In this document: positions 1 through 64,000 of the stretch, piece after piece
Layout of the letters: each line of letters starts with the position of its first letter
Numbering within the stretch: the stretch's first letter is position 1
Source: Nanobdellati archaeon
GTDB taxonomy: Archaea; EX4484-52; WAPT01
Length of the DNA: 64,000 bases
Assembly: GCA_015520605.1 (NCBI GenBank)
Contig: WAPT01000024.1
Span: 12,645 to 76,644 of the forward strand
Direction of reading: 5' to 3'
Notes under the pieces: generated by a model
Told to the model about the DNA's origin: nothing
Databases searched by the model: none
The model's input: the letters and a program-made list of their open reading frames with translations, nothing else
Position numbers and translations under genes: made by a program

Positions 1-421
1 GTTCCCCTCCCTGAAACTCAATCCCAATGTATTTTTTGGGAAGTTTTTCAATGAACCTCACACAATCTCTCATGATTTCTCCGTCCATCTCCACGAACCT
101 TTCGGGTGAGGATTCCGCATGGCAATACCTACATGCAAGATTACACCTCAGCGTTAGATTTATCTGAACGGTCACCATCGGCATCGAATGAATATAGCCC
201 AACCTTTTAATTATGTTCTTCAACACCCTGTTGATATTTCCCTCCGTTATGACAATGTTTCTTTCTTCTAACTTTTTCAGAAGGTCATCACTCACCTCTC
301 CCCTCCTGAGCATCCTCAGCTCCTTTTTGTCCAGAATTATCCAGTCTCCGAATCTTGTGGTCAGGAGCACTTTTCCATTGCTTAATTTTTTCTCGAAACA
401 TTCATTGGGTAGGTAGCGCAT
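1..421 (-). CDS. Radical SAM protein (second of a tandem pair), 5'-partial at the window edge. The N-terminus is present; an ~90-aa extension precedes the CxxxCxxC motif and may be RRE/PqqD-like.
   Basis: Hand translation of the minus strand from ATG at 421 gives MRYLPNECFEKKLSNGKVLLTTRFGDWIILDKKELRMLRRGEVSDDLLKKLEERNIVI...LTLRCNLACRYCHAESSPERF. The C-x3-C-x2-C motif (CNLACRYC) is typical of radical SAM enzymes. A GGGTGGTGGG Shine-Dalgarno-like run lies directly upstream, 14 nt after the stop of the preceding radical SAM gene. The ORF runs off the window start. Confidence 0.6.
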   Translation of the reverse strand, partial: MRYLPNECFEKKLSNGKVLLTTRFGDWIILDKKELRMLRRGEVSDDLLKKLEERNIVITEGNINRVLKNIIKRLGYIHSMPMVTVQINLTLRCNLACRYCHAESSPERFVEMDGEIMRDCVRFIEKLPKKYIGIEFQGGE

Positions 422-435
422 CCCACCACCCTATT

Positions 436-1359
436 TTATTGGGTTATGGGCACGATTTCATCAGCGCCGAAGTAATCGATATAAGAGTACCATACCCCCC
501 AGCATTTACTCCTCATCACGCATTTCTCGCAGGGTTCCAGCAGCCCGTAATTGTCCTCGAAACGCCTGTTTATTATCTGTTTCGTGGGTGATTTGTAACC
601 GTAAATGGTCTTCGGCTGCGGTGCGACAAACCTCCACAGGTGTTCCGGAAGGACGCAGTAGGGGAACCCGTAGAACTTAACTCTCAGTCCCGAGCTTTCC
701 ACGATCTCCGCGGCTCTGCTGAGGTTTTCGGTGATATCCGTCATTCTCACCGCAAAGAGCTCGGCATTTCTCAGAGCGTTTCCCGTTATGTCGAGAGCAT
801 GGAAGGAAAAAGCTTTAACATCGTCAAACATGCTCAGCACAAGGCTTGCGATTCTCTCCAGCTCCGTATAGTTTGCTTTCGTGACTATCGTCTTCAGCTC
901 AACGTTCATCCCCGCATCGAGAGCGTTTCTCACACCATGAATTGTTTCTCTGAAGCTCCCTCTCGCTCCCGTGACCCAGTCGTGTTTTTCCTCCTTCCAG
1001 GAGTGAAGCGCCACTATAACATGAATTATAGGATAAGCTGAAAGTCTCTCGGCAAAACAGCGCGAAGATAACCTCCTGCCGTTGGTGAGGAGAACGTAAC
1101 TCAGCCCGGGCCTTCTCGATTTTATCCTCTCAAGTATCTCAAAGAAGTCGTTCCTCACGGTTGGCTCGCCACCGGAAATTTCAAGGATTTGTATGTCTTC
1201 TGGCAGTGAAAGAACAAAATTCACAAGCTCGTTGGTACTTATTTTTTCCTTTTTCGCCCTCTCTCCGGAGCTCACCGCGCATATTTTGCAGTTATTGTTG
1301 CACTGATACCCGAAAACACAGTAGGCCTTTTTTATTTTCATCGTGCTCATATTCTTCAC
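436..1359 (-). CDS. Radical SAM protein with a SPASM/twitch-like Cys-rich C-terminal domain; putative peptide-modifying maturase.
   Basis: The ORF-track protein contains CNNNCKIC (CxxxCxxC) near the N-terminus and a GGEP glycine-rich motif. The C-terminus reads ...GFPYC...EPCEKCVMRSKCWGVW (CX2CX5C), as in SPASM domains. The codon at 1359 is GTG; in-frame ATGs at 1350 and 1341 are alternative starts. Confidence 0.8.
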   Translation of the reverse strand: MKNMSTMKIKKAYCVFGYQCNNNCKICAVSSGERAKKEKISTNELVNFVLSLPEDIQILEISGGEPTVRNDFFEILERIKSRRPGLSYVLLTNGRRLSSRCFAERLSAYPIIHVIVALHSWKEEKHDWVTGARGSFRETIHGVRNALDAGMNVELKTIVTKANYTELERIASLVLSMFDDVKAFSFHALDITGNALRNAELFAVRMTDITENLSRAAEIVESSGLRVKFYGFPYCVLPEHLWRFVAPQPKTIYGYKSPTKQIINRRFEDNYGLLEPCEKCVMRSKCWGVWYSYIDYFGADEIVPITQ

Positions 1360-1413
1360 ACATGAATGAATGCAAACTGAACTGTCCTTCTCAACAAAAC
1401 CATCTGCGATATT

Positions 1414-1707
1414 TTAGTGTCCCCCATTACTCCAGTTACTCCAATCACACCATTCACTCCAATCGTGCCAGTTTATCCAGTTGTTCCAGTGGTTGTTCAA
1501 CCAGTTGTTGTACTCATTTTGGAGATCCTTCCAGCTCTGCTCGTTTGTAACGCAGTTATGGTGAGTGGATTGGGTGTGTGCAAGTTTTGAAAGGAGAGGG
1601 AGGGAACACACCGCAGTAAACAGGAGAAACATGTTCAGCGCCCCTTCACAGTCATCCTTGGATACCAGCATGGATCTCATTTTTCTAAACCGATCTCTCC
1701 AGCTCAT
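1414..1707 (-). CDS. Trp/Asn-rich repeat peptide; candidate RiPP precursor or secreted peptide. It has an N-terminal polar region, a hydrophobic signal-like segment, and a C-terminal (W-x-x)n core.
   Basis: The ORF-track protein ends ...NNWLNNHWNNWINWHDWSEWCDWSNWSNGGH. Trp recurs every third residue seven times in a row, mirrored in the DNA as CCA every 9 nt on the plus strand. Arg codons are AGA/CGG, matching genome usage. An AGGTG Shine-Dalgarno-like motif lies 8 nt upstream of ATG 1707. The gene sits 54 nt upstream of, and co-directional with, two radical SAM genes. The hydrophobic stretch MFLLFTAVCSLPLLSKLAHT resembles a Sec signal or TM segment. Confidence 0.45.
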   Translation of the reverse strand: MSWRDRFRKMRSMLVSKDDCEGALNMFLLFTAVCSLPLLSKLAHTQSTHHNCVTNEQSWKDLQNEYNNWLNNHWNNWINWHDWSEWCDWSNWSNGGH

Positions 1708-2056
1708 TCTCTACACCTTCATAATCTTCAGACTGTTTTGATATGTCCGGTATCACCCCCTTTATCGCCAGCTCCAGCAGGAGTTTTCTTACATCTCCAA
1801 ACCTGCGTAGATTCATCTCTTCCATCTCCGCCTGCAGCAGTTCAGCAAAGAACGCATCAATGAGTTCCTCTGTGTTCTCCCCTTCAGGCGGCTTTAACTC
1901 CACAGTGATCTCCTCGATACCGTCTCCGAGCACACGAACTCTGCATGTCTCAAGCATTCTGTATGCAGCTCTCATAACAGTGCTTTTTGAATAAAGTGTC
2001 GAAGGGAGCTTTATTTTAACAATACCGTCGGCAACTTCAACAGTTTTTTTATCCAT
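1685..2056 (-). CDS. Hypothetical 123-aa acidic protein in the pilin/rSAM array, with unknown function. The track ORF extends to a GTG at 2176.
   Basis: ORF-track frame 1685..2176 (GTG start). The first in-frame ATG is at 2056 and gives MDKKTVEVADGIVKIKLPSTLYSKSTVMRAAYRM... Its stop overlaps the start of the W-rich peptide gene, which is an operon-like arrangement. Confidence 0.45.
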   Translation of the reverse strand: MDKKTVEVADGIVKIKLPSTLYSKSTVMRAAYRMLETCRVRVLGDGIEEITVELKPPEGENTEELIDAFFAELLQAEMEEMNLRRFGDVRKLLLELAIKGVIPDISKQSEDYEGVENELERSV

Positions 2057-2115
2057 ATTCCGATTATGGAATGGGGAATTTTTATTTTTAATTGATGGAA
2101 AGGGATAACCCAGTA

Positions 2116-2316
2116 TCATTTCGGCAACAGACCGGCCACATACTTCCCAATACCCACGATCTTGCCAAGCCACCACCAGTTGGATTGAATGGCACTGATG
2201 ATGGGGGATGCCACAGTTTCAAGCAGGATGTATGCGAGGGCGATACAGAGTATAAACACGACAATATAAATTATCAGCATTATCTGCCCGCCGACCAGAG
2301 CCTTTCTTCTGACCAT
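2116..2316 (-). CDS. Small hydrophobic membrane protein (66 aa, two predicted TM segments).
   Basis: ORF-track protein MVRRKALVGGQIMLIIYIVVFILCIALAYILLETVASPIISAIQSNWWWLGKIVGIGKY. It has an ATG start and lies 12 nt downstream of the preceding small ORF on the same strand. Confidence 0.35.
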   Translation of the reverse strand: MVRRKALVGGQIMLIIYIVVFILCIALAYILLETVASPIISAIQSNWWWLGKIVGIGKYVAGLLPK

Positions 2317-2328
2317 AAAATCGACCTT

Positions 2329-2484
2329 TCAGCCTCCAGCCTTTTCCCAAGGGAGGTCTGCGAGACCGAAGATTTTGTCCACAGAACCTTTACCTAATTT
2401 TATTATTATAAGTACCACGGCAGTCATTAATAATATAATAAAGATGATCTCCACCCAGGAGAGACCTTTATTGCTTCCGCGCAT
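2329..2484 (-). CDS. Small class III signal peptide (archaeal type IV pilin-like) protein of 51 aa. It falls below the ORF-track size cutoff.
   Basis: Hand translation: MRGSNKGLSWVEIIFIILLMTAVVLIIIKLGKGSVDKIFGLADLPWEKAGG. It carries a KG|LSxxE prepilin-peptidase-type motif followed by a hydrophobic helix. Its ATG overlaps the TGA of the upstream pilin-like gene (TGATG). Confidence 0.45.
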   Translation of the reverse strand: MRGSNKGLSWVEIIFIILLMTAVVLIIIKLGKGSVDKIFGLADLPWEKAGG

Positions 2485-2990
2485 CAGCACTCACCTGTTT
2501 TCCCACAAGTAGAATTAATGACTATACATATGCTCTGACAATTATCTTTGGTAATTGTGATATTAGTTTCCTTACCGTCTGCGGGTGCGGTAATTTCTGC
2601 GGTGCAGGTGCCGTCATCGGACACGGTGCACTCAGCTTCCGGCTTATCATTCGATTTTATAGTTACCGTGCCGCTTGTGGTGCCTGTGAGTTTCAGGTTT
2701 ATAACGCACTTTCCATCGTTGTTCTTTGTTATGTCCTTCAGCTCAATTGAACATGATGTGCTGCTGCCACCCCCCACGGTTTCATTGACTTTCTCCCCTA
2801 TGCCCACGGTTGTCTGATTTATCGATTGTTTTGTGGATTTGAACGCAGGAAGCAGAGTACCGCCGTATACCCGTATTATAATCGCAGCCATTATCATGAG
2901 TATAAGAAGAATTATTATTATTTCCAAAAATGAAAGACCTTTTTTATACCAATCCCGTATGTTTTGTGTAAACATTTTGCGTTGGGGCAT
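2484..2990 (-). CDS. Archaeal type IV pilin-like protein with a class III signal peptide and a Thr/Cys-rich C-terminal domain.
   Basis: The ORF-track protein has ...YKKGLSFLEIIIILLILMIMAAII (KG|LSFLE, Glu at +5) followed by a Ser/Thr/Cys-rich secreted domain. Its start codon directly abuts the stop of the upstream gene. Confidence 0.6.
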   Translation of the reverse strand: MPQRKMFTQNIRDWYKKGLSFLEIIIILLILMIMAAIIIRVYGGTLLPAFKSTKQSINQTTVGIGEKVNETVGGGSSTSCSIELKDITKNNDGKCVINLKLTGTTSGTVTIKSNDKPEAECTVSDDGTCTAEITAPADGKETNITITKDNCQSICIVINSTCGKTGEC

Positions 2991-3194
2991 TTACCATTTA
3001 CCTCCTGTTATGTTCTTCATACCTTCCTGTACCGTCTGGTTAGATTTTTCTATACCCGAACTGACGAGTTCTCCGAACTTGTGCAGGTTGGCACCCCCTA
3101 TTTTAATAATAATATATCCCATAACCATGGCGATTATGATAACTATAACTATCCAGAACACCTTCTCAAAACCCTTTCGCACACTTGCCATCAA
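2991..3194 (-). CDS. Small membrane protein, possibly a minor pilin-like protein.
   Basis: ORF-track protein MMASVRKGFEKVFWIVIVIIIAMVMGYIII... It has an N-terminal RKG motif followed by a hydrophobic helix, and a 4-nt ATGA overlap with the upstream gene. Confidence 0.4.
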   Translation of the reverse strand: MMASVRKGFEKVFWIVIVIIIAMVMGYIIIKIGGANLHKFGELVSSGIEKSNQTVQEGMKNITGGKW

Positions 3195-3379
3195 ATCACC
3201 ACTCCGAATTTCGCCCTTGCAACATCCATAATTTTGTCAAAAATACTCTTTATTTTTTCATCAAGTTTAACATTCCAGTGTTTGAAAAGTACAATAAAAA
3301 TAAAGGTCAGAAACACAAGCAACAGTATAATAAACACAACTTCTATATGAGATGTGCCCTTCTTTCCCTGCTTGACCAT
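3191..3379 (-). CDS. Small class III signal peptide (pilin-like) protein.
   Basis: ORF-track protein MVKQGKKGTSHIEVVFIILLLVFLTFIFIVLF... It has a KG|TSHIE motif (Glu at +5) and is the first gene of the minus-strand array. Confidence 0.5.
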   Translation of the reverse strand: MVKQGKKGTSHIEVVFIILLLVFLTFIFIVLFKHWNVKLDEKIKSIFDKIMDVARAKFGVVI

Positions 3380-3557
3380 AACTTATAAATGTGATACTCA
3401 CCTTAAATATATTATGGTATTTCTCAGCACGAATAGTACAACATACAGAAAGGGTCTGCAGCTGTCGATATCTCTTCTCATAACTCTCCTGTTCGGAATC
3501 CTGCTCCTCTACGTGCTCTTTCACACAGCATTGACATATTTTGGAAGGTAGTGGTTC

Positions 3558-3773
3558 ATGCCGGGAGGCACATTTAAAAGAAGGAAAGGTCTTGAATTGG
3601 GCCTAACGGAATTCGGGCTGATAATGCTGGCACTTTTCATAGGTATGATTATTTTTGTTTTTTTGACCAAGGAAGGCGGATTTCTGGATAAAGTCAGAGA
3701 AACGGGATGCGACCTCAGCAGTTTCATAACAGGTTTTCTGAAAATCATCGGTATCAATACGTCCATTTGCTAA
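3558..3773 (+). CDS. Small pilin-like / class III signal peptide protein, divergent from the minus-strand array.
   Basis: The ORF-track protein has ...KRRKGLELGLTEFGLIMLALFIGMIIFVFL, with a KG motif followed by a hydrophobic helix. It is convergent with the IleRS gene. The antisense ORFs 3521..3766 and 3603..3785 were judged less likely. Confidence 0.4.
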   Translation: MPGGTFKRRKGLELGLTEFGLIMLALFIGMIIFVFLTKEGGFLDKVRETGCDLSSFITGFLKIIGINTSIC

Positions 3774-3781
3774 TAAACGAG

Positions 3782-6700
3782 TCACGCCCCAATAATTCTG
3801 AATTTGATCCGGATTCCCTCAGTTTCAAATTCATCTCCGTCCTCCACAGTTTCAAACCTAACGGATATATTGGTGTCCTTTTCAATCATTTCCTTCCATC
3901 TCTCCACGAACTCCTTACTTCCCTCAACAGCAACCACAGCCTTATCCTCAAACCTCAGACCAAGTTCCTTCCTCGCGAGCTGAATTCTCCTTATGAATTC
4001 CCTTGCGATACCCTCCTCCTTAAGCTCGGGTGTTAGTTCAACCTTAAGAAGCACGGCGGTGTTCTTCACCACTCTGCCGTCATAGCCTTCGGGCAGGGAA
4101 ACCAACTTCACTCTAACATCGATCATGTCTCCTGTTAGTTCAAAACCACCAATCTCGATTCTTCCATCTTTTTCAAGAGCTTCGAGCACATCCTTTCCGT
4201 TTAGAGACTTGAGCGCCTCCACAACCTCTCTAGTTCTCTTTCCGAATCTGGGTCCTATAACATCATACCTTGGTCTCACTTCGTAATCTAATTGGATGTC
4301 ATCCCTTATTTTAACTCTCTTCACATTCGCGAGTTTCATGATTATCTCCTTTAGATTACCAAGAGCTTCGGTGAGCTCATTCGCGGAGAGCACAACCTCT
4401 TCGAGAGGCCACCTGAGCCTTATATTGCGGCTCTGCCTCATGGAGTTTACCTCCTCCACCACACCCATGACAAGATCCATTTTGCTTTCCAGAGTTTCGT
4501 CGATTTCCTTTTCGTTCCATGAAGGCCAGGACAGCAGATGTATGGATCCCTCTCTTACAATCTCTCTGAAAACCTTGAGATAGAGGTACTCAGCAACATA
4601 CGGTGTAAACGGCGCAAGCATTTTCAACACTTCGAAGTAAGCTCTGGAGATGACGTAATCCATGGCATCCCTGTCCACACCTTCATCGTACCTCTCCTTT
4701 GCTATTTTCAGGTAGAATCGCGAGAAGTCTTCCATCACGAAGTTCACGATTTCCCTGGCAGCGTAATGGAAGTGGAAGGTGTCTATGTACTCAGTAACTC
4801 TTTTTATGGTTGAGTTCAACCTCGAGAGCAACCATCTGTCTTCGGCCCTGCTTACATACTGTTGGTTATCAAGCCTTATCTTTACACCGTACATGTCGAT
4901 GAAATTGGAAATATTGACAAGAATGTTCATGAAGCGGAAAAGCTCCTTTGCTTCATTCATGCTGAACTTGTGCGTTTCCCATGGAGCTGTGCTGTAGCAT
5001 ACGTAAAGCCTTAGAACATCAGCACCAAGCTGCTCGAAGGCCTCCTCAGCCGAGATCACGTTGCCCAAGCTTTTGCTCATCTTCTCTCCTTTTTCATCAA
5101 GAACCCATCCGTTCATGCACACAACATCGTATGGCCTCTCTTTGAAAGTTGCAGCTGACATGAAAAGCATCGCGTGGAACCATCCTCTTATTTGATCCTG
5201 AGATTCATCAACCAGATCAACGCGCCACAACTTGTTAAACAGACCGCTATCATTGTAAGGGTAGCCGAGTGATGCCCAAGGAGCGACACCGCTCTCCACC
5301 CATATATTTATTATGTCTGGAATCCTTTTCATTTCCCCTCCACACTTCTCGCAGCGCAGCACAACTTTATCAACGACATGCTTGTGAAGATCATCAAGCT
5401 TAACTTCATTTATCATTCTCTCATCCAACTCCTTTTTGCTGCCGATGGCAATCATGTGTCCACAGTTCTTACACTCCCAGATTGGGATCGGAGCTCCCCA
5501 GTAGCGCTGCGTGGATATACACCAATCCTCTTCATTCTCCACCCAATGCTTCATTCTCTCCCTTGCAAAATCAGGGAGCCACATTGTTTCTTCGTTGAAT
5601 TTGAGCATGAGATCCTTTATCGGATCGATGCGGAAGAACCACTGGTCGGTGGTGCGATAAATTAAAGGTGTCTTGCACCTCCAGCAGAGCGGGTAGCTGT
5701 GTACTATTCTCTCAGCATGGAAGAGCAAACCTTTTGCTCTCAGATGTTCTATTATCTCCTTATCGGCATCCTTCGCAAACTTACCTTTAAGCCATCCAGC
5801 CTCGCTGGTAAACCTGCCCTCATCATCAACAGGAGAGAGCACGGGCAGGTCATAATGCTGCCCGAGCTTGTTATCCTCAGGCCCGTGGCCGGGGGCACAG
5901 TGCACTATCCCTGTACCGACATTCATCGTTACCATGTGGCCGAATACTTCCTCTTCACTCTCCTTACTTTCGATCTCTTTCTTGACCATAACCTTAGAAG
6001 CAACTACTTTCTTCAGAATCGGTACAGACAGCACTACCCTATGGGCTCTCCCGCTCTTTGCAGCTTCCTGCTGAACCGGCAGCTCTGACATGAGGGGCTC
6101 ATATTCTATCCCGTCAAGATCCTTACCCTTTAAGACTTCCACAACCTCATAACTTTCAATTCCCGCTCTTTTCATCACATCTTCAAGCCTTTTCTCAGCA
6201 AGAATGAGAATCTCATCATTGACCTTCACTTTAACGTAGTTCTCGTCTGGATGCACAACGAGAGCTACATTGGCTGGCAGAGTCCACGGTGTGGTGGTCC
6301 ACGCAAGGAGGTATTCATTCTCCTTGTCCTTAACCTTGAACTTAACATAAATGGAAGGGTCTGTGACATTCTTGTATGAATCCGTTGCCTCATACCCCGA
6401 AATGGAGGTCTGACACCTCGGGCACCAGTGGATTGGTTTTTTACCCTTGACCATCAACCCTTCATCGAAGAGCTTCTTGACGGTCCACCATGTGCTCTCT
6501 ATATAGTATGGCTCATAAGTCAAGTAGGGCTGTAGCCAACCCTTCCAGGCTGCAAGATCTTTATAGTAGTTCATCCACTCGGTAAGATTCTGAGTGGCAA
6601 ACTCCTTACACATCTTTATAAAGTTCTCAACACCAACTTTTTCTTCAATCTCCTTTTTGGATTGTATGCCAAGTCTCTTTTCCATCATGTTCTCAATTGG

Positions 6701-6973
6701 CAGTCCGTGGCAGTCAAAACCCGGCTGGAACCAGACAGCATAACCATTCATGAACTTAAACTTACCCCAGAGATCCTTGAAGACTATGGTCATGGCATGC
6801 CCGGCGTGGGGTGGCGCATTTGCATACGGAGGACCATCAAGTAGATAGAATTTCTTACCCTTTTTCTTTAGATTCTCCTCGAAGTCCACAATTTTTTCTG
6901 GGACTTTGTTCTTCTCCCAGTACGCCTTAACTTCCTGCTCGATCTTTCTGAAATCGTACTGCATGGTGATCAC
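3782..6973 (-). CDS. ileS: Isoleucyl-tRNA synthetase.
   Basis: 1063-aa class I aminoacyl-tRNA synthetase with a PPYANAPPHAGHA (HIGH-type) motif, a KMSKSLGN motif and Zn-finger cysteines. The codon at 6973 is GTG; an in-frame ATG (MQYDFRKIEQ...) lies at 6964. Confidence 0.93.
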   Translation of the reverse strand: MITMQYDFRKIEQEVKAYWEKNKVPEKIVDFEENLKKKGKKFYLLDGPPYANAPPHAGHAMTIVFKDLWGKFKFMNGYAVWFQPGFDCHGLPIENMMEKRLGIQSKKEIEEKVGVENFIKMCKEFATQNLTEWMNYYKDLAAWKGWLQPYLTYEPYYIESTWWTVKKLFDEGLMVKGKKPIHWCPRCQTSISGYEATDSYKNVTDPSIYVKFKVKDKENEYLLAWTTTPWTLPANVALVVHPDENYVKVKVNDEILILAEKRLEDVMKRAGIESYEVVEVLKGKDLDGIEYEPLMSELPVQQEAAKSGRAHRVVLSVPILKKVVASKVMVKKEIESKESEEEVFGHMVTMNVGTGIVHCAPGHGPEDNKLGQHYDLPVLSPVDDEGRFTSEAGWLKGKFAKDADKEIIEHLRAKGLLFHAERIVHSYPLCWRCKTPLIYRTTDQWFFRIDPIKDLMLKFNEETMWLPDFARERMKHWVENEEDWCISTQRYWGAPIPIWECKNCGHMIAIGSKKELDERMINEVKLDDLHKHVVDKVVLRCEKCGGEMKRIPDIINIWVESGVAPWASLGYPYNDSGLFNKLWRVDLVDESQDQIRGWFHAMLFMSAATFKERPYDVVCMNGWVLDEKGEKMSKSLGNVISAEEAFEQLGADVLRLYVCYSTAPWETHKFSMNEAKELFRFMNILVNISNFIDMYGVKIRLDNQQYVSRAEDRWLLSRLNSTIKRVTEYIDTFHFHYAAREIVNFVMEDFSRFYLKIAKERYDEGVDRDAMDYVISRAYFEVLKMLAPFTPYVAEYLYLKVFREIVREGSIHLLSWPSWNEKEIDETLESKMDLVMGVVEEVNSMRQSRNIRLRWPLEEVVLSANELTEALGNLKEIIMKLANVKRVKIRDDIQLDYEVRPRYDVIGPRFGKRTREVVEALKSLNGKDVLEALEKDGRIEIGGFELTGDMIDVRVKLVSLPEGYDGRVVKNTAVLLKVELTPELKEEGIAREFIRRIQLARKELGLRFEDKAVVAVEGSKEFVERWKEMIEKDTNISVRFETVEDGDEFETEGIRIKFRIIGA

Positions 6974-6997
6974 ACAGCTTAATGTTTAAGGGAGGAA

Positions 6998-7010
6998 AAT
7001 TTTTAAGGGT
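6998..7010 (-). promoter_or_regulatory. TATA-like box (TTAAAAATTTT on the minus strand) about 30 nt upstream of the ileS start, suggesting a leaderless or short-leader transcript.
   Basis: An AT-rich TATA-like motif lies at archaeal promoter spacing from the start codon, and no Shine-Dalgarno sequence sits between them. Confidence 0.3.
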
Positions 7011-7305
7011 AAACGAGACATGAGGAAAAACAAAATCACATTGTTGAATGAAAATTATTTTAATTTTTAAAAGGTTTTAAAAGAAAAATTCCCGTAAACA
7101 GAACTGCGTACTGCATACTGATATTAAGTTAAGGAGCACAAGCTCGAGGTTAGTAATATTCCTTTACTCTCTGAAGTCGGAATTGTATTGACGGTTTAAG
7201 ACTGCCAATGGTTTGAAGGATAAGAAACAAAAAGTGAGAGATTCTACGAGAAAAATTAATCTGGTCAATCGGTGTTAGCAGAAATAATGTTGAGGTGTCT
7301 GAAAT

Positions 7306-8229
7306 ATGAAAAACTACGAAAAAATTATGAAAAACATTGAACGGCTCGGTGAGAGATATTGCAGAAGATATCTTGACCCGTGGAACAAAGAAAGGTTGCA
7401 GACCAATTGGTGGGAAGCGCTAAAATTCCTTCTTAGCCATTCGTTTATGAGAGGAAGACGAGACAAATTGTCTAACGAATATTATTATTTTACCATTGAA
7501 ACTTTGAAAGATTATTTTTCCATCACTGATGGAGATCTGAACACATCTTATGAGAAGCTTAAAGAAAAGAAAAAATATTTTGACAAAGAATGTATTTTGA
7601 AGTTCAAGAAGAATAAAAATATTGGAAGAAAAAATAGCATTAAAGATCCAGATTTCAGGAAGGAAGTAGTAGGAAAAAATCCAATTGTAAAGCTTCTAAT
7701 TACTCCAAAAGAAGTCAAAGTAAAATGGGACAACAAAACTTACAATAAGGTAACTTGCTTAGGTAATGATGAAGATATAATGATGGTTCTTGATGTTTTG
7801 AAGCTCATTTCAGATGATGATAAGAAGAATATTTACAATTATTTAAGAGATGCGATTGTCAATTTCGGGGTTAAAGCAGCGTATGAAGAATTGATAAACA
7901 TAAGAGCTGTTTCAGATAAAATCTCCACTTTCATCATCAGAGATATTGTTTTAATGAATCCACAAATAAAAATGACATATGAGGACGCCAAATGGGCATT
8001 TCCTATGGATACGTGGGTAATTAAAATTGCCCATAAGTTAGGTTGTAATAGTGAAGATATCGAAAAAATCAAAAACCATCTAATTGATAGGTGTAGGGAA
8101 TTGGGGGTAGATCCGTTAAAGTTTGTAGCAGGGCTATGGTTCTTGGGTTACCATTCGCTTGATATATTGCTAGAAAATTGTATAGGAGAGATCAAAATTG
8201 GGGACATTACTTCGGATAGCATCGGATAA
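7306..8229 (+). CDS. Divergent HhH-GPD-superfamily (DNA glycosylase-like) protein, encoded in an AT-rich island.
   Basis: The ORF-track protein contains ...AVSDKISTFIIRDIVL...FPMDTWVIKIAHKLG. This resembles the helix-hairpin-helix plus catalytic-Asp motif (xPVDTHVxRV) of EndoIII/Ogg/AGOG-type glycosylases. The gene and its flanks (about 6974-8416) are markedly more AT-rich than the rest of the window. Confidence 0.45.
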   Translation: MKNYEKIMKNIERLGERYCRRYLDPWNKERLQTNWWEALKFLLSHSFMRGRRDKLSNEYYYFTIETLKDYFSITDGDLNTSYEKLKEKKKYFDKECILKFKKNKNIGRKNSIKDPDFRKEVVGKNPIVKLLITPKEVKVKWDNKTYNKVTCLGNDEDIMMVLDVLKLISDDDKKNIYNYLRDAIVNFGVKAAYEELINIRAVSDKISTFIIRDIVLMNPQIKMTYEDAKWAFPMDTWVIKIAHKLGCNSEDIEKIKNHLIDRCRELGVDPLKFVAGLWFLGYHSLDILLENCIGEIKIGDITSDSIG

Positions 8230-8416
8230 AAAGTTTTTCACCACATCCACCAAATTGTTTTCAGAATCCTTTTGTCCGCAAATCATCAATAGCGTTCGTA
8301 ATTATTAATTTTTATTTCGATTTCTGGGACGTTAATTTCATGCAACGGTAAAACCACCGTTAACGACACCAAAATTCAAAAACCCGAAAACATAACTTGA
8401 ATGTCCGAAGCTTGGA

Positions 8417-9004
8417 CTATTTAAACTTAGGTGTGCCGTCATCATTGAAGTACTCGCTTTCATAGGGCAGGGAGCTTGATTTACCACTTTTCTCCGAGTT
8501 CCCCTCTCTTTCTTCCTCCTCATGGCCTTTCTGCTCTTTCTTTTCCTCACTCCTGAAGATGGGTTTTATTTCTTTGGTTAGTTTCACTTTCTCCGCTATA
8601 TCGTTTAGCATGCTTTTCGCTTTTTCATCGACAGGGAACGCAACTTCAAAACCCATTCCTTGTTTCTCATCCTTGTAGCGCGGAATTATGTGCACATGGA
8701 GATGGGGTACAACCTGCCCTGCCACTCTGCCGTTGTTTATCATAATGTTGTAGCCCGCTGCGCCCAAATTCTCCACAAGATTCTTTGCTATGTGTTTGAC
8801 CACAACAAAAAGATGCGCTATTGCTTCATCACCCAGCTGGTCAAGTGTGGAAACGTGCACTTTAGGCACAACTAAAACATGGCCCTTAAACCTGGGATTT
8901 ATATCTAGGAAAGAGATCACGTAAGGATCTTCATAGATGGTGGCCGAAGGTATTTTCTTTTCAATTATCTTACAGAACACACATTCCGTATCGTAGCTCA
9001 TCAT
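8417..9004 (-). CDS. HIT-family (histidine triad) hydrolase with a charged low-complexity C-terminal tail.
   Basis: HLHVHIIPR histidine-triad motif and an N-terminal CVFCKI segment. Confidence 0.85.
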   Translation of the reverse strand: MMSYDTECVFCKIIEKKIPSATIYEDPYVISFLDINPRFKGHVLVVPKVHVSTLDQLGDEAIAHLFVVVKHIAKNLVENLGAAGYNIMINNGRVAGQVVPHLHVHIIPRYKDEKQGMGFEVAFPVDEKAKSMLNDIAEKVKLTKEIKPIFRSEEKKEQKGHEEEEREGNSEKSGKSSSLPYESEYFNDDGTPKFK

Positions 9005-9023
9005 AGCACCACCCTCTCATTTT

Positions 9024-9233
9024 TTATTTACAGGGGCTCCATCCACACGATGGGCAGAAGGCACAACCTTCTGCAGGGATCAGCTCTGTACCGCACTCCG
9101 GGCAAACCATTTCATCTTCATTTGCAGCTTCTCCAATGTTATCGACTTCCACGCTTCTCAGAAGCCTTTCCTTTATTTTTGATATCTCTTCCACGCCATC
9201 CATAGCACCACCACTTAACCATAGCGCTGCCAA
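9024..9233 (-). CDS. Small zinc-ribbon protein.
   Basis: CPECG...CAFCPSCG double CxxC motif. The probable start is at MDGVEE (9203). Confidence 0.35.
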   Translation of the reverse strand: MAALWLSGGAMDGVEEISKIKERLLRSVEVDNIGEAANEDEMVCPECGTELIPAEGCAFCPSCGWSPCK

Positions 9234-9600
9234 AAAATATTAAGTTATGGTTTTGGTTCAGGAACTGATACTTAGTCACTGAAAAATTCAGGCACTAAAA
9301 GACTTTGAATTCAAAACCTTGGATGGCTTCTGGAAAATTTTTGACCTTTTGCATTGGATTTGAATGTGGTTCGGAGTCTGACACAATGTGTCAAATTTAA
9401 AAAATTTGCATATAATACAGTGATGTTAGCTAATTTTGCATTTTATTGCTTTTATGGTAAAAGGGCACCAGTCAATTGGTGGTTGGGGGCACCTTCACCA
9501 AAATATTTAAATCTTATTATTTTCATGATAACAAATCTCCTCCTGTAGGGATTAGTTGCCCCATTGGTGGAAGCACATTCCATCTTAAAATCCCCAATAT

Positions 9601-10611
9601 GTGGTTGAAATGTCAAGTAGATACCACCCGAGAAGAGGATCTCTCCAGTACTCTCCAAGAGTGAGAGCCAAAAGGATCTACCCGAGGGTAAGGCATGTTC
9701 CTGTGGTTGAAGGCAAGAATGTTGTGGAGTTTGCAGGCTATAAGGTTGGGATGCTCCAAGTGGATTATATTGAGAAGAGAAAAAATAGGTTCACCAATAG
9801 AGAGGTTGTGGAGCCTGCAACGTTAATAGAAGCTCCCCCGCTCAAGGTTCTTGCCGCTAGGTTCTACGAAAAGACTCCTTATGGTTCCAGAACAGTAACG
9901 GAGCTCTGGAGCGATAAAATAGAGAATAATGTGGCGAGGAAGATAACTGGAATAAAGCCCAACAAGGATAAAGATAGCGTTCTGGACAAGATAAAGGAAG
10001 GGTTCGATAAAATAAAGCTGATCGTGGCAACACAGCCGAAGCTGGCAGGAATAGGAAAGAAGGCACCAGAGGTATTTGAGATTCACTATTTCCCCACAAC
10101 CCCTCTCCCTTCTGAGCCTTCTTCTGATAACTCCTCCCAACTCCTCGATGAGATTTCCTCTCTTCTTGGCAACGAAATCTGCGTGGGTGATGTTTTCGCT
10201 CCCGGTGTTTTTGTTGATGTTATAACCGTTACCAAAGGTAAAGGCTTTCAGGGTTCCGTTAAGAGGTTCGGTGTGAAGCTACTCTCCCACAAAGCGAGAA
10301 AGATCAGGAGGAAAGCAGGAACTCTCGGTCCGTGGCACCCTGCAAAGACCAGATGGACCGTGCCGCAGACGGGTCAGATGGGTTTCCACACGAGAACCGA
10401 GTTCAATAAGTGGGTTATAGAAGTTGGAGATGAACCTTCTCGTGTTTCTAAATCTGGTGGGTGGAAGCACTACGGTGTTGTGAAATCCGATTACATCATC
10501 CTTCACGGCTCGGTTCCCGGCCCGTCAAAGAGACTGATAAGGTTAAGATATGCAATAAGGTGCCATGAGCCCCCAACAGAAGCGCCCGAGATAAAGCAGC
10601 TTATATGGTGA
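9601..10611 (+). CDS. rpl3: Ribosomal protein uL3.
   Basis: The N-terminus (HPRRGSLQYSPRVRA) is typical of archaeal L3, and this is the first gene of the conserved L3-L4-L23-L2 operon. Confidence 0.95.
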   Translation: MVEMSSRYHPRRGSLQYSPRVRAKRIYPRVRHVPVVEGKNVVEFAGYKVGMLQVDYIEKRKNRFTNREVVEPATLIEAPPLKVLAARFYEKTPYGSRTVTELWSDKIENNVARKITGIKPNKDKDSVLDKIKEGFDKIKLIVATQPKLAGIGKKAPEVFEIHYFPTTPLPSEPSSDNSSQLLDEISSLLGNEICVGDVFAPGVFVDVITVTKGKGFQGSVKRFGVKLLSHKARKIRRKAGTLGPWHPAKTRWTVPQTGQMGFHTRTEFNKWVIEVGDEPSRVSKSGGWKHYGVVKSDYIILHGSVPGPSKRLIRLRYAIRCHEPPTEAPEIKQLIW

Positions 10612-10618
10612 GAATGTT

Positions 10619-11440
10619 ATGGATGATCTGAAGGTGCCTGTTTACGACCTTGAAGGAAAGAAAAAGAGCGAGATAACCCTGTCGGAGCAGTTCAGATATG
10701 AGTTCAGACCGGATCTCATAATCAGAGCTTTCCTTGCCACCATGAGTCACAAAAGGCAGCCCTACGGAGCTGATCCGATGGCTGGAAAGAGGACGAGCGC
10801 CGATTACAGAGGGAGAAGAGGAGCATATGGATCTTGGATAAACCGCGGCCTCGCAAGGCTGCCGAGGATAAGGGTTAAGTCCGGCCACATGACCGGAGTG
10901 GTGAGATTTGTGCCTCATGCTGTTAAAGGTAGGAAGGCTCACCCGCCAAAAGCCGAGAAGAAGTGGGAACAAAAAATAAATATAAAGGAGAGGAGAAAAG
11001 CCATACTCTCAGCTATATCCGCACTTACTAACAAGATGCTTGCTATTAAGAGGGGACATAAGGTAGAGAAGGTGGAAAAGCTACCGATAGTTGTGGTCAG
11101 TGATCTCGAAAGCGTCAAGAGGACCAGACAGCTGGAAAACTTGCTGAGAAAGCTTGGACTTGATGAAGAGCTTGAGAGAACGAGGGAGAAGAGATACAGA
11201 GCTGGCAAGGGCAAGATGCGCGGCAGGAGGTACAAGAAAAGAAAGGGCCCACTCATAGTGGTTAGTAAGGATGAGGGCATATTCAAGGCAGCCAAGAATA
11301 TTCCCGGTGTGGATATCTGCCTTGTTAAGGATCTCAACGTTGAGCTGCTTGCTCCTGGTGGGCATGCAGGCAGGGTAAGCGTTTGGAGCGAGAGCGCGAT
11401 AAAGGAGCTTGAGGAGAAAAGGCTCTTCATGGTGAGCTAA
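10619..11440 (+). CDS. rpl4: Ribosomal protein uL4.
   Basis: Conserved operon position and L4 sequence features. Confidence 0.93.
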
Positions 11441-11441
11441 C

Positions 11442-11711
11442 ATGGCATCCAAAAAAGCTTTTGAAGTACTGCTTTATCCCCTTATGACAGAGAAGGCCAT
11501 ATCTCTCATAGAGAGGGAGAACACCATAACCTTCATCGTGGACAGGAAGGCAAACAAGCAGGAGATAAAGAAAGCATTTGAGGAAATGTTTAAGGTTAAG
11601 GTCAGGAAGGTTAGAACTCTTGTGGACACAAAAGGAAGGAAGAAAGCATACATAGCCATAAGTAAGGAACACAACGCAGCAGATATAGCTGCAAAGCTTG
11701 GAATGATGTGA
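11442..11711 (+). CDS. rpl23: Ribosomal protein uL23.
   Basis: 89-aa protein at the conserved position between L4 and L2. Confidence 0.93.
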
Positions 11712-11731
11712 TGATGGAGCTGTGATGTCGT

Positions 11732-12445
11732 ATGGGGAGAAGAATACTCGTGCAGAGGAGGGGAAGAGGAGTATCCAAGACTTTTCTAGCGCCGAGCTTT
11801 AACTATGTTGCTGATGTTAAGTACCCCCCAATTCAGCGAGGAAGCTTGAAGGGTAAGGTCATAGACATAGTGGATGATCCCGGAAGGACAGCTCCCCTTG
11901 CACTTGTAAAGTTTGACGGCTCTTCCGAAAAGTGGTATTTCATAGCAAGTGAGGGTGTAAAAACAAACGACACCATAAAGGTTGGAGAAGGTGCATCCAT
12001 CAAGATCGGAAATGTACTCTTCCTGAAGGACATCCCTGAAGGTACGCCGGTATTTAACATCGAGGTTGTTCCTGGGGATGGAGGGAAGCTCGTGAGGGCG
12101 AGTGGAGGTTATGCTATAGTGCTCTCAAAGGATGCCGATAAAGTCACGATTCAGCTCCCATCCAGAAAAATAAAATCCCTAAACCCTAACTGCAGAGCCA
12201 CTATAGGAATAGTTGCTGGAGGTGAAAGGCCCAAGAAACCGTTTGTTAAAGCCGGCAATAAATGGCATGCCATGAAGGCAAGGGGTAAGAAGTATCCCAA
12301 GACCAGAGCAAAGGCGAAGAACGCATGCGATCACAAGTTTGGAGGTAAGAGCTTCGGTGTGCCAAAGACCGTTAGCAGGCATGCACCACCAGGAAGGAAG
12401 GTTGGTAGCATAGCTGCAAGAAGAACCGGCAGGAGGAAGAGGTGA
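11732..12445 (+). CDS. rpl2: Ribosomal protein uL2.
   Basis: N-terminus [13 protein letters not shown] and C-terminal RNA-binding domain. Confidence 0.95.
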
Positions 12446-12843
12446 AACTGAATATGGCTAAAAAGGAGTTCAGGTTTAGAGGATACACACTTGAAGAGCT
12501 CCAAAAAATGAGCCTTGAGGAGTTTGCCGAGCTACTCACAGCCAGAGTAAGAAGACACTTGAGGAGGGGGCTCACCCATGCCGAAAAGAAGCTCCTGGAG
12601 AAAATAAGAAAAACTTCTAAGGACAAGTTCATAAAAACACATGCGAGAGACATGATAATACTGCCTGAAATGGTCGGCAGAACCATTGGTGTTCACAACG
12701 GAAAGGAGTTCGTACCGGTCACCATAACCCCAGAAATGATAGGTCACAGGCTTGGTGAGTTCGCTTTGACAAGAAAGCCTGTACAGCACAGTGGTCCTGG
12801 TATAGGAGCATCCAAGTCCACAAAGCATGTGGGTAGGAAGTGA
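12442..12843 (+). CDS. rps19: Ribosomal protein uS19. The likely start is at 12454 (MAKKEF...).
   Basis: S19 signature ...GKEFVPV...GHRLGEFA. Confidence 0.92.
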
Positions 12844-12855
12844 TGGTGATGGCCT

Positions 12856-13296
12856 ATGTACAATGTTGAGAATTATGATCCCGCAAAGATGTCGAGGGCA
12901 TGCAAGCGCTACGTGAGGATCTCGTGGAAAGCGTGTGTTGAGATAGGTAAAGTGATAAAGGGAATGAAAGTGGATAAAGCAAGAAGGCTGCTCCAAGACG
13001 TAATTGAGATGAAGAGATCTATACCTTTCACCCGCTTCACTGAAGGTGCTGGTCACAAGCCGGGAGCTGGGCCGGGAAGGTATCCCGTAAACGCCGCAAG
13101 GGAAATACTTGACTTGATAAACAGCGCTGTCAAGAATGCTGAATATCAGGGGCTTGATAGTTCAAGGCTTTACATCAAGTCGTTCCTCGTCATGAAAGCG
13201 CCAACGTTTTACAGACCGAGAAGATCCCCACTTAGGGGGCAGAAGAGAAAGAACGTACACATATCCGTGGTGTTGGAAGAGGGTGAAGGAAAATGA
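12856..13296 (+). CDS. rpl22: Ribosomal protein uL22.
   Basis: Operon position and L22 fold motifs. Confidence 0.92.
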   Translation: MYNVENYDPAKMSRACKRYVRISWKACVEIGKVIKGMKVDKARRLLQDVIEMKRSIPFTRFTEGAGHKPGAGPGRYPVNAAREILDLINSAVKNAEYQGLDSSRLYIKSFLVMKAPTFYRPRRSPLRGQKRKNVHISVVLEEGEGK

Positions 13297-14066
13297 TCGA
13301 GAGGAAGTTCGTCCAGGAGGGCATAGTGAACATGAAGATTGCGGAATTCCTTGACAAAGAGCTTGACAGGGCAGAGTATAGCGGGTGCGAGATAAGAAGA
13401 ACACCCCTTGCAACACGCATTGTGATTCGTGCCGGTAGACCGGCGATAATAATAGGTAGAGGAGGTGAAAGAATAGCAAGACTCCAGCAAACCTTGAAGG
13501 AGAAATTCGGATTGGAGAACCCACAGATAGAAGTGAAGGGAGTAGATAATCCCTATCTTGATGCAAAGATAGTTGCCAAGAGGATAAAGTTCGCCCTTGA
13601 GCGGGGGCTGAATTACAGAAGAGTCGTTAACATGTTTCTCTCGAGAGTCATGGAAGCCGGTGCTGTTGGCGTGGAAATAGATGTGAGCGGTAAGCTCACA
13701 GGGGAAAGACACAGGACGGAAAAGTACTTTGCGGGATATGTGATGAAATGTGGCTTTCCCGCTCAAACGTATGTTGATGTTGTTCAGGAACAGGCTGTAC
13801 TAAAACCGGGAGTTATAGGGATAAAAGTGCACATCATGCCCTTTATGCCACCCGAGATGGAAATGGAGAAAAAGGTCGCAAAAGGAGATGTAGAAATAAA
13901 AGAAGAGGTCATAAAGAAGCTTATGCCGAAGAAAGAAGAGGAGGAAAATAAGGAGGGTGAAGGTGTAAAGTCAGAAGAAAAGGAAGCAGAAACTGAAGAA
14001 AAGACTGAAAAGGAAAAGGAAGGTGATGAGAAGAAAAAAGAAGATAAGGTTAGTAAGGGTGAATGA
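13293..14066 (+). CDS. rps3: Ribosomal protein uS3 with a Glu/Lys-rich C-terminal tail.
   Basis: KH-domain motif IIGRGGERI and conserved operon position. Confidence 0.93.
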   Translation: MIERKFVQEGIVNMKIAEFLDKELDRAEYSGCEIRRTPLATRIVIRAGRPAIIIGRGGERIARLQQTLKEKFGLENPQIEVKGVDNPYLDAKIVAKRIKFALERGLNYRRVVNMFLSRVMEAGAVGVEIDVSGKLTGERHRTEKYFAGYVMKCGFPAQTYVDVVQEQAVLKPGVIGIKVHIMPFMPPEMEMEKKVAKGDVEIKEEVIKKLMPKKEEEENKEGEGVKSEEKEAETEEKTEKEKEGDEKKKEDKVSKGE

Positions 14067-14281
14067 TTATGGCTATCCTCAGAGCTAAGCAGATGAGGGA
14101 AATGAGTGATGAAGAGCTTGATAAAAAGCTTGCAGATCTTCGAATGGAGCTCATGAAAGAGAGGGCAAAGGCGAAAGTTGGCGGTGTGCCAGACAATCCC
14201 GGAAGAATGAGGGAAATAAGATTAACAATCGCCAGGATACTCACAATCAAAAAAGAACGAGAGGTGCTTAACAAGAGATGA
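14063..14281 (+). CDS. rpl29: Ribosomal protein uL29.
   Basis: 72-aa helical protein at the position after S3. Confidence 0.9.
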
Positions 14282-14583
14282 CCGAGATCTGTCCGGTCTG
14301 CGGGCTCCCAAAGGAGCTCTGTGTGTGTGAGACGATAGCCAGAGAGCAGCAGAGAATAAAAATTTATGTTGAAAAAAGGAAGTTCGGCAAGACCATGACC
14401 ATAATAGAAGGTCTTGACGGGAAAAGCATCGATATAAAATCTCTCCTGAAGAAGTTCAAGAAAAAACTGGCATGTGGAGGCACATACAAGGATGGCAGGA
14501 TTGAGCTACAGGGCGATCACAGGCTGAAGGTCAAAAAGCTGCTGATCGATGAGGGCTTTCCCCCGAGCTCAATAGTTGAGTGA
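14278..14583 (+). CDS. sui1: Translation initiation factor aSUI1 (eIF1 homolog) with an N-terminal Zn-ribbon.
   Basis: N-terminal [14 protein letters not shown] motif and the SUI1 domain core ...[18 protein letters not shown]..., at the canonical archaeal position between L29 and Rpp29. Confidence 0.85.
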
Positions 14584-14894
14584 GTCGGATGCCAACAACT
14601 CCAAAAAACTTGATAAGACACGAGCTCATAGGCCTCAGGGTTAAGATAGCGAAGAGCAGAGATCCCTCACTGATCAACGTTGAGGGAGTGGTGGTTGATG
14701 AGACCAAAAATACGCTGGTGATAAGAAAGCAGAACGGCAGGGAGATAATGGTGCAGAAAGATATCTGTGTGTTCCATTTCATGCTCGATGATGACAATGC
14801 TGTCGAGGTCAGTGGTGAGGTACTGGTGGCGAGACCCGAGGACAGGATAAAGAAAAGAGTTCCTAAGAAGCTGTGGGGTGGACTGGATGGCTGA
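14580..14894 (+). CDS. rnp1: RNase P protein component Rpp29 (Rnp1).
   Basis: Sm-like Rpp29 core (ELIGLRVKI...[13 protein letters not shown]), at the conserved position before S17. Confidence 0.85.
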
Positions 14895-15309
14895 AAAAAT
14901 TCGCTCCAAAAAATCCTCCAACGCAGAAGTAAAAGTGGAAAAGAAAAAGACTGAAAAAAAGGTGGAAATGGTGAAAATCGGAGATATAGGTATAGATGTT
15001 AAGAACCCGCCAACGGAAGTCTGCAACGATGATAAATGCCCCTATCATGGTCACCTCAAAATAAGAGGTAGGATATTCCAGGGCGTTGTGATTTCAGACA
15101 AGATGAATAAAACCGTTGTTGTGGGCTGGGAATACCTCCGGATGATTAAGAAACTCAATAGGTATATGCGCTGCAGAACCAAAGTGATAGCGCACAATCC
15201 ACCCTGTATAAACGCGAGGGAGGGCGATATCGTCAGGATAGCTGAGTGCAGGCCCCTTAGCAAGACCAAAAGCTTTGTGGTTATAGAGGTCGTTAAGAGA
15301 GCGCAGTAA
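14878..15309 (+). CDS. rps17: Ribosomal protein uS17, possibly with a Lys-rich N-terminal extension. An alternative start lies near 14968 (MVKIGDIG).
   Basis: S17 OB-fold with its conserved Cys cluster, and operon position. Confidence 0.9.
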   Translation: MDWMAEKIRSKKSSNAEVKVEKKKTEKKVEMVKIGDIGIDVKNPPTEVCNDDKCPYHGHLKIRGRIFQGVVISDKMNKTVVVGWEYLRMIKKLNRYMRCRTKVIAHNPPCINAREGDIVRIAECRPLSKTKSFVVIEVVKRAQ

Positions 15310-15323
15310 GCGGTGGTGGTTTT

Positions 15324-15722
15324 ATGAAGGCCATAAGCACAAGGCCAATAAAGGCCGTGCAGATAGGAACCGTGCTTAAATGCATAGACAACACAGGAGC
15401 AAAGTTGCTCAAGGTTATAGGTGTTAAGGGATATAAAAGCACAAGAAGAAGGCTGGCCAAAGCGGGAGTGGGTGATGTTGTCATCTGCACCGTGATAAAG
15501 GGTACCGAAAAACTGAGAAATGAAATCGTTCATGCTGTCGTTGTCAGGCAGAGGAGAAAATACAGGAGGAAGAACGGTATGTTCGTATGTTTTGAGGACA
15601 ACGCAGCTGTGTTGATAAACGAGAGGATGGAGCCGAGAGGAAGAGAGATAAAGGGTGTCGTCGCAAAGGAAGCTGTGGAAAGGTTTCCGGCAGTGGGCAA
15701 GATAGCGAGTATGGTAGTGTGA
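15324..15722 (+). CDS. rpl14: Ribosomal protein uL14.
   Basis: L14 motif ...IDNTGAK... Confidence 0.95.
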
Positions 15723-15723
15723 G

Positions 15724-16149
15724 GTGAGAAAAGTGAAGGTAAAGTTTTCACGTAACTGGGTGAGAAGCAGAAGTCCCAGAAAGCAGAGAAAGTATATAGC
15801 AAATGCTCCACTTCATATTAGAAAAAAGTTCCTATCCGTCAACATTTCAAAGGAGCTCAGGGAAAAGTACAACACACGCAACGTTGTTGTCAGAAAAGGT
15901 GATGTTGTTAGAGTGATGCGCGGCTCCTTTAAGGGTGTTGAAGGAAAAGTGGTCAGAGTTGATATCAAGAAAATCAGGGTCTATGTTGATGCTGTGAAAA
16001 GGAAAAAAACTGACGGAAGCGAGGTGCTTGTTCCAATCCACCCGTCAAATCTGCAAATAATCGAGCTCAACCTCGAGGATGAAAAAAGAATTAAAAAACT
16101 TAGGGAGAAAAGAGCCTCCGCCAAGCCTGGAAAAGAGGTGAGTAGCTGA
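15724..16149 (+). CDS. rpl24: Ribosomal protein uL24 (KOW domain).
   Basis: KOW motif [15 protein letters not shown] and operon position. Confidence 0.92.
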
Positions 16150-16871
16150 TGCCACACTTGAAAAGATATGCAGCCCCTCCATGTTACAGCATACCTGTGA
16201 AGGTTAAGAAGTTCGCACCCGTGATAATGGGGGGAGGACACCCGCACGATAGAGCCATACCTCTCAGGATTATCCTCAGAGATATGCTCGGCTACGCAAG
16301 AAATACGAGGGAAGTAAAGAAGATAGTCTCCGCTGGTAAGGTCATCGTGGATGGTGTGGTGAGGAAGGATGATAGGTTTGGGGTTGGGGTTATGGATGTT
16401 ATATCATTGCCTGATGTTGGTGTGCACTTTAGAGTCTTGCCTAGGAAGGAGAAGCTCGTGCTGGTTGAAATTCCCGAGAAAGAGGCAAACATCAAGTTGT
16501 GCAGAATAATGAACAAGACGGTAGTGAGAGGTGGGCACATCCAGCTCAATCTTCATGATGGAAGGAACATACTCATAAGAGTTAAGGATCCATGCAACCC
16601 TGTTGAGGATGTTTACAAAACGATGGACTCACTCCTCATAAGCCTACCCGACCAGAAGATTCTGAAGCATATAAAGATGGAGGAAGGTAAGATTGCTATG
16701 ATTTACAGAGGTAAACGAGCAGGAGAAATGGGCAAGGTTGAAAAGATCGAAATAATTAGAGGTTTTGACCCCAACAGGATAACACTCCAGACAAAGAAAG
16801 GCTGTGTTACATCTCCAGCGGATTACGTATTCGTTGTTGGTGATACGACTCCGGAGATAACGATAGAGTGA
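16149..16871 (+). CDS. rps4e: Ribosomal protein eS4.
   Basis: N-terminus HLKRYAAP, characteristic of S4e. Confidence 0.93.
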   Translation: MPHLKRYAAPPCYSIPVKVKKFAPVIMGGGHPHDRAIPLRIILRDMLGYARNTREVKKIVSAGKVIVDGVVRKDDRFGVGVMDVISLPDVGVHFRVLPRKEKLVLVEIPEKEANIKLCRIMNKTVVRGGHIQLNLHDGRNILIRVKDPCNPVEDVYKTMDSLLISLPDQKILKHIKMEEGKIAMIYRGKRAGEMGKVEKIEIIRGFDPNRITLQTKKGCVTSPADYVFVVGDTTPEITIE

Positions 16872-17464
16872 TGAGCGTGATGATTATGACCAAGAATCAG
16901 ACCGTGGCGGAGGTAAAGACGAAGGGTGAGGATAAAAAGAGCAAGGATGCTAATCCAATGAGGCAGATAAGGATCGGGAAGGTTGTGATCAACATAGGAG
17001 TGAAGGATCCTATTGCTGAGGTGGAAAAAGCGTACAGGTTGTTAGAAAAAATCACGGGTAAGAAGCCTGTAAAGACCAAGGCCACAAGAAAGGCGAGGAC
17101 CTTTGGTATAAGAAGAGGTCTTCCGATCGGTGTTAAGGTCACCATCCGTGGTGGGGGGGCTGAAGAACTTGCAGAAAAGCTCCTCGAAGCTGTGGATAAA
17201 AAACTTAAGATAACAAGCTTTGATAATGAGGGTAACGTTAATTTTGGGATAAAGGAATACCTTGATATTCCTGGTGTAAAGTATGATCCTACCATCGGTA
17301 TCTTTGGAATGGATGTTGCCATACAGCTTGAAAGACCCGGCTTCAGGGTTAAGAGAAGAAGACTCGGGAGAGCAAGGATTGGTAAGCACCACAGAATAAG
17401 GAGAGAGGAAGCCATCCGCTTCATGAAGGAGAGGTTTGGTATAGAGGTTGTTGAGGAAAGGTGA
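16868..17464 (+). CDS. rpl5: Ribosomal protein uL5.
   Basis: L5 signature and operon position. Confidence 0.93.
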   Translation: MMSVMIMTKNQTVAEVKTKGEDKKSKDANPMRQIRIGKVVINIGVKDPIAEVEKAYRLLEKITGKKPVKTKATRKARTFGIRRGLPIGVKVTIRGGGAEELAEKLLEAVDKKLKITSFDNEGNVNFGIKEYLDIPGVKYDPTIGIFGMDVAIQLERPGFRVKRRRLGRARIGKHHRIRREEAIRFMKERFGIEVVEER

Positions 17465-17470
17465 TGATGT

Positions 17471-17701
17471 ATGGGTGGTCATTACACAAAATGTCTCAAG
17501 ATTTACATGAACAAACCTGGAAAGCTTAAGAAGGTGCTCAGGCACAACTCCAGAAAGGAAAGGACCACCGGTTATGCTACAGCACGCTGCATAAGATGCG
17601 GTAGAATGGGAAGAGGTCTGATAAGAAAGTACGGCCTGAACATCTGCAGACAGTGCTTTAGAGAAGTTGCCAAAGAGATGGGATGGAAAAAGCTTGAGTG
17701 A
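17471..17701 (+). CDS. rps14: Ribosomal protein uS14 (Zn-binding type).
   Basis: CIRCGR...CRQC Zn-ribbon. An alternative start lies at MNKPGKLKK (17507). Confidence 0.9.
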
Positions 17702-18096
17702 GGTGCGCAACCATGAGACATGATTTGCTCTCTGATGTCATGTCAGCAATTAAAAATGCCGAGAAGGTTGGAAAGAAGGAGTGTGTGGTTCCAGCGTCTA
17801 ACCTTGTGAAAAACGTGCTGAAGGTCATGCAGGAACACGGCTATATAGGCAACTTCGAGTATATCGATGATGGAAGGGGTGGAAAGTTCAGGATAGAGTT
17901 AAAGGGAAGAATAAATGAATGTAATGCCATAAGGCCAAGATTTTATGTTAAAAAGGACGAGTTCGACATGTGGGAAAAACAATACCTCCCAGCAGCCGGG
18001 GTGGGAATACTTATAGTCACAACTGACGAGGGCGTTGTTGCCCACACGAAGGTTAAAGGTAGAAAGGGAGGAGCATTACTGGCTTATGTCTATTAG
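17698..18096 (+). CDS. rps8: Ribosomal protein uS8. The likely start is at 17713.
   Basis: S8 signature (N-terminal [12 protein letters not shown]-terminal GGALLAYVY) and operon position. Confidence 0.92.
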
Positions 18097-18173
18097 ATGA
18101 CATCGGGCATCCCTTATCATAACTTTTCATATTCATTCATCTAATCCCCTTCAATGCTGAAGCGTGATCGGTT

Positions 18174-18749
18174 ATGGCGGAGCAAAAGCAGGAAGTTATG
18201 GCAATTCGGAGGGAAATAAAGATCCCTGAAGGTGTAGAGGTAAGGCTGGAGAATGAAGAGCTTGTGGTGAAGGGTCCCAAAGGCGAGCTGAGGAGAGTGT
18301 TCTCTCACCCGAGGGTGAGGGTTGAAGTAGCTGATGGTGTTGTGAGTGTGATTAGTGATTCCACCAGAAGGAAGGACAAAGCGATAGTCGGAACCTGGGT
18401 GTCTCACATTAAAAACATGATGTATGGTGTCGTGAAGGGTTTTCAGGCAAAGCTAAAGATAGTTTACACACACTTCCCCATGAACGTAAAGCAAGAGGGT
18501 GATTACATAATCATAAGTAACTTCATGGGTGAGAAGGGGATAAGAAAGGCCAAGATCTTTGGAAACGTCACGGTCAAGATAGACAAGGAGGAAATAATGG
18601 TGGAGGGAATAAACATAGAGGAGGTGGGACAGACAGCTGCCAATATCGAGCAGGCATGCAAGTACAGAGCTAATAGAGATCCAAGGATCTTCTTTGACGG
18701 AATATACATCTATCAAAAGCCGAAGAGGAGTGATGATCTATGGCAATGA
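18174..18749 (+). CDS. rpl6: Ribosomal protein uL6.
   Basis: L6 two-domain protein at the operon position. Confidence 0.93.
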   Translation: MAEQKQEVMAIRREIKIPEGVEVRLENEELVVKGPKGELRRVFSHPRVRVEVADGVVSVISDSTRRKDKAIVGTWVSHIKNMMYGVVKGFQAKLKIVYTHFPMNVKQEGDYIIISNFMGEKGIRKAKIFGNVTVKIDKEEIMVEGINIEEVGQTAANIEQACKYRANRDPRIFFDGIYIYQKPKRSDDLWQ

Positions 18750-19456
18750 AGGAGCTTGTGAAGCTCAGGGAGGAAGTCAAGAAAAGGAAACCTGAGTTTA
18801 GGAGATATCTGGCTGATAGGATAAAGAAACTCAGTAGAAGCGGCTACAGAAGGCCTAAAGGCATACAGAATAAGATGAGAAAGAGAATCTTTGGAAAGCC
18901 GAAAATGCCATGCGCTGGTTATGGAGGTCCGAGAGAAGCAAGGCACCTTCACCCTTCAGGTTATAGAGAGGTACTTGTATATAATCCTGCTGATCTCGAT
19001 AAAATAGACAAGGAAAATGAGGCTGTGAGAATAGCTTCGTGCGTTGGCACAAAAAAGAGGCTGGAAATTTTGAAGAAAGCTGAAGAGCTTGGAATAAAGG
19101 TGCTCAACCCGAGAATAAAGAGGAGAGCTTATCTCGAGCTTAAGAGAAGGGAAGAAGAAAAGAAGAAGAAAGAGAAGGAAAAAGCTGAGGAAGCAAAGGA
19201 GGAAAAAGCAGAAAAATCTGAGGAAAAGGAAGAGAAGAAGAAAGTCTCGGAGAAAAAGGAGAAAGCAGAGGAATCCATTGCTCAGCAAAAGGAAGGTGTT
19301 GAAAAATCGAAGGATGAAATAGAAGAGGCGAAGAAGGGAAGAAAGAAAAAGAACACCACACCTCAAAAACGCGCTGAAACATCCGCCAAGAAAGGTGGAA
19401 AGAGATCCAGCAGATCTTCTCCAGCTTCCAAAACAAAAAGGGGTGAGAAGTCATGA
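18740..19456 (+). CDS. rpl32e: Ribosomal protein eL32 with a ~100-aa Lys/Glu-rich C-terminal extension.
   Basis: L32e core in the N-terminal half, followed by a KE-rich low-complexity tail. Confidence 0.88.
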   Translation: MAMKELVKLREEVKKRKPEFRRYLADRIKKLSRSGYRRPKGIQNKMRKRIFGKPKMPCAGYGGPREARHLHPSGYREVLVYNPADLDKIDKENEAVRIASCVGTKKRLEILKKAEELGIKVLNPRIKRRAYLELKRREEEKKKKEKEKAEEAKEEKAEKSEEKEEKKKVSEKKEKAEESIAQQKEGVEKSKDEIEEAKKGRKKKNTTPQKRAETSAKKGGKRSSRSSPASKTKRGEKS

Positions 19457-19635
19457 TCATCGAAATACCTTTCGTTCACTTTCATGAAAGAATCTGTCCT
19501 GCATGCGGAGCTCTGACAAGAGAGCTGAAAATTGAAGGTGTCACTATTTATTCATGCAAAAGGTGTGGGATTGCCTATACAAGGGAGGCTATTATCCTTA
19601 CACAACAGAGAGATATAGAACCAGTGAATAATTAA
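19453..19635 (+). CDS. Small Zn-ribbon protein (60 aa) inserted between eL32 and eL19.
   Basis: CPACG...CKRCG double CxxC motif. It is translationally coupled to its neighbours through overlapping start and stop codons. Confidence 0.5.
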   Translation: MIIEIPFVHFHERICPACGALTRELKIEGVTIYSCKRCGIAYTREAIILTQQRDIEPVNN

Positions 19636-20117
19636 TGGTCGTGGTGATCGCAATGAATTTGAGAACACAGAAAAGGATGGCCGCACAGATACTTAAGTGT
19701 GGGATCCACAGAGTGTGGATTGATCCAGAGCATGTGGATGAAGTAGCAGAAGCCATCACTAAGGATGACATAAGAAGACTTATAAGGGAGGGCAAGATAG
19801 GAGTGCTGCCCAAGCAGGGTGTGAGTACAGCACGCGCTAAATACATAAAAATGCAGAAGAAGAAGGGTAGGAGAAGAGGACATGGATCAAGAAAGGGTAA
19901 GAAAACTGCGAGAATGCCAAGAAAGCTCGCATGGATGATCAGAATCCGCGCTTTGAGGAGACTCCTGAGAGAGCTCAGGGCCAGGGGAGAGATAACCCGC
20001 TCTGAATACAGGATGCTATATGCTCATGCTAAGGGTGGTATGTTCAGATCGAAAGCTCACCTTCTTCAGAGGGTTGAGAAGCTGAAGGAGATGAGAAGCA
20101 AGGAAGCAGAGGCGTGA
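19635..20117 (+). CDS. rpl19e: Ribosomal protein eL19. The likely start is at 19653.
   Basis: N-terminus [17 protein letters not shown] and operon position. Confidence 0.92.
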
Positions 20118-20674
20118 TGAGTATGGCGAGAGCAGGCTATGTCATGAAGTTCAGGAGAAGGAGGGAAGGTAAAACAGACTATAGAAAAAGGCTTGCTCTT
20201 GTGAAGAGTGGTAAGCCCATACTTACCGTCAGGAGAACGAACACACAGATAATTACCCACATAAGGGAGTTTAATCCTGCTGGAGACATAACAAGAGTTA
20301 TGATAACCTCAAAGAAGCTTGCTGAATATGGGTGGGAACACTCATCATTCAAGAACACACCCGCAGCCTACCTTACTGGATATCTTATAGGCAAAATGGC
20401 GCTGCAGCAGGGAATAAAGGAGGCCATACTCGACATTGGCAGGCATGCTGCCACAAAAGGAGCGAGGGTCTTTGCAGTGCTCAAAGGGGCTGTTGACGCT
20501 GGCCTTGAAATCCCCCATTCAGATGATAAGGTACCCGATGAGAGCAGGATTAGAGGAGAGCATATAAGCGATGATGTTGTGGAAATGTTCAAAAAGGTTA
20601 AGGAAAATATTGATAAGATGTTTTCCGAAGCAGGAAGTGCACAAAAAAAGAAGAAATCTAGTAAGAAGGAGTGA
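20114..20674 (+). CDS. rpl18: Ribosomal protein uL18.
   Basis: L18 signature with a KK-rich C-terminus. Confidence 0.92.
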
Positions 20675-20680
20675 TGCTCA

Positions 20681-21382
20681 ATGCCAGTGAAAATGTCTCT
20701 TGAGGATTGGGTGCCAAGGACCGAGCTTGGGAGGATGGTGAAGGAGGGAAAGATTAAGTCGATAGAGGAAATTTTCCAGAAAGGATACGTTATAAGAGAG
20801 GCCGAAATCGTTGATTATCTCGTACCTGACCTCAAGGAGGAACTCATAAATATAGGTGGTGTTAGCGGTAAAGGTGGTGGTAAGAGAAGAGTGCCTGTAA
20901 GGTCGACGGTTAGGATGCACAAATCTGGTAGGAGAAGAACCCTTCATGCTGCTGCAGTAGTTGGCAACGAAAACGGCCTTATAGGGTTCGGTGTAGCAAG
21001 GGGAAAGAGTGCGAGAGAGGTTATAGAAAAAGCAATAAGGAATGCAAAGCTCAACATCTTCCCAGTAAGGAGGGGTTGTGGATCGTGGGAATGTGGTTGC
21101 AGAACGCCACACTCCATTCCCTTTAAAGCTGAGGGCAAGATGGGAAGCGTTAGGGTTATCCTTATGCCCGCTCCTAAAGGTGTGGGTCTTGTCATAGGGG
21201 ATGAGTTGAAGAAAGTTATGAGACTCGCTGGGATCAAAGATGTATGGTCAAAATCTTTTGGAGATACGAGAACTAGACTCAACTCTGTAGGAGCGGCTAT
21301 TAAAGCCTTCAAAAACCTTAACAAGATGAAGATCACAGAGGAAGATATCGAAAAGACAGGGATGGTTCAGGGTGCTGTGTGA
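20681..21382 (+). CDS. rps5: Ribosomal protein uS5.
   Basis: dsRBD and S5 C-terminal domain motifs, at the operon position. Confidence 0.93.
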   Translation: MPVKMSLEDWVPRTELGRMVKEGKIKSIEEIFQKGYVIREAEIVDYLVPDLKEELINIGGVSGKGGGKRRVPVRSTVRMHKSGRRRTLHAAAVVGNENGLIGFGVARGKSAREVIEKAIRNAKLNIFPVRRGCGSWECGCRTPHSIPFKAEGKMGSVRVILMPAPKGVGLVIGDELKKVMRLAGIKDVWSKSFGDTRTRLNSVGAAIKAFKNLNKMKITEEDIEKTGMVQGAV

Positions 21383-21813
21383 TGTACGCTGTGGTGAGGG
21401 TTAGAGGTACTGTCGGAGTAAGGGAAGATATAGAGAGAACATTAAAATTTCTCAACCTTAATAAGCCACACCACTGCACAGTTGTGCCCAAGACATCTTC
21501 ATACGAGGGTATGATATTCAAGGTAAAGGACTACGTTACTTGGGGGGAGATTAATGAAGAAACGCTCAGACTACTAGTTGGGAAAAGAGGTGAGCTCGAG
21601 CGCGGAGGCAGAGTACCTCCTGAAAAGGTTGATGAGCTCGTTGAGAGGATAAAGGAATTTGGGCTCAAAAAAGCCGGTCTGAAGCCGGTATTCCGTCTTT
21701 CTCCTCCCAGAAGGGGGTACGAAAGGAATGGAATAAAGAAACCGTTTAAACTGGGTGGAGCTCTTGGTTACAGGGGGGAAAAGATAAACGATCTGATAAA
21801 ACGGATGGTATAA
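21379..21813 (+). CDS. rpl30: Ribosomal protein uL30.
   Basis: N-terminus MYAVVRVRG, as in L30. Confidence 0.92.
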   Translation: MMYAVVRVRGTVGVREDIERTLKFLNLNKPHHCTVVPKTSSYEGMIFKVKDYVTWGEINEETLRLLVGKRGELERGGRVPPEKVDELVERIKEFGLKKAGLKPVFRLSPPRRGYERNGIKKPFKLGGALGYRGEKINDLIKRMV

Positions 21814-21822
21814 GAAAGGTGG

Positions 21823-22335
21823 GTGATGATGGTCGTCCGGAGGAAGAAAAGGAAGACCAACAAGTTCAGAGGATCAAAGACGCACGGTTGGGGGTCAAAG
21901 AAGAAACACAGGGGTAAGGGTTCGAGGGGGGGTAAGGGAAACGCAGGGATGGGTAAGAGAGGACAACAGAAGCTTACAGTGCTGTATGCCGAGGGCAAAC
22001 TCCCGCTTGGCAGAGCTGATAAAGGCTTTACAAGACACAAATCTCTGATCAGGGAGAAGAAATACATAAACGTTGGAGATTTGGAACTCTATCTTGAAAG
22101 GTTTGAGGCTATGGGCGTAGCGGAAAAGAAGGGTGATGTTTACTCTGTTGATCTGGAAAAGGCAGGTTACGATAAGCTATTGGGGGCGGGTAAGATCACC
22201 ATTTCCATAGAGGCAAGGATAGCTGAAGCCACACCTAAAGCCATTCGGAAAGTTGAAGCCGCCGGAGGTAAGGTTGTGATCTCATCTCGGGGTGAGGGTG
22301 AAGAAGCCATCGAGTCTGCACCAACCACCGAGTAG
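21823..22335 (+). CDS. rpl15: Ribosomal protein uL15.
   Basis: Gly/Lys-rich N-terminus and operon position. Confidence 0.9.
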   Translation: MMMVVRRKKRKTNKFRGSKTHGWGSKKKHRGKGSRGGKGNAGMGKRGQQKLTVLYAEGKLPLGRADKGFTRHKSLIREKKYINVGDLELYLERFEAMGVAEKKGDVYSVDLEKAGYDKLLGAGKITISIEARIAEATPKAIRKVEAAGGKVVISSRGEGEEAIESAPTTE

Positions 22336-23753
22336 TGCCTTCAAGGTTGTTCGAAATGGACTGGGAAAGTATTTTTCAACTTCTGCCTGGAGTAGAACAC
22401 CCGAAAAAAAAGCTCACGCTTAATGAGAGGCTCAAATGGACAGGTATAATTCTCATTCTTTACTTTATCCTCATAGAAATAAAGGTATATGGTATAAGTC
22501 CTGAAATTGCGGAGCGCTTTGCTGAGTGGGAGATGCTCCTTGGGGCAAGAACAGGCAGCCTCATGACTCTCGGTATAGGTCCGATAGTAACAGCGTCCAT
22601 CCTCCTGCAGATGCTGGTCGGGGCAAGAATAATTAACTGGGATCTTAACACGACACATGGCAGAATTATGTTCCAAGGTGCACAGAAGCTTCTTGCCATC
22701 ATAATAACAGTAATGGAAGCGACCGCATGGGTACTCTTCGGGCCAATAAAGCCAGCTGAATACACGCTCTGGAACACCCTCATAGTGATCCTCCAGCTCT
22801 GCATAGGCGGGTGGCTGGTTATTTTCATGGATGAGGTTGTGAGCAAGTGGGGGTTCGGTAGCGGAATTTCACTTTTCATTGTCGGAGGGATTTCACGACA
22901 GCTTTTCATAAAGCTGTTCAGTTTTGAAAGCGCCGGCGAATATTACGCAGGAAGGCTTCTCGCTTTCATTCAGATGCTGATCCAGGGTAACCCGCAATGG
23001 GTACTCCTCGTGCCGATAATAACAACATTTCTGATCTTCATAATAGCGGTCGTGGCCCAGGGCATGAGGGTCGAGATACCTCTTGCGTTTGGAACACTCA
23101 GAGGTTTCGGAAGAAAATGGCCGCTGCGATTCATTTACACCAATGTCATACCTGTTATTCTGGTAACAGCACTCCTCATCAACATAGAGATGACGGGCCA
23201 GATGATCGCTCATCCCGTTGAAGGCTCCCTCTCCCTAAGGTGCGGCCCGCTGGGATGCTTTGACGAGCATGGTCGTCCGAAAAGCGGACTGGTATATTAC
23301 ATCACACCTCCATACAACTTTATGATTTCCCTTATTTATGGGAGCATTACCACCCGAGAGTTAATCAGAGCTATTATTTATCTTTTGATAATGATTTTTG
23401 GTACCGCTCTGTTCTCATACTTCTGGGTTATGACCTCAGGTATGGATGCTAAAAGCGTCGCTGAACAGATACAGGCTGCAAGCCTGCAGATACCGGGTTT
23501 CAGAAAAGATCCGAGGGTTATTGAAAAGGTTCTTGACAGGTACATAACACCGCTAGCGATCATGGGCGGAGCTTTTGTCGGATTCCTTGCAGCCATAGCC
23601 GATCTTATGGGGGCGCTTGTCAGAGGCACGGCAATCTTGCTTGCCGTGATGATAGTGTACAACATGTATGAAATGCTGGCCGTTCAGCAGCTTGAGGAGG
23701 CTCATCCGCTTGTGAGAAAGCTCATGAGCTCAGCCAGGGGGAAAGGCGAATGA
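22335..23753 (+). CDS. secY: Preprotein translocase subunit SecY.
   Basis: 472-aa protein with 10 TM segments and SecY motifs, located after L15. Confidence 0.95.
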   Translation: MPSRLFEMDWESIFQLLPGVEHPKKKLTLNERLKWTGIILILYFILIEIKVYGISPEIAERFAEWEMLLGARTGSLMTLGIGPIVTASILLQMLVGARIINWDLNTTHGRIMFQGAQKLLAIIITVMEATAWVLFGPIKPAEYTLWNTLIVILQLCIGGWLVIFMDEVVSKWGFGSGISLFIVGGISRQLFIKLFSFESAGEYYAGRLLAFIQMLIQGNPQWVLLVPIITTFLIFIIAVVAQGMRVEIPLAFGTLRGFGRKWPLRFIYTNVIPVILVTALLINIEMTGQMIAHPVEGSLSLRCGPLGCFDEHGRPKSGLVYYITPPYNFMISLIYGSITTRELIRAIIYLLIMIFGTALFSYFWVMTSGMDAKSVAEQIQAASLQIPGFRKDPRVIEKVLDRYITPLAIMGGAFVGFLAAIADLMGALVRGTAILLAVMIVYNMYEMLAVQQLEEAHPLVRKLMSSARGKGE

Positions 23754-23771
23754 TGATGGGGGTGGTAATGG

Positions 23772-24218
23772 ATGCAGATTCTTGAATACTTATCCTCCGT
23801 TGATCCGCTCATTGGTGTGACAGCTTTCTCCATCTTCATGGCTTTTCTGTTCCCTCTGATCTATCTCTTCATCATCGACGTTGAGAGGGCGAAAGAACTC
23901 AAAAGGAAAGCAAAGGATTACCAGAAGAGGATGAGGGAAGCGAGAAAACGTGGGGATGAAAAAGAATTAAAAGATTTGCTTGAAAAAAATATGAGTCTCC
24001 TAGGCGAGCAGATGAGTCTAACCCAGAAACAGCTTATATGTACCCTCGCGATAATTATAGTTGTTTTCCCAATCCTAAAGCGGCTGTACGGTAATGCGAC
24101 ATTTAAACTTCCATTCCCACTACCCTTCGTGGGAAGCGATGTGGGGATAATAGGGCTCTACATAATCATATCAATTCCTGCATCAATGTTTTTCAGAAAG
24201 CTGCTTCGTGTGGATTGA
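23772..24218 (+). CDS. DUF106 membrane protein, the archaeal Oxa1/EMC3-like insertase homolog.
   Basis: 148-aa membrane protein with a KE-rich cytosolic coiled segment, at the conserved position after SecY. No adk or cmk lies in between. Confidence 0.7.
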   Translation: MQILEYLSSVDPLIGVTAFSIFMAFLFPLIYLFIIDVERAKELKRKAKDYQKRMREARKRGDEKELKDLLEKNMSLLGEQMSLTQKQLICTLAIIIVVFPILKRLYGNATFKLPFPLPFVGSDVGIIGLYIIISIPASMFFRKLLRVD

Positions 24219-24229
24219 GGTGAGATGAA

Positions 24230-24496
24230 ATGAGGCCATCACTCAGAGGCGGTAAATGGAAGAGAGTAAGGACCCCGGGAGGAAGACTTGTAATTCGTAG
24301 GGTTGAGAGAAAGGTTAACTTTGTAAGATGCGGACTGTGTGGCACAATTCTTAGTGGTGTGCCCAGAGAGAGGACCCACACCTTCAAGGGTCTCGCAAAA
24401 ACAAAGAAAAGACCCGAAAGGATGTACGGAGGTGTACTTTGCCCATCCTGTCTTAAGAAAAAAATAGTTGAGGCGGTCATAAAACTTAATGAATAA
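24230..24496 (+). CDS. rpl34e: Ribosomal protein eL34.
   Basis: C4 Zn-ribbon motifs CGLCG...CPSC. Confidence 0.9.
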   Translation: MRPSLRGGKWKRVRTPGGRLVIRRVERKVNFVRCGLCGTILSGVPRERTHTFKGLAKTKKRPERMYGGVLCPSCLKKKIVEAVIKLNE

Positions 24497-24508
24497 AATG
24501 GCGGGTGA

Positions 24509-24790
24509 GTGTGGATGCTTGAGGTGGGTAGAGTCTGTGTTAAGAATGCAGGAAGAGATGCGGGAAGCTTTTGTGTTGTGATAGATGTTATAGATGATAA
24601 CTTCGTCATGATCACGGGGCCAAAAAGCCTTACCGGCGCGAGAAGAAAAAGGTGCAACATAAGACATCTTGAGCCGACACCTTACAAGGTGAAAATAAAT
24701 AAAAATGCGAGCGATGAGGAAGTGCTGAATGCGATAAAGGAAGCTGGCATTGAGGATCTTATGAGTAAGAGAATTAAAATAGAGGTCTAA
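24509..24790 (+). CDS. rpl14e: Ribosomal protein eL14 (KOW).
   Basis: KOW-like motif and operon position. Confidence 0.88.
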   Translation: MWMLEVGRVCVKNAGRDAGSFCVVIDVIDDNFVMITGPKSLTGARRKRCNIRHLEPTPYKVKINKNASDEEVLNAIKEAGIEDLMSKRIKIEV

Positions 24791-24811
24791 CTTTCAAAAA
24801 TTTATTAAAAG

Positions 24812-25807
24812 ATGCTCTCTACTTCTATCTGCATGCTGCTTGTGAGAGAAAAAGTAGAAACATCGGAAAAGTATGGATATTATCCTCATGAAAGGCCCGT
24901 AGAACAGCTTTTGAACTATGGCGCTGTCATAATCGACAAGCCACGCGGACCCACAAGCCACCAGGTTGTTGCGTGGGTTAAAGAAATTCTTGGCATAGCA
25001 AAAGCGGGTCAGACAGGCACTCTTGATCCAAACGCTACAGGAGTTCTTGTCATTCTTCTCAACCACAGTGTAAAGATCACACAGATACTTGCAAGAAGTG
25101 ATAAGGAATACGTTGCTCTGATGAAACTACACGCTGATGTCGAGCCCGAGAGGGTGATGGATGCTGTGAAGCGATTTGAGGGTACAATAACGCAGATACC
25201 TCCAGTCAGAAGTGCTGTCGCCAGAAAACCAAGGAAAAGGAGAATATACTATATAAACGTTCTTGAAATGGAGGGAAGGTACGTCCTCTTGCATGTGAAG
25301 TGTGAAGCAGGCACTTACATAAGAAAGTTATGCGTTGATATAGGCAAGACCTTGGGTGTGAATGCAAACCTCCAGGAGCTGAGGAGAATTGCGGTGGGAC
25401 ACATAAGCGAGGATAAATCCCACTATCTTCAGGATTTGGTTGATGCTTACGTGCTTTGGAAGGAAAAAGGTGATGACTCGCTCTTACGAGAGGTTGTGCT
25501 GCCTGTGGAATATCTCCTGAAGGATGTTAAGAAGGTTCTAATTAAGGATAGTGCCATTTCACCCATATGTTATGGGGCTCAGCTCCATGTGGGTGGGATC
25601 TCAATGGTGGACTCTACCATAAGGAAAGGAGACACGGTTGCGATAATGAGTCTGAAGGGCGAGCTTGTTGCGATTGGTAAAGCTGAAATGAGCGCCGAGG
25701 AGATGGTCAATAGAAAGAAAGGCGTGGCTTGCACCATAAAAAGAGTCATAATGGAGAAGGACACCTATCCAAAACTGTGGAAGACTCAGAAAAGCGAAAT
25801 AAAATAA
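24812..25807 (+). CDS. cbf5: H/ACA RNP pseudouridine synthase Cbf5 (TruB family, PUA domain). An alternative start lies at 24833.
   Basis: TruB catalytic motif GTLDPNATGVL and a C-terminal PUA domain. Confidence 0.93.
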   Translation: MLSTSICMLLVREKVETSEKYGYYPHERPVEQLLNYGAVIIDKPRGPTSHQVVAWVKEILGIAKAGQTGTLDPNATGVLVILLNHSVKITQILARSDKEYVALMKLHADVEPERVMDAVKRFEGTITQIPPVRSAVARKPRKRRIYYINVLEMEGRYVLLHVKCEAGTYIRKLCVDIGKTLGVNANLQELRRIAVGHISEDKSHYLQDLVDAYVLWKEKGDDSLLREVVLPVEYLLKDVKKVLIKDSAISPICYGAQLHVGGISMVDSTIRKGDTVAIMSLKGELVAIGKAEMSAEEMVNRKKGVACTIKRVIMEKDTYPKLWKTQKSEIK

Positions 25808-25846
25808 TAAAAATGATCAGAACTTAATGGTTTGGAGGTGTTGTAT

Positions 25847-26053
25847 ATGGGTGTTGATAAGAGACTGCTTGAGATTCTTGCTTGTCCGAAGTGTAAGGGA
25901 AATGTGGTTGAGAAGGGCATGTTTCTGGTGTGTGAGAAATGCAAGCTTGCTTTTCCAGTGCTTGATGGAGACGTGCCGGATATGTTACTTGAGGACGCAT
26001 GGGAACTGGAGAAAGCTGAAGAAGCGGGGTTCAAGCACAATCTCAAACTTTAA
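25847..26053 (+). CDS. Trm112-like small Zn-ribbon protein.
   Basis: LLEILACPKCKG...L.CEKC...FPVLDGDVPDML matches the Trm112/UPF0434 fold. Confidence 0.6.
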   Translation: MGVDKRLLEILACPKCKGNVVEKGMFLVCEKCKLAFPVLDGDVPDMLLEDAWELEKAEEAGFKHNLKL

Positions 26054-26084
26054 AGATTTTCCAATACCAACAATTACCTTAAGT

Positions 26085-26327
26085 ATGACAGATTATATGT
26101 TTGCCTACAAAGAACTAATAAAGGCAGGATATCAAGACCCTCCTGTCGACTTCTGCCCTGCGTGTCCGTTTTTTGAAGATGACTATCTGCCGCTGTGCAA
26201 CCACCCTGGGTATGGAGAAGTAAAAGAAGTAAAATGGAACGGAACTGCGATTCTTGTGAGTTGTCCACTTCAACTTGAGTACCTCGATAAGTTGGAAAAA
26301 GAAAATTTAAAAATACAGCTTCAATAA
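26085..26327 (+). CDS. Hypothetical small Cys-containing protein (80 aa).
   Basis: In-frame ATG within the track ORF 25827..26327, containing a CPACP...C...C pattern. Coding status is uncertain. Confidence 0.3.
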   Translation: MTDYMFAYKELIKAGYQDPPVDFCPACPFFEDDYLPLCNHPGYGEVKEVKWNGTAILVSCPLQLEYLDKLEKENLKIQLQ

Positions 26328-26351
26328 AGGAACTAATTAGGCTTCTTTTGT

Positions 26352-26438
26352 GCCGCGGTCGCATAGCCTGGTAGTGCGCCGGCCTTGAGAGCCGGTGCCC
26401 GCAAGGGCGCGCAGGTTCAAATCCTGCCCGCGGCGCCA
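26352..26438 (+). tRNA. tRNA-Ser (anticodon TGA).
   Basis: Hand-folded cloverleaf with acceptor GCCGCGG/CCGCGGC, anticodon loop CTTGAGA, a long variable arm (GCCC/GGGC stem), T-arm GCAGG-TTCAAAT-CCTGC, and an encoded CCA. Confidence 0.85.
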
Positions 26439-26613
26439 TTGATAACTTTTTAAATTTTACGTGAGTATAAATTGTCACGTTTTTAATACTGAAAATAGTC
26501 ACCTGGACTGTGGTCCGGTGGCCTCCAGAAAGGATCACTGGGAGCATAAATCCGGGCCGGTTCTTAGGGGGAGCAGTGCTGTTAATGATATTAAAACCGT
26601 TTGGTGTGGAGTC

Positions 26614-27072
26614 ATGGCAGCGAGAGAGGTTAAGGCTGAAGAGGTAGTACGTATAGCCGGTACGGATCTCAACGGCGACTATTACGTTTATATGGCACTC
26701 CAGGGTATAAAGGGTGTTGGTTACAATTTTGCGAGAGCTCTCGTTAGGCTTCTTGGGATAGACGAAAGCAAGAAGTTGAAAGAACTCGGTGAGGAGGAGA
26801 TTAAGAAGATAGAAGACGCTCTTAAAAACCCTATGAAATACGGGATGCCTGCGTGGATGCTCAACAGGAGAAAAGATAGAGAAACTGGAAAGGACATGCA
26901 CCTGATCGGTACGGATCTTGAGCTTCAGGTTAAGGAGGACATAAATAGGCTTATTCGTATAAGGTGTTATAGAGGAATAAGACACCAGATGGGTCTGCCG
27001 GTTAGGGGACAGCGTACAAGGACAGGGTTCAGGAAGGGTATGACTGTTGGTGTGCAAAGAAAGAAGAAGTGA
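26614..27072 (+). CDS. rps13: Ribosomal protein uS13. The track ORF is over-extended upstream to 26461.
   Basis: N-terminus [19 protein letters not shown], typical of S13. Confidence 0.92.
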
Positions 27073-27082
27073 CGTGGTCGAT

Positions 27083-27628
27083 ATGGGAGATCCTCGAAGG
27101 ATAAGAAGGAAATGGAAACCACCACGCAAGAGGTGGGATGCTGAGAGGATTAGAGAAGAGAGAAAGTTGATGAGACAATACGGCTTAAGGAGAAAGAAGG
27201 AGATAAGGAGAGCAGAGGAAATTGTGAGGAGGCTTAGAAGGAGGGCAAGGAGCCTCATAGCAAATCCAAACGAGGAGGAGGAAAAATCTCTCATAAAGAA
27301 AGCCTATGAGATGGGCCTTGTTGATGAAAACGCGACTCTTGATGACATCCTCAGCATAACAGTTAAGGATCTCCTTGAAAGGCGACTTCAGACGATGGTT
27401 TACAGACTGGGATTAGCAAGAACCATAAAACAGGCGAGACAGTTTATAGTTCACGGACACATCATGGTGGATGGACAAAGGGTGGTGACTCCCAGCTATA
27501 TAGTTCATAGAGATGAGGAAAACACCATAGATTTCCATCCAAACTCTCCAATAAAGGAAATGTACGAAAAGGGCTTTGGTATTTTTGCTGATTTCAAGAA
27601 TAAGGGAGCAGAGGTTCAAAACCAATAA
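27083..27628 (+). CDS. rps4: Ribosomal protein uS4.
   Basis: S4 domain (…[15 protein letters not shown]…). An alternative start lies at 27047. Confidence 0.92.
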
Positions 27629-27647
27629 ATCCAAGTGGTGATATTTC

Positions 27648-28052
27648 ATGGCCACAGAAAAACAGAAGCAGGAAAGGTGGGGGATAGCACACATTTACAG
27701 CAGCTTTAACAACACCATAGTACATATAACGGATATAACCGGGGCTTATACGATCTCTAGGGTTTCCGGAGGATTCGTTACGGACAAGGGCAGACTTAAG
27801 GGTGCCCCCTATCAAGCTATGCTCGCTGCTAAAAGAGCAGCCGAGGAGGCTCTTGAAAAGGGCATTACAGCTGTACATGTTCGTGTTAGAGCGCCGGGCG
27901 GACACCTTTCGAGGATCCCAGGTCCTGGAGCGCAACCGGCCATCAGGGCGCTTATACAGGCGGGGTTGAAGATTGGAAAGATTGAGGATGTAACGCCAAT
28001 TCCTCACGACCGCACGAGAAAACCCGGAGGAAGGAGAGGTAGGAGAGTGTGA
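27648..28052 (+). CDS. rps11: Ribosomal protein uS11.
   Basis: S11 signature [16 protein letters not shown]. Confidence 0.93.
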
Positions 28053-28057
28053 TGTGA

Positions 28058-28876
28058 ATGGCTGGGGCAAGAACATCTTCTTCATCTTTTGACATCAAGA
28101 TTCTTGAAAGTGATAATGGGAGGATAAGATTTGAGGTTAGCGGGATAAATCCGGCGATAGCTAACGCTATAAGGAGGGCAACGTATTCGGAAGTGTACGT
28201 TATGGCTATAGAGTATGTCGATATTGTCAAGAACACATCAGCCCTTTACAACGAGTTGCTTGCCCATAGAATAGGGCTCATACCTCTGACTTTTGACCCG
28301 CTTCGCTATACCCCCAGGGAGAAGTGTGACTGCAAAGGAGAAGGATGTATGAAGTGTCAGGTCAAACTCGTGTTGAAGAAGAAGGGCCCGTGTGTTGTTT
28401 ACGCTAGAGATCTTGAATCCACAAATCCGGATGTTAGGCCTGTCTATGGTGGTGAGATAATCGTCAAGCTGCTTGACGGTCAGGAAATAGAGCTGGAAGC
28501 GGTTGCAATACTCGATAAGGCTGATAGACACGCAAGATGGCAGAGTGCGGTTGTGGGTTATCAGTATTACCCTGTCATTGAGAGCGAGGAGCTTGATGGC
28601 AATGCTAATGCATCAAAGCTCTGCCCAAAGGGGGCTCTGGAGATAAAGGATGGCAAAGCTGTAGTGAAAGATCCTTACCTCTGCGACCTCTGCGGACTAT
28701 GTGAGGAGAGATCTAATGGTAAAATAAAGGTTGTAGGTGACCCCTCAAGAATCATATTCAACATAGAAAGTGTTTGTGGTCTCACCCCTGCACAGATAGT
28801 GTTGAGTGCTATCAACGGGATAAGGGAAAGACTGCAGGAGTTTGAAAATCAATTTAAAGCTCAGCTTAAAAAGTAA
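28058..28876 (+). CDS. rpoD: DNA-directed RNA polymerase subunit D (Rpo3) with a 4Fe-4S cluster domain.
   Basis: Conserved position after S11 and the cysteine cluster CDLCGLCEE. Confidence 0.9.
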   Translation: MAGARTSSSSFDIKILESDNGRIRFEVSGINPAIANAIRRATYSEVYVMAIEYVDIVKNTSALYNELLAHRIGLIPLTFDPLRYTPREKCDCKGEGCMKCQVKLVLKKKGPCVVYARDLESTNPDVRPVYGGEIIVKLLDGQEIELEAVAILDKADRHARWQSAVVGYQYYPVIESEELDGNANASKLCPKGALEIKDGKAVVKDPYLCDLCGLCEERSNGKIKVVGDPSRIIFNIESVCGLTPAQIVLSAINGIRERLQEFENQFKAQLKK

Positions 28877-28889
28877 GGCTGTGCTCTGT

Positions 28890-29030
28890 GCAGGGGTGGC
28901 CGAGAGGTCAAAGGCGCCGGACTTAAGAGGCCTGTCATCCTGCTAAGAAATCCGGTGGGCGCAGGCCCGTCGTGGGTTCGAAGCACTCCTGCACGAGGCA
29001 GGAGTGTCGAGATTCCCACCCCCTGCACCA
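28890..29030 (+). tRNA. tRNA-Leu (anticodon TAA) with two putative introns: ~22 nt in the anticodon loop and ~31 nt in the T-loop.
   Basis: Acceptor GCAGGGG/CCCCTGC, discriminator A, encoded CCA. Anticodon stem CCGGA...TCCGG has loop CTTAAG interrupted by AGGCCTGTCATCCTGCTAAGAA. The long variable arm marks it as type II. The T-stem GTGGG/CCCAC encloses the loop TTCGA plus an inserted hairpin (CACTCCTGC-ACGAG-GCAGGAGTG) plus TT. Confidence 0.7.
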
Positions 29031-29061
29031 ATCGAAATAATTCACCGAAGGTGAAAACACC

Positions 29062-29427
29062 ATGAAGCCAACAGGTCCGACAAATCCTGTACTCAGAAGC
29101 CTGATAAGAACGCTAATAAAGGCCAGCCGTGAGAATAAAGCACCCATTTGGAGGGCGGTTGCTGAGGAGCTGGAAAGACCGAGGAGAGTCAAGAAGCCCG
29201 TTAATGTGGGCAAGCTTGAGAGATACTGCCGGGAGGGAGAGGTTGTTGTTGTACCTGGTAAGCTCTTGGGAGGGGGTGTACTTACAAAAAAAATCACAGT
29301 AGCATCTTTCCAGGTATCTCCCCTTGCCATAAAGAAGCTGGAGAAAGCGGGAGGGAGGTGGATGAGTATTGAGGGGCTTATAAAGGAAAATCCCACCGGC
29401 AGCAACGTGAGGGTAATGAAAGGGTGA
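29062..29427 (+). CDS. rpl18e: Ribosomal protein eL18.
   Basis: L18e N-terminal signature (PTNPVLRSLIR) and its position before L13. Confidence 0.9.
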   Translation: MKPTGPTNPVLRSLIRTLIKASRENKAPIWRAVAEELERPRRVKKPVNVGKLERYCREGEVVVVPGKLLGGGVLTKKITVASFQVSPLAIKKLEKAGGRWMSIEGLIKENPTGSNVRVMKG

Positions 29428-29849
29428 GTCTAATGATAGTTATAGATGCTACCGATACAATCCTTGGGAGGATGGCGTCATTTGCTGCTAAGAAGGCTCT
29501 GGAAGGAGAGACTATAGTCATAGTTAACGCTGAGAAGGCGGTTATTAGCGGTAATAAAAACAACATAAAGAGGAAATACAAAACGAGGAGGGAAGTTGGC
29601 GACAGGTACAAGGGTCCGTTCTTTCCCAGGATGCCTGATAGAATAGTCAGGAGAGCCATAAGGGGTATGCTTCCTCACAAGACAAGGAGAGGTAGAGAAG
29701 CTTACAGGAGGGTTAAGGTTTTCATCGGCGTGCCCAAAGAGTTTGAGAACGCTGAGAAACTCAGACTCGAGTGGACTGTTGATAAACTGAAGCACAGAAA
29801 ATATATAACAGTCGAGGAGCTCACAAGATGGCTGGGTGCAAGGTGGTGA
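29424..29849 (+). CDS. rpl13: Ribosomal protein uL13.
   Basis: L13 signature. Confidence 0.92.
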   Translation: MSLMIVIDATDTILGRMASFAAKKALEGETIVIVNAEKAVISGNKNNIKRKYKTRREVGDRYKGPFFPRMPDRIVRRAIRGMLPHKTRRGREAYRRVKVFIGVPKEFENAEKLRLEWTVDKLKHRKYITVEELTRWLGARW

Positions 29850-29853
29850 TCTC

Positions 29854-30261
29854 ATGAAGCCGTTCGTCACAGTCGGTAAGAGAAAAACCGCGGTAGCAAG
29901 AGTATATGTTAAGGGAGGTAATGGTATAATCAGGATAAACAAGGTGCTGCTCAATATTTACAAACCGGAGCTGCTGAAGCTTAGAATAATGGAGCCTATC
30001 ATATTGGCTGGAGAGGATAAAATAAAGAACGTTGACATAGATGTCGTGGTGCAGGGAGGTGGAATAAACGCTCAGGCAGAAGCGGCAAGACAGGCTATAG
30101 CAAGAGCCATAGTCAGGTTAACGAAAAGCGAGACAATAAAGAGAAAGTTCCTCGAGTATGACAGGAGCATGTTGGTTTATGATCCAAGAAGGACAGAACC
30201 CCACAAGCCGTCAAGATCCAAGAAGGGTGCAAGGAGAATCAGACAGACGAGCTACAGGTGA
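29854..30261 (+). CDS. rps9: Ribosomal protein uS9. The track start at 29836 is possible.
   Basis: S9 C-terminal RR.QTSYR motif. Confidence 0.92.
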   Translation: MKPFVTVGKRKTAVARVYVKGGNGIIRINKVLLNIYKPELLKLRIMEPIILAGEDKIKNVDIDVVVQGGGINAQAEAARQAIARAIVRLTKSETIKRKFLEYDRSMLVYDPRRTEPHKPSRSKKGARRIRQTSYR

Positions 30262-30305
30262 TGAATACACCCTCTTCATTCCATTTCCTTGTGAGGTGTT
30301 TCGAG

Positions 30306-30542
30306 ATGATCATTCCCATAAGGTGCTTTTCATGCGGTAAGGTGCTTGCCGATAAGTGGGAGAAGTTTCAGGAAGAGATTAAAAAGGGTAAGGAACCAGC
30401 GGAGGTTCTTGATGAACTGGGGATAACAAGATACTGCTGCAGGACAGTGATGATTACCCATAAGGATTTCATAGATGAGATAGCAAAATACAGAAGATTT
30501 CTTTTACCTGCAGAAGAAAGGGAGGGTGCGGGGAAGAAATAA
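30306..30542 (+). CDS. rpoN: RNA polymerase subunit N (Rpo10) with a short C-terminal extension.
   Basis: N-terminus MIIPIRCFSCGKV...RYCCR, the Rpb10 Zn-bundle. Confidence 0.85.
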   Translation: MIIPIRCFSCGKVLADKWEKFQEEIKKGKEPAEVLDELGITRYCCRTVMITHKDFIDEIAKYRRFLLPAEEREGAGKK

Positions 30543-30593
30543 AGGTGAAGTCTTTAAATAATTTCTATTTATTTATTTTCTTAACATTCTCTC

Positions 30594-30667
30594 GCCCCCG
30601 TAGTCTAGTCAGGCAAGGATATCGGCCTCTCGAGCCGATGGCCCGGGTTCAAATCCCGGCGGGGGCA
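30594..30667 (+). tRNA. tRNA-Glu (anticodon CTC).
   Basis: Acceptor GCCCCCG/CGGGGGC, anticodon arm TCGGC-CTCTCGA-GCCGA, T-arm CCGGG-TTCAAAT-CCCGG. CCA is not encoded. Confidence 0.8.
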
Positions 30668-30717
30668 TACATTTTTAGATTTAGAAAATAAAAATATACA
30701 AAAAATAAAAAAATCCA

Positions 30718-31302
30718 TTAGAACTCTTCACACCTGAATTGGAAATAGTTATATGGATGCTCACAGGAAGGGCATTTGGCTGGGGGCTCTGCGCCCACAT
30801 GAACGTAACCGCACTTTCTGCAGACCCATACGACTTCTTTACCTCTCTTGAAGAATTTACCTTCCCTCACGAGCTCCAGCAACTTTCTGTATCTTTCTTC
30901 ATGATGTTCTTCAGCCTTGGCTATGGCTCTGAGTCTCTCTGCAATGTCCTTCAGGCCTTCTTCTTCTGCAACTCTGGCAAATTCGGGATACATTTCAGCA
31001 TTCTCGTAATGTTCACCTTCTATGGCTGCCTGTAAATTCTGGATAGTGTCTCCGATAACAAGCGGGGCTTCAACCTCAACCCTCATACTGCTTACGCTCT
31101 TGTCGGATTTCTTCAACAATTCCTGGATCATGGTCATGAGCCACTTTGCATGCTCCCTCTCGTTTTCAGCCGTTATCTCAAAAATTTCTGCAATCTGTTC
31201 GTATCCCTCTCTCTTAGCGATTTTGGCATACATACTGTAACGGTTTCTTGCCTGACTCTCTCCTATGAATGCCTTAACGAGGTTCTCCAGAGTTCTTTCC
31301 AT
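30718..31302 (-). CDS. rbr: Rubrerythrin (ferritin-like diiron domain plus a C-terminal rubredoxin-like CxxC...CxxC domain).
   Basis: EGE.YENA / E..H motifs and C-terminal CRKCG...CPSCEHP. Confidence 0.9.
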   Translation of the reverse strand: MERTLENLVKAFIGESQARNRYSMYAKIAKREGYEQIAEIFEITAENEREHAKWLMTMIQELLKKSDKSVSSMRVEVEAPLVIGDTIQNLQAAIEGEHYENAEMYPEFARVAEEEGLKDIAERLRAIAKAEEHHEERYRKLLELVREGKFFKRGKEVVWVCRKCGYVHVGAEPPAKCPSCEHPYNYFQFRCEEF

Positions 31303-31387
31303 TTCACATCACCTTTTCGAAAATTTTGGTTTTTATTATAAACATAAAATGCAAAGATTTAAAAAATTTAAGTTCGATATACGAACT

Positions 31388-31819
31388 ATGCGAAAAATAA
31401 ACGACAAGCTGCTGGTAAGGGTATTGATAAGGAATCCGCGTCTTCCCAACACTGCGATAGCAAAGCTATTTGGTGTTAGTGAAGCGGCGGTACGAAAAAA
31501 AATCGAAAAACTTGAGAACGATGGTACTGTCATAGGATACACAACGATCGTTGATCCAACGAAGGCGGGGCTTGCAATTTCTTATACGGGCATAGACGTC
31601 AGGCCAGAAAAGATGATGGAAATTTACGAAAAACTTCAAGAACTCAGGGAGGCCGAGGTGATATTTTTAACTTCAGGAGATCACAACATTCTGGTTAAAC
31701 TAGTGTGTAACAGTATGAATGAGCTTATGGAAGTGCACAAAAGGATAGAGAAGATGAACGGTGTGACGAGAGTATGCCCCGCTGTCATCACAAGTGTCTG
31801 GAAGAGAGGCCGGAAGTGA
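31388..31819 (+). CDS. Lrp/AsnC-family transcriptional regulator.
   Basis: N-terminal HTH (DKLLVRVLIRNPRLPNTAIAKLFGVSEAAVRKKIEKLENDG) and a C-terminal RAM domain. Confidence 0.85.
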   Translation: MRKINDKLLVRVLIRNPRLPNTAIAKLFGVSEAAVRKKIEKLENDGTVIGYTTIVDPTKAGLAISYTGIDVRPEKMMEIYEKLQELREAEVIFLTSGDHNILVKLVCNSMNELMEVHKRIEKMNGVTRVCPAVITSVWKRGRK

Positions 31820-32451
31820 TAAGAGCGATCCGCGAAAGAATCTTGAGGTTTCTGGAACTCGGAAAAAAAGGTAAAACGTGGTTCGATTTCAAACCTTACT
31901 GTGAAATCGAGTTCGAGTCATCCACAGCATCGGAGCTTGTATTCTGTATTTCAGCTGCAAATTCGTCAGCAATTTCGGCGCTCAAACTTCAGCAAAAGAT
32001 ATACGAGAAAGGTATTGATATGAAAGATGAGAAATGGATTATGGAGTTGATGAAGGAGTGTGGTGTGAGGTTTTACAGAAGAAAAACAAAGTATGTAATA
32101 AGTGCCTTGGAAAGGCTGGAGGAAATTGAGGGGATAATCGGGACTTATGATCCCGTTTTGGCCAGAGAGTGGCTGGTGTTGAACGTAAAAGGGTTGGGTT
32201 ATAAAGAGGCCAGCCACTTTTTAAGAAATACTGGTAAGTTTGATGTTGCTATAATCGACAGACACACACTTAGATGGATGGAGAAAGAGAATTACATACC
32301 TTCTTTCATAAAGCCCGTTAACCCTTCCAGACGCAGAGACTACTTTTTGCTGGAAAAATTGCTCGCGGGTATCGCACACTATCAGAACATGTCTGTGGGG
32401 GAACTTGATCTCCTTATCTGGTGGCACGCTACAAAGAAAGTGTTGAAATAA
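31774..32451 (+). CDS. Archaeal Ogg2-type N-glycosylase/DNA lyase (HhH-GPD).
   Basis: KGLGYKEASHFLRNTG...DVAIIDRHTLRWM matches the HhH-GPD motif of Ogg2. The start is uncertain because the gene overlaps the end of the Lrp gene. Confidence 0.75.
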   Translation: MPRCHHKCLEERPEVIRAIRERILRFLELGKKGKTWFDFKPYCEIEFESSTASELVFCISAANSSAISALKLQQKIYEKGIDMKDEKWIMELMKECGVRFYRRKTKYVISALERLEEIEGIIGTYDPVLAREWLVLNVKGLGYKEASHFLRNTGKFDVAIIDRHTLRWMEKENYIPSFIKPVNPSRRRDYFLLEKLLAGIAHYQNMSVGELDLLIWWHATKKVLK

Positions 32452-32455
32452 TTCT

Positions 32456-32531
32456 GGTGGACCGGCCGGGATTTGAACCCGGGGTCTCCGCCTTGCGAAG
32501 GCGGCGTCCTTCCAGGCTAGACTACCGGCCC
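32456..32531 (-). tRNA. tRNA-Ala (anticodon CGC).
   Basis: Minus-strand cloverleaf with acceptor GGGCCGG/CCGGTCC and the G3:U70 identity pair. Anticodon arm CCGCC-TTCGCAA-GGCGG, and an encoded CCA. Confidence 0.85.
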
Positions 32532-32658
32532 ATTGCGACAGGATTATGTGGTAGACTTTATTTAAATTTTTATTTTTAGAAAATAATCAGGAGAAATTTC
32601 CCATAAACAAAAAGAAAAATAAAAATGGAAAAATCATAGAAATTATTTTTATACTAGA

Positions 32659-32964
32659 TCAATCTTCGATGTAGTATGCGTAATAAAGAGTCTCCGCTTC
32701 ATCTGGCCTTAGTGGTGCGTTCCAGTCTTTGCTATCTATGATGTGCTTAAGAACAGCCCCTATAATTTCTTCAAGGTCGATAATATCCATACACGCTTTC
32801 CCTGAGTTTATCACTCCTGCTCTTTTCCCGTACTCCAACAGTTCTTGTATTTGTTCCCTAGACAATTCTACTAGAATCCCTATCCAGTCGAACCCCGGAA
32901 TTTTCTTTCTCCTACTTATCTCACCTTTTTCCATTTCCAGATCTCTTCCGCTCCCGACCATCAC
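32659..32964 (-). CDS. Hypothetical protein (101 aa).
   Basis: ORF-track protein only; it lies in an AT-rich, ORF-poor stretch. Confidence 0.35.
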   Translation of the reverse strand: MMVGSGRDLEMEKGEISRRKKIPGFDWIGILVELSREQIQELLEYGKRAGVINSGKACMDIIDLEEIIGAVLKHIIDSKDWNAPLRPDEAETLYYAYYIED

Positions 32965-33113
32965 CTCACCTCCCCAAACTCAACAATGACTTCTCCTTCG
33001 GGTTATGGTATATTCTACACACCACATATTCGTCTGTCTCACACAACTTCATTCCGGCTTTCGGACAACAACATCTAAACGGACACATTTCTTCACCTCC
33101 TTTCACAAAACCC

Positions 33114-33155
33114 GCGGCCGCCCGGACTCGAACCGGGAAAACACCTTTCGGCCGC
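33114..33155 (-). other. tRNA-like minihelix: a 7-bp acceptor-like stem directly joined through an 11-nt linker to a canonical T-arm, with no D or anticodon arms. Possibly a tRNA remnant, a split/half-tRNA-related element, or an integration-site relic.
   Basis: The minus strand reads GCGGCCG-AAAGGTGTTTT-CCCGG-TTCGAGT-CCGGG-CGGCCGC. The stems are perfectly complementary and the T-loop is of TTCRAnT type. Confidence 0.4.
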
Positions 33156-33305
33156 ATTTGGGACAAGCAGAAAGAGAAATACCGCTACCGATTTATCCCA
33201 TAAAATCCCCACAGACATTCGCATTATCTATCCTTATTCATTCTCATATCTGTTTTACAACAGAGAAGTAGGTAACTATGGAGAAGTAGGTAACTATGAA
33301 AAACT

Positions 33306-33773
33306 TTAAAGCTTTTTGATCCGCCTGGCTTTCGGTATGAGGTTTTTGATAAACCTTCCCTGCTTGAGCCCTATACCGAGAATGTGTTCCTTGTATTTTA
33401 AAATCACGTAACCATCTTCAGCATCGCACTCAATATCGTAGAGATTGAGGCCACAGAGAACATCGTGCACTTTACCCTCACTTACTTCTACAACATTTTT
33501 TGTTGCATGCATGCCGAACATCTGTGCACCGTTCGTTGTTAGCTTTATTCGTTCCTTCTTCTTCTCCCATCTTAGGAACAACATTCCCACAGCTTCTACA
33601 TTCAGACCGGAGAAGTTCTTATCCACAACATCCCTGTTTGTTATCCAGATTTTCCTTCCACTCTTGACAAAAACGTAGTCCTCGAAGAGTTCTTTCTTCA
33701 AACCAAATCTCTCCTCCAGATACTTCAACATTTCTCCCTTTTCCTCCTCACTCATTATTTTAAGCTTGCTCAT
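33306..33773 (-). CDS. PUA/pre-PUA-like small protein, encoded downstream of a NOL1/NOP2/Sun methyltransferase. It may be a split C-terminal domain.
   Basis: 155-aa protein. Its stop lies 6 nt before the start of the methyltransferase gene, and similar domains are fused to archaeal Trm4/NOL1 proteins. Confidence 0.5.
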   Translation of the reverse strand: MSKLKIMSEEEKGEMLKYLEERFGLKKELFEDYVFVKSGRKIWITNRDVVDKNFSGLNVEAVGMLFLRWEKKKERIKLTTNGAQMFGMHATKNVVEVSEGKVHDVLCGLNLYDIECDAEDGYVILKYKEHILGIGLKQGRFIKNLIPKARRIKKL

Positions 33774-33779
33774 CTCCCA

Positions 33780-34715
33780 TCACTCTTTTCTCAGCCTCGC
33801 AACAAAAAACCCCTCACTGTTATTGTCCTGAGGCCAAATACGCAAGCAGTTCTTCACACTCTTATCGAATTCCTGCCCCTCCCATTCCAGTATTCCGTGC
33901 CGTGCTTTAAGACCCCTGACCTTAACTTTTTCAACCACCAGTCCATGCTTCCTTACAGCATAATCCACTACAGCTTCATTTTCCTCTGGCGCCATCGTAC
34001 AGGTTGAGTATACAAGCACATCTCCTCTCTTTAAAGTTACGGCAGCAGCATCTATCAACCTCTTTTGAAGTCGTGCCATCTCCTTTATAAAACGAATGTT
34101 CCACCTCGAAAATGCCTTCCAATCTTTCCTCATTATGCCCTCTGATGAGCACGGAGCATCAAGCAATACCTTATCAAAACGCTCCCTGAACTTTATGAAC
34201 CTCCTGCCATCCATTCTCGTCACAACCGCGTTTATTACGCCAAGCTTCTCGAGGTTGAAGCGCAGAATCTTAATTCTCTGAATCTGAATGTCGTTGGCAA
34301 CTATGCACCCTTTGTTCCTCATCATCTCTGCCATCTGTGTTGTTTTTGAGCCCGGTGCAGCCGCTAAATCAAGCACGAAGTCCCCTTCCTCTGGTTGTAG
34401 TACAACAGGTGGAATCATCGATGAGGCTTCCTGAACGTAAAAGTATCCCATGAAATGCTCGAGTGTGTTGCCGAGCTGCTCCTCGTTTCTGTTCTCCACC
34501 CAGAAACCATTCTCATACCAAGGCACGGGTTTGAGCTCCCAGCCTTTTGCCTCTAACATCCTGAGACACTTCTCCCTCTCGATCTTCAGAGTGTTTATCC
34601 TGATACTTTTCCTCAGTGGCTTTAAACAATACTCTACCAGGGTTTTTACCTCATCCCCTAAAATTCGTCTGTACCTTTCCCTGAAAAGCCGCGGGACATT
34701 TATTTTGTGGGTCAT
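33780..34715 (-). CDS. NOL1/NOP2/Sun-family RNA (cytosine-C5)-methyltransferase.
   Basis: SAM-binding motif DLAAAPGSKT and catalytic motifs DAPCS / TCT (TCTMAPEENE). Confidence 0.88.
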   Translation of the reverse strand: MTHKINVPRLFRERYRRILGDEVKTLVEYCLKPLRKSIRINTLKIEREKCLRMLEAKGWELKPVPWYENGFWVENRNEEQLGNTLEHFMGYFYVQEASSMIPPVVLQPEEGDFVLDLAAAPGSKTTQMAEMMRNKGCIVANDIQIQRIKILRFNLEKLGVINAVVTRMDGRRFIKFRERFDKVLLDAPCSSEGIMRKDWKAFSRWNIRFIKEMARLQKRLIDAAAVTLKRGDVLVYSTCTMAPEENEAVVDYAVRKHGLVVEKVKVRGLKARHGILEWEGQEFDKSVKNCLRIWPQDNNSEGFFVARLRKE

Positions 34716-35314
34716 AATCTGACTTCCCTCACCTCTCCTTTCTCAAGCTCCACAAGGTATATTTTTCTGGATGGTGTTGCGGCACAGTTAACAAAGATCG
34801 TATTATTCTTTATGATATATCCGTTATCCTCATGTATGTGCCCGAAAGCATGCAAAATTGGCTTTGCTCTCTGATCAAACTCAAGATAACCTTCATAACC
34901 CACATGCTCGTTTGACCATATCCTGTCCAATATGCTTTTGGGAGGATAATGTGTAACGAAAACAAGCCTACTGCTATCTATTCCCTTCACATCACTTAGA
35001 GCCTCATCAAGTGAGAATGGATAGGTCGCGCTAACAAGCAGAAAGCGATACCCCCCTATCCTTCTCAGCCCGTAGATGACAATCTCAGCCTTCTTTCCTT
35101 CATACACGAAGCCCATATCAAGATTACCACAGACTGCAAGAGCATAAACACCGGTCTCATTTTCAACTCTGCTGAGCAGTTCTTCTGCATAGCTCTGAAA
35201 CACGAAATCTCCGCAGTAAAGGAAGACATCAACATCATGCTTCTGGATGGCATCGATCGTACTGTCTATAAAGTGGTGGTTACCGTGATAATCCGAAGCG
35301 CACAGCACTCTCAT
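34712..35314 (-). CDS. Metallophosphoesterase (calcineurin-like).
   Basis: Motifs DYHGN...GDFV...GNLD...GHIHE. The start is assigned at MRVLCASD. Confidence 0.8.
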   Translation of the reverse strand: MRVLCASDYHGNHHFIDSTIDAIQKHDVDVFLYCGDFVFQSYAEELLSRVENETGVYALAVCGNLDMGFVYEGKKAEIVIYGLRRIGGYRFLLVSATYPFSLDEALSDVKGIDSSRLVFVTHYPPKSILDRIWSNEHVGYEGYLEFDQRAKPILHAFGHIHEDNGYIIKNNTIFVNCAATPSRKIYLVELEKGEVREVRL

Positions 35315-35364
35315 CTCACTCACCGTAATATTTTCTTGAAAAATCAATAGCATAGATAGATGGT

Positions 35365-35952
35365 TCAGAAAGCGCCGATATTCTCGAGTTTTTTCCTGAG
35401 CTTCTGCACGGCCCTCTTCACTTCATCAAGCGATCTTGCGCCTGTGCACACAAGTCTGCCGGAGTTGAAAATCAGGAAAACCACGCGTGGTTCTTCCATC
35501 CTGTGCACAAGCCCGGGAAACTGCTCCGGCTCGTACTCACAATCTTCGAGTTCATAAACTATTTTGTTGAGGTCAAACCTGGACTTGAGGTTTGCTGATG
35601 CTACCAGATTCTCAACCTTGAGCTCTGGCTCTCCTTTTATTTCGATTCCTATTTTCTTGAGATCTTCTATCACTTTCTTTATAGCCTCCATCGCTATGTC
35701 CTTGGACCTTGTTCCCGCACAGATTATCTTACCGGTGGTGAATATGAGCAGAGAGGCTTTAGGCTCTTTTATTCTGTAAACAAGTCCCGGAAAGCTTTCA
35801 GGCTCGTATTCTGCCCCCTCAAACTCCATCGCTATCTTTTCCAGTGGGAGCTTGGTTTTGAGATCGGCAGACACAACAACGTTCTCTATCTTTATCTCAT
35901 CTTCTCCTATAACTTCCCCTGCCTTGAAATCCTCGCTTTCTTTTTTTGTCAT
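35365..35952 (-). CDS. tbp: TATA-box binding protein.
   Basis: Two direct TBP repeats (NVVVSADL... / NLVASANL...) preceded by a short acidic N-terminal extension. Confidence 0.92.
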   Translation of the reverse strand: MTKKESEDFKAGEVIGEDEIKIENVVVSADLKTKLPLEKIAMEFEGAEYEPESFPGLVYRIKEPKASLLIFTTGKIICAGTRSKDIAMEAIKKVIEDLKKIGIEIKGEPELKVENLVASANLKSRFDLNKIVYELEDCEYEPEQFPGLVHRMEEPRVVFLIFNSGRLVCTGARSLDEVKRAVQKLRKKLENIGAF

Positions 35953-36096
35953 GTGAGCATCACCCAGTATCTTTAAATTTCATGTGTATCTTTAAATGTT
36001 TATTTGTTTTAAATTGTGATCATCAAAAAGTAACAAAAAATTTAAATAGTTTAGCCGACCATTATAATAACAACAAGACTTGGGGGTGATCGTAAA

Positions 36097-36402
36097 ATGA
36101 GTTCTTTGGAGAGACCTAATGAAGTGATTAGGAAGGAAAGAAATAAAGCATATCAAGAGCTTAAGGAAATTTACACTCTCCTTAAAATTCTTTCAAGGTC
36201 GGGAGGAGAGGACGTAGGAGATGGAGAGTCCATTATGGACCATGTGAACAAGAGACTGAGGTATGTTAGTTCAGTGTACGGATTTCCGACTCCTCAGCCA
36301 AAAACCCCACAGCAGGCTTTGGAAGTAGCAGAACTCTACATAGACATGATAAGAAAGAAGCAGGAACAGCTGTGCGCAAAATACGGCATTGACAGAATTT
36401 AA
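36097..36402 (+). CDS. Hypothetical protein (101 aa).
   Basis: ORF track only; the gene is divergent from tbp. Confidence 0.4.
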   Translation: MSSLERPNEVIRKERNKAYQELKEIYTLLKILSRSGGEDVGDGESIMDHVNKRLRYVSSVYGFPTPQPKTPQQALEVAELYIDMIRKKQEQLCAKYGIDRI

Positions 36403-36452
36403 TATAGTGTGGTTGAAATTTCTTGTTTTATTATTTTCTTCGAGAAATCTAA

Positions 36453-36614
36453 TCAACCTTGCAATAACTTCAAAATCTCCCCTTTGGCAAGTTTAACGTC
36501 CCTTATGGTGAGCTCCTCCCCGCAGATGTCGCACACACCTTTCTGACGGCCCCATTTCCATTCGAACGTACCTCCACATTTAGAACATATTACCTTAACG
36601 TATATGACCAAGGA
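36453..36614 (-). CDS. Possible small Zn-ribbon protein downstream of hypD. It would need a non-ATG (GTG) start.
   Basis: The C-terminal segment VICSKCGGTF...CDICGEEL of track ORF 36453..36782. The N-terminal part of that ORF overlaps the hypD coding region and contains no internal Met. Confidence 0.2.
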   Translation of the reverse strand, partial: SLVIYVKVICSKCGGTFEWKWGRQKGVCDICGEELTIRDVKLAKGEILKLLQG

Positions 36615-36699
36615 TCTCACCTCTCGACTATCCGGGACGGAGCACTTTATGATATGTTGACATATTGTGAGTCTAAAAACCTTTATATAAGTTACAGTT

Positions 36700-37806
36700 T
36701 TACCACTCTCGTTCTCGTTCAGAATGTTCTCGAAGATGCCCGCCGTCCAAAGAGTCGCACCATATTCTGCACGCGCCTTCAATACTTACCATGCACGGAC
36801 CCACGGGGTTGGACGGACTGCAAACCCTGCCGAAGAGAGGGCAGTCCTCCGGCGTTATGTTTGCTAGTAGAACGTCCCCACACCTGCAGAGTTTTTTAGC
36901 AGGATCCTCACGAAATTCGAACTTTTGAAAAATTTTCTCAAAAACCTTTTCAGCATCTCTATCCTCCCATTTCTTTTTGATCGTAGGTTTGCTGTTTTTT
37001 ATTTTTCCGAGTCCTCTCCACTCACAATCACAGCTTCCGAACACCATTCTTATGAGTTTCTTTGCCTCCACATTACCGTTTTCCCTCACAACACGTCCGT
37101 ACTGGTTGATCACATCCGTTTCTCCCTCTACCAAAAGATCAAGGACTATTTTTACCGACTCCAGCACATCGAGCGCTTCAAACCCGGAGACAACCATCGG
37201 GAGGGGAAAGCGACGGAGAATGCTTCTGTAAGGTCTGATGCCAGTTATGGCTGAAACGTGTCCCGGGCATATGAGAGCATCGACTTTCCTTTTTGTTGAA
37301 GATAGAAGCGCAGGTATCGCAGGTATGAAAAATCGATGAGCATTGAAAACATAAAAGTTGGAGGGCGCTTCCAGGATTGCTATTGCGGTTGAAGGCAGGG
37401 TGGTTTCAAACCCAACGGCTATGTGAACGATATCCTTGCTCTTATTTTTTTCGGCAATTTTCACCGCATCGAAAATGCTGTAGACGATTTTTATTTTTGA
37501 GCCTCCTGCCGTTGCAAGAGATATGCCGTGGTATTTCAGCTGCGAGACATCCCCAAAACAGGTTACTATCCCATCAAAATTCTCAATAAAATACAGAAAT
37601 CTTGCGATCTCTTCATCATTTATCACACATACAGGGCAGCCCGGACCCGGCACAAGCTTGATGCATGAAGGGACAATTTGCCTTATTCCGTATTTGGATA
37701 TTGTATTTTCGTGTGTTCCGCAAAGGGAAAGGATCGTGATGTTTTTCCCAACTGTGGATGCAAGGTTCCTGATCTCTTCGAGCAGTTTTTTTGCATCATT
37801 CCTCAT
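36700..37806 (-). CDS. hypD: Hydrogenase maturation factor HypD.
   Basis: GPGCPVCV and CPVC-type motifs, and a C-terminal CxxH... cluster. Confidence 0.93.
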   Translation of the reverse strand: MRNDAKKLLEEIRNLASTVGKNITILSLCGTHENTISKYGIRQIVPSCIKLVPGPGCPVCVINDEEIARFLYFIENFDGIVTCFGDVSQLKYHGISLATAGGSKIKIVYSIFDAVKIAEKNKSKDIVHIAVGFETTLPSTAIAILEAPSNFYVFNAHRFFIPAIPALLSSTKRKVDALICPGHVSAITGIRPYRSILRRFPLPMVVSGFEALDVLESVKIVLDLLVEGETDVINQYGRVVRENGNVEAKKLIRMVFGSCDCEWRGLGKIKNSKPTIKKKWEDRDAEKVFEKIFQKFEFREDPAKKLCRCGDVLLANITPEDCPLFGRVCSPSNPVGPCMVSIEGACRIWCDSLDGGHLREHSEREREW

Positions 37807-37975
37807 GAACGTCCCTCACCTTTTCTATGGCAAAACCGGCATGCACCACCACTTTGTCCCCCACCTTGACGTCTGGTACGAGATCTACACGCACAAATCT
37901 TCTTGCCCCTCCAAAATTCACGAGAGCTTCCTTTTCCTTGATTTTTTCAACAATTCCCACGACACCAATACACAT
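37796..37975 (-). CDS. hypC: Hydrogenase maturation factor HypC (59 aa, absent from the ORF track).
   Basis: Hand translation: MCIGVVGIVEKIKEKEALVNFGGARRFVRVDLVPDVKVGDKVVVHAGFAIEKVRDVHEE. This is the canonical MC-start HypC. It overlaps the hypD start by 11 nt. Confidence 0.85.
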   Translation of the reverse strand: MCIGVVGIVEKIKEKEALVNFGGARRFVRVDLVPDVKVGDKVVVHAGFAIEKVRDVHEE

Positions 37976-38029
37976 AATCAGATATTTTTTCAGAAAATAC
38001 TAATTAACTTTTTGCAAATAATCTGTTAG

Positions 38030-40381
38030 ATGGATGCATGGAGAATTATCATAAAAGGAACAGTTCAGGGTGTTGGCTTTAGACCGACTGTTGCCAGAGT
38101 GGCACGAAAACTGAAAGCGAGAGGGTATGTCAGAAACCTTGGAGGAGGGGAGGTTGAAATAGTGACCGATTTTCACCCTGAGAAATTTATCGAGAAACTA
38201 TACAATAACCTTCCGAGACTTGCGAGGATTGAGGAAGTAAGGGCGGAAAAGATCAGCACATATTCCTTGCCGGATCCTTTCGCAATTCTTAAGAGCACAT
38301 CTTTTTCCTCAGAGGTCGAAGAAACGATAAGACTGCCTCCTCCCGATGCGGCGATATGTGAGATTTGCCTTGCGGAGGTATTTTCGGAGGACAACAGAAG
38401 ATACCTGTATGCTTTCACTTCCTGTACTGCCTGCGGACCGAGGTTTACAGCGTTTCTTGGACTTCCCTTCGACAGGGAGAATACAACTTTTGGCTCTTTC
38501 CCGCTCTGTGCAGATTGCACCAGAGAATACGAGGATGAAATTAACAGAAGGTACCATGCACAGACCACGTGCTGTCCTGTGTGTGGGCCAACATATTCCT
38601 TGGTATCATCCGGTGGCAAAACTATCGCAGAAGGTCTTGAAGCCATAAGGATGGCCGCCAGAATGGTGGATGATGGCGAGATTCTAGCTGTGAAGGGATG
38701 GGGAGGTTATCACCTTGTCTGCGACGCGGAAAAAGATGGTAGTGTCAGCAGATTGAGGGAGAAGTTGAAGAGGCTCCAACAACCATTCGCAATAATGGCG
38801 AGGGATATGAATGCGGTTAAGAGGATCTGCATCCTTAATGAGCGGGAAGCGGAGGAACTTTCCAGTCCAGCAAGGCCGATCGTGATCCTGAGAAAGAAGG
38901 AACCATCCATTATGAAGGAGGTGGCTCCCATGCTTCACACTCTTGGTATGATGCTCCCTTATTCGGCGCTACATCACATTTTGTTTTCACATCTCAATAC
39001 AGACTTCATTGTGGTTACATCTGCAAACCTTCCCGGAGAACCAATGATGATCGACGAAAAGATAATCAAAAAAATCAAAGTGGATGCCTATCTCATCCAC
39101 AATTTGAGGATAGCGAACAGGTGCGATGACTCCGTTCTCAGGGTGGTTGATGAAAGAAGGGTTTTTGTGAGGAGATCTAGAGGTTTCGTACCATTTTCCC
39201 TCGAGCTTGGAAAAAAGACTAACGCTCTCTGCCTTGGGGCGGAACTTTTCAATTCAGTATGTTTCGTCAAAAACGGCAGAGCGTATCTCAGTCAGTATCT
39301 CGGAGACACTTCAAATTACCTCACCTACAAAGAGCATTTCATCCCCACCATCCAGAAATGGAGAAAATGGCTCTCCCTCGATAAGTGTGATGCAATTGTG
39401 TGTGACCTCCATCCCTCTTACACCACAACCTTCTTTGCGGAAAACGTTGCGGAGAGTCTTGATATCCCTCTCTACAGACTTCAGCATCACTTTGCACATG
39501 CGATGGGAGTGATGTTCGAGCATAACCTTGAGAGAGCTGTTGCTATATGCTGTGATGGCACTGGATACGGTTTGGATGGCGGTGTGTGGGGTGGGGAAGT
39601 CCTTTATATTGATTTTGAAAAACATGAGTTTGCGCGTGTCGGCCGCCTTGAAAATTTCCATCTTGTCGGAGGAGATAGTGCAACTCTAAATCCGAGAAGG
39701 ATAGGAGCATCCCTGCTTTTCTTAGCAGGGATGGAAAAAGAGGCGGCAGCACTTCTTGAGGAAAAGGAAAGGGAACTCGTCATGGCAGCCATCCAGAACA
39801 AAATAAATGTGGTGGAGTGTTCCTCAGCAGGCAGAGTTTTTGATGGTGTGGCATCAATCCTTAACATTTACAATAAGAGAACTTATGAGGGCGAGGGGGC
39901 AATGAAACTTGAGACCATGGCATCTCTGGCGGAGGGGAAATGCAAGGAAGTTGAGAGCTTAAAACCAAAAATCGCAACCACACAGGAAGCTACAAGATAC
40001 AGGAACCCTTACTTAATGGAAGGATGTGAAGGAAATCCGCGAGCAACACAATTTCCGATAAAGGTACTTAAAATTTCGAAATTAATAAAAGAAGCTTTTG
40101 AAAAATTGAAAGAAGGATGGGAGATGGAAAGGATAGCCTTCGAAACGTTTTCTTATGTAGGGCGGGGACTTGCCACAATAGCCGTTGAGACAGCAAAGAG
40201 ACGTAACTGTAAAATAATTCTCGCTGGAGGATGTATGGTAAATCCCATCTTTGTGGAAAGCATTATGAATGTTACGAGAACTGGTGGGGTTGAAACAGCA
40301 CTCCCTCAAGAAGTGCCCATTGGAGATAACGGGATAAGTATGGGACAGGCGTATTTGCTCAAATTCGTTGAGACGAGGTGA
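38030..40381 (+). CDS. hypF: Carbamoyltransferase HypF.
   Basis: Acylphosphatase domain (VQGVGFRP), two Zn-finger CxxC pairs, and YrdC and Kae1-like domains. Confidence 0.93.
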   Translation: MDAWRIIIKGTVQGVGFRPTVARVARKLKARGYVRNLGGGEVEIVTDFHPEKFIEKLYNNLPRLARIEEVRAEKISTYSLPDPFAILKSTSFSSEVEETIRLPPPDAAICEICLAEVFSEDNRRYLYAFTSCTACGPRFTAFLGLPFDRENTTFGSFPLCADCTREYEDEINRRYHAQTTCCPVCGPTYSLVSSGGKTIAEGLEAIRMAARMVDDGEILAVKGWGGYHLVCDAEKDGSVSRLREKLKRLQQPFAIMARDMNAVKRICILNEREAEELSSPARPIVILRKKEPSIMKEVAPMLHTLGMMLPYSALHHILFSHLNTDFIVVTSANLPGEPMMIDEKIIKKIKVDAYLIHNLRIANRCDDSVLRVVDERRVFVRRSRGFVPFSLELGKKTNALCLGAELFNSVCFVKNGRAYLSQYLGDTSNYLTYKEHFIPTIQKWRKWLSLDKCDAIVCDLHPSYTTTFFAENVAESLDIPLYRLQHHFAHAMGVMFEHNLERAVAICCDGTGYGLDGGVWGGEVLYIDFEKHEFARVGRLENFHLVGGDSATLNPRRIGASLLFLAGMEKEAAALLEEKERELVMAAIQNKINVVECSSAGRVFDGVASILNIYNKRTYEGEGAMKLETMASLAEGKCKEVESLKPKIATTQEATRYRNPYLMEGCEGNPRATQFPIKVLKISKLIKEAFEKLKEGWEMERIAFETFSYVGRGLATIAVETAKRRNCKIILAGGCMVNPIFVESIMNVTRTGGVETALPQEVPIGDNGISMGQAYLLKFVETR

Positions 40382-41415
40382 GCGTGATGAGCTGGCAGGA
40401 GAGGGTAGGTGACGTGGGAGATGGTGGGAGAAGAATGATGGAATTTCTTGAAAAGTACATTTTTCCGAAAATTAATGTAGAGAGCAGAGAGGATGCGGGA
40501 ATAGTGAACGAAGATTTCATCATAACAACCGATAGTTACACTATTAAGCCCATAATTTTTCCCGGCGGCAGTATAGGGAAGCTTGCCATCTGCGGGTCAG
40601 CAAATGATGTAGCCGTGATGGGCGCAAAACCTACATACTTTCTTCTATCTTTAATAGCAGACGAGAACCTTGAGATGAACAAGTTTTTGCATGTTGTTGA
40701 AGATATCTCGAAATATCTGAGAGAGATTGATGGCAGGATGCTTGGCGGAGATCTCAAAACACTTAAGGGAGATGGAGAGGAAATTTATGTAAATACCACA
40801 TGCATAGGAACGCGAAACAGATGGCTTGAATTAAATCTCGAAGTGGTGAGAAATTATCGCAACTATCCACACTCATGGATAAGGAATTGTGGCGCTGGAG
40901 AGGACGAGGTGGTGATAATAACTGGAAACATCGCGGAGCACGCCACAGCAATTTTGCTTGCAAGGGAGGAGCTTGGTTTCCAGCTGGATGTATCCTCGGA
41001 TTGCAAACATCTATGGTTTCCAATAAGAAAAGCGATGGAGGAGGGTGGCATAACGGCAATGAAAGATGCTACTCGCGGTGGTATTGCGTCTGCGCTCAAC
41101 GAGATAGCGGAGCAAAGCGGTGTGGGTATGGTAATTGAGGAAAACAAAATACCAATAAGGGAAGAGGTAAGGAGTTTCTGCGAGGTGCTTGGACTTGATC
41201 CCTATGCAATGGCAAACGAGGGTGTGAGTGTGATGACCGTTGTGCGGGAAATGGCTGAGGATGTGCTTGAAGCTCTTCACAAAGCGGGAGAGAAAAATGC
41301 GAGGATTGTGGGCTACACAACCGCAGAACATAGAGAGGTTATTCTGAGAACCGAGCTTGGAAGCGAGAGAATTCTTCATATGCCTTACGGAAGCACAGTG
41401 CCCAGAATATGTTGA
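40378..41415 (+). CDS. hypE: Hydrogenase maturation factor HypE.
   Basis: PurM-like fold with the conserved C-terminal ...PRIC. Confidence 0.9.
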   Translation: MSVMSWQERVGDVGDGGRRMMEFLEKYIFPKINVESREDAGIVNEDFIITTDSYTIKPIIFPGGSIGKLAICGSANDVAVMGAKPTYFLLSLIADENLEMNKFLHVVEDISKYLREIDGRMLGGDLKTLKGDGEEIYVNTTCIGTRNRWLELNLEVVRNYRNYPHSWIRNCGAGEDEVVIITGNIAEHATAILLAREELGFQLDVSSDCKHLWFPIRKAMEEGGITAMKDATRGGIASALNEIAEQSGVGMVIEENKIPIREEVRSFCEVLGLDPYAMANEGVSVMTVVREMAEDVLEALHKAGEKNARIVGYTTAEHREVILRTELGSERILHMPYGSTVPRIC

Positions 41416-41466
41416 TCAAAACTCATTAATGAAACAAATTTCCCGAAAATACAAAAAACAAAACAA

Positions 41467-41694
41467 TTAAAAATAAAAAATAATATAAAACTTATAGCCA
41501 TTTTCAAGCTTAACTTTTTCAAAACCAACTACATATCGTTTCCGTTTTTTTGAGAATATGCAGATTTCTGTCACATCCTCAAAGGCTATTGGTGTATGTT
41601 TCAGAATTTCCCTTATTCTTTTAGGTTCTTCATTCAGAGCCTTGCACGCATCCTCAAAACTCCACATCACAACCGGCTCTATCCCGTTCAACAC
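41467..41694 (-). CDS. Hypothetical small protein (75 aa).
   Basis: ORF track only. Confidence 0.35.
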   Translation of the reverse strand: MLNGIEPVVMWSFEDACKALNEEPKRIREILKHTPIAFEDVTEICIFSKKRKRYVVGFEKVKLENGYKFYIIFYF

Positions 41695-42021
41695 CCCACC
41701 CCCTCTTAGAACTAATTAGGATCCCGCGTCCCAACATTTTCAAGAAAACGGGTTTTTTACACCATAAATCAAGAAAGTAAACTTTAAGAGTGCTACTTGT
41801 AGTTCTCGATTTCCACCCACGACAAATGTCGAATGTTTTACTACCAAACTTGTATAACATTTTTAAGTGTGTGTTGGATTTTAACTATTATCAATCAAAA
41901 TAATGAAAAGTTCGAAAAATGGAATTCAGAAAATTAAAGGATGTCTGACGCATTCTTAGCGATGTTCATCCTTTCTTTCTGTCCCAACTCTCCTAGTAAT
42001 TCCGCGGCCCTTGGATTTTTA

Positions 42022-42096
42022 TGGGGCCGCCCGGATTTGAACCGGGGTCACCGGCGCCCGAGGCCGGGATGATGGACCAAGCTACACCACGGCCCC
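42022..42096 (-). tRNA. tRNA-Pro (anticodon CGG).
   Basis: Minus-strand cloverleaf with acceptor GGGGCCG/CGGCCCC, anticodon arm CCGGC-CTCGGGC-GCCGG, and T-arm CCCGG-TTCAAAT-CCGGG. Confidence 0.8.
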
Positions 42097-42172
42097 GAGA
42101 TTACCTCGTGGCGTTAATGCAATAGACTCTATCGGATGAAATTTTTTAAATGCGTGGTTTGGGGGTGAGAGT

Positions 42173-42958
42173 TTGGAGGTCCGGAAGGTATTGTGTGTTG
42201 TGGCCGTGTTTCTGCTGGTGTGTGGTGTTGTGCTCCCACCTGCTGTTGCCGGCGGTCTGTGGGAGCATGTAAAGGAAAAATGGAGCGAAGTCAAGGAGAA
42301 AGTTTCCGAGAAGTATCGTAGAACCAAGGAAAGGGTCTCGCACGGGTGGAACAGGATCAAGGAGGGAACACGGGAGAGATATGAAGAGACAAAAGAAAAG
42401 ATCAAGCAGAAAGTTTCGGAGGGAAAGGAGAGACTCGAGCATAGACTCGAGCATGAGTGGAACGAAATAAAGTCCAGAGCAAAGTTCAAATCACAGAGGG
42501 TTGCAACAAGAGCCTGGGAAACATGGAAAAACATGCCGGAGGAGGACAGGAAAAAAGTGAAAATGGCTCTGATAGGTGGAGCCGTTCTTGTGGGAGTGAC
42601 ATATATGGCGGTGCATCACCCCGGTGCTGTGGCTACAGCTGCGAAATATGCAACAGCGATAATGATCAAAGACGGCAAGCTTGCCGTTTATGATCCAGAA
42701 ACAAAGGAAATCATTGAGTCGGCAGCAATGCAGGAAATCTCAAATAAGACGCACGGGCTTGTCAAATCGAACAATTTTGAGGTTGAGAGTGTTGAAAAGA
42801 TGCCCGATGGCAAGTACAGAATCAAGGTAAGCGCTGATGTCAATCTCTTCTGGTTGATTCCATGGAAACTCGAGAAGGACATCATCATCGATCCCGCAAC
42901 CGGAAAAGCCCAGGTGGATATGGCGTGGTGGGAGACCCCGCCTTTCTATACCGCTTGA
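42173..42958 (+). CDS. Secreted or lipid-anchored protein. After the signal peptide come amphipathic E/K/W-rich helical repeats.
   Basis: The signal peptide MEVRKVLCVVAVFLLVCGVVLPPAVAG is followed by repeated ~11-residue units (WEHVKEKWSEV / KEKVSEKYRRT / KERVSHGWNRI / KEGTRERYEET...). Confidence 0.6.
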   Translation: MEVRKVLCVVAVFLLVCGVVLPPAVAGGLWEHVKEKWSEVKEKVSEKYRRTKERVSHGWNRIKEGTRERYEETKEKIKQKVSEGKERLEHRLEHEWNEIKSRAKFKSQRVATRAWETWKNMPEEDRKKVKMALIGGAVLVGVTYMAVHHPGAVATAAKYATAIMIKDGKLAVYDPETKEIIESAAMQEISNKTHGLVKSNNFEVESVEKMPDGKYRIKVSADVNLFWLIPWKLEKDIIIDPATGKAQVDMAWWETPPFYTA

Positions 42959-42979
42959 TTTTCTAAAATTTTTTAGGAG

Positions 42980-43990
42980 GTGTGGGAAATGGAGGATGTA
43001 GAGGATGTAGGGGAGATTAAGGATGAGGATGTTAAGTACCTGGAAAAAAAGTACCTGGAAAAAATGATAAAGAACAACAGTATGTTCTTCACAAAGAAAG
43101 CTTCCATCTATCCCATCGTGGGCGGGATTCAGGGAGCGCTGTTCCTAATCGTCGGAGCTGTGCCGACCTTCGTTGCTTTTCTGACGTTCCTTATCCTACG
43201 ATCCGGTGCGGGGATATTTCTAAGTTTCGCCGGAGAAAGGGTGATATGGAGCGTAATGCTGCGGATAATCCTAACTTTCATGTTCGGTCTGTGGATGCTC
43301 GCGTTCCTACATTCCGCTGTACTTAGAGAGTTTATGCGTTCGTCTATCGGAGCTCTTATCGGCGGGCTTATCAGCGTTTTCATGACACCCCAAGCTTTTC
43401 CAGAAGTGAAAACTGCAGGACTTCTTCTTATCTTCTCAAGCTTTGTGACCATGGCCTGCATCGTGATATGTAATGAAGAGGCCAAGAGGATAGCAAAGAG
43501 GAAAGTGAGGATAAAACAGGTGGATGAGGAGACTCTGAAGCTCATCAGGATCATGGAGAACATAAAGTCGTCCGCGGATTTCTATGCGAGGATCGTGAAC
43601 GCACTCTACTACATCTGCACAGGACTCGGGGTGCTTTTCGTGGGCAGCATGACTGTATTTTCCCATATTCCAGTTTATTCATACGTCCATGTAACATCAC
43701 ACCATCCCAATTTCTGGAGCATACTGTTATTTTCACTGGCATTCACCATGCCGCTGGCATTGGTGTTCTCATTCCGAAAATACCTTTACTGGACAGGCGT
43801 CGCATTCTTCAGTATCCTGGCCGTCGTTTTGGTAGCTAAGGCCGTATCCAGCAGACTGTACATAAACGTCTTGGGACTGATAGCTCTGGTAGCTGCTGTA
43901 GCAATGCCTGTCCTGGCACTGATGTTATCACCTATCCTGAAGCATCAGAGGCTAAGGGAGAAGGTGATGGAGATAGGAGAACTGCTTTAG
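42980..43990 (+). CDS. Polytopic membrane protein of unknown function.
   Basis: 336 aa with multiple hydrophobic segments and an acidic N-terminus. Confidence 0.55.
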   Translation: MWEMEDVEDVGEIKDEDVKYLEKKYLEKMIKNNSMFFTKKASIYPIVGGIQGALFLIVGAVPTFVAFLTFLILRSGAGIFLSFAGERVIWSVMLRIILTFMFGLWMLAFLHSAVLREFMRSSIGALIGGLISVFMTPQAFPEVKTAGLLLIFSSFVTMACIVICNEEAKRIAKRKVRIKQVDEETLKLIRIMENIKSSADFYARIVNALYYICTGLGVLFVGSMTVFSHIPVYSYVHVTSHHPNFWSILLFSLAFTMPLALVFSFRKYLYWTGVAFFSILAVVLVAKAVSSRLYINVLGLIALVAAVAMPVLALMLSPILKHQRLREKVMEIGELL

Positions 43991-44104
43991 CATTCTCATA
44001 TTTTTATTTTATTATTTTTTCTTATGTTTTGTTGGAAAATATTCCCATAAATTCAGATTATAACATTAAAAAATTCCGGCCACTTAATTTCCTCCACGAT
44101 TCTC

Positions 44105-45868
44105 ATGCTGGTGGGTGAAGTTTTCGGCAAGACCGGTACCAAAACCTTCCAGTTTCGAGCTTACAAGGAGGTCAACAGAATGGATTTTGTTACTGTGAAG
44201 AGTGTTGATGACCACTGGCTTCTCTGCCGGATTGAGGATGTGGAGATGTATCCTGACGGTAAGATAATCGGCAAAGCAAGGATAATCGGTTACAGAGAAG
44301 ATGGGATACTGAAGATCCCAAAGGTCCCCATTAAGCCCAACAGCCTTGTTTACAAAGCAGACAAGGGAATCATAACTGAAGTTCTCAATTTGAAAATGGA
44401 CGGCCTTTACATAGGCGTGCTTGAGGCTAATGAGGATGTGAAGGTATACCTTGATCCGCAGGAGCTCATATCAAAGCATGTTGCCGTGCTTGCCGCCACC
44501 GGATCGGGTAAGTCTTACACGGTCGGTGTGCTCATAGAGGAGATAGCGGAGAGGAGGATTCCGATCGTGGTGATCGATCCCCATGGCGAGTACACATCCA
44601 TGAGGTTTCCGAATGATCAGAAGGATGTTAAGGCTTTCAAGAAATTTGGAGTGAATCCGAAGGGTTATGATGTGCAACACTACAGCCCCGATCCCCGCGT
44701 TAACCCCGGTGCTATGCAGCTCAGCTTTGGTTACGATGAGATAGATCCGAGAGAGATAGGCATGCTGTTTCCCTCAAAGCCCACAGCTTCTCAGCTCGCC
44801 TTGCTTTATGCGGCTTTTAAGAGAATAAAATCCACAAAAAAGAACTTCACACTCGATGATATTATAGCGGATGTGGAACAGAGTCAGAGCCAGAGCAAGT
44901 GGAACGTAATAAACATGCTCGAGATGCTGAAGGATATGAGAATTTTCAGCGGGAATCCCACCCCCGTCACAAAACTGGTGGTGCCGGGAAAGATAACCGT
45001 TATTAACCTGAGAGGGGTAACGCAAGAAGTTCAGGCCTACGTCGTGTACAAGATGGTTGAAAGGTTGTTCGAAGCAAGAAAAATAGGGATGATAAATCCA
45101 TGTTTCCTTGTGATTGAGGAAGCGCACAACTTCGTGCCGCAGAGCGAGGCAAAGATAAGCTCAAAGATAATAAAAAACGTTGCTTCCGAAGGAAGGAAGT
45201 TCGGTTTGGGGCTTTGTGTAATAAGCCAGAGACCGGCAAGGATAGACAAGAACGTGCTGAGCCAGTGCAACACACAGATAATCCTAAGGATGATGAATCC
45301 AAACGATTTGAAAGCTGTGAGCTATGCTGAAGGGCTTAGCGCTGAGCTGGAGAAGGAGATAAAGAACCTCAACACAGGCACCGCTCTTATGATAGGGCAG
45401 GAATTTCCCATCATAGTTAAGATAAGGGTCAGGAGGAGCAAGCACGGCGGAACAACTCAAGACGTTACGGAGCAGAGAGAAAATACGATCCCAATATTCC
45501 TACCTCTCAAACCAGTTCAGCACGTGCCGTCTGGAAGCAAGGTTTACTATCCCTGCTGGGTTTTCAATTCTGAGGGGAAGCGCTATGTTATGGACGCGGT
45601 ACAGGGTAAGTTCCTCTTCTTTGATGGAAACGTCGTCAGAGAGCAAAACGGAAGTGGGAGTATATTAGAAATGAATATAGAGCACGGCACAGAAGAGATT
45701 GTCGGTAGAGTTATAAGGGCTGAAATAGGTCACAAACGGGCATTGAGCATCGGGAAGAAATTCTTTGGCAGAATTGATAGTGTACAACTTGTTTACTATC
45801 CTTACATTGTAACGGAGGATGAGCTCATCGATCTTGTAACCGGAGCGATGAAAAAGTTGGGAAGATAA
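44105..45868 (+). CDS. HerA-like / DUF87 P-loop ATPase (FtsK-HerA superfamily).
   Basis: N-terminal barrel-like segment, Walker A (AVLAATGSGKSY) and Walker B (...LVIEEAHNF). No NurA-like partner is present in the window. Confidence 0.75.
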   Translation: MLVGEVFGKTGTKTFQFRAYKEVNRMDFVTVKSVDDHWLLCRIEDVEMYPDGKIIGKARIIGYREDGILKIPKVPIKPNSLVYKADKGIITEVLNLKMDGLYIGVLEANEDVKVYLDPQELISKHVAVLAATGSGKSYTVGVLIEEIAERRIPIVVIDPHGEYTSMRFPNDQKDVKAFKKFGVNPKGYDVQHYSPDPRVNPGAMQLSFGYDEIDPREIGMLFPSKPTASQLALLYAAFKRIKSTKKNFTLDDIIADVEQSQSQSKWNVINMLEMLKDMRIFSGNPTPVTKLVVPGKITVINLRGVTQEVQAYVVYKMVERLFEARKIGMINPCFLVIEEAHNFVPQSEAKISSKIIKNVASEGRKFGLGLCVISQRPARIDKNVLSQCNTQIILRMMNPNDLKAVSYAEGLSAELEKEIKNLNTGTALMIGQEFPIIVKIRVRRSKHGGTTQDVTEQRENTIPIFLPLKPVQHVPSGSKVYYPCWVFNSEGKRYVMDAVQGKFLFFDGNVVREQNGSGSILEMNIEHGTEEIVGRVIRAEIGHKRALSIGKKFFGRIDSVQLVYYPYIVTEDELIDLVTGAMKKLGR

Positions 45869-45991
45869 TGCTCACAGGCAGACCAAAACACACACATCTA
45901 ATGGAAATGTTTCGGATCAAAATTTTTAAACCTTCATGTTTTATTACCATTTAGAGATATCAAAGCGCATTTCTTTGCTGGGACAATAAAT

Positions 45992-46084
45992 GTAGTGTCA
46001 TTTATGCACTCTGTCTCGCCTGACCCGCGGCAGAAAGGCAGAGATATACTTCATTAAACGTCCGTTAAACGTCCGCGGGGATGA
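45992..46084. repeat. Copy A of a ~93-bp intergenic element with a GC-palindrome-flanked core (GACCCGCGG-N31-CCGCGGGG). It contains an internal 11-bp tandem duplication (TTAAACGTCCG x2).
   Basis: The 43-bp core gacccgcggcagaaaggcagagatatacttcattaaacgtccg...cggggatga is identical to copy B at 48886-48936. It lies 45 bp upstream of the start of gene 46129. Confidence 0.8.
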
Positions 46085-46128
46085 TGGTTGTTGGTGTGGA
46101 AGAGAATTTTTAGAGGAGGTGGTGTGGT

Positions 46129-46719
46129 TTGAAGTCCAAGACCAAGATAGTTAGGGTATTTCAGCTTCTAGTTCTCGTCTTTTTTGTAGTTCAGGGAATG
46201 TACATAGCGCACTCGATAATCCAACATCACCACTATCTTCAGTCACTCCCAGATACCACACAGGAAATGTATTTAAATCAGGAAATTCTGAAGTGGGCTC
46301 GTCAGCAGAACATATCGGTCATTTTCGATGAGAACTACAAACCATTTATGAAAGTGAAGAACAGCAAAGAACTGATAACGAATTTTGAAGAAATTAAAGA
46401 AATAAAGACAGCGCTGATAATCTCAGTAATACCTAGAGAGCGGATTAATGATGCTTTCAAACCAGATCTCTTGATCAAATACTATCTAATATCTCCCGCC
46501 GGTATACGTTACTATGAGGACTATTACATAGCGCCGACAGGATACACGATAGTCAAGTACAACCAAAACGGTGTCGTTATTCTGAAAAAGGACGTCACAC
46601 TAGGGTGGCTCAGGACAATCACTCATGGAAGAAATGTTCTTGTGGGGATAGTGATGCTATTCATCGATGTGACCCTTCTGAGAGTAGCATTTCCGAAGGG
46701 AGAGAACACAGATGTCTAG
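46129..46719 (+). CDS. Membrane-anchored hypothetical protein (196 aa).
   Basis: N-terminal TM segment, with a GGAGG-type Shine-Dalgarno upstream. Confidence 0.55.
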   Translation: MKSKTKIVRVFQLLVLVFFVVQGMYIAHSIIQHHHYLQSLPDTTQEMYLNQEILKWARQQNISVIFDENYKPFMKVKNSKELITNFEEIKEIKTALIISVIPRERINDAFKPDLLIKYYLISPAGIRYYEDYYIAPTGYTIVKYNQNGVVILKKDVTLGWLRTITHGRNVLVGIVMLFIDVTLLRVAFPKGENTDV

Positions 46720-46775
46720 AGAGAACACCGAAGTGAGAGTTATTTTCCTTATTTTTTCTTTTATTTTTAGGAAAC

Positions 46776-47669
46776 TTATCCAACTTTCAAATCCACCGCA
46801 ACCCGATAATGATACGGTGCAACGGCCCCGCATTTCCTGAAGAAAACGACTCTTGCATCTTTTCCCGCATTTCTGCAACGTTCTTCAACCCTTCTTATCA
46901 CATCCCTGCTCTCAATTTCCTCCTCGCTTGCAAATGTGTAAAGATGTGTCATACCTCCTTTTTTCACCTTTTCAAGCGCAAGCTCAAGGTAGTCTGGAGC
47001 GTCCTTCGGAGCGGGCATAACGATGCGGTCAAATTTTCCTTCAAGCCTCGGTACCACTTCAGCAACATCCCCTTCAATAACCCTCACCCTGTCCTCAACT
47101 TTGTTCAACACGACATTCTTTCTAAAGTATTCAACAGCATGTGGATTAAGCTCAACTCCGATTACTTCTCTTGGTTTGGCATTCTTGGATATCACTATGG
47201 CAAACGGCCCAACTCCGGCAAACATAACGAGAACCCTCTCACCATCCTTAACCATTTCCGCGATCCTTTTCCTCTCAAACCCCAGCCTTGAGGAAAAGTA
47301 GACTTTAGCCACATCGAGCAGAAACCTGCATCCGTGCTCCGTGTGCACAGTCTCGGTTATTTTTTTTGGCCGGAATTCCTTTTTTATGGTGGGAAAGTCT
47401 CTCTCTTCCGGCTTTGCCAAGATAACCTCAAATTCAGGTACCCTAAACTTGCCTGCAACATCCCCTGTTTTGTTGAGCACCACTTTAACATTCCTGTTGA
47501 GTTGCATTATTGCTTTTGCTATCAACTCGGCATGCTTTCTCGCGACTTCATCCAATTCTACTATTGCAATATCCCCGATTATCTCGAAGGCCCGTGGGAT
47601 GTGTTCAAGTTCATCCCTCCTTACATCCCCTTCCAGCAGTTTACGGATGTTCAGCTTATCTCCGCTCAT
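46776..47669 (-). CDS. trm5: tRNA (guanine37-N1)-methyltransferase Trm5 / Taw22 family.
   Basis: Class I SAM-methyltransferase motifs (VLVMFAGVGPF; ...DRIVM) and the Met-10+ like architecture. Confidence 0.8.
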   Translation of the reverse strand: MSGDKLNIRKLLEGDVRRDELEHIPRAFEIIGDIAIVELDEVARKHAELIAKAIMQLNRNVKVVLNKTGDVAGKFRVPEFEVILAKPEERDFPTIKKEFRPKKITETVHTEHGCRFLLDVAKVYFSSRLGFERKRIAEMVKDGERVLVMFAGVGPFAIVISKNAKPREVIGVELNPHAVEYFRKNVVLNKVEDRVRVIEGDVAEVVPRLEGKFDRIVMPAPKDAPDYLELALEKVKKGGMTHLYTFASEEEIESRDVIRRVEERCRNAGKDARVVFFRKCGAVAPYHYRVAVDLKVG

Positions 47670-47729
47670 ATTCCACCAGCTACTTCCTGTTTTCCCAACT
47701 TTTTAAATATCCTCCTTCAAAGCTTCTTT

Positions 47730-48482
47730 ATGCTCTGGCTTATTGGGTTGGGGGTTGGAGATGAAAGGGATATGAGTATAAAGGGGCTTGAAGCATGCAA
47801 AAGAGCGGATGTGATTTTTCTGGAGAGGTACACCTCTCCGGTAAAGATAAACGTCGGGAACCTAAGAAAGCTTGTGGGAAAGGACGTTATTGAGCTCAGC
47901 AGGGAGGATGTGGAGGAAAAAAACCTCGTGGTTAGGGAGGCGGAAAAGAGGAATGTGGCTTTTCTCGTTCCCGGAGACCCGCTCTTCGCAACAACCCACA
48001 AGGAAATCGTGAGAGAATGCATGCTAAGAAAAATAAGAGTAGAGGTAATCCATGCCTCTTCCATTCTAACAGCTGTCGGGGAGAGTGGTCTTTCTCTCTA
48101 CAAGTTCGGAAGGGTGGTAAGCCTCCCTTTCCCGCAGGAAAACTACTTTCCTCTGAGTCCTTATGACCACATCCTGACAAATTTAAAAGCGGGTCTGCAC
48201 ACACTTATCCTCCTCGATATTGGGATGGATGTACACACAGCCATTGATGTGCTGCTGAGAATGGAAGAGAAAAAGAAAGGAAGAATATTTACGCAGGATA
48301 CGAAGCTCGTGGTTCTGTCAAGACTCGGCAGCCCTAACAAATCCATACTTTATAGTTCGATTTCGAAACTAAAAAGTATTGATTTCGGAGAATCACCTCA
48401 CTCTCTTGTCATACCGGCTGAGCTAGAACATCATGAGAAAGAATTCCTTGAGCTCTTTGAGGTGGAAAATGAGCAGCGATAA
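47730..48482 (+). CDS. dph5: Diphthine synthase (Dph5). The track ORF is over-extended upstream to 47334.
   Basis: Tetrapyrrole-methylase fold MLWLIGLGVGDERD... Confidence 0.88.
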   Translation: MLWLIGLGVGDERDMSIKGLEACKRADVIFLERYTSPVKINVGNLRKLVGKDVIELSREDVEEKNLVVREAEKRNVAFLVPGDPLFATTHKEIVRECMLRKIRVEVIHASSILTAVGESGLSLYKFGRVVSLPFPQENYFPLSPYDHILTNLKAGLHTLILLDIGMDVHTAIDVLLRMEEKKKGRIFTQDTKLVVLSRLGSPNKSILYSSISKLKSIDFGESPHSLVIPAELEHHEKEFLELFEVENEQR

Positions 48483-48720
48483 CCTTAAAGACGAGCTGAT
48501 AAGAGAAACGGAAAAGTGGCTGGAAAGGCTGGAAAGCATAGAAATAGAACTCCTTAACAGCTCTCATAAGGACTTTGTTGAAAATATAAAAGCATACATT
48601 GAGGATGCACGTTATTTTCTGGAAAAGCGGGACTATATAAGGGCATTCGAAGCTGTTGTGTGGGCTTGGGCTTGGCTTGAGATCGGCGAGAGGGTTGGGT
48701 TGCTGAGAAGAAAGGTTTAA
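48469..48720 (+). CDS. Hypothetical small helical protein.
   Basis: In-frame ATG overlapping the dph5 stop; unknown function. Confidence 0.4.
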   Translation: MSSDNLKDELIRETEKWLERLESIEIELLNSSHKDFVENIKAYIEDARYFLEKRDYIRAFEAVVWAWAWLEIGERVGLLRRKV

Positions 48721-48843
48721 ACAATAATTCATGAAATCGTAAAAACACGAGTAGAAAACTTTTTAAATTTTCTTGTTTAATCACAAATTCGTACTAAAAC
48801 CAGAAATTCTCTGACTCATCGGGATCGGATACTTCCATACAGA

Positions 48844-48936
48844 TAGTGTGGCTTCTGACTTTTTCTTGTCCCCGCTATCCCGGCGACCCGCGGCAGAAAG
48901 GCAGAGATATACTTCATTAAACGTCCGCGGGGATGA
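48844..48936. repeat. Copy B of the ~93-bp GC-palindrome-flanked intergenic element.
   Basis: Core identical to copy A, with partial similarity in the upstream arm (tagtgt...tgtc.cgc). It lies 46 bp upstream of the start of gene 48982. Confidence 0.8.
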
Positions 48937-48981
48937 GGTCGTGCGGTTTTTGATGGGTGGTGTAAAGGAAAAACTGGGGAG

Positions 48982-49425
48982 GTGAGAAAATTGGAGAAGA
49001 AAAAGGAAGCCCCACTAGGAATAAAGATACTGGCAGCACTATACTTTATTTCCCTTGCATTCTATCTTTTCGGTTTAGCGGTTCTGATACCCAGGCTCGG
49101 CTTCCTCTTCAGCTACAACCCAATGGTGGCTCTGCTGATAGTGATAACCACCATCATAATGATTGCACTGGCGGGTATGTGGTACGGGCTCTTGAAGCTA
49201 AATCCAACAGCATGGAGAGTTGCGATGGTTTTGTATGGCGTTGGATTGATCATCAATCTCCTCTCTCTGAATGTAATTGCTGTGATAGTGGGGATCATAA
49301 TACTATGGTACCTTTATTCCAAGAAGGAACTCTATCTGGGTCCTTCTGAGGTGGCTGGTGGAACCCCGGCAGCTCTTCAGACCCAAGAAGAACAGGGTTC
49401 ACAGACTCCAGAAGAACAGGGGTAA
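48982..49425 (+). CDS. Small polytopic membrane protein with a Gln/Glu-rich C-terminal tail.
   Basis: 4 predicted TM helices, and a C-terminus reading ...TPAALQTQEEQGSQTPEEQG. Confidence 0.55.
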   Translation: MRKLEKKKEAPLGIKILAALYFISLAFYLFGLAVLIPRLGFLFSYNPMVALLIVITTIIMIALAGMWYGLLKLNPTAWRVAMVLYGVGLIINLLSLNVIAVIVGIIILWYLYSKKELYLGPSEVAGGTPAALQTQEEQGSQTPEEQG

Positions 49426-49546
49426 ACCACAAAGAACAACCCTTGACCCAACTTCAATTTTTTAATTTTTTTATTTTCAAAAATGGGAAAAATTTCCTAT
49501 ATTACTATTCCGGTGGAGTGTTGTCCCTCAAGAACAACCCACATTT

Positions 49547-50248
49547 TTATCTCCCGAACCTTCTCTCCCTCCCGAAAAAATCTTTCAGCGCTTTTCCAAA
49601 CTCATCCCTGCTGAACTCGGGCCAGAGAGCATCGCTGAAGTAAAGCTCGGAATATGCGGCCTGCCACAAAAGAAAGCCAGACAACCTTTTCTCACCGCCG
49701 GTCCTTATTATGAGGTCGGGATCCGGCATACCATTCGTATAGAGATATTTTTGGAAAAGTCCTTCATCTATGCTTCGTCTATCGATCTTCCCACCCTTCA
49801 AGTCATTCAGCAGTTTTTTGACACCATCAACTATTTCGGCTCGCCCTCCATAGGCTATCGCAAAATTGACAACATAATCATCGTAATCTTTCGTTGATTC
49901 CACAGCCCTTTTTATGGCATCTTTAACATTAGATGGAAGCAGGTGAATCCTGCCTATCACGTTTATTCTAACACGGTTTTCATGAATTTCCTTATCCCTT
50001 GGAATTGCGTCGAATTCCTTTTTGAATATCCTCATCAGCATTTCAAGCTCTCTTTTTGGCCTCTTTGTGAAATTTTCAAGCGATAAAGAATAGAGAGTCA
50101 CATATTTGACATCAAGATCTCTGCACCACCTAAGCACTTCCCTGACCTTTTTGGCACCCCACTCGTGTCCCTTCCACGGCTTCTGCATTAAACGTCTGGC
50201 AAATCTCCTGTTCCCGTCCATGACGAAGGCTATGTGCTGAATCTCCAT
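49547..50248 (-). CDS. uppS: Undecaprenyl/cis-prenyl diphosphate synthase (UppS family).
   Basis: Motifs HIAFVMDGNRRFA...; RTGGEKRLSGFLLWQ. Confidence 0.92.
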   Translation of the reverse strand: MEIQHIAFVMDGNRRFARRLMQKPWKGHEWGAKKVREVLRWCRDLDVKYVTLYSLSLENFTKRPKRELEMLMRIFKKEFDAIPRDKEIHENRVRINVIGRIHLLPSNVKDAIKRAVESTKDYDDYVVNFAIAYGGRAEIVDGVKKLLNDLKGGKIDRRSIDEGLFQKYLYTNGMPDPDLIIRTGGEKRLSGFLLWQAAYSELYFSDALWPEFSRDEFGKALKDFFGRERRFGR

Positions 50249-50286
50249 ACTTCCCTTTTAAAGAAGGAAAAATTTATATGTGGCGT

Positions 50287-51507
50287 TTATCTCAAGATGG
50301 TGGCGAGCTTTATCAGCTTCGGTCTCCTCAGAAGGATTTTGGCAAGCTTTCTCAGGTTCTTGCCTCCGGCAAAATCAATTATATCCTGAACTGTCAGCTC
50401 ATCAGCCAGGAAATTGAGGTCGTCATCGCTCATCCTTTCTATTACCTGCCTGAGTTTCTCAATCCTCCTGAGCTTTTCTCCCCTTTCCTTCCACCACAGC
50501 TCGTTAAACTTCGCTAAAGCATCATGACTGACATCCTCCCTATTCAGACACTCACAAATTACTTCAGCGGCTATCTCTCCGGCTCTCGTACCCTCATCCA
50601 TGCCTCCGCCGTGTATGGGATTTACTGTATGGGCAGCATCACCAATAACAACAAATCCGTCCCTCACCATGTCCTTGAGCAACCCTCCAACAGGTATGCC
50701 GCCGGCGTTCTCCTCTATTACGCTTGCATCAGCAAAAATCTCTGGATGGTTCTCTATCCATGAGTCAAGGTACTCCTTTGCTTTTCTCTTGACTCCAGCC
50801 CCTCCCCCTATTCCTATGCCCACGTTCGCAACATGGTCTCCCTTGGGGAATATCCAGATGTAGCCTCTTGGAGCAATCTCGTTGCCGAGATAGAAGTAAA
50901 GCTTGTTTGCGTCTTTCAGCTTTAAGTTAGCCATCTCGTACTGGTAGCCGCTATCCACATTGATAAGCTTATTTGTGTTGTCTATGCCGGCTTTTCTTGC
51001 CATTTTCCCCTCTATACCCTCGGCTGAAACGACCACCCTGGCCTTTACCTCAAAGACATCTTCCCCGTACTTGATAACAACACCGCTTATTGCTCCATTA
51101 TCCTTAAGCAGATCTACTACCTCTATCTTGGTGAATACCTTTGCTCCGGCTTTGGCGGCATCATAAGCTAAGAATTTATCGAAAACCTTCCTCTCAACCA
51201 CACAACCTTGGGGTGAACCGTAATCCATCACGAATTCCTTGCCGTTTGGAGCGTAAAGGTAAAAGCCATCAATGTACTGTGCAACAAACCTTTCATTACC
51301 GTTATAACCCATTCTCTGCAGAGCCTTGACACCTATGCCCTCCGCACATCTCTTGGGTGAGCCTATCTCAGCCCTCTTCTCAAACACCGCAACGCTGAGA
51401 CCTCTATCAGCTATCAGCTTAGCACACCTGCTCCCAGCTGGACCTGCACCTATGACAACAACATCGTAAGCGTTTTTTAAACCAACAGGCCTAGGGATTT
51501 CGATCAC
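50287..51507 (-). CDS. Geranylgeranyl reductase (digeranylgeranylglycerophospholipid reductase).
   Basis: FAD-binding motif VVVIGAGPAGS and GGR family features. Confidence 0.88.
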   Translation of the reverse strand: MIEIPRPVGLKNAYDVVVIGAGPAGSRCAKLIADRGLSVAVFEKRAEIGSPKRCAEGIGVKALQRMGYNGNERFVAQYIDGFYLYAPNGKEFVMDYGSPQGCVVERKVFDKFLAYDAAKAGAKVFTKIEVVDLLKDNGAISGVVIKYGEDVFEVKARVVVSAEGIEGKMARKAGIDNTNKLINVDSGYQYEMANLKLKDANKLYFYLGNEIAPRGYIWIFPKGDHVANVGIGIGGGAGVKRKAKEYLDSWIENHPEIFADASVIEENAGGIPVGGLLKDMVRDGFVVIGDAAHTVNPIHGGGMDEGTRAGEIAAEVICECLNREDVSHDALAKFNELWWKERGEKLRRIEKLRQVIERMSDDDLNFLADELTVQDIIDFAGGKNLRKLAKILLRRPKLIKLATILR

Positions 51508-51704
51508 CTCTCGACCTCGTTAGTGGGTTTATCCTCCAGCGTCATCGCCCCTACCGGACAGAAAATAACGCATGTTCCGCAACCATTACATTTGCTTTCA
51601 TTAATGATTATCTTCATATCCTCGAGAGATATGGCATCATGGGGACAAACTCCAACGCAGCCTCCACAACTTAAACAGATGGACGGGATATTTTTCACTA
51701 CCAT
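51504..51704 (-). CDS. 2x[4Fe-4S] ferredoxin, the likely electron donor for the adjacent GGR.
   Basis: Two CxxCxxCxxxCP motifs, with the stop overlapping the GGR start. Confidence 0.85.
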   Translation of the reverse strand: MVVKNIPSICLSCGGCVGVCPHDAISLEDMKIIINESKCNGCGTCVIFCPVGAMTLEDKPTNEVER

Positions 51705-52501
51705 TAGTGCTCCACCCTTTTGATCGATGGAGGGACGTCGATAAATACTAATTCCAAACCTTTAAATGTGTTTTTCAGCTTCCCTCCTAAGAACTGCAGT
51801 CCGTATATTTCTGTTTTGTAATGCGTCGCATAAAAAACGTTGACTCCCAGCTCCTCATGGTGAAAAGCATAACCGTGCTTGAACTCTCCACAAAGGAAGG
51901 AGTCAATATCAACAGCTCTTATCACATCTTCCAGCATGGACATGCTTGAGCCGGTGATTATGGCAAGCCTCTTTACATTCCTGCCCGCTTGCTGGAATTC
52001 AACACTCACCTTGAGCCTTTCCGCCAGAAGCCTTGCAAACTCTCCAGCATTCATCTCGCTTTCCAACTCAGTTATGAGCACATTTCCATAAGGCCTACCA
52101 TGCCTTTTTAACTCAACGAGCTCGAAGTTTTCAAAGCCCAGCGTTTTTGCAAGCGCCACATGATTTCCAACCTCCCTATGAAAATCAAGCGGGAGATGGG
52201 CAACGTAGAGAGAGATGTGATTTTCCATCAGCATCCTTACGAGCTTTCCTTTTACCCCAACAAGCCTTGCTTCATCATGCCTTGTGAAGATGCCGTGGTG
52301 GGTGATGAGCAGGCTTGCATTTCTTTCTGCTGCGCTTTCAACAACTTTCTTGTTGACATCACATGCGAGGCACACTGTCCTCACTTCATCTTTAGCTTCA
52401 CAAGCATCCACCACAAGCCCGTTCAGAACAACATCTCCGTAGTCATCATAGATGTTAAGATAGCGATCCAGAAAGTCCACCACTTCATAAAGCTTAGGCA
52501 T
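51704..52501 (-). CDS. Nif3-family dinuclear metal centre protein.
   Basis: NIF3/YbgI family motifs (HH...H...E). Confidence 0.75.
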   Translation of the reverse strand: MPKLYEVVDFLDRYLNIYDDYGDVVLNGLVVDACEAKDEVRTVCLACDVNKKVVESAAERNASLLITHHGIFTRHDEARLVGVKGKLVRMLMENHISLYVAHLPLDFHREVGNHVALAKTLGFENFELVELKRHGRPYGNVLITELESEMNAGEFARLLAERLKVSVEFQQAGRNVKRLAIITGSSMSMLEDVIRAVDIDSFLCGEFKHGYAFHHEELGVNVFYATHYKTEIYGLQFLGGKLKNTFKGLELVFIDVPPSIKRVEH

Positions 52502-52633
52502 AAGGAAAATTGAGACCTTAGACTTAAATATCATTTACCGGGATCTAAACGCTGCCCCATATAGCATGATCTGGTTTCACAAACAGACCCGAGGCTTCTA
52601 ATGTACCTCTGATTCGGGATCAACACATGCTGT

Positions 52634-53650
52634 TTAACTCATCAGCTCTTCAACCACAGCGGGCTTATTTTCCTTGAATTCCCTCGCGGTCATCACATCT
52701 TTGCCAAGCTTTTTTGCAAGCTTCCACATTTCGGCTGTATTCTCTCTGAATCTTGGCTCTCTTGGTAGATGGTGGTCCCAGATAAAAAGTTCAAAATCAA
52801 TCTTCTGAATCATCCTGCAAGCATTGTTTATCGCCCTCCTTAAATTCTCACTGCTGAGCAGGTAGCCAAGCATGTATGTGTTAGGGCCGTCCACCACAAG
52901 ATAGTTCGGTTTTTCCCTTATCATAACTTCGGCATATTTTTCGATTATAGGCCCGCAGAGATCTGAGCTGTAAAGGAGCTTTTTACTTCCCTCCTCCACC
53001 ACGACCATGAACACCCATCCAACGCGAGAGCACTCAACGCAATGAAAAATAGGTCCGATGGTTTTCAGTTTTGTCCTGCCGAATGAAAGCTCGAGATTGT
53101 CCGCAAACCTTATTTTAAGGTTATCAAAATCCGCTTCCTCGATCTTTCTGTAACTCTTCCACTTTTTCACCCTTGCCTGAAACCACTTCACATGCTCCTC
53201 ATCCATCTCGCTGAGCTTAACAACGTCCAGCACATCAGCTCGGTCAAACTCCTCACGTTTTTGATGGTTTCCGGACTTAATCTCTTGGTCTCCAAACCAT
53301 CTCCAGAGGTTTTCGAAAAATCTCAGGGCTCTGCCTCTCTGCGAGTCATTTATGTATTTGTTCGGGTCTTTGGTAAGGAGGAGCTTACCCTCATAGATGT
53401 GTATTCTGTCAGGGCTGTGATGATCGTAATGGTAATGTGTGACTACAACAACGTCAGCTCTCCTCGCGGCTTTTTCCACCTCGTGCCAGCCTTTCTCCAA
53501 CCAGAACAGCTTTTTGGGCAGGCTTGCCGGAAAGCTCCTGTGCATAGTTGCCACGCCCGGATCGATGAGTATAGATACATCTTTCGTTTCTACAAGAACA
53601 CACGAAGATTTTGCCCCGAAGGAATCGAACCAGACAAGTTCAAAGTCCAT
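52634..53650 (-). CDS. MBL-fold metallo-hydrolase.
   Basis: HYHYDH metallo-beta-lactamase motif. Confidence 0.75.
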   Translation of the reverse strand: MDFELVWFDSFGAKSSCVLVETKDVSILIDPGVATMHRSFPASLPKKLFWLEKGWHEVEKAARRADVVVVTHYHYDHHSPDRIHIYEGKLLLTKDPNKYINDSQRGRALRFFENLWRWFGDQEIKSGNHQKREEFDRADVLDVVKLSEMDEEHVKWFQARVKKWKSYRKIEEADFDNLKIRFADNLELSFGRTKLKTIGPIFHCVECSRVGWVFMVVVEEGSKKLLYSSDLCGPIIEKYAEVMIREKPNYLVVDGPNTYMLGYLLSSENLRRAINNACRMIQKIDFELFIWDHHLPREPRFRENTAEMWKLAKKLGKDVMTAREFKENKPAVVEELMS

Positions 53651-53794
53651 AAGTAGAAGTATCATAATGAAATTTTATATACATCTTTTCTTTGGGCAAA
53701 AATCATTGCAGCATTTTCCTTACAGTAGGTGTTGCTTTACTTGAGGGGGCTCTTGGTTGGTGATACGGGTGGTGAAAAGTGGTATATTGCGAGC

Positions 53795-54907
53795 TCAAGC
53801 ACAGAATTGGAAATTGATGCACAAAAAATAAAGCACACAACAGCAGATAATCGGAATTGTAAGGTTATCGTCAAGTAGCATATTAAGCTTGCTGTGCTCT
53901 CTGTGCGGGAGAGACTCCACCAAGCTTGCTATGATTCCGTTCAGGAAAGCCAGCATCCCCGGCAAAAATGGAAGTGAGCCGACAAATGAAAAGAAAAGGC
54001 ACGAGAGCATTCCCTCAAAACTCTTAGCTCTATTGTACGGAAGCCTCATTCTCCCCCATTTTCTACCCACAACAGTAGCCATCCCGTCTCCGAGAGATAA
54101 AGCGGCTATACCACTTGCAGCTATACTGCTCGGAAATAAATACGTAACGATGGTGGCACTCAAAAAGAAGAACACGACACCCCTTAGCGGGAAGCTCTTA
54201 ATGTCCTCACCTCTCTCAGCATTCTCGATGAGCTTCATAATATCCTTGGGTAGTGTTTGCCTTTTAATGAGCACCGAAGCAATCATAGAAGCTGCTGTGA
54301 TCACCGTCAGATACACCACCGCTTTGCTGGAGTATTTCCACACAACCAGCCCTATTATGTATCCCACCACTATGTGTATTCCCTTCCTCGCCTTCTCGCT
54401 CTCGATCCTCTCATTCCATATACTCCAGCAAATAAGAACAAGAGTTAAGGAGATGATCCATCCGGCGACTATATCAACAAGGTAGTGAAGGAGCAGCACC
54501 CATCTTGACATACTCACAAGCATAGCCCACAGAAAAAGCAAAATTTTCATGTTCCTTTTCATGGCTTTCCCCGCAAACATAACTAAAGTTAAAAAGATGA
54601 AAAGAGAGAGCGATGCGTGCGTTGAAGGGAATGATGAGCCTATGTGATAAGTTACGGCTTCCACCCCATACACCTCATACGGTCTTGGAACGGATGTAAG
54701 GTGCTTCACACCATAAACACACACAAGAAGGATAGCGAGCATACACAACATAAGAGAAAAAATTTCCCTTCTTTTCATGTAGAAGAAAACAATCCAGAAG
54801 ATGAACACAGGATATAATGAGTAGGAAAGGATGAGCGAGAGCTTTAGTAGAATGCCATTACTATGAAGAACAAGGGCAGCTTCCTTCTCGAAGGCAAAGT
54901 GAATCAT
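53795..54907 (-). CDS. Fusion of a PAP2 phosphatase domain with a dolichol-kinase/CTP-transferase-like domain.
   Basis: N-terminal half carries the PAP2 motifs VPRPY, SFPSTHAS and SRWVLLLHYLVDIVAG. The C-terminal half is a polytopic domain with GDGMATVVGRKWG, as in the DolK/CarS family. Confidence 0.7.
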   Translation of the reverse strand: MIHFAFEKEAALVLHSNGILLKLSLILSYSLYPVFIFWIVFFYMKRREIFSLMLCMLAILLVCVYGVKHLTSVPRPYEVYGVEAVTYHIGSSFPSTHASLSLFIFLTLVMFAGKAMKRNMKILLFLWAMLVSMSRWVLLLHYLVDIVAGWIISLTLVLICWSIWNERIESEKARKGIHIVVGYIIGLVVWKYSSKAVVYLTVITAASMIASVLIKRQTLPKDIMKLIENAERGEDIKSFPLRGVVFFFLSATIVTYLFPSSIAASGIAALSLGDGMATVVGRKWGRMRLPYNRAKSFEGMLSCLFFSFVGSLPFLPGMLAFLNGIIASLVESLPHREHSKLNMLLDDNLTIPIICCCVLYFLCINFQFCA

Positions 54908-54961
54908 GGTAAAAAGAAGTATAGCTAACCTTTATATTTTTGAAAAAGCAAATCTTGCATT

Positions 54962-55735
54962 ATGACAAAAATAATAGCCGTTATTTCCGGAAAGGGTGGC
55001 GTGGGTAAGACAACTTTAGTTTCAAATATGGCTGCTGCACTTTCCAAAGCGGGAAAGCATGTACTGATCATAGACGGAAACGTGAGCGGCCCGAACCTTA
55101 CAGCACACCTCGGTATTCCTGAAACACACCCCATAACTCTAAACGAGGTTATAAAGAATGAGGCTTACATACTCCATGCTATCTACCAGCATCCTCTTGG
55201 TTTCAAGGTCATTCCTGCCTCCATGGCGGAATTGCAGGCTGAGCTGGGTGGGCTTGAGAAGCACCTTGCAAGGCTTATAGGAGTGTATGATGTCATTCTT
55301 ATAGACTCAGCTCCGGGTGTAAACGATGAGGTCAGGGCAGCTATTGAAGCGAGTGATGAAGTCGTTGTCGTCACAACTCCTGAAGTGCCGGCTGTACAGA
55401 ATGCAAAGATGGCCGTAGACTTCGCGAGGACTCTGGGGAAAAGTATAGCCGGAGTCATAATCAACATGCAAAGGAATGAAAGACACGAACTTAAGCCGGA
55501 GGAAATAGAAAGAATGCTCGAAACGAGGGTGCTCGGCGTTGTAAAGGAACACAGTAAAGTGAGGGAAGCGATATCAAAAGCTATTCCTGTCTATGCTTTA
55601 GATCCCTACATAAGGCCATCAAGAGAAATAAGGCGAATAGCACATCTTCTGCTGGAGGAGTCTCCGCCCAAAGAAAGCCTGAGAGAAAGAATAATTTCAT
55701 TGCTTAAAGCTGAGATCCACATCAACATCAGGTAA
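54962..55735 (+). CDS. minD: MinD/ParA-family P-loop ATPase.
   Basis: Deviant Walker A motif SGKGGVGKTT. Confidence 0.85.
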   Translation: MTKIIAVISGKGGVGKTTLVSNMAAALSKAGKHVLIIDGNVSGPNLTAHLGIPETHPITLNEVIKNEAYILHAIYQHPLGFKVIPASMAELQAELGGLEKHLARLIGVYDVILIDSAPGVNDEVRAAIEASDEVVVVTTPEVPAVQNAKMAVDFARTLGKSIAGVIINMQRNERHELKPEEIERMLETRVLGVVKEHSKVREAISKAIPVYALDPYIRPSREIRRIAHLLLEESPPKESLRERIISLLKAEIHINIR

Positions 55736-55766
55736 CTTTGCTTAAGAGAGAAACTTTGAGCCGCGC

Positions 55767-56162
55767 TTAAATGAACTTTTTCTCAAGCTCGAGCAGTTTC
55801 TTCTTGAGTTCAACACCGTAGGAGTAACCACCAATGCCTCTAACGCCCACCACTCTATGACACGGTACAACTATCGGCAGCGGGTTTCTTGCACAGAGCA
55901 TACCGACTTTTCTTGGATGCATACCAAGCATTTTTCCGAGCTGCCCGTAGGTTATTGTGGAGCCATACTCTACCTTAAGAAGGGATTCAAGAAACAGTGC
56001 TAGTTCATCATCAATCTTTGAGTAGTCTAGCGTGACGTCAAATTCCTTCCTTTTACCCTGCAGGTACTCTTCAAGCTGTTTTTTCAGTTCTTCCTCGCTC
56101 TTAGGGCTAAGAAGAAAGGAGGTGTCAATAAAAACCTCATGTTCAAAGATTTTTACCTTCAT
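55767..56162 (-). CDS. ogt: Methylated-DNA-protein-cysteine methyltransferase-like (Ogt C-terminal domain).
   Basis: PCHRVV active-site motif. Confidence 0.8.
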
Positions 56163-56563
56163 GCACCCGCCTGAGCAGGGGCCTTGATCAGAACAGCGTT
56201 CACAACTCCGTCCTGCCCTGGTCTGCTAGTAACTTTTGCAAGCGAGCCATTCTCGAGCTTTATTATCGCACCCTTCGTTATTATTTTCTCCCTCACAAAG
56301 TGTGGATTCGCTTTGTTCTCAACAACATCAACTATCTTCATTTTCGTTGCCTTACCACTTTCGGGGTCAACAACATTAGCATACTCTGCCTTCTTTAACC
56401 TGAACTTGTAGTTTCCACCCCTAACTCTTATGATCTCAAGCCTCGTACTTCCCACCTTTGTCAGAGCAGGAAGCCTACCAAGTTCGTACTTCTTGTGCTT
56501 TCTGTGGGGTTTGTACCTCCCTCCAGTGGGTTTTCTTTTTGAACGGCTGTGCCATATCGCCAT
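56159..56563 (-). CDS. rps8e: Ribosomal protein eS8. The track ORF is over-extended to 56614.
   Basis: N-terminus [29 protein letters not shown]. Confidence 0.9.
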
Positions 56564-56651
56564 AGGCACCACGCGAAAAAGAATGATAATGGTAATCTTT
56601 AAATAAGTTATCATGTATTTTATTGTGTAACCCTACGGAGTGGTGCTGAAT

Positions 56652-56885
56652 ATGGATAAGAGACCCATAGATGTGCTGGACAAGTCAAAGGGAAAGCGGG
56701 TTTTCGTACAGCTTAAAAATGGCTCAAAGCTCAACGGGATTCTTGAAGCTCTGGATATGCACCTTAATCTGTGGCTCTCAGATGCTGAACTTATAGATAA
56801 CGAAAGCGTTAAAAAACTTGGGGATGTTCTTATAAGAGGCGATACTGTGGTTTTTGCATCTCCGGAGGAGGAAGTGAAAAAGTAA
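56652..56885 (+). CDS. Sm-like archaeal protein (LSm/SmAP).
   Basis: Sm1/Sm2 motifs (GILEALDMHLNLWLSDAE...RGDTVVF). Confidence 0.85.
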   Translation: MDKRPIDVLDKSKGKRVFVQLKNGSKLNGILEALDMHLNLWLSDAELIDNESVKKLGDVLIRGDTVVFASPEEEVKK

Positions 56886-56901
56886 TGCGGTGTGATGTTT
56901 T

Positions 56902-57117
56902 ATGGCTGCCGTGAGACGTTACACTGCAGGCAGACCTTCCTTTGGAAAGAAGCAGAAGCGCACCCACAAGGTGTGCAGGAGGTGTGGTAGACACGCGTTC
57001 CACATAACCAAGAAGTACTGCGCAGCTTGCGGTTTTGGGAGGAGCAAGAGGCTCAGAAGCTACAGCTGGCAGACGAAGAAGAAGGTTGCTGTTTCTGTGG
57101 TTAGCAGGAGGAAGTGA
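56902..57117 (+). CDS. rpl37e: Ribosomal protein eL37.
   Basis: C4 Zn-ribbon CRRCG...CAACG, and its position after LSm. Confidence 0.88.
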
Positions 57118-57235
57118 AAAAGACCGGCGCTTTTCTAACCCCATAATCTCGTTAGGTAATGTGTCCTTGTCTTACTCCGATCAACATTTTTAAAAATTAT
57201 CCCGCCAATTATAGTCTCATCCATTCCTGGGTTTT

Positions 57236-57309
57236 GCGCCGGTAGTCTAGTGGTATGATACCGCCCTGCCACGGCGGGGGCCCGGGTTCAATTCCCGGCC
57301 GGCGCACCA
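57236..57309 (+). tRNA. tRNA-Gly (anticodon GCC).
   Basis: Acceptor GCGCCGG/CCGGCGC, anticodon arm CCGCC-CTGCCAC-GGCGG, T-arm CCGGG-TTCAATT-CCCGG, and an encoded CCA. Confidence 0.85.
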
Positions 57310-57345
57310 AATTCTTATTTAATATTTACAAGCAGAATTCTACCT

Positions 57346-57717
57346 ATGTCCGCAACAAGAACAAGAAAACCTTCCAGAAAGCCAAAGTGGCAGAGAGAGA
57401 TAGCAAAGGAAAGAATAGAGATCTTGTTCAGGCTGGCTGAGAAGGAATTCTCCTCTGGCAGGAAGGATCTGGCCAACCGTTACGTTAATCTTGCCAGAAA
57501 GATAGCAATGAGGTACAACGTTAGGATACCAGCACATCTTAAAAGGAGGTTCTGCAAGAAATGTCACGCTTATCTTGTGCCGGGAGTTAATGCCAGAGTG
57601 CGCATCAGATCAAAACAAAAGTATGTACTCATAACATGTCTTGAGTGTGGATACAAAATGCGCTTTCCGTATGTAAGGGAAAAGAAGGAAAGAAAAGGAG
57701 GAGAACTTCAAGCTTAG
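57346..57717 (+). CDS. rnp4: RNase P protein component Rpp21 (Rnp4).
   Basis: Rpr2 family Zn-ribbon motifs: FCKKCHAYLVPG...CLECGY. Confidence 0.8.
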   Translation: MSATRTRKPSRKPKWQREIAKERIEILFRLAEKEFSSGRKDLANRYVNLARKIAMRYNVRIPAHLKRRFCKKCHAYLVPGVNARVRIRSKQKYVLITCLECGYKMRFPYVREKKERKGGELQA

Positions 57718-57868
57718 TTAAGGGGGTGCTCATTTACCCCGGAATAGATCATCCGCGTGTCAGCGCTCAGTCTCTGACGGTAAAATCATCGTACCCCGAA
57801 GATAATTTTAAAACGGAACGTTAAAAGGTTTTCCTCGAACAACAACTTAATTAATCATATTATTCATT

Positions 57869-58666
57869 TTAAAGGGGTTCATATACAACCATCGTGGATT
57901 TTCCGTCAGGCTCTCCTCTAAGCTCAACTATCCATCCGAACCCATTCCCATCGCTATTCCGCTTCTTCAGAGGACTTCCATTCTGCATAACAGCGCAGTA
58001 ACTGCACCATGTCATTTTTTTCTGGTGGTAGTGTCCAAAATCAGAAAGATGAGGCGCTTCATAACCATTCCTTATACTCTTGAAGATATAGTAATCGGCA
58101 TACTTCTCTATACATCCTCCGTTGTTTCCCTGCGGGTGTAGAAGGTCGATGATGTATTCGCCGTTCAGCTCAACTCTCGCAAAACCCACACCGATAACCT
58201 CGATGTCAGCTCTATCTTCCAGAACTTCCCTGAACACCTCCTCGGCATCCTTCCATCCAATCTTTCCTGATTCCTTTCCGAGCAGGATACCAGTAGCATG
58301 AGTGTCGTGGTTGCCCAGCAAGAGGTAGTACTTATTGTCCTCAACCTCTGGTAGGCATTTCTTGAACTTTTCCACCTGCTCCCTCACTATGGCTCCCCCA
58401 AGCTCTTCAGAAACTCTGAGGTTGTAAGCACTCTCAACCACATCCCCAACAAGAAAATGGGTTCTTACACCCGTGCTGATCGCTTCCGAAAAATATTTTC
58501 TTATCCGAAGCTCATCACAGTCCGCATGCCCAATATGGTGGTCGGAGCTGAGAGAAACAAGAACCTTATCCTTAAGCTCGAGGGTGAAGGGTGAGCGGAG
58601 CTGCCTCTCAATCTGGTTGTAATGGACATCTAACCATTTTATCGTCCCGTTGTGCTTGGAGGACAT
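57869..58666 (-). CDS. Metallophosphoesterase.
   Basis: Motifs DHHIGH, GDVVE and GNHD. The start is assigned at MSSKHNG. Confidence 0.7.
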   Translation of the reverse strand: MSSKHNGTIKWLDVHYNQIERQLRSPFTLELKDKVLVSLSSDHHIGHADCDELRIRKYFSEAISTGVRTHFLVGDVVESAYNLRVSEELGGAIVREQVEKFKKCLPEVEDNKYYLLLGNHDTHATGILLGKESGKIGWKDAEEVFREVLEDRADIEVIGVGFARVELNGEYIIDLLHPQGNNGGCIEKYADYYIFKSIRNGYEAPHLSDFGHYHQKKMTWCSYCAVMQNGSPLKKRNSDGNGFGWIVELRGEPDGKSTMVVYEPL

Positions 58667-58789
58667 CGAGCAGGCCTCCCGCGATATCCAAACATATTGG
58701 ATCTCTATAATGACCTCCACGTTTCAATTATATAAATTTTTGGGCAGCTTTCCGAGCTCTTTTTAAAGCTATCCTGTTTAATACAACCT

Positions 58790-60559
58790 ATGCCTATAAG
58801 ACAGCCAATAATCAGCGTTCTGGCCCATGTGGATCACGGGAAGACAACTCTACTCGATTATATCAGAGGCACGGCTGTAACTGCAAAGGAAGCGGGGGGG
58901 ATAACTCAGCACATTGGAGCAAGTGAGGTGCCAGCCGAGGTGATAAACCAAAAGTGTGCATCTCTCCTCAAAAGGTGGAATATAAAAATAAGAATTCCGG
59001 GGCTTCTTTTCATCGACACGCCCGGACATGAAGCGTTTACATTTTTGAGAAAGAGGGGTGGAGCTCTTGCAGACATAGCTATACTTCTCATTGACGTAAC
59101 TGAAGGTGTGAAACCGCAAACAGTTGAGTCGATAAACATCCTGAAGCAGTACAGAACACCTTTTGTGGTTGCCGCTAACAAGATAGACAAGATTCCGGGA
59201 TGGGTTCCCGTTAAGGATGCGTGCTTCCTTGATAGCATTGAGAGACAGTCTGAGAGAGTGAAAGCACTACTTGAAACAAAGATCTACGAGCTTATAGGAC
59301 AGCTCGCGGAGCATGGGGTTTATGCTGAGAGGTTTGACAGGATAACTGACTTTACAAAGACAGTGGCCTTGATTCCCATCTCCGCCAAGACGGGAGAGGG
59401 CACGCCAGAGTTGCTCGCGATAATAACAGGACTTGTACAGAGGTATCTGGAAAAAAGGCTTGAGATTAATCCCGCTGGTATGGGCAAGGGTGTCATTCTG
59501 GAGATGAAGGAAGTCCCTGGTCTCGGTAAGGTAGCTGATGTGATACTTTATGACGGGATGATGAGAAAAGATGATGTACTTGTGATCGGCGGGCTTGAGG
59601 AAGTGGTTGTCACACACATTAAGGGACTTTTCAAGCCCGCGCCTTTGAAGGAGATGAGGGTTGAAAAGCAATTTGTGCAGGTTGAGGAAGTTTCTGCAGC
59701 GTGCGGTGTTAGGGTAGCCGCGCCGGACATAGAGAAGGCTGTTGCTGGCGCGCCGATCTTTGCCATAAGAAACGAGGAGGAGCTTGCGAAGGCCAAGCGC
59801 GAGATAAGACTCGAGATAGACAGCTTGGATATACGCGAGGAAAGTGAGGGTGTGGTGATAAAGGCAGATACACTTGGTAGTCTGGAAGCTCTGGCAAAGA
59901 TGCTAAAAGAAAAGGAAATACCCATAAGAAAGTTCGGCATAGGAACGCTAAGCAAGAAGGATCTTGTGTGGCTTGAGGAGATGAAGGAGGAATACCGTGT
60001 TGTTTTCGCGTTTAACGTTAAGGTCAGCGAAGAAGCGGAGGAATATGCGAAGCAAGCTAAAATAAGGGTAATGCGGGGTAGAGTCATCTACAAGCTGATG
60101 GAAGAGTATGAAGCATATCTGAAAGAGTTGGAGGAGAAAAGAAAGGTAGAGGTGTTCTCAAGGGTAAAACTACCCGCTAAAATAAGGTTCCTGCCAGAGT
60201 TCGTTTTCAGGCAGAGCAAGCCGGCCATCATTGGAGTGGAGGTCTTGGCGGGTACCTTACAGCAGAAAGTTGATCTGATGGACGAGGAGGGTAAAATTGT
60301 TGGGACGGTTCATGCCATCCAGAAGATGGGTGAGAACGTTGGCAAGGCCGAAATTGGGGAGAGAGTTGCAATTTCCGTTGATGGTGGGGTGGTAGATAGG
60401 AACTTGAAGAGAGGAGCTATATACTACACAGCTCTTTCAAAGGACGATCACAGACTTCTGAGGGAGAATGAGGATTTGCTGGCCGATCATCATAAGGTCG
60501 CGCTGGAGGAAATAGCGGAAATAATGAGGAAGAAGGACAGGTTCTGGGATGTGTTCTAA
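58790..60559 (+). CDS. infB: Translation initiation factor aIF5B (IF2 homolog).
   Basis: GTPase G1 motif VLAHVDHGKTTLLD and a four-domain, 589-aa, intein-free architecture. Confidence 0.93.
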   Translation: MPIRQPIISVLAHVDHGKTTLLDYIRGTAVTAKEAGGITQHIGASEVPAEVINQKCASLLKRWNIKIRIPGLLFIDTPGHEAFTFLRKRGGALADIAILLIDVTEGVKPQTVESINILKQYRTPFVVAANKIDKIPGWVPVKDACFLDSIERQSERVKALLETKIYELIGQLAEHGVYAERFDRITDFTKTVALIPISAKTGEGTPELLAIITGLVQRYLEKRLEINPAGMGKGVILEMKEVPGLGKVADVILYDGMMRKDDVLVIGGLEEVVVTHIKGLFKPAPLKEMRVEKQFVQVEEVSAACGVRVAAPDIEKAVAGAPIFAIRNEEELAKAKREIRLEIDSLDIREESEGVVIKADTLGSLEALAKMLKEKEIPIRKFGIGTLSKKDLVWLEEMKEEYRVVFAFNVKVSEEAEEYAKQAKIRVMRGRVIYKLMEEYEAYLKELEEKRKVEVFSRVKLPAKIRFLPEFVFRQSKPAIIGVEVLAGTLQQKVDLMDEEGKIVGTVHAIQKMGENVGKAEIGERVAISVDGGVVDRNLKRGAIYYTALSKDDHRLLRENEDLLADHHKVALEEIAEIMRKKDRFWDVF

Positions 60560-60579
60560 GTCAAAAAATTGGGAGGGAT

Positions 60580-61506
60580 TTACCTTTTCTCGAACCTTCT
60601 GAACACACCGGCAATATATGATGTGTAGAACAGAAATGAAAGTGTCGCTCCGACAAGGAATATACAACCTCCAACAAAAACCGTAGCTTTGTTCTGGAGA
60701 ATAGCTTTTATAATGGACATCACCAGTTCATAGGCTTTTGCCTGCGATGCGGACATTGATGCACTTTTTCCCAGTGGGACAAGAGCGGGATATATAACTT
60801 TGAGGATTATGAAACCCGCGGGTATGAGGAACGCGAAAATTATAACGAGGTTGACGATCGCTCCACATAAATATATAACAAGCAACTCCAGAGGGTTATC
60901 GAGAAACACCCTCCATGATTTCTTTATTGATTCGATGACACTCGTCCTCTTGAGCACAGCGTAAGGGATTGATAACAAGAATCCCAGTGAGAGTATTATG
61001 GAATAAGCGTCAAGAAGTAACTCCGTGGCGGAGCTTTTCCCAATACTTTTGAGCGCATCTATACCGACAACCGATAAAAGAAGGACGAAAGCTATTATTG
61101 CGATAACCACTGGAACCCTCCTTAATCCATAGGATAAAGAACTACTGAGAGTATTCACTTTCTTTTTGCGTCTCATTTCATCAAACCTCACGAGAAAAGC
61201 ATTGTACAGACAAAGCTTCGCGAAATAATACAGTGTGAATGCAGCAAATATCATCCACATTCTCACTACGATGCTGGTAGTCCTTTCAGATGGTAGAGTC
61301 GCCAAATTTCCGGTTTTACTTATTGTGCTCAGGGCGGATATAATACTCGGTCCCATTTGTATCAACGCATAAAAAAGACAGGATAAGAACATAATATCCA
61401 AAAGATATGTAAGAATAAACTCCCTGTAACTCACGCTGTGCTTTAGGGATATAGATATGTTTTCAGTTATGAAATTTACTAGCGATGACCTCCTTTTTCT
61501 TGCCAT
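60580..61506 (-). CDS. Polytopic membrane protein of unknown function.
   Basis: 308 aa with multiple TM segments. Confidence 0.5.
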   Translation of the reverse strand: MARKRRSSLVNFITENISISLKHSVSYREFILTYLLDIMFLSCLFYALIQMGPSIISALSTISKTGNLATLPSERTTSIVVRMWMIFAAFTLYYFAKLCLYNAFLVRFDEMRRKKKVNTLSSSLSYGLRRVPVVIAIIAFVLLLSVVGIDALKSIGKSSATELLLDAYSIILSLGFLLSIPYAVLKRTSVIESIKKSWRVFLDNPLELLVIYLCGAIVNLVIIFAFLIPAGFIILKVIYPALVPLGKSASMSASQAKAYELVMSIIKAILQNKATVFVGGCIFLVGATLSFLFYTSYIAGVFRRFEKR

Positions 61507-61561
61507 TAAAGTTTAAGGATAAAAACTAATATATAAAAGTTTTGATTGCTTTTGCTTCCCT

Positions 61562-62050
61562 ATGCCCCCTCAATATTTAGCTCGCACTTTTCACAAGAAA
61601 ATAATGGTCGCGGTGCTGATACTTTCCATTTTTGTTTTTGTCGTTGCTGCCTCGTCCATTTATGTACAAGAACACATCTTCACCGGTAACGTGTGTGGAT
61701 GCGCCATCCCCATCTACCTTTTCATACCGTTCATGGCATCGCTGGGGCTGCTTATAGGAACCCTCACTTATTATTTGCTTTCTCCATCTATCGGGAATGA
61801 TCTAAAACAGAGAAAGCTTGTTCTTGCTTTGCTGAGAGATGACGAAGCGAGAATCATGCGAGTTCTGATGGACAGTAACGGTGAAAGTACCCAAGCACGG
61901 ATAGCAAAGCAGGCAAATCTGGACAAGCTGCGAGTTCACCGCGCAGTGAGGCGTCTGGAGAAAAGAGGAATCGTGGTCAGAGAAAGGGAAGGAAGGGTTG
62001 TGGTGGTAAGGATAAACGATCCCTACAGGAAGCTATTTTTCTCAGAGTAG
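61562..62050 (+). CDS. Membrane-anchored winged-helix (MarR/ArsR-like) transcriptional regulator.
   Basis: Two N-terminal TM helices, then an HTH region (ARIMRVLMDSNGESTQARIAKQANLDKLRVHRAVRRLEKRGIV). Confidence 0.6.
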   Translation: MPPQYLARTFHKKIMVAVLILSIFVFVVAASSIYVQEHIFTGNVCGCAIPIYLFIPFMASLGLLIGTLTYYLLSPSIGNDLKQRKLVLALLRDDEARIMRVLMDSNGESTQARIAKQANLDKLRVHRAVRRLEKRGIVVREREGRVVVVRINDPYRKLFFSE

Positions 62051-62929
62051 AACACACAAAAGATCTTCAAACAGATTCCTGTAATGTTCGTCATATTTCG
62101 GTAAAGGTGTAAGATGGTTTACCGCTTCTATGACTTTTCGATCATGCGGAATTTTTGCGATTACATCCGATCCGTACTCTCTTGCAAGCTTCTCGATTTT
62201 ATTACACCAGGTATTGTTCAGATTGTACTTGTTTATGATAATGCTTTTCTCTATCCCAAAATGATCGGCAAGCTCAAGCATCCTGATGAGGTCGCTTACT
62301 CCTGTTGGGGTGGGTTCCCCAACCAGCAGGGCATGATCCATAAATGCAAGAGATGCTATAACCGGACAGCCTATTCCGGCTGAGGCATCTACCACCATTA
62401 CATCCGCACGCACTTTTCTTGCGATTTCCACAGCCTTTTTCTTCACATCAATCACGATTTTTCCGCTTGCAGATTCTCCCACATAAAGCTCGCCACAGAC
62501 AAGGAACAGGTTACGATTTACCCTGCACCACCCTATCCTGCCGTTTTTCACAGCCTTTATTTTTATCGCTTCTGTTGGACACACCAGCGTGCACGCACCG
62601 CAACCCTCACAGTAAATATATTTAATCTGAGGTGCACCGCCATCACGATTCCATTTTATGGCCTTAAACACACATACGTCCATGCATTTTCCACAACCGA
62701 TGCATTTCTTCTCGTTTATGAAAGCTTTTTCTGAGGTGCTCACCTCTATCCAAGCAAACTCATCATCTTTATCCTTTCCGAGGACGAGACGGAGGTTGGG
62801 CGCATCAACATCGCAATCAGCAGCCACTACATTATGCTCAATGGACGCAATCCAGGATAGGGATGATGCTACTACTGTTTTGCCTGCTCCACCCTTTCCG
62901 GAAGCAACGACGATTTTTTTCATTGGCAC
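62042..62929 (-). CDS. MinD/ParA-superfamily ATPase with an inserted 2x[4Fe-4S] ferredoxin domain.
   Basis: Walker A motif SGKGGAGKT and two CxxCxxCxxxC motifs. Confidence 0.8.
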   Translation of the reverse strand: MPMKKIVVASGKGGAGKTVVASSLSWIASIEHNVVAADCDVDAPNLRLVLGKDKDDEFAWIEVSTSEKAFINEKKCIGCGKCMDVCVFKAIKWNRDGGAPQIKYIYCEGCGACTLVCPTEAIKIKAVKNGRIGWCRVNRNLFLVCGELYVGESASGKIVIDVKKKAVEIARKVRADVMVVDASAGIGCPVIASLAFMDHALLVGEPTPTGVSDLIRMLELADHFGIEKSIIINKYNLNNTWCNKIEKLAREYGSDVIAKIPHDRKVIEAVNHLTPLPKYDEHYRNLFEDLLCVLL

Positions 62930-62936
62930 ACACCAT

Positions 62937-63791
62937 CTACCTTTTCAGGAGCTCATCCAGTTTTGCAACAATGCTGTTTATTCCTTCAATCTCATTGACT
63001 CTTCCTTTTGTGTAGAGCATAACCACGTTTTCAGAATAGGGGACAACACCAATGACGGGAAACGGAAAGATTTTCCTGATTTTTTCAAGATCCTCTTTGG
63101 GACCAAGAGCACGATTGACCACAATAAAAGCGCGTTTATTCATCAACCTTATCAGCTCTGCAACCCTTCTCGCATCCTCAATTCCCAACGGTGTGGGTTC
63201 CATAACAAGAAGAGCAGCGTCACACGTCTCGAGAGGGGCCACAACATTGCACTTCACGCCGGGAGGAGCATCCACCACCACGAAATCAAAATCATTCTCA
63301 TGTTCCTCAACAACGTTCATGAGCTCTCTGACCACCGGTGTTGGCTCCTCATTCCCGACTTTCATCTCACCCGAGATAATGTGGAGACTCTCCTTAATCT
63401 CCCCTGTTTTAATCTCCCCCACACAGACCTTCCTTCTTCTTATAGCTCCCGCAGGACATGCAATGATGCAGGATCCGCACCCGTTGCACTGCTCCTCAAT
63501 TAGAATCGGTGCTTTCCCCTCCACCCTGAAGAGGGCGTTTCTTCTACAGGCATCAACACACCTGTAGCATTTTACGCAACTGCCTTCGTTTATCTCCGGT
63601 AAGAAGGAGAAAACCTCCCTTTCCTTCGCAAGCTTTCCCGCTCCCAAAACTATGTGAAGGTTGGGGCACTCGACATCAGCATCGACAGCCATGACTTTCA
63701 ATTTTTCCGCGAGGTGCACGGAAATAGCGGCGGCCACCGTTGTCTTGCCAACCCCACCCTTCCCGGAAAGTACACATAGCTTGAATGTCAT
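62937..63791 (-). CDS. Second MinD/ParA-superfamily ATPase with a 4Fe-4S ferredoxin domain. The track ORF is over-extended to 63986.
   Basis: The start at MTFKLCVLSGKGGVGKTT is supported by the upstream gene's coding frame occupying 63832-64000. Two Cys clusters are present. Confidence 0.75.
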   Translation of the reverse strand: MTFKLCVLSGKGGVGKTTVAAAISVHLAEKLKVMAVDADVECPNLHIVLGAGKLAKEREVFSFLPEINEGSCVKCYRCVDACRRNALFRVEGKAPILIEEQCNGCGSCIIACPAGAIRRRKVCVGEIKTGEIKESLHIISGEMKVGNEEPTPVVRELMNVVEEHENDFDFVVVDAPPGVKCNVVAPLETCDAALLVMEPTPLGIEDARRVAELIRLMNKRAFIVVNRALGPKEDLEKIRKIFPFPVIGVVPYSENVVMLYTKGRVNEIEGINSIVAKLDELLKR

Positions 63792-63831
63792 ACGGCACCG
63801 CTCATTTGCAGGAATCCTAACACCGTAAACT

Positions 63832-64000
63832 TCAGTGATGTGAACATCCACCCTCGAATCTCTCCAGCCTGTCGAGGTTTTCCACAACATCTTTAGCTCT
63901 TCTGTACGGTCCGGTGAGAACCACAACTCCGGCTTCCTCCAGCATACACCTTGCCCTGTACCCCATACCAAGAACGTACACAGCATCCACGCCCAGCTCC
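63832..64000 (-). CDS. NifB/NifX-like dinitrogenase FeMo-cofactor-biosynthesis-domain protein. Only the C-terminal part lies in the window; the N-terminus is beyond the window end.
   Basis: Hand translation of the minus strand gives ...ELGVDAVYVLGMGYRARCMLEEAGVVVLTGPYRRAKDVVENLDRLERFEGGCSHH*, typical of the Nitro_FeMo-Co domain. Confidence 0.55.
   Translation of the reverse strand, partial: ELGVDAVYVLGMGYRARCMLEEAGVVVLTGPYRRAKDVVENLDRLERFEGGCSHH

Follow-up and report, generated by a model that had tools for sequence, protein, structure and literature searches.

The window (the whole stretch of 64,000 nucleotides that was analysed) comes from an uncultivated archaeon and carries nine tightly packed ORFs on the minus strand between positions 3379 and 1. 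A preliminary description of the sequence had presented them, at the same positions, as co-directional and tightly coupled; ORFs and junctions agree with this, as do independent gene calls on the ENA contig of the same organism (L001), which return the identical nine genes. The gene at 3379-3191 and the next one overlap in a TGATG, at 2991/2990 a TAA is directly followed by an ATG, and a further TGATG overlap is located at 2484. Gaps of 12 nt and 59 nt precede the genes whose upstream ends lie at 2316 and 2056 (the HxsD-like gene), respectively. The genes at 1685-2056 and 1414-1707 overlap by 23 nt, the Trp-repeat gene is separated by 54-63 nt from the HxsC-like start at 1359/1350, and 14 nt lie between the HxsC-like gene and the HxsB-like gene at 421. 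The set had originally been bounded at base 1, where the unit in fact does not end: the remainder of hxsB, a membrane protein gene and a convergent operon of four class-III-signal proteins lie beyond the window start. At the other side, the compact spacer at 3380..3413 contains two back-to-back TATA-like boxes, TTATAAAT at 3383-3390 and TTAAATATAT at 3403-3412, each facing a start codon about 24 nt downstream. Both boxes are also kept in the related locus L004, and the spacer is predicted to be a bidirectional promoter. A second promoter may be present ahead of the HxsD-like gene, since an A/T-rich TATA-like box is found about 20 nt upstream of its start.

Class III-like N-termini, scored as [KR][GA] followed by an uncharged hydrophobic stretch, are concentrated at this end of the window, with seven in the 1.7 kb between 2116 and 3773; the other 62 kb contain only nine matches, most of which were judged to be spurious ORFs or internal starts. 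On the minus strand they are found in a 62-aa protein at 3191..3379 (MVKQGKKG/TSHIEVVFIILLL, the slash standing ahead of the hydrophobic stretch; Glu at +5; orthologues in L004 and L006), a 66/67-aa protein at 2991..3194 (MASVRKG/FEKVFWIVIVIIIAM), a 168-aa protein at 2484..2990 (KKG/LSFLEIIIILL, Glu at +5), a 51-aa protein at 2329..2484 (MRGSNKG/LSWVEIIFIILL, Glu at +5) and a 66-aa small membrane or pilin-like protein at 2116..2316 (MVRRKA/LVGGQIMLIIYIVVF), with orthologues of 87 aa in L004, 82 aa in L006 and probably 89 aa in L007. The preliminary description had recognised three of the upstream genes as pilin-like; those three stand, and the count was too low, all five small upstream proteins being class III-like. 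For the gene at 2991..3194 the independent gene caller uses ATG 3191 and not TTG 3194, and the ATG is the more likely start; similar N-termini, K[GA]xSQxxW[IV]I, are observed in L094 (96 aa) and L095 (97 aa). The 168-aa protein contains a Cys-rich all-beta domain. Its single-sequence AF2 model (pLDDT 62) consists of a helix at residues 21-46 (pLDDT ~88) followed by eight strands, for which Foldseek gave no significant match and no pilin, and Pfam N_methyl matches the protein only at E = 0.081. None of the small proteins is matched by the pilin HMMs of Pfam or NCBIfam. The processing-site types K/R/D-G/A are those of characterised archaeal pilins (PMC4371748).

Two further pilin-like ORFs, on the plus strand at 3414-3551 and 3558-3773, had been omitted. 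The 71-aa protein encoded at 3558..3773 (MPGGTFKRRKG/LELGLTEFGLIMLALFIG) has no Pfam or NCBIfam match; its TEFGLI resembles, by eye, the Flp motif. The gene is divergent from the main unit and is called on L001, L004 and L006, and a 73-aa protein in L094, also divergent from the pilin operon, is an apparent homologue by N-terminus and position. The uncalled mini ORF of 45 aa at 3414..3551, seen by translation (MVFLSTNSTTYRKG/LQLSISLLITLLFGILLLYVLF), has counterparts at the same place in L004 (MKKAG/LSVSLLL...) and L006 (MKKA/SLQLL...).

Three maturation proteins of the module are homologous to HxsD, HxsC and HxsB, all with scores below the equivalog cut-offs. The 123-aa product of 1685..2056 (minus strand), first listed as an unknown protein, is HxsD-like: it scores 33.2 bits (E = 5.2e-8) against NCBIfam TIGR03976 (cut-off 50), and the identical gene has a precomputed assignment to Pfam PF27806:HxsD. 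The gene at 436..1359 (minus strand) encodes an HxsC-like radical SAM enzyme of 304 aa from ATG 1350, with 182.8 bits against TIGR03977 (cut-off 267.9; next-best family 83 bits) and 72.8 bits against Pfam Radical_SAM. It has a CxxxCxxC motif at C17/C21/C24 and, in alignments, four conserved C-terminal cysteines (C232, C274, C277 and C283). Its earlier annotation as a radical SAM protein holds, but that of a SPASM domain does not, as it shows no Pfam SPASM match; this domain occurs instead in the full-length HxsB-like protein (24.2 bits), mostly outside the window. The HxsB-like radical SAM/SPASM enzyme has its first 140 codons at 1..421 (minus strand) and the remainder of its 461 aa beyond the window start, and scores 250.2 bits at full length, and 74.7 bits for the 140 aa in the window, against TIGR03978 (cut-off 370). 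HxsC, HxsB and HxsD are by a wide margin the best NCBIfam families of the respective proteins, which bears out the early suggestion of an Hxs system with two radical SAM enzymes and a small accessory protein. The best families of the HxsB-like enzyme after HxsB are PapB (143 bits), QhpD (113) and DynA (108), the last against a cut-off of 450, which leaves an analogy drawn with darobactin and dynobactin as a generic likeness. Its closest solved relatives are CteB and anSME, and ChlB is also among the solved relatives. A role of the pair as housekeeping cofactor maturases is ruled out, other families than HxsC and HxsB scoring far lower.

The ORF at 1414..1707 (minus strand) encodes a 97-aa Trp-repeat precursor that occupies the place of HxsA, with W-x-[N/D/E] where H-x-S would be expected. 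It contains ten Trp residues, nine of them within the last 39 residues; seven are exactly three apart, from W74 to W92, and are followed at +2 by N, N, D, E, D, N and N. The protein consists of a basic leader (1-17), an acidic patch, a G22-ALN junction, a hydrophobic segment (23-39), a linker with a conserved C52, the (W-x-[NDE])x7 region at 74-94 and a GGH end. In lineages with an HxsC-like identity of only 34-62% where measured, the aligned precursors all retain the Trp positions, the Cys, a G-[AV]-[LV]-N junction and a hydrophobic segment. The Trp-repeat ORF, with its Trp register, adjoins these Hxs-like enzymes in every related locus, the co-conservation that the proposed neighbourhood comparison was meant to reveal. 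The residue ahead of the Gly is acidic or neutral, not basic, and the leader, at about 22 aa, exceeds the usual length of prepilin leaders; the N-terminus could equally well be a plain signal-anchor. The precursor has no Pfam, NCBIfam or PADLOC match, and an exhaustive phmmer search among 1.84 billion representative proteins found only three true relatives; the family is very rare. A related Trp-repeat peptide, in L009, has neither the hydrophobic segment nor pilin-like neighbours.

Beyond the window start, hxsB is directly followed by a translationally coupled gene, with a 4-nt overlap, for a polytopic membrane protein with a domain resembling the C-terminal domain of archaeal A24 prepilin peptidases. 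The Pfam Arc_PepC threshold of 23.4 bits is exceeded by two homologues (25.6 and 27.7 bits), and Peptidase_A24-like neighbours are present in distant HxS-type loci. The protein shows no conserved Asp pair, and its AF2 model has a pLDDT of only 49. The convergent operon encodes an ordered quartet of class-III-signal proteins of 145, 164, 228 and 739 aa, which always adjoins the cassette, with a tail-to-tail overlap of 50 nt in L001 and L004. The largest protein is Cys-rich and in some lineages includes fn3/Ig domains (fn3 in L012 and L095). Profile searches with two quartet families against PDB sequences yielded no pilin. No PilB/FlaI ATPase, PilC/FlaJ platform or catalytic A24 peptidase is encoded within ±10 kb in any lineage, nor among the large ORFs of the window that were tested.

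The whole module, i.e., the cassette together with the pilin-like genes, is present in at least six divergent archaeal lineages, in differing genomic contexts and two gene arrangements. L001, L004, L006, L007/L092/L093, L012, L095 and L094 share the order D - precursor - C - B - membrane protein; in L094 and L095 the small pilin-like genes are located in the convergent operon and not upstream of hxsD, such that the module is rearranged with its parts still adjacent. In the lineage of the window the module lies near the genes for IleRS and a HIT protein in three genomes, with an HxsC-like identity of only 47-62%, while L007 retains it in a different context, beside genes for RNase P, a GatB-domain (GatB/GatE-type) protein, Rpb7 and Spt4. 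Because the module recurs in this way, the link between the pilin-like genes and the radical SAM cassette is not due to chance, and the coupling, originally remarked upon as unusual, is a conserved property. Full W-type loci have 5-11 class III-like N-termini each and the short 9.8-kb contig L012 has three; other Hxs-like loci scanned have 0-4, mostly spurious. Among the Hxs-like loci scanned, the pilin-like coupling is specific to the W-type sub-family. No relatives were found on viral contigs, and no description of a Trp-repeat Hxs-like cassette beside some ten pilin-like surface proteins was found in the literature.

The HxsABCD or HXS system (NCBIfam TIGR03976-03979; Haft & Basu 2011, as cited in PMC9062424) is an experimentally characterised antiphage system in bacteria, where HxsB, HxsC and HxsD act on an effector with repeats, which is exported once matured, and HxsC binds HxsD (PMC13128918). 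The present locus resembles it in the paired radical SAM enzymes, the small HxsD-like partner and a target whose N-terminus bears an export or anchor signal and whose C-terminus carries repeat units of three residues around an aromatic one; the scheme envisaged here, in which the target is matured in the cytoplasm and then exported, is the logic demonstrated in bacteria. Unlike in HXS, the repeat is W-x-[NDE] and the target has no peptidoglycan-binding domain. The genes are ordered D-A-C-B, where 99.6% of HXS systems have D-B-C-A, and they belong to an archaeon, whereas Pseudomonadota account for 99.7% of HXS systems. Further differences are the lower length of the HxsC-like enzyme, a context other than a defence island, and the addition of an Arc_PepC-like membrane protein and about ten pilin-like proteins. 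Triceptides and radical SAM cyclophane RiPPs (3-CyFEs XncB, HaaB, HtkB, YhhB and ChlB; WgkB and WprB on W-x-K/R) share a repeated aromatic-X-X unit, a radical SAM/SPASM maturase and, in some cases, the need for a small chaperone of ~100 aa (WprC). However, the maturases of the locus fall outside these families (YhhB 75 bits against 445; WgkB 75 against 650), there are two radical SAM enzymes instead of one, the precursor has a hydrophobic membrane-targeting segment, and the cross-link is a predicted one. QhpD/QhpC, which act in the maturation of the quinohemoprotein amine dehydrogenase gamma-subunit, are similar in that a radical SAM/SPASM enzyme introduces cross-links into a small Cys/Asp/Glu/Trp-containing protein that is still cytoplasmic and is exported later, but the QhpD match is far below its cut-off of 453, the Trp-repeat precursor has only one or two conserved Cys, and no dehydrogenase genes are present. 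The small proteins resemble pilins in their short, charged N-terminus, in the [KRD]-[GA] pair that immediately precedes a ~20-residue hydrophobic helix, in the Glu at +5 of some members, in very small subunits near Flp pilin size and in the presence of several minor-pilin-like proteins per operon; they differ in having no HMM or structural match and no linked ATPase, platform or catalytic prepilin peptidase. We know of no pilin that is a partner of radical SAM maturases.

On balance, the locus is probably an archaeal, strongly diverged Hxs-type radical SAM maturation system, fused at the level of the locus to a type-IV-pilin-like set, and its product most likely serves, in cross-linked form, as a Trp-rich part of a pilin-like surface assembly. 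The precursor, with its basic leader, Gly-Ala-Leu-Asn junction, single hydrophobic segment and (Trp-x-Asn/Asp/Glu)x7 tail, would be covalently modified on this tail in the cytoplasm by the HxsC-like enzyme working with the HxsD-like protein, with the HxsB-like enzyme alongside. The likeliest chemistry would be side-chain cross-links on the W-x-X3 units, of about -2 Da each, possibly involving the conserved Cys. Radical SAM cyclophane synthases act on aromatic-X-X motifs, including repeated WPR with a small chaperone protein (PMC11499958, PMC11851443), and the fit of W-x-X3 to this motif supports such cross-links; the sole chemical evidence available for Hxs, a mass shift of +8 Da on SHRSS that is unexplained, does not correspond to a simple -2 Da cross-link (PMC13128918). 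The Trp-repeat protein is probably exported after its modification: the A24-C-terminal-like membrane protein may receive or escort it at the membrane, and cleavage of the leader at the putative Gly site would leave the Trp-rich tail of the mature protein outside the cell. There it could act with the roughly ten co-inherited class-III-signal proteins, comprising tiny helix-only subunits and the ordered quartet, in a pilus-like or envelope-anchored surface assembly.

It is conceivable, if rather doubtful, that the small pilin-like proteins are single-pass, N-terminally anchored membrane proteins of a non-filament complex that the modified Trp-repeat protein joins. The lack of a pilin HMM or fold match, of a nearby assembly ATPase or platform and of the conserved catalytic Asp in the A24-like membrane protein would agree with such a complex, whereas a [KR]-[GA] pair directly ahead of the hydrophobic stretch in nearly every member of every lineage, Glu at +5 in three members, an ordered quartet of rising size with a large, adhesin-like last member and the helix-plus-beta-domain layout of the 168-aa AF2 model argue for pilins, the genes of which in archaea are often unlinked to pilB/pilC (PMC4371748).

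The main rival to a pilin-like surface assembly, in our judgement unlikely, is an archaeal counterpart of HXS antiphage defence, in which the matured, exported Trp-repeat and pilin-like proteins would form an envelope barrier or decoy against virus adsorption or entry of the genome. Pili serve as receptors for many archaeal viruses. HxsABCD, the only relatives to have been characterised, are antiphage, with a matured effector that acts outside the cytoplasmic membrane (PMC13128918), and the Trp-repeat peptide and HxsC/B-like pair of L009 are located among putative defence-type genes as judged from Pfam domains (a DUF1156-domain methyltransferase-like protein, a helicase, a PIN/MazE pair and an EVE-domain protein). 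In contrast, the housekeeping neighbourhoods of the module are more in keeping with vertical inheritance than with a mobile defence island, PADLOC shows only generic viperin-level radical SAM similarity, and the Trp-repeat system is extremely rare, compared with HXS in 27% of Klebsiella genomes. In addition, the basic HxS repeats, for which DNA binding has been proposed, give way to a Trp-rich tail that is acidic or neutral, and the proposed bacterial mechanism therefore cannot be transferred directly.

An ordinary RiPP cluster, which would remove the leader and hydrophobic segment and release a small cross-linked Trp-rich antimicrobial or signal, with the pilin-like proteins unrelated or a pseudopilus-like exporter, is improbable: the small precursor directly upstream of tandem radical SAM genes with a small accessory protein is a classical layout, the matches of the HxsB-like enzyme after HxsB are peptide maturases and known cyclophane synthases take Trp-x-x substrates, but none of the loci has a dedicated leader protease with catalytic residues or an ABC exporter, the conserved hydrophobic segment and Gly junction are unusual for a leader destined for removal, and the adjacency of the quartet survives both rearrangement and change of context, which makes unrelated neighbours unlikely.

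Nine minus-strand ORFs occupy positions 1-3379, as claimed in the preliminary description, and the same nine were returned by an independent gene caller on L001, the ENA contig of the same organism that carries the unit beyond the start of the window. Their tight packing is likewise borne out, with TGATG overlaps at 3191 and 2484, a TAA abutting an ATG at 2990/2991, a 23-nt overlap between the genes at 1685-2056 and 1414-1707, and gaps of 12, 59, 54-63 and 14 nt at the remaining junctions. The last four genes encode an HxsD-like protein, a Trp-repeat protein (the precursor, analogous to HxsA), an HxsC-like protein and, cut by the window start, an HxsB-like protein. The ATG-start form of the HxsC-like protein is on record, and an exact look-up of the GTG-start form gave no match. 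On L001 the gene next to the hxsB-like one, overlapping it by 4 nt, encodes a 272-aa polytopic membrane protein, and an operon for proteins of 145, 164, 228 and 739 aa converges on this gene. The tail-to-tail overlap of the membrane-protein and 739-aa genes is 50 nt on L001 (13081-13130); including this case, overlaps of 33-50 nt between the membrane-protein gene and a convergent gene for 600-740 aa are seen in three lineages, the others being those of the related loci L004 (13029-13078) and L007 (12975-13007).

At its other end, the minus-strand unit is separated by a 34-nt spacer (3380-3413) from two plus-strand pilin-like ORFs, an uncalled one of 45 aa with a class III-like N-terminus (3414-3551), conserved in L004 and L006, and one of 71 aa (3558-3773) called in the L001 annotation. 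The spacer contains two back-to-back TATA-like boxes, both kept in L004. The distance between each box and its facing start codon is about 24 nt, which suggests that the divergent transcripts are leaderless. RNA structure in the precursor-hxsC spacer is not significant (z = 0.49), so that an attenuator there is without support; the promoter and terminator scan used bacterial models and is uninformative for an archaeon.

The interpretation put forward in the preliminary description is supported and extended by the NCBIfam searches, in which HxsD, HxsC and HxsB are the best matches of the three putative maturation proteins. The HxsD-like protein (123 aa; 1685-2056) matches TIGR03976 with 33.2 bits (E = 5e-8; cut-off 50), and the precomputed Pfam assignment PF27806:HxsD stands, without a weak mark, on the gene identical to that of the window as well as on all orthologues. 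The HxsC-like protein (436-1359) matches TIGR03977 with 182.8 bits, followed by HxsC4 with 83 bits. For TIGR03978 the HxsB-like fragment (1-421) scores 74.7 bits and the full-length protein from L001 250.2 bits, covering positions 7-452 of the 466 in the profile, with PapB as second-best family (143 bits). The equivalog cut-offs for HxsC (267.9) and HxsB (370) are not reached. The full-length HxsB-like protein carries a Pfam SPASM domain and has the peptide/protein maturases CteB and anSME as its nearest solved relatives; the HxsC-like protein contains a CxxxCxxC motif and four invariant C-terminal cysteines, and has no SPASM match in Pfam. The cassette HxsD-precursor-HxsC-HxsB thus clearly belongs to the Hxs kind and as clearly lies outside the curated equivalogs. 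Housekeeping cofactor maturases (MoaA, NirJ, AhbD, PqqE) all score far below HxsB and HxsC, and membership of the darobactin/dynobactin group is rejected (HxsB-like protein against DynA, 108 bits versus a cut-off of 450; against DarW, 64 versus 650). PADLOC detected only generic, viperin-level similarity to radical SAM enzymes.

The precursor (1414-1707, minus strand) contains 10 Trp among its 97 residues, seven of which, from W74 to W92, are spaced exactly three residues apart and have Asn, Asp or Glu at position +2. The window protein thus has seven W-x-[NDE] repeats; its orthologues have 6-9, as counted by eye on the translations. The precursor contains no His-x-Ser repeat and matches no NCBIfam family and no domain, peptidoglycan-binding domains included. 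Across lineages it keeps a basic amphipathic leader (MSxR[DE][KR]h[KR]K...) followed by an acidic patch, and then Gly, [AV]-[LV]-N and a hydrophobic run of about 17 residues. Most lineages have a 'CV' motif in the linker and one Cys in the Trp-rich tail (WCDW or HCW), and in the Nanohalarchaeota-type precursors and that of L094, a related locus on a JGI contig, the tail reads W-x-W-x instead of W-x-x. The positive-inside rule predicts a cytoplasmic leader and an outward-facing tail. Processing sites with either an acidic or a basic residue before Gly/Ala are known from archaeal pilins (PMC4371748). The precursor may alternatively have a plain signal-anchor, given that its leader, at about 22 residues, is long.

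Upstream of these genes and across the divergent spacer, a scan for N-termini in which a [KR][GA] pair precedes an uncharged hydrophobic stretch yields seven matches within 2116-3773. The other 62 kb of the window give nine, most of which were taken for internal starts or spurious ORFs. Full related loci with a Trp-repeat precursor contain 5-11 matches each and the locus L012, on a 9.8-kb contig, three, one of which is the membrane protein; the other Hxs-like loci fetched, serving as a control, contain 0-4, mostly spurious. The small proteins show a short charged N-region, a [KRDE][GA] site and a hydrophobic H-domain, with motif types that agree with Table 1 of PMC4371748; three of them have Glu at +5, and their sizes resemble those of Flp or helix-only pilins. 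In a single-sequence AF2 model, the 168-aa member consists of a helix (pLDDT ∼88) and a beta-domain. Foldseek searches with this model returned only generic beta-sandwich matches (best E = 0.064), with a Pyrobaculum pilus ranking 28th (E = 0.23). Among Pfam families only N_methyl appears (E = 0.081), without any curated pilin, class III or Flp match, and NCBIfam gives none.

Three of the four L001 proteins of the convergent operon also start with a [KR][GA] pair and a hydrophobic stretch; the 145-aa protein does not, but its homologues in L095 and L007 do. Profiles of the 145-aa and 164-aa families match no PDB sequence. At the C-terminus the 739-aa family strongly conserves the motif C..KYxHRYxLKxLKIxVxIxD...W.P..L.F.VN.NVDDN.C, and its members in L012 and L095 carry fn3/Ig-like domains. 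By analogy, a quartet rising in size and ending in a large adhesin-like protein recalls minor-pilin sets. No assembly ATPase, platform protein or catalytic prepilin peptidase is encoded within ±10 kb of the module in L001, L004, L006, L007 and L095, and none of the three is found among 10 large ORFs of the window. Since the N-terminal signature is accompanied by no HMM, profile or fold match and by no nearby machinery, the proteins are termed pilin-like here.

The conserved part of the polytopic membrane protein comprises a C-terminal soluble domain and a final helix. Two of its homologues pass the cut-off of the Pfam family Arc_PepC (25.6 and 27.7 bits; cut-off 23.4) and a third is borderline; Arc_PepC describes the C-terminal domain found in archaeal prepilin peptidases of the A24 type. 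No Asp pair is conserved in the protein family, so that an active prepilin peptidase is rejected and the protein is not called a peptidase. Its profile matches nothing in the PDB, its hhalign alignment to an A24-like CPR protein is insignificant, and its AF2 model (pLDDT 49) is too poor for use.

Taken together, these features are probably best described as an Hxs-type maturation, in the cytoplasm, of an exported Trp-repeat protein which works with co-inherited pilin-like proteins at the cell surface. More tentatively, the locus might encode a hitherto unrecognised archaeal type-IV-filament-like surface organelle in which one pilin-like subunit bears a poly-tryptophan rod as its extracellular tail, cross-linked by radical SAM enzymes. 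If so, this would be the first case of radical SAM maturation in a pilin or filament component, and the Trp array, stacked or made rigid, could act as an adhesin tip of exceptional stability, as a cap that blocks viruses or as an aromatic element conducting electrons. A membrane complex that differs from the surface-protein reading solely in not forming a filament is rather unlikely; the neighbourhoods devoid of assembly genes are consistent with it, and the pilin-like N-termini point towards a filament.

The surface-protein reading draws on the conservation of the module. The neighbourhood comparison proposed in the preliminary description was carried out, and the Trp-repeat precursor is kept beside tandem radical SAM genes in related archaeal loci. 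In L004 and L006, with HxsC proteins 62% and 47% identical to that of the window, the module adjoins IleRS, as it does in the window. In L007, L092 and L093 (44%) it is found with genes for RNase P subunits, a GatB-domain (GatB/GatE-type) protein, Rpb7 and Spt4, and has one small upstream gene only. Identity falls to 34% in L012, L095 and additional homologues that NCBI labels Nanohalarchaeota, and L094 carries the module on a contig of 321 kb. The convergent operon of L094 and L095 begins with the small pilin-like genes, followed by the 145-, 164-, 228- and 739-aa families, and none of the small genes lies upstream of hxsD; the 71-aa homologue of L094 is again divergent. The relocated small genes and differing neighbourhoods indicate that the parts of the module remain adjacent even when they are rearranged or their surroundings change.

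The module is rare. Among 1.84 billion representative proteins, searched exhaustively with phmmer, the precursor has three true relatives; word-indexed searches gave four close relatives for the HxsC-like protein and three relatives for that of 739 aa. No species-representative genome has a relative closer than 34% identity (HxsC alignment of four sequences); a scan of JGI metagenomes added three loci, and IMG/VR viral contigs contain no relatives. Conserved in poorly known archaeal lineages, the module comprises about 15 genes, and since its structural proteins almost all lack a detectable homologue, it could account for a cell-surface structure not yet characterised.

Some neighbours recur. 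In L012 (1020-2069, minus strand) and L095 (6113-7162, minus strand) a Peptidase_U32-family gene lies on the opposite strand between hxsD and the precursor gene. U32 proteins include O2-independent hydroxylases, and the enzyme might add a further modification. In two distant lineages a UPPS-like prenyltransferase and a geranylgeranyl reductase adjoin the module (L006 16556-19882; L095 3201-5123), which could be a remnant of synteny or point to a functional connection with lipid or glycan carriers of the envelope.

Bacterial HXS, whose function was worked out only in 2026, is an antiphage system in which HxsB, HxsC and HxsD are all required to process and modify HxsA, HxsC binds HxsD, and the modification consists of +8 Da on SHRSS together with N-terminal cleavage; in the periplasm, matured HxsA counteracts the entry of phage DNA (PMC13128918). 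Of these systems 99.7% occur in Pseudomonadota and 99.6% have the order D-B-C-A (PMC13128918). The window system, in contrast, is ordered D-A-C-B, lacks a peptidoglycan-binding domain in its precursor, and differs in host domain, repeat type (W-x-[NDE] versus His-Xaa-Ser) and accessory genes; moreover, it sits in a housekeeping genomic context. An antiviral function at the envelope, for which the shared maturation proteins would speak, is considered unlikely. The repeat type, the host domain and the conserved, previously undescribed partnership with pilin-like proteins are new here. They extend the Hxs type from proteobacterial defence islands to Archaea, with a Trp in place of a His repeat, and tie radical SAM modification to class III-signal (pilin-like) proteins, a link undescribed for any pilus or archaeal surface structure.

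As to the chemistry, radical SAM cyclophane synthases use aromatic-X-X motifs and, aided by a small chaperone, repeated W-x-R/K motifs as well (PMC11499958, PMC11851443). The three-residue aromatic motif of the triceptide/cyclophane RiPPs, in which an aromatic-to-C(sp3) cross-link of -2 Da on each motif is characteristic, is present in the window precursor, and because W-x-[NDE] fits it, one side-chain cross-link per unit is predicted. This prediction is to be tempered, as the maturases fall outside the cyclophane families and the sole chemical datum for Hxs, the +8 Da shift, is unexplained. The HxsB-like protein is not a member of these synthases (YhhB, 75 bits versus a cut-off of 445; WgkB, 75 versus 650) and reaches only 38.9 bits with ChlB (PDB). 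A released RiPP natural product, suggested by the motif, is quite improbable for a precursor with a conserved hydrophobic segment and pilin-like partners. With seven identical W-x-N/D/E units, the precursor offers a compact test case for HxsB/HxsC-type chemistry, in which any mass shift ought to grow in proportion to the repeat count.

The host, an uncultivated archaeon, is represented in the window by an archaeal ribosomal protein operon, whose uL3, compared with solved ribosomes, comes closest to that of Thermococcus. The window also contains hypD, hypF and a hypE-like gene of the AIR-synthase family (36700-41415), a HerA gene (44105-45868) and a geranylgeranyl reductase gene (50287-51507), which suggest a hydrogenase-bearing archaeon, probably not a minimal symbiont. 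The lineages bearing the module are probably from hydrothermal settings; for the host, the name of the ENA sample hints at a hydrothermal metagenome. Between IleRS and a HIT-family gene lies a 307-aa ORF (7306-8229, plus strand) without Pfam match; L004 has an unannotated 283-aa gene at the corresponding place.

A different arrangement is seen in L009, one of the other loci fetched (7254-11352), where an 81-aa Trp-repeat peptide (WTDWSNWQNWDDWGQWGQWSAWDNAD) without a hydrophobic segment is encoded with HxsC-like, HxsB-like and a third, convergent radical SAM enzyme. As called, its HxsC-like protein starts without the CxxxCxxC motif; a 343-aa variant exists. The neighbours encode a DUF1156-domain methyltransferase-like protein, a helicase, a 1074-aa protein without Pfam match, a PIN/MazE pair and an EVE-domain protein, and the Pfam domains point to putatively defence-related surroundings. 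In Hxs-like loci of DPANN and CPR, finally, the His-x-Ser repeat peptides have prepilin-like leaders (...EEGxISK...G|A followed by a hydrophobic stretch) comparable to that of the precursor; these peptides and their neighbours are located at L014 5194-5535, L019 9612-9866, L022 8723-9004 and L024 10878-11246, and at L019 7415-8563 and L010 8864-9961. Two loci of this type have Peptidase_A24-like neighbours (24-25 bits versus a cut-off of 26.5), and Hxs-type targets may be linked with prepilin-type processing in general.

Follow-up and report, generated by a model that had tools for sequence, protein, structure and literature searches.

A tryptophan-repeat protein encoded beside two Hxs-like radical SAM enzymes in a five-gene cassette of a DPANN archaeon

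Layout of the cassette

The window, i.e. the whole stretch of 64,000 nucleotides that was analysed, holds at one end the tandem and co-oriented genes of two radical SAM (rSAM) enzymes of the peptide/protein-maturase type, as had been proposed in the first-pass annotation. They belong to a cassette that reads HxsD-like protein, Trp-repeat protein, HxsC-like enzyme, HxsB-like enzyme and polytopic membrane protein, and of which the region under study is the 3' half (Table 1). The HxsD-like gene and the Trp-repeat open reading frame lie directly upstream of the rSAM pair on the same strand; both had been overlooked earlier. It was the occurrence of these two genes beside the rSAM pair that identified the system.

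Table 1. Positions of the cassette genes and their features in the window.
Feature	Position	Strand	Remark
HxsD-like protein	1685-2056	minus	123 aa from ATG 2056; TIGR03976 best NCBIfam match
Trp-repeat protein, presumed substrate / HxsA analogue	1414-1707	minus	97 aa; no Pfam or NCBIfam family
Hydrophobic segment of Trp-repeat protein (residues 23-39)	1591-1641	minus	putative signal-anchor / TM helix
Trp-rich C-terminal tail of Trp-repeat protein (residues 69-97)	1417-1503	minus	period-3 Trp
HxsC-like rSAM	436-1359	minus	307 aa from GTG 1359; TIGR03977 best match
Shine-Dalgarno-like GGGTGGTGGG	422-431	minus	direct sequence reading
HxsB-like rSAM/SPASM, 5' part (140 codons)	1-421	minus	clipped by window edge; TIGR03978 best match
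272-aa polytopic membrane protein	off-window		fifth cassette gene, after HxsB-like gene

The last 23 nt of the HxsD-like gene are shared with the beginning of the Trp-repeat gene. Between the stop codon of the HxsC-like gene (436-438) and the ATG of the HxsB-like gene (419-421) a spacer of 14 nt is present (TAA-AATA-GGGTGGTGGG-ATG), which contains the Shine-Dalgarno-like box that had been noticed before. Purine boxes of the GGTG(A)/GGAGG type were also found 5' of the HxsB start in the related loci L001, L007, L008 and L133, and the tight HxsC/HxsB spacing (1-38 nt) is conserved in the relatives. The translational coupling read from the box in the first-pass annotation is, in its strict form, no more than a possibility. 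The start of the HxsD-like protein was taken at the ATG given in the table, the mechanical reading frame reaching as far as GTG 2176. For the HxsC-like protein public gene calls use ATG 1350, which yields 304 aa, and the Trp-repeat protein is called as a gene of the same length in public assemblies. The G+C content of the cassette is 44-50% and resembles that of the adjoining IleRS gene. An island acquired by horizontal transfer was rejected in view of this composition.

The Hxs-like enzymes and the HxsD-like partner

HxsB, HxsC and HxsD are each the best NCBIfam family of the corresponding gene and match it over nearly the full length, all with scores below the trusted cut-offs of NCBIfam. 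The HxsC-like protein matched Pfam Radical_SAM with E=4.8e-20 and TIGR03977 (HxsC) with E=6.4e-54 and 182.8 bits, the cut-off of 267.9 not being reached. It carries the CxxxCxxC motif at residues 20-27 (C20-x3-C24-x2-C27), exactly where it had been placed before. Additional cysteines occur in its C-terminus, namely C235 (in YC) and C277, C280 and C286 (in CEKCVMRSKC), with the arrangement C235...C277-x2-C280-x5-C286. All four are invariant in 16 HxsC relatives, bona fide HxsC included. The first-pass annotation had described this C-terminus as SPASM-like. As far as putative auxiliary-cluster cysteines are concerned this holds; a Pfam search for SPASM (PF13186) gave no match in the HxsC-like protein, and its C-terminus contains four cysteines versus the seven of the 7-Cys SPASM motif. 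An AlphaFold2 model (pLDDT 86.6) had BlsE, viperin, SuiB (TM 0.67) and SkfB as its nearest solved folds; full-length alignments were possible with SuiB, a SPASM enzyme, and with the twitch enzymes BlsE and SkfB. Sequence and model are consistent with a single, predicted twitch-like auxiliary cluster. In the HXS system of Escherichia coli, mutation of the 'second 4Fe-4S' CxxC of HxsC, which is the counterpart of these C-terminal cysteines, impairs function (PMC13128918).

The HxsB-like protein has its CNLACRYC sequence (CxxxCxxC) at residues 93-100 after an N-terminal extension of ~90 residues, in agreement with what had been reported. The fragment encoded in the window already had TIGR03978 (HxsB) as its best match (E=6e-21, 74.7 bits), with an alignment starting at residue 11. 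The missing 3' part, of which the recovery had been recommended, was obtained from the loci L213, L214 and L215, which are 99.98-100% identical to the window at the nucleotide level. The complete gene, present on a 100%-identical contig, encodes 461 aa, and the first 140 aa are identical. TIGR03978 was again the best match (E=3.6e-74, 250 bits versus a cut-off of 370), residues 11-441 aligning with profile positions 7-452, and PapB, SCIFF, QhpD and DynA maturases were the next-best families. Judged from these profile matches, the protein is a diverged relative of HxsB and not an equivalog. Pfam SPASM (PF13186) was detected at residues 336-396, outside the window, with 24.2 bits (cut-off 21.5). 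The SPASM domain assigned earlier to the first enzyme thus resides in the second. The full-length HMM matches of both enzymes rule out that the rSAM motifs arose by chance. As the four C-terminal cysteines of the HxsC-like protein are invariant and the HxsB-like protein contains a SPASM domain, both enzymes carry the required cluster motifs. In E. coli HXS the second-cluster motifs of both rSAM enzymes matter for function (PMC13128918).

The N-terminal extension had also been suggested to resemble an RRE. The extension itself is a conserved feature of HxsB. In a PqqD Pfam search of the HxsB-like N-terminus no match was found at E<=1. The best relative of the HxsB-like protein with a solved structure is CteB, a SCIFF-type sactisynthase (5wgg, E=7e-23), with the rSAM core and SPASM aligned; the profile of the extension aligns from CteB residue 59 on, and the first ~45 residues are devoid of a sequence match. 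CteB has an N-terminal RRE domain, and a low-confidence single-sequence AlphaFold2 model of the HxsB-like fragment predicts a beta-beta-beta-alpha-alpha-alpha order (E8-12, E18-22, E27-30, H32-39, H45-53, H60-74), with a pLDDT of 61-79 over residues 11-50 and 46 overall. A Foldseek search with this low-confidence model (pLDDT 46) gave no match at E<=0.001, nor did a word-indexed protein search with the fragment find anything. An RRE-like N-terminal domain is plausible, although unproven.

The HxsD-like protein matched TIGR03976 with E=1e-7 and 32 bits (cut-off 50), and PF27806:HxsD is a precomputed assignment on the identical gene product and on homologues. Invariant are L21-Y22 and FFxELLxAExEE, which parallel the HxsD motifs LYW and LLNDYxLRE. 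Profile searches of the PDB with the HxsD-like and the downstream membrane protein yielded no match. With PADLOC v2.0.0, a version that does not contain an HXS model, generic viperin rSAM matches were the only result, and a search of viral contigs with the HxsC profile returned unrelated stand-alone rSAM enzymes only.

One could imagine that the two enzymes are a housekeeping pair outside peptide modification, acting in anaerobic sulfatase maturation or in the biosynthesis of a cofactor (heme d1 or MoaA-like), since the sulfatase maturase family TIGR03942 (119 bits), the structure 4k36 and NirJ/MoaA are among the lower-ranked matches. However, TIGR03942 and NirJ/MoaA score far below their own cut-offs and below the Hxs models, and genes for an HxsD-like and a repeat protein lie beside the rSAM pair. 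Neither sulfatase nor heme or molybdopterin genes adjoin it in the window and in the L213-215 neighbourhoods. The combination of an anaerobic sulfatase maturase with a sulfatase, named beforehand as the case that would speak against a role in peptide maturation, was not seen, the best families being HxsC and HxsB. This makes a housekeeping function extremely improbable.

The Trp-repeat protein and its relatives

The N-terminus of the Trp-repeat protein is basic; it is followed by a hydrophobic helix, by a linker in which Cys52 is conserved and by a Trp-rich tail. The helix (ALNMFLLFTAVCSLPLL) has a Kyte-Doolittle mean of 2.0 over 17 residues and a net charge of +2 on its N-side and -4 on its C-side. 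It is retained in 6/6 archaeal homologues; in those of L009 and L133 it is flanked by lysines on either side, which renders their topology ambiguous. In the acidic tail, WNNWINWHDWSEWCDWSNWSN, every third residue is a Trp and the third position of each unit is N, D or E. Within residues 69-97, W-LNNH is followed by the units WNN, WIN, WHD, WSE, WCD, WSN and WSN and by a terminal GGH, giving seven Trp with an exact period of 3. A candidate precursor with aromatic-X-X (omega1-X2-X3) motifs is thus present, with seven consecutive W-x-x units. Nine Trp in 33 residues, against a background of 1.2%, correspond to a binomial P~2e-10. The DNA pattern (TGGNNNVAN)x5TGG occurs once in the window, at the Trp tail, and 0 times in 100 shuffles. 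When viral contigs were scanned with the same pattern, at least 120 matches were obtained that were all off-frame collagen-like or simple repeats, and the pattern was dropped.

Searches of the Trp-repeat protein revealed no Pfam or NCBIfam match, no H-x-S repeats and no peptidoglycan-binding domain. WxxWxxWxxC and WSxWS are known as the motif of the thrombospondin-type Trp-ladder. This assignment was rejected, the protein being far too short and lacking both the Arg/Cys layers and a partner strand.

A word-indexed protein search with the Trp-repeat protein returned only a 98% twin. Three relatives were found among 1.84e9 representative proteins and, when look-ups of loci were included, the number of related loci came to seven. 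The family is therefore extremely rare in public data and would escape family-based annotation. The order HxsD, Trp-repeat protein, HxsC, HxsB and membrane protein is kept in L001, L007, L008, L009, L133, L134 and L213-215, in which the identity of HxsC falls to 36-62%. Because the flanking genes differ in L009, the cassette moves as a unit. In L001, L007, L008, L009, L133 and L134 the slot between HxsD and HxsC is occupied by a Trp-repeat protein of the same architecture, with 6-9 units and N, D or E as X3 in almost all of them; in L134 the Trp tail is shorter and not periodic. A variable number of repeats (6-9) is typical of repeat-core substrates, and with its constant architecture the Trp-repeat protein looks like one. 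On the grounds of its position and by analogy it is presumed to be the substrate of the cassette.

Repeats in comparable positions were encountered in other loci as well. In the unrelated locus L010 a leader without a hydrophobic helix is followed by WTDWSNWQNWDDWGQWGQWSAW, beside an HxsC-like and a SPASM-type rSAM enzyme. In L195 and L185, which are more distant HxsC-like loci, the equivalent slot holds small proteins with a basic N-terminus and a hydrophobic helix that end in HGSHGSHGS, one of which passes the cut-off of NCBIfam HxsA4 (61 versus 55 bits). These proteins indicate that an anchor with a C-terminal three-residue aromatic repeat, based on either His or Trp, recurs beside HxsC.

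It could be argued that the Trp-repeat protein is left unmodified, being a protein of the membrane interface or of the surface with its Trp on one face of a helix of three residues per turn, and that the rSAM enzymes act elsewhere. Trp-rich amphipathic tails can bind membranes unmodified, modification is deduced here from position and analogy and not directly, no homology to HxsA families was detected, and the L134 tail is not periodic. Nevertheless, the strict occupation of the HxsD/HxsC slot across loci whose enzymes are down to 36% identity, the W-repeat peptide beside an HxsC-like enzyme in L010 and the HxS-repeat mini-proteins in the same slot of related clusters all argue against it, and the cassette contains no other candidate substrate ORF. 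An unmodified protein is consequently considered very unlikely.

Relation to known systems and the possible modification

That the HXS system defends against phages was demonstrated only in 2026 (PMC13128918). The cassette shares with this system two adjoining rSAM enzymes, one of the HxsB type with an N-terminal extension and SPASM, and one of the HxsC type with a C-terminal CxxC second-cluster motif; a small HxsD partner with LY and acidic-helix motifs; and a linked protein in which a hydrophobic N-terminal export/anchor signal is combined with tandem three-residue repeats that have an aromatic residue first. It differs in several respects. The host is a DPANN archaeon, whereas 99.7% of HXS systems occur in Pseudomonadota (PMC13128918). 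The order here and in six related loci is D-A'-C-B instead of the canonical HxsD-HxsB-HxsC-HxsA, which is found in 99.6% of the systems (PMC13128918). Unlike canonical HxsC, the HxsC-like enzyme is without an N-terminal domain of ~90 aa, and a conserved gene for a membrane protein comes in addition, after the others. Finally, in place of the basic H-x-S repeats of HxsA (TIGR03979), an effector with a signal peptide and a peptidoglycan-binding domain, an acidic 97-aa W-x-(N/D/E) protein without a peptidoglycan-binding domain is encoded. HxsA is basic and binds DNA, and the product of E. coli HXS is a retained envelope protein (PMC13128918). As the tail is acidic here, the DNA-trapping model of HXS does not transfer. 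Taking likenesses and differences together, the region is probably part of a five-gene archaeal operon diverged from HXS, in which the two rSAM enzymes with HxsD would modify the Trp-repeat tail, its chemistry and role being suggested by analogy. This widens the range of HXS-type systems from Pseudomonadota to genome-reduced DPANN archaea.

Another architectural parallel is offered by the HxsA3/HxsA4 proteins with HxsC4 (NF038309, NF038313, NF038332), whose ~80-90 aa comprise a basic N-terminus, a single hydrophobic helix and, at the C-terminus, a repeat of three residues. In L195 and L185 the next gene downstream of theirs encodes a short HxsC-like rSAM enzyme of ~300 aa. Their repeat is H-G/T-S in contrast to W-x-(N/D/E), the HxsC-like enzyme of the window reaches 83 bits with HxsC4 versus a cut-off of 500, and HxsD is missing from their clusters in the loci seen, whereas several paralogues of HxsC are present. 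Since hhalign revealed no homology between the Trp-repeat and the HxsA4-like proteins (probability 0.4%), only an analogous architecture is claimed.

With respect to the reaction, rSAM enzymes are known that cross-link aromatic-X-X motifs. They include the triceptide or three-residue cyclophane-forming enzymes XncB, YhhB, HaaB, HtkB, OscB and ChlB (PMC11499958), and WprB, which acts on three WPR motifs per precursor (PMC11851443). The cassette resembles these in its repeated aromatic-X-X substrate and rSAM/SPASM maturase. It deviates by having two rSAM enzymes and HxsD versus one enzyme, a membrane-anchored substrate, and N, D or E as X3 versus K, A or R in the named examples (PMC11499958, PMC11851443). 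A thioether (sactionine) reaction does not suggest itself, because the Trp-repeat protein contains two cysteines in total and no Cys-rich core.

The resemblance to triceptides raises the question whether the product could be a secreted RiPP, the N-terminal ~65 residues serving as leader only and the W-x-(N/D/E) core being cyclised by a triceptide-type synthase, cleaved and released as a diffusible, e.g. antimicrobial, peptide. The repeated aromatic-X-X core fits the definition of triceptides (PMC11499958). A RiPP-maturase-like N-terminal extension on an rSAM/SPASM enzyme, the PapB, SCIFF, QhpD and DynA families as next-best matches, the CteB profile match and the helix-free leader of L010 point in the same direction. 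However, protease and ABC exporter genes are absent from the conserved cassette, in the window locus as well as in its relatives, and the hydrophobic helix is present in every archaeal homologue. The triceptide-type families score far below HxsB: YhhB (NF041707) reached 75.9 bits on the HxsB-like protein of L001 (cut-off 445), which is not a family member, and GrrM/OscB (TIGR04261) and FxsB (TIGR04269) were found only on the L010 enzyme, with 67-68 bits versus cut-offs of 310-370. Moreover, the second rSAM enzyme and HxsD make up an Hxs architecture, for which, as stated above, the E. coli product stays in the envelope. A released peptide is thus regarded as unlikely.

If the Trp-repeat protein is instead retained and modified by the Hxs-like pair, the following course of events can be envisaged. 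The 97-aa protein would first be bound in the cytoplasm, both by HxsC, partnered by HxsD as it is in E. coli, and by HxsB through its N-terminal, possibly RRE-like domain. 5'-Deoxyadenosyl radicals would then modify the C-terminal W-x-(N/D/E) units. The most plausible chemistry would be one side-chain cross-link per unit. It might be a cyclophane joining Trp to X3, as in triceptides, or an Hxs-type modification, and a rigid ladder of 6-9 modified units would be the outcome. For canonical Hxs the sole mass-spectrometry data, obtained without in vitro reconstitution, are +8 Da on one SHRSS motif (PMC13128918). As this is not the -2 Da of a cyclophane, triceptide-type chemistry is not established even for canonical Hxs. 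Insertion through the N-terminal signal-anchor helix, possibly assisted by the downstream membrane protein, would then place the acidic, Trp-rich tail at the surface of the cell.

The role of such a tail is a matter of speculation: by analogy to HXS it might be a surface barrier against viruses, or else a DPANN surface or host-contact structure. Modified surface proteins and antiviral defence are, to our knowledge, hardly documented in DPANN. In its most specific form, the proposal would be that a small DPANN protein is anchored at the surface, that an Hxs-like rSAM pair furnishes its tail with an unbroken series of 6-9 three-residue cross-links based on Trp, or with another modification of the Hxs type, and that this protein might form a barrier in the envelope against the entry of viral genomes or serve for contact with the host. 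This can be put forward only tentatively. If true, the Trp-ladder would be a class of protein modification not yet described in archaea, and the Hxs machinery would be a general 'aromatic-X-X repeat' maturase and not specific for His-Ser. For natural-product chemistry, a scaffold in which as many as nine Trp cross-link sites follow one another directly would be out of the ordinary. Independently, a natural variant in which His-x-Ser is replaced by Trp-x-(Asn/Asp/Glu), and of which the presumed substrate is far smaller and less complex, provides an orthogonal handle on the action of HxsB and HxsC, and Trp is easily followed by UV, fluorescence and MS.

The two radical SAM enzymes

Both open reading frames at the start of the window, their CxxxCxxC motifs, the C-terminal cysteines of the first enzyme and the box in the spacer were found where the first-pass annotation had placed them. 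The first enzyme matched Pfam Radical_SAM (E=4.8e-20), and its top NCBIfam family was HxsC (TIGR03977; E=6.4e-54, 182.8 bits, cut-off 267.9). Its sequence shows the cluster-binding motifs: the radical SAM motif C20-x3-C24-x2-C27, and the C-terminal cysteines C235 (..GFPYC..) and C277-E-K-C280-VMRSK-C286. The latter four were invariant across an alignment of 16 relatives that included annotated HxsC proteins. They had been read as a SPASM-like C-terminus; the additional cysteines are real, but a Pfam search of this enzyme gave no SPASM match. The equivalent CxxC in E. coli HxsC (C342/C345) has been described as a second 4Fe-4S site, mutation of which reduced HxsA processing and abolished defence (PMC13128918). 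The AlphaFold2 model built from the 16-relative alignment (pLDDT 86.6) superposed most closely on BlsE, viperins, SuiB (full-length superposition, TM 0.67) and SkfB. The predicted fold is consistent with one auxiliary cluster of the twitch type. In contrast to canonical HxsC, the archaeal HxsC-like proteins do not have the ~90-aa N-terminal domain. A ~20-residue insertion (residues ~255-272; …YKSPTKQIINRRFEDNYG…) between the beta-hairpin and the CxxC was specific to the Trp-repeat-associated clade and was the only internal low-confidence stretch of the model. It is a candidate substrate-specificity element.

The second enzyme is cut by the window edge. Its 3' part, the recovery of which had been proposed as a check, was obtained from three near-identical loci (L213, L214 and L215, which share 99.98-100% identity with the overlapping part of the window). 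The complete protein has 461 aa, the first 140 being identical to the window fragment. HxsB (TIGR03978) was the top NCBIfam family of the 140-aa fragment (E=6e-21), and the complete protein scored 250 bits (cut-off 370) with residues 11-441 aligned. Because Pfam SPASM matched residues 336-396 of this protein (24.2 bits, cut-off 21.5), the SPASM domain is assigned to the second enzyme and not to the first. The spacer between the two genes has 14 nt (TAA-AATA-GGGTGGTGGG-ATG), and relatives have comparable GGTG(A)/GGAGG boxes ahead of the equivalent start codon.

The ~90-aa N-terminal extension, which is a conserved HxsB feature (the TIGR03978 alignment begins at residue 11), may plausibly be a PqqD-like leader-recognition domain (RRE). 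A profile of seven HxsB-like N-termini matched the sactisynthase CteB (5wgg; E=1.8e-8), in an alignment that starts at CteB residue 59 and covers only the end of its N-terminal domain and the linker. Single-sequence AlphaFold2 prediction of the fragment gave strands at 8-12, 18-22 and 27-30, then helices at 32-39, 45-53 and 60-74, with low confidence (46 overall, 61-79 in residues 11-50); this predicted order would be that expected of an RRE. Foldseek with the N-terminal model returned nothing significant, and Pfam gave no PqqD match.

The HxsD-like and Trp-repeat proteins

Two genes directly upstream had been overlooked in the first-pass annotation. The product of the outer one matched HxsD (TIGR03976; E=1e-7, 32 bits, cut-off 50), and an identical gene product carries the precomputed annotation PF27806:HxsD. 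Its invariant L-Y and FFxELLxAExEE helix parallel LYW and LLNDYxLRE, motifs important in E. coli HxsD (PMC13128918).

The other gene encodes a protein (MSWRDRFRKMRSMLVSKDDCEGALNMFLLFTAVCSLPLLSKLAHTQSTHHNCVTNEQSWKDLQNEYNNWLNNHWNNWINWHDWSEWCDWSNWSNGGH) without a family match in Pfam or NCBIfam. Its basic N-terminus is followed by a hydrophobic anchor, a 17-residue helix (Kyte-Doolittle mean 2.0), and by an acidic tail in which seven Trp recur at an exact period of 3, each third position being N, D or E. Nine Trp in 33 residues corresponds to a binomial P~2e-10 (Trp is 1.2% of long window ORFs), and the DNA pattern of the repeat occurred at one site in the window and 0 times in 100 shuffles. The small proteins of all related loci share one plan: a basic N-terminus, G-x-L-N/S leading into the hydrophobic helix, a Cys and a W-x-x-V/L-x-x-E/I-Y/F-N/S/A-x-W-L/Q stretch, both conserved, and a tail of 6-9 W-x-(N/D/E) units, mostly with one W-C-D/E unit, that ends in G-N/S-G. 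The protein of metagenomic locus L134 keeps this plan with a shorter, irregular Trp tail (…SWGNHCWWNWWAHH…). The family is rare: exhaustive phmmer against 1.84 billion representative proteins yielded three true relatives, and 2 of 80 metagenomic loci with HxsC-like relatives (L133 and L134) contained a protein of this type.

Other repeat proteins were found beside HxsC-like enzymes. In locus L010 an 81-aa peptide without hydrophobic helix, ending in HWGLRPEWTDWSNWQNWDDWGQWGQWSAWDNAD, lies directly upstream of an HxsC-like enzyme (CxxxCxxC present after start correction) and a 512-aa SPASM-type radical SAM enzyme. In L195 and L185, short HxsC-like enzymes are adjoined by ~80-aa proteins that have a basic N-terminus, contain a hydrophobic helix and end in the tail …HASHTSHGSHGSHGSHGSHGNW. 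The L195 protein exceeded the NCBIfam HxsA4 cut-off (61 vs 55 bits), that of L185 stayed below it (39 bits), and the L195 enzyme fell best into HxsC4. Taken with the cassette loci, this means that an anchor plus a C-terminal three-residue aromatic repeat beside HxsC exists both with His and with Trp. No homology between the two protein types was detectable by hhalign (probability 0.4%), and we regard the likeness as analogy, not common descent. L010 (1-3106, 3667-7352), a second type of cluster with a Trp-repeat peptide, also has a third radical SAM gene on the opposite strand, and its neighbours, a DUF1156 N6/N4 methyltransferase and a PIN/MazE toxin-antitoxin pair, resemble a defence island. 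Many loci of uncultured organisms (L135-L212, e.g. L147:3462-6635, L154, L172, L163, L176) carry 3-5 tandem HxsC-like paralogues, some fused (~1050 aa), most without HxsB or HxsD; they represent a large class of multi-enzyme clusters, akin to the HxsC4/HxsA4 variants.

The cassette and its relation to HXS

The conserved synteny comprises HxsD-like, Trp-repeat, HxsC-like and HxsB-like genes, then one for a polytopic membrane protein (~230-280 aa). L001, a MAG labelled 'Nanobdellati archaeon' (DPANN), has this order (HxsC identity 96%), as do L007, L008, L009, L133 and L134 (62%, 47%, 44%, 43% and 36%). As the flanking genes differ in L009, the five genes travel together. The nearest known system is HXS, the bacterial anti-phage system HxsA/B/C/D. 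Gene identities are established at the level of family relatives. Three of the defining HXS models were matched below cut-off only, the HxS-repeat effector that defines HXS is missing, the genes are ordered differently and the host is an archaeon. The cassette is therefore not an HXS member in the NCBIfam sense; it is a diverged variant that probably operates along similar lines. NCBIfam already includes His-repeat mini-variants (HxsA3, HxsA4, HxsC4); neither a model nor, in the literature search, a paper was found for a variant with Trp repeats or for an Hxs-like cassette in archaea.

In E. coli, HxsB, HxsC and HxsD are all required for HxsA processing, HxsC binds HxsD, and matured HxsA is exported and stops phage DNA entry (PMC13128918). 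That the present genes form an Hxs-like cassette with the Trp-repeat protein as substrate appears likely. The two enzymes and HxsD would modify its W-x-(N/D/E) units in the cytoplasm, after which it would be inserted in the membrane with the tail outside; the downstream membrane protein may assist. The positive-inside rule favoured N-in/C-out for the small proteins of the window, L007 and L008 and was ambiguous in L009 and L133. One Trp-to-X3 cross-link per unit would be the most economical guess, because aromatic-to-side-chain links made by radical SAM/SPASM enzymes are well documented: in triceptides the ring is joined to a side-chain carbon two residues off (PMC11499958), and WprB cross-links three WPR motifs (PMC11851443). 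Such cyclophane chemistry is nevertheless doubtful here, as Hxs enzymes lie outside the triceptide-type synthase families and the sole measured Hxs mass shift, located to one SHRSS motif of E. coli HxsA, is +8 Da and not -2 Da (PMC13128918). For HxsA, which is basic, electrostatic trapping of DNA has been proposed; this model does not apply to the cassette, since the Trp-repeat tail is acidic.

Membrane protein and neighbouring genes

Features of the cassette and its surroundings (window coordinates unless a related locus is named)
Feature	Position	Strand	Remarks
HxsD-like	2056-1685	minus	123 aa
Trp-repeat protein	1707-1414	minus	97 aa; 23-nt overlap with HxsD-like 3' end
HxsC-like	436-1359	minus	307 aa from GTG 1359; public gene calls ATG 1350, 304 aa
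HxsB-like, 5' part	ATG 421 to beyond window edge	minus	140 codons; CNLACRYC at residues 93-100
Polytopic membrane protein	L213:7312-8130		same organism as the window; just beyond window position 1
Homologues of the membrane protein	L001:8308-9138; L007:7284-8078; L008:7307-8146; L009:7312-8007; L134:5810-6697
Cys-rich orphan	L213:8081-10300; L001:9089-11335	minus (L213)	739-748 aa; convergent, downstream of cassette
Small ORFs	2116-2316; 2329-2490; 2484-2990; 2991-3194; 3191-3379	minus
Small ORF	3558-3773	plus
Orphan ORF	7306-8229	plus	307 aa; inside low-GC segment; no Pfam match
tRNA genes (five)	26352-26435; 30594-30667; 32458-32531; 42022-42096; 57236-57306

The conserved membrane protein (about 230-295 aa), whose start overlaps or abuts the HxsB-like stop, probably belongs to the cassette. 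A G..PAE motif is conserved in it, and at the C-terminal end a basic segment leads into the final hydrophobic helix; no relative was found in Pfam, NCBIfam, PADLOC or the PDB. Its role is possibly export, processing or immunity. The Cys-rich orphan, without match in family searches, has an N-terminal hydrophobic segment and is present in L001, L007 and L213; in L008 and L009 its place is taken by proteins of 585-602 aa.

Six small ORFs (53-168 aa; 2116-3773) lie between the IleRS gene (3782-6973) and the HxsD-like gene. Several start like type IV pilin/class III signal peptides (e.g. KKG-LSFLE-IIIILL, NKG-LSWVE, KKG-TSHIE; Glu at +5), and Pfam gave only a weak N_methyl match (E=0.08). L001, L007, L008 and L213 have this block in synteny; L009 does not. 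No rRNA was found within the 64-kb window. The segment 6900-8400 is low in GC (30-36% vs ~45% around) and may be an inserted element.

Follow-up and report, generated by a model that had tools for sequence, protein, structure and literature searches.

In 2026, the His-Xaa-Ser (HXS) system was shown to protect bacteria against phages. In this system an HxS-repeat effector, HxsA, is matured and processed by HxsB, HxsC and HxsD and then exported, with HxsC binding HxsD (PMC13128918). Its product is a protein effector against phages that is exported and retained, not a diffusible natural product, and it protects the cell by blocking phage DNA entry (PMC13128918). HXS systems lie almost entirely in Pseudomonadota (99.7%), and 99.6% of them have the gene order hxsD-hxsB-hxsC-hxsA (PMC13128918). 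The sole modification measured to date is +8 Da on SHRSS, which is not a simple -2 Da cross-link, and archaea, Trp and cross-links go unmentioned in that paper (PMC13128918).

Repeated aromatic motifs are also substrates of other radical SAM enzymes. Triceptides are three-residue cyclophane RiPPs, made by radical SAM/SPASM enzymes termed 3-CyFEs that act on aromatic-X2-X3 motifs (PMC11499958). Their cross-link joins an aromatic carbon to the C-beta of X3, with a loss of 2 Da per motif. In the WprA/WprB/WprC system, repeated W-P-R motifs are cross-linked at Trp by a twitch-type radical SAM enzyme that works with a partner of ~100 aa, Trp-C5 being joined to Arg-Cgamma in three such motifs (PMC11851443). 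No relevant work on Trp-repeat radical SAM peptides from DPANN or other archaea came up in literature searches.

A five-gene block with HXS-like enzymes

We analysed a 64-kb window, meaning the whole stretch of DNA, from a DPANN (Nanobdellati) archaeon. At its left edge lies a gene block in the order hxsD-like, peptide, hxsC-like, hxsB-like (SPASM) and polytopic membrane protein (Table 1). A preliminary description had proposed that two radical SAM genes lie directly downstream of the peptide gene, and family searches agree, although the second of these genes is cut by the window edge. It had overlooked that these two genes are HxsC-like and HxsB-like and that the gene upstream of the peptide is an HxsD homologue.

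Table 1. Features of the Trp-repeat peptide gene and its surroundings in the window.
Feature	Position	Strand	Size or sequence	Remarks
hxsB-like radical SAM/SPASM gene	1..421	-	first 140 codons	cut by window edge
hxsC-like radical SAM gene	436..1350	-	304 aa	TIGR03977 HxsC top match
Trp-repeat protein gene (putative HxsA equivalent)	1414..1707	-	97 aa	stop codon included
Trp-rich core, residues 59-97	1417..1533	-	W59, W69, repeat, tail SNGGH	sequence and alignments
Strict W-x-[N/D/E] repeat, residues 74-94	1426..1488	-	WNN WIN WHD WSE WCD WSN WSN	
Variable linker, residues 44-58	1534..1578	-	holds near-invariant Cys52-Val53	family alignments
Gly22 and hydrophobic helix, residues 22-43	1579..1644	-	GALNMFLLFTAVCSLPLLSKLA	candidate signal/anchor segment
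Basic N-terminal segment, residues 1-21	1645..1707	-	MSWRDRFRKMRSMLVSKDDCE	family alignments; helix predicted, low confidence
hxsD-like gene	1685..2056	-	123 aa from MDKKTVEV...	TIGR03976 HxsD sole meaningful match
Five small genes with prepilin-like (class III) N-termini	2116..3379	-	51-168 aa	immediately upstream, same orientation; possibly associated

The HxsC-like protein scores 183 bits against TIGR03977 (E=6e-54, cut-off 267.9), the next family reaching 83 bits, and is 24-27% identical to proteins named HxsC by their sources. It contains CX3CX2C (C17, C21 and C24), and four C-terminal Cys (C232, C274, C277 and C283) make up a twitch-like auxiliary site. Its Aenigmatarchaeota orthologue is a tandem fusion that scores 300 bits against TIGR03977. 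Foldseek searches with a model of the protein returned generic radical SAM folds (viperin, SkfB, EpeE and SuiB), which do not discriminate between functions. The full-length HxsB-like protein (461 aa) could be read on L007 (positions 11287..12672), a sequence 99.97% identical to positions 1..9000 of the window. It matches TIGR03978 with 250 bits (E=4e-74, cut-off 370), followed by PapB with 143 bits, and the HxsB-like proteins tested score 250-298 bits against the HxsB family. It also has a Pfam SPASM match with a complete SPASM Cys set; its closest solved relatives are CteB, anSME and ChlB, and SkfB is also among them. The HxsD-like protein matches TIGR03976 with E=1e-7 (32-33 bits, cut-off 50), and a precomputed match to Pfam PF27806 HxsD is on record for it and its orthologues. 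Where the LYW and LLNDYxLRE motifs of HxsD lie, it reads TLYSK and AELLQAEMEE. Because the neighbours of the peptide gene are HxsD, HxsC-like and HxsB-like homologues, we place the locus with the HXS system; all three scores fall below the NCBIfam equivalog cut-offs, and the function may therefore have diverged.

The fifth gene of the block is also a constant feature, as a protein with 5-7 TM segments follows hxsB in every archaeal locus long enough to show it. This 272-aa membrane protein and four convergent neighbours match nothing in Pfam or NCBIfam. Near the block we found no defence genes or PADLOC matches, bar a generic radical SAM similarity to viperins. In L010, genes for 176 aa and 516 aa stand in place of hxsC and hxsB; these were traced to runs of N in the scaffold and rejected as a natural variant.

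A conserved family of Trp-repeat peptides

The 97-aa translation in the preliminary description is that of the minus-strand ORF in Table 1, the first ATG of which lies inside the hxsD-like gene, giving a 23-nt overlap with its stop. Trp is found at positions 3, 59, 69, 74, 77, 80, 83, 86, 89 and 92. From W74 to W92 there are 7 Trp with an exact period of 3, preceded by W69 (+5) and W59 (+10). The seven-Trp run seen earlier is thus present, and it is the only W-x-x run of ≥3 units in all six frames of the window, where the chance expectation for such runs is ~5e-9 (with Trp at 1.2% in long ORFs). The original W-x-x register was right about the Trp period, but the informative form is W-x-[D/N/E], with a constrained third position: there are 7 units from W74, or 8 with WLN at W69, and X3 is always D, N or E. 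Cys87, inside the repeat, is invariant. At the DNA level, Tandem Repeats Finder recovers the reported 9-bp periodicity at 1429..1464 (4 copies, 77% matches) and 1468..1490, and the codons of residues 74-94 read as nnnCCAnnn on the + strand. The hydrophobic N-terminal stretch is there as well, the hydrophobicity of residues 22-43 being read straight off the sequence. An AlphaFold2 model (mean pLDDT 60, pTM 0.23) has a helix at residues 19-43 and gives rough helix positions only. The segment before it, residues 1-21, has the family consensus M..DKIKKIRK...EKT. Models from Pfam, NCBIfam and PADLOC do not match the peptide, which is also absent from the source annotation, and a search of NCBIfam and Pfam with the peptide and five relatives matched no model.

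Comparison with related genomes indicates that the ORF is a genuine conserved gene under purifying selection. Relative to its nearest relative there are 8 synonymous differences and 1 non-synonymous difference, yielding a dN/dS of ~0.02. In the orthologues of related archaea the frame stays open, the N-terminus is complete from M1 and the Trp register is kept while the x positions vary; they contain 6, 7, 7 and 9 Trp in 3-residue steps. The frame-disrupting indels that the preliminary description had named as a refutation do not occur: the indels are multiples of three residues, with whole W-x-x units gained or lost, and at 30-50% identity the orthologues still share the N-terminus, the two Cys and the Trp register. 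The earlier argument from codon usage carries no weight, as the ORF has 4 Arg codons and CGG makes up 4% of the Arg codons of the genome.

We scanned genomes with an alignment of 5 HxsC sequences; a version with 8 sequences was left without a stretch conserved enough for searching. We observe the same block in at least 9 archaeal loci, across which HxsC identity falls from 100% to ~30%. In the loci examined the peptide always sits between the HxsD-like gene and the HxsC-like radical SAM gene, and wherever an archaeal locus has an HxsC-like as well as an HxsB-like gene, a Trp-rich family member is encoded immediately upstream of hxsC. The linkage of peptide, hxsD, hxsC and hxsB persists at phylum-level distances, with genes that overlap or are tightly spaced. 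The kept frame and this fixed position support the proposal that the peptide is a candidate precursor for the adjacent radical SAM enzymes.

In the core, conservation falls on the positions of Trp and on the acidic or amide residue before each following Trp, whereas the other positions and the number of repeats vary. Across the family, X3 of W-x-x-W is D, N, E or Q in 45 of 48 units. The spacing of Trp is 3 in the clade of the window, 5/1/4 in Nanohaloarchaea-type loci and 2 in L024, which means that no strict three-residue cyclophane rule can apply to the whole family. The leader is conserved in 14 members as a basic segment and then a hydrophobic helix of ~20 residues, with G22 as its sole invariant residue. 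Beyond this family, P0033 has an unrelated leader but likewise carries a W-x-[DN] repeat and adjoins an HxsC-like enzyme. A Woesearchaeota/CPR clade has yet another peptide type, with GPGxWY. Additionally, bacterial and metagenomic loci pair HxsC-like enzymes with small HxS-repeat proteins of the same architecture (NCBIfam HxsA3/HxsA4 matches). A homology-independent scan of viral contigs for W-x-x repeats with (TGGN6)5TGG gave at least 80 loci; among the matches listed, nearly all in-frame W-x-x readings fell in short simple-repeat ORF fragments and were apparently off-frame readings of 9-bp repeats.

Comparison with described systems

The locus resembles HXS in several respects. The three non-substrate proteins find their best family matches in HxsD, HxsC and HxsB, the genes are tightly linked, and the substrate is a tandem three-residue repeat that opens with an aromatic residue and follows an N-terminal hydrophobic export-type segment (a signal-type segment is predicted from sequence in the window peptide). 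The differences are also substantial. The repeat is W-x-[D/N/E] instead of H-x-S, and the peptide has no H-x-S repeats (TIGR03979, NF038309 and NF038313 unmatched). It has 97 aa compared with ~214 aa in HxsA, and it lacks the peptidoglycan-binding domain of HxsA, having no Pfam domain and a repeat that reaches the C-terminus. The gene order is D-A-C-B in the window and all archaeal relatives, unlike the D-B-C-A of HXS, and the block has a fifth gene, the membrane protein after hxsB. Lastly, the host is a DPANN archaeon and not a member of the Pseudomonadota, and the enzymes score below the equivalog cut-offs. Since the peptide gene occupies the place of the His-Xaa-Ser repeat protein, we suggest that this is an undescribed archaeal Trp version of HXS; the peptide is probably the HxsA-equivalent substrate of a DPANN (Nanobdellati) relative of the HXS radical SAM system.

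The peptide is closer in size to HxsA3 and HxsA4 (NF038309, NF038313), which are ~80-95 aa long, have a Lys-rich N-terminus, a single hydrophobic helix and a C-terminal repeat, and are encoded beside HxsC-like radical SAM genes (e.g. in L216 and L226). A larger example occurs in a Saccharibacteria genome (L034), where a 239-aa HxS-repeat protein matching HxsA4 is encoded ~2.7 kb upstream of an HxsC-like gene, its own gene overlapping the end of an HxsB-like reading frame. However, the window peptide and its relatives do not match the HxsA3/HxsA4 models, their aromatic residue is Trp instead of His, and the HxsC-like protein of the window scores 83 bits against HxsC4 (NF038332), for which the cut-off is 500. 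No significant homology was found between the leader and HxsA4-type peptides, hhalign giving a probability of 8% for the 14-member profile against one metagenomic HxsA4-type peptide. We claim only architecture as common to the window peptide and the HxsA4-type peptides.

Like triceptide precursors, the window peptide has a core of repeated aromatic-X-X motifs in which the third residue is constrained. A SPASM radical SAM gene lies close by, and the solved relatives of its HxsB-like product include the triceptide synthase ChlB. In contrast, the triceptide-synthase model YhhB (NF041707) gives 75 bits with the HxsB-like protein of the window strain (cut-off 445), for which HxsB gives 250 bits, and GrrM/OscB (TIGR04261) gives ~64 bits with the orthologue in L016 (cut-off 310). 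By these models, neither protein belongs to the 3-CyFE maturases. The window also has two radical SAM enzymes and HxsD where triceptides have one enzyme with or without an RRE, a hydrophobic helix lies within the leader, and some family members have a Trp spacing of 2 or 5/1/4; any cross-link in the window family is putative. The Wpr system offers a different parallel, in that its pair of a single-auxiliary-cluster radical SAM enzyme and a ~100-aa non-RRE partner is mirrored by the HxsC-like protein, with its four-Cys C-terminus, and the HxsD-like protein. Wpr is bacterial, has one radical SAM enzyme and uses W-P-R where the window has W-x-[D/N], and the likeness is drawn with no claim of a sequence relationship.

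Proposed maturation, alternative readings and implications

Taking HXS (PMC13128918) as a model, together with triceptide synthases and WprB/WprC (PMC11499958, PMC11851443), we infer that the Trp repeats are modified and that the peptide is then exported or anchored. In the cytoplasm, the HxsC-like enzyme and its small HxsD-like partner, with the SPASM HxsB-like enzyme, would covalently modify the W-x-[D/N] units. The likeliest chemistry, in keeping with the Trp-based cross-linking proposed in the preliminary description, would be C-C cross-links between the indole and the D/N side chain, made once H has been abstracted from the latter; Cys52 or Cys87, both conserved, could also form a thioether. 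The N-terminal basic and hydrophobic segment would then direct export or membrane anchoring, a step in which the conserved downstream membrane protein may help, and cleavage might fall close to the invariant Gly22 or downstream of the hydrophobic helix. The end product would be a rigid Trp-rich peptide on the cell surface. As for its role, the least certain part of the proposal, our best guess is that it would keep viruses out at the level of the envelope, in the manner of HXS; alternatively, it may be a surface or adhesion component.

The same locus could be read as that of a classical RiPP, which we think unlikely. The first ~58 residues would be a cleaved leader and the cross-linked Trp core, a triceptide-like poly-cyclophane, would be released and diffuse away, acting as an antimicrobial or as a signal. 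The peptide is indeed small with a leader/core layout, its aromatic-X-X core is repeated as in triceptide precursors (PMC11499958), and it adjoins two peptide-type radical SAM enzymes, the HxsB-like one having the RiPP maturases CteB, ChlB and SkfB among its closest solved relatives. The conserved downstream membrane protein would be an exporter, protease or immunity protein, yet Pfam and NCBIfam recognise no leader protease, ABC transporter or RRE/PqqD domain in the block. Additionally, a hydrophobic helix of ~20 residues is unusual in a RiPP leader and more like a signal or anchor, and the triceptide-synthase models score far below HxsB. The sole characterised member of this enzyme set yields a retained protein effector (PMC13128918).

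A surface filament or adhesion function is more doubtful again and seems to us improbable. Here Gly22 would be a cleavage site, as by a prepilin-type peptidase, followed by a pilin-like helix and a tiny head of Trp repeat stiffened by the radical SAM enzymes; with ~10 pilin-like neighbours, the product could serve, for example, in DPANN host attachment. Gly22 directly precedes the hydrophobic helix and is the one leader residue held in all 14 members, but the leader of 21+ residues, with E/D/T at -2 and N at +3, fits the archaeal prepilin motif ([KRDE][GA] and a helix) only in part, and a simple [KR][GA] screen flagged neighbouring genes and not the peptide. In the clade of the window, genes with class III signals ([KR][GA]|hydrophobic) border the block at either end, and this is also true of L014 despite its different outer flanks. 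Prepilin-like genes beside the block are conserved in L012, L013, L014 and L164; they were not detected in Aenigmatarchaeota or Nanohaloarchaea-type loci, and synteny among close relatives is weak evidence of a functional link. The large Cys-rich neighbour (739 aa) has a homologue near the block in distant clades too. The flanks examined contain no pilus ATPase, platform protein or prepilin peptidase.

Trp-rich repeats can also work unmodified, as in Trp-rich antimicrobial peptides and WSXWS-type ladders. It is conceivable, but very improbable, that the peptide is a membrane-anchored aromatic ladder that binds the membrane interface, a glycan or the S-layer, while the radical SAM genes act elsewhere and lie beside it incidentally. 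The structure model is uninformative and leaves room for this reading, but incidental adjacency is hard to square with a linkage of peptide, hxsD, hxsC and hxsB that holds across phyla, with the pairing of the same enzyme family with His-repeat proteins elsewhere, and with a second, unrelated W-x-[DN] peptide that also adjoins an HxsC-like gene. Finally, that the ORF is a chance or antisense by-product of the 9-bp DNA repeat, as an antisense ORF with P-[IV]-T-P repeats at 1417..1590 (+) might suggest, is already refuted by the comparative data: nine orthologous genes keep the sense frame open throughout while all other frames are interrupted, including that of the antisense ORF, which we reject as a gene, and the excess of synonymous differences and the conservation of N-terminus, Cys and Trp register point the same way.

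We return to the HXS-like reading and to a broader form of it, which we regard as tentative and rather doubtful. DPANN archaea, and CPR bacteria through related loci, may carry an unrecognised branch of HXS in which two radical SAM enzymes cross-link the tandem Trp-x-(Asp/Asn) units of a short exported effector, giving a rigid poly-indole ladder. The membrane protein would set this ladder on the surface, where it might act as a barrier to virus entry or as part of a pilus-like apparatus that these episymbionts turn on their hosts.

For HXS itself, one chemical change has been measured so far, +8 Da on a single HxS unit. The archaeal family provides a natural substitution experiment, in which the same enzyme trio is paired with a repeat that differs in its aromatic residue and third position and varies in copy number, and its 97-aa peptide is a tractable substrate for learning what HxsB and HxsC do. 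The family also exposes an annotation gap, being invisible to current pipelines, and it widens the range of the system from one dominated by Pseudomonadota to DPANN archaea; CPR bacteria have related loci as well. That the five-gene block is kept in minimal genomes implies an important surface function. If the peptide is a cross-linked poly-indole effector, it would represent new radical SAM chemistry, with multiple Trp cross-links in an archaeal protein, and would be the first envelope-level defence or adhesion factor of the HXS type in archaea.

The Trp-repeat peptide gene is conserved and under selection

The ORF translates to a 97-aa peptide, MSWRDRFRKMRSMLVSKDDCEGALNMFLLFTAVCSLPLLSKLAHTQSTHHNCVTNEQSWKDLQNEYNNWLNNHWNNWINWHDWSEWCDWSNWSNGGH, with Trp at residues 59, 69, 74, 77, 80, 83, 86, 89 and 92, seven of which fall at an exact period of 3. 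The perfect (Trp-x-x)7 repeat of the preliminary description is thus borne out, its 9-bp-periodic DNA tract was detected by Tandem Repeats Finder, and family matches identify the two radical SAM genes that it placed beside the peptide. In a search of all six frames of the window this run was the sole one of its kind, with ~5e-9 such W-x-x runs expected by chance. The more informative register is W-x-[N/D/E], and the window units are WLN, WNN, WIN, WHD, WSE, WCD, WSN and WSN.

A 98%-identical copy of the peptide (P0001) and the identical sequence both recur across many metagenomic and MAG contigs, and locus L007, 99.97% identical to window positions 1..9000, carries the locus past the window's left edge. 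At each locus fetched through the radical SAM relatives (62%, 47% and 44% identity to the adjacent protein), a 96-119 aa ORF occupies the same position. The alignment is invariant at M1, G22, C52, V53, W59, W77, W80, W83, W86, C87 and W89; conservation centers on Trp, the D/N before the next Trp, two Cys and Gly22. Orthologues contain 6, 7, 7 or 9 Trp, the steps being whole W-x-x units. Conservation begins at the first Met, in support of a start at the first ATG, even though this overlaps the upstream gene by 23 nt. The gene differs from its closest relative by 8 synonymous substitutions and a single non-synonymous one (dN/dS ~0.02). The preliminary description took a broken sense frame with a preserved opposite-strand frame as the sign of a non-coding artefact; we observe the reverse in nine orthologues, where the sense frame is the only one staying open. 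The artefact explanation is therefore excluded and the ORF is a real gene. A 57-aa antisense ORF whose P-[IV]-T-P repeats mirror the TGG repeat (CCA = Pro) was rejected since no single antisense frame is open across the orthologues.

The peptide is linked to HxsD-, HxsC- and HxsB-like genes

All genes of the block lie on the minus strand of the window, and three of them resemble accessory genes of the His-Xaa-Ser (HXS) radical SAM system (table below). Since all three score under the NCBIfam equivalog cut-offs, we regard them as relatives, not confirmed equivalents, of the canonical Hxs proteins. The HxsC-like protein has a CX3CX2C motif and a C-terminal four-Cys site, and its structure model matches generic radical SAM folds only; the SPASM Cys set of the HxsB-like protein is complete.

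Features of the window and of related genomic or metagenomic loci (L-numbers)
Feature	Locus	Position	Strand	Best match
Trp-repeat peptide, 97 aa	window	1414..1707	-	
Antisense ORF, 57 aa	window	1417..1590	+	
Upstream gene, 123 aa	window	1685..2056	-	HxsD (TIGR03976, E=1e-7; precomputed Pfam PF27806 HxsD)
First radical SAM gene, 304 aa	window	436..1350	-	HxsC (TIGR03977, E=6e-54, 183 bits; next family 83 bits)
Second radical SAM gene, 461 aa	window; full on L007	starts 421, leaves window	-	HxsB (TIGR03978, E=4e-74, 250 bits)
Membrane protein after hxsB	L007	12669..13487		
	L012	10284..11078		
	L013	10307..11146		
	L014	10312..11007		
	L016	6025..6900		
	L024	10353..11285		
Six prepilin-like ORFs	window	2116..3379; 3558..3773	-; +	
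Convergent four-gene set	L007, outside window	13438..17289		
Tandem HxsC-like fusion, 588 aa	L016 (same in L019)	2856..4622		TIGR03977, 300 bits
Period-2 family member	L024	7605..7916		
P0033	L040	975..1310		
P0031	L043	1336..1758		
His-x-Ser protein, 239 aa	L034	4544..5260		HxsA4 (NF038313, E=7e-24)
GPG[SN]WY-type ORFs	L026-L032, L168-L170, L174, L199, L205, L242	e.g. L029 6906..7103		

Using the HxsC-like alignment as query against one genome per species, we found 23 loci, mostly in DPANN archaea, with some in CPR bacteria and a few in other bacteria. The DPANN loci include a Nanobdellati MAG 96% identical to the window, as well as Aenigmatarchaeota, Nanohaloarchaea, Woesearchaeota and Nanoarchaeota. 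Wherever an archaeal locus encodes an HxsB-like protein as well, hxsC is immediately preceded by an ORF for a Trp-rich peptide, and these peptides all belong to one family. The gene directly after hxsB, in all archaeal loci that extend far enough, encodes a polytopic membrane protein of 231-310 aa with 5-7 hydrophobic segments, even where sequence similarity among these proteins can no longer be recognized. This protein has no family match and is a candidate for a role in export or processing. The peptide gene is in fixed linkage with the HxsD-, HxsC- and HxsB-like genes and with that of the membrane protein. At the Aenigmatarchaeota loci L016 and L019, the gene after the Trp peptide encodes two HxsC-like radical SAM domains fused in tandem; the second half also resembles HxsC4, and no HxsD-like gene was detected at these loci. 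The 176-aa and 516-aa gene calls at L010, a metagenomic copy of the locus, are an assembly artefact and not a natural variant, as N runs (scaffold gaps, 2062..2071 and 2397..2406) lie inside hxsC/hxsB.

Beside the block lie six ORFs of 51-168 aa whose N-termini resemble class III prepilin signals, with [KR][GA] followed by ~20 hydrophobic residues and, in several, Glu at +5. Each protein of the convergent set on the other side (739, 228, 164 and 145 aa) has a single N-terminal hydrophobic segment, the 739-aa one being Cys-rich; the same [KR][GA] screen flags two of the four (the 164-aa one via its L012 and L013 orthologues). Neither group matches Pfam or NCBIfam, and the arrangement is kept in L012, L013, L014 and L164.

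Trp spacing and other repeat peptides

Searching 1.8 billion representatives with a profile and scanning metagenomes yielded additional Trp peptides, and a consensus was drawn from a 14-member alignment. It has a basic N-terminus (M..DKIKKIRK), then EKTG and a hydrophobic helix (VLNGLVLLGA...), followed by A-x-A..TC, an acidic linker, W.NH(C)W and further Trp. The pattern raised in the preliminary description, a conserved Trp register with variable x positions, holds in the window clade, and Trp spacing differs by clade. Trp recurs every 3 residues in the window clade and Aenigmatarchaeota, every 2 in L024 (WKNHCWNWSWCWSWGWGWDN), and at 5/1/4 in Nanohaloarchaea-type members with WWDH[ST] units, so the enzymes tolerate, or co-evolved with, different spacings. 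Family-wide, the third residue of W-x-x-W units is D/N/E/Q in 45 of 48, and the second is small and variable. None of the Trp peptides matches a Pfam, NCBIfam or PADLOC model.

Three further peptides, P0031, P0032 and P0033, have perfect W-x-[D/N/Q/E] repeats and N-termini unrelated to the family. P0031 and P0033, on short contigs with little visible neighborhood, have KVFSKKLxKxxVIxVP in common; the signal peptide of P0032 is of bacterial type. P0033, whose repeat is W-x-[DN], lies directly 3′ of another HxsC-like gene. In bacterial and metagenomic loci, 80-84 aa HxS-repeat proteins (HxsA4/HxsA3 in NCBIfam) adjoin HxsC-like genes and have the same three-part build as the Trp peptide; profile-to-sequence comparison did not demonstrate leader homology. 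Repeat expansion is extreme in Saccharibacteria (CPR), where a protein of ~39 consecutive His-x-Ser units adjoins HxsB- and HxsC-like genes. P0033 and these adjoining HxS-repeat proteins tie the W repeat to the HxsC-like enzyme family. In Woesearchaeota and CPR loci, a lone HxsC-like gene, with neither HxsB nor HxsD detected beside it, has a short ORF nearby, 52-78 aa in length apart from a few longer calls, whose product ends in the conserved motif YN[IV]G[ML]GPG[SN]WY. These ORFs have no NCBIfam match and look like a different candidate precursor family.

Possible chemistry and role

In the NCBIfam definition, the HXS system comprises the repeat protein HxsA along with HxsB, HxsC and HxsD, and in 2026 it was shown to act broadly against phages in E. 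coli (PMC13128918). HxsA combines five HxS repeats with a signal peptide and a peptidoglycan-binding domain; it is processed, modified by +8 Da on its last repeat and exported, a maturation for which HxsB, HxsC and HxsD are all required. HxsC binds HxsD, and the periplasmic product stops phage DNA entry (PMC13128918). Pseudomonadota hold 99.7% of the systems found, in the order D-B-C-A, and that study mentions no archaea, tryptophan or cross-links (PMC13128918). We infer that the archaeal locus works like an HXS system. The Trp peptide would be the HxsA-equivalent substrate, its repeat would be modified in the cytoplasm by the HxsC-like protein with the HxsD-like protein, together with the HxsB-like protein, and the basic and hydrophobic N-terminus would then bring the product to the membrane or across it.

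Cross-linking is our leading guess for the chemistry, because triceptide synthases link the aromatic ring of an aromatic-X-X motif to C-beta of the residue at its third position (PMC11499958) and the twitch-type enzyme WprB, with a required ~100-aa partner, cross-links Trp in three WPR motifs (PMC11851443). The precursor motif is like that of triceptides; however, the window enzymes fall outside the triceptide-synthase families, and the only HXS modification measured, +8 Da, does not correspond to a simple cross-link (PMC13128918). The clade-variable spacing also argues against a strict three-residue rule. After HxsB, the nearest characterized families of the HxsB-like protein are PapB, anSME and QhpD by family search, with CteB among solved relatives. 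Their targets are side chains of Cys, Ser or Asp, making the conserved D/N a plausible H-abstraction site and the conserved Cys residues candidates for thioethers. The structure model of the peptide (mean pLDDT 60) adds little.

The weakest link is the role, where the HXS precedent suggests that the peptide may form an envelope-level anti-virus barrier. It may instead be a surface-filament or adhesion component, as the window-clade block is flanked on either side by genes for proteins with prepilin-like signals, ~ten in all. The peptide could also give rise to a diffusible RiPP, but the hydrophobic helix inside the leader and the HXS precedent speak against this, as does a block in which no protease, ABC transporter or RRE was found. 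An unmodified Trp-rich anchor with incidental neighbors is unlikely, given a peptide-enzyme linkage that spans phylum-level distances and P0033 as an independent case of a W repeat beside an HxsC-like gene.

At the family level, the three accessory proteins are common to the archaeal locus and HXS, but the window substrate lacks the defining His-Xaa-Ser repeats and the peptidoglycan-binding domain, and the locus has another gene order, a membrane protein that the bacterial four-gene system does not have, and an archaeal host. We therefore rate the locus as a branch of the HXS system that is found in DPANN archaea and built on a Trp repeat, and whose substrate family currently goes unrecognized by database models.
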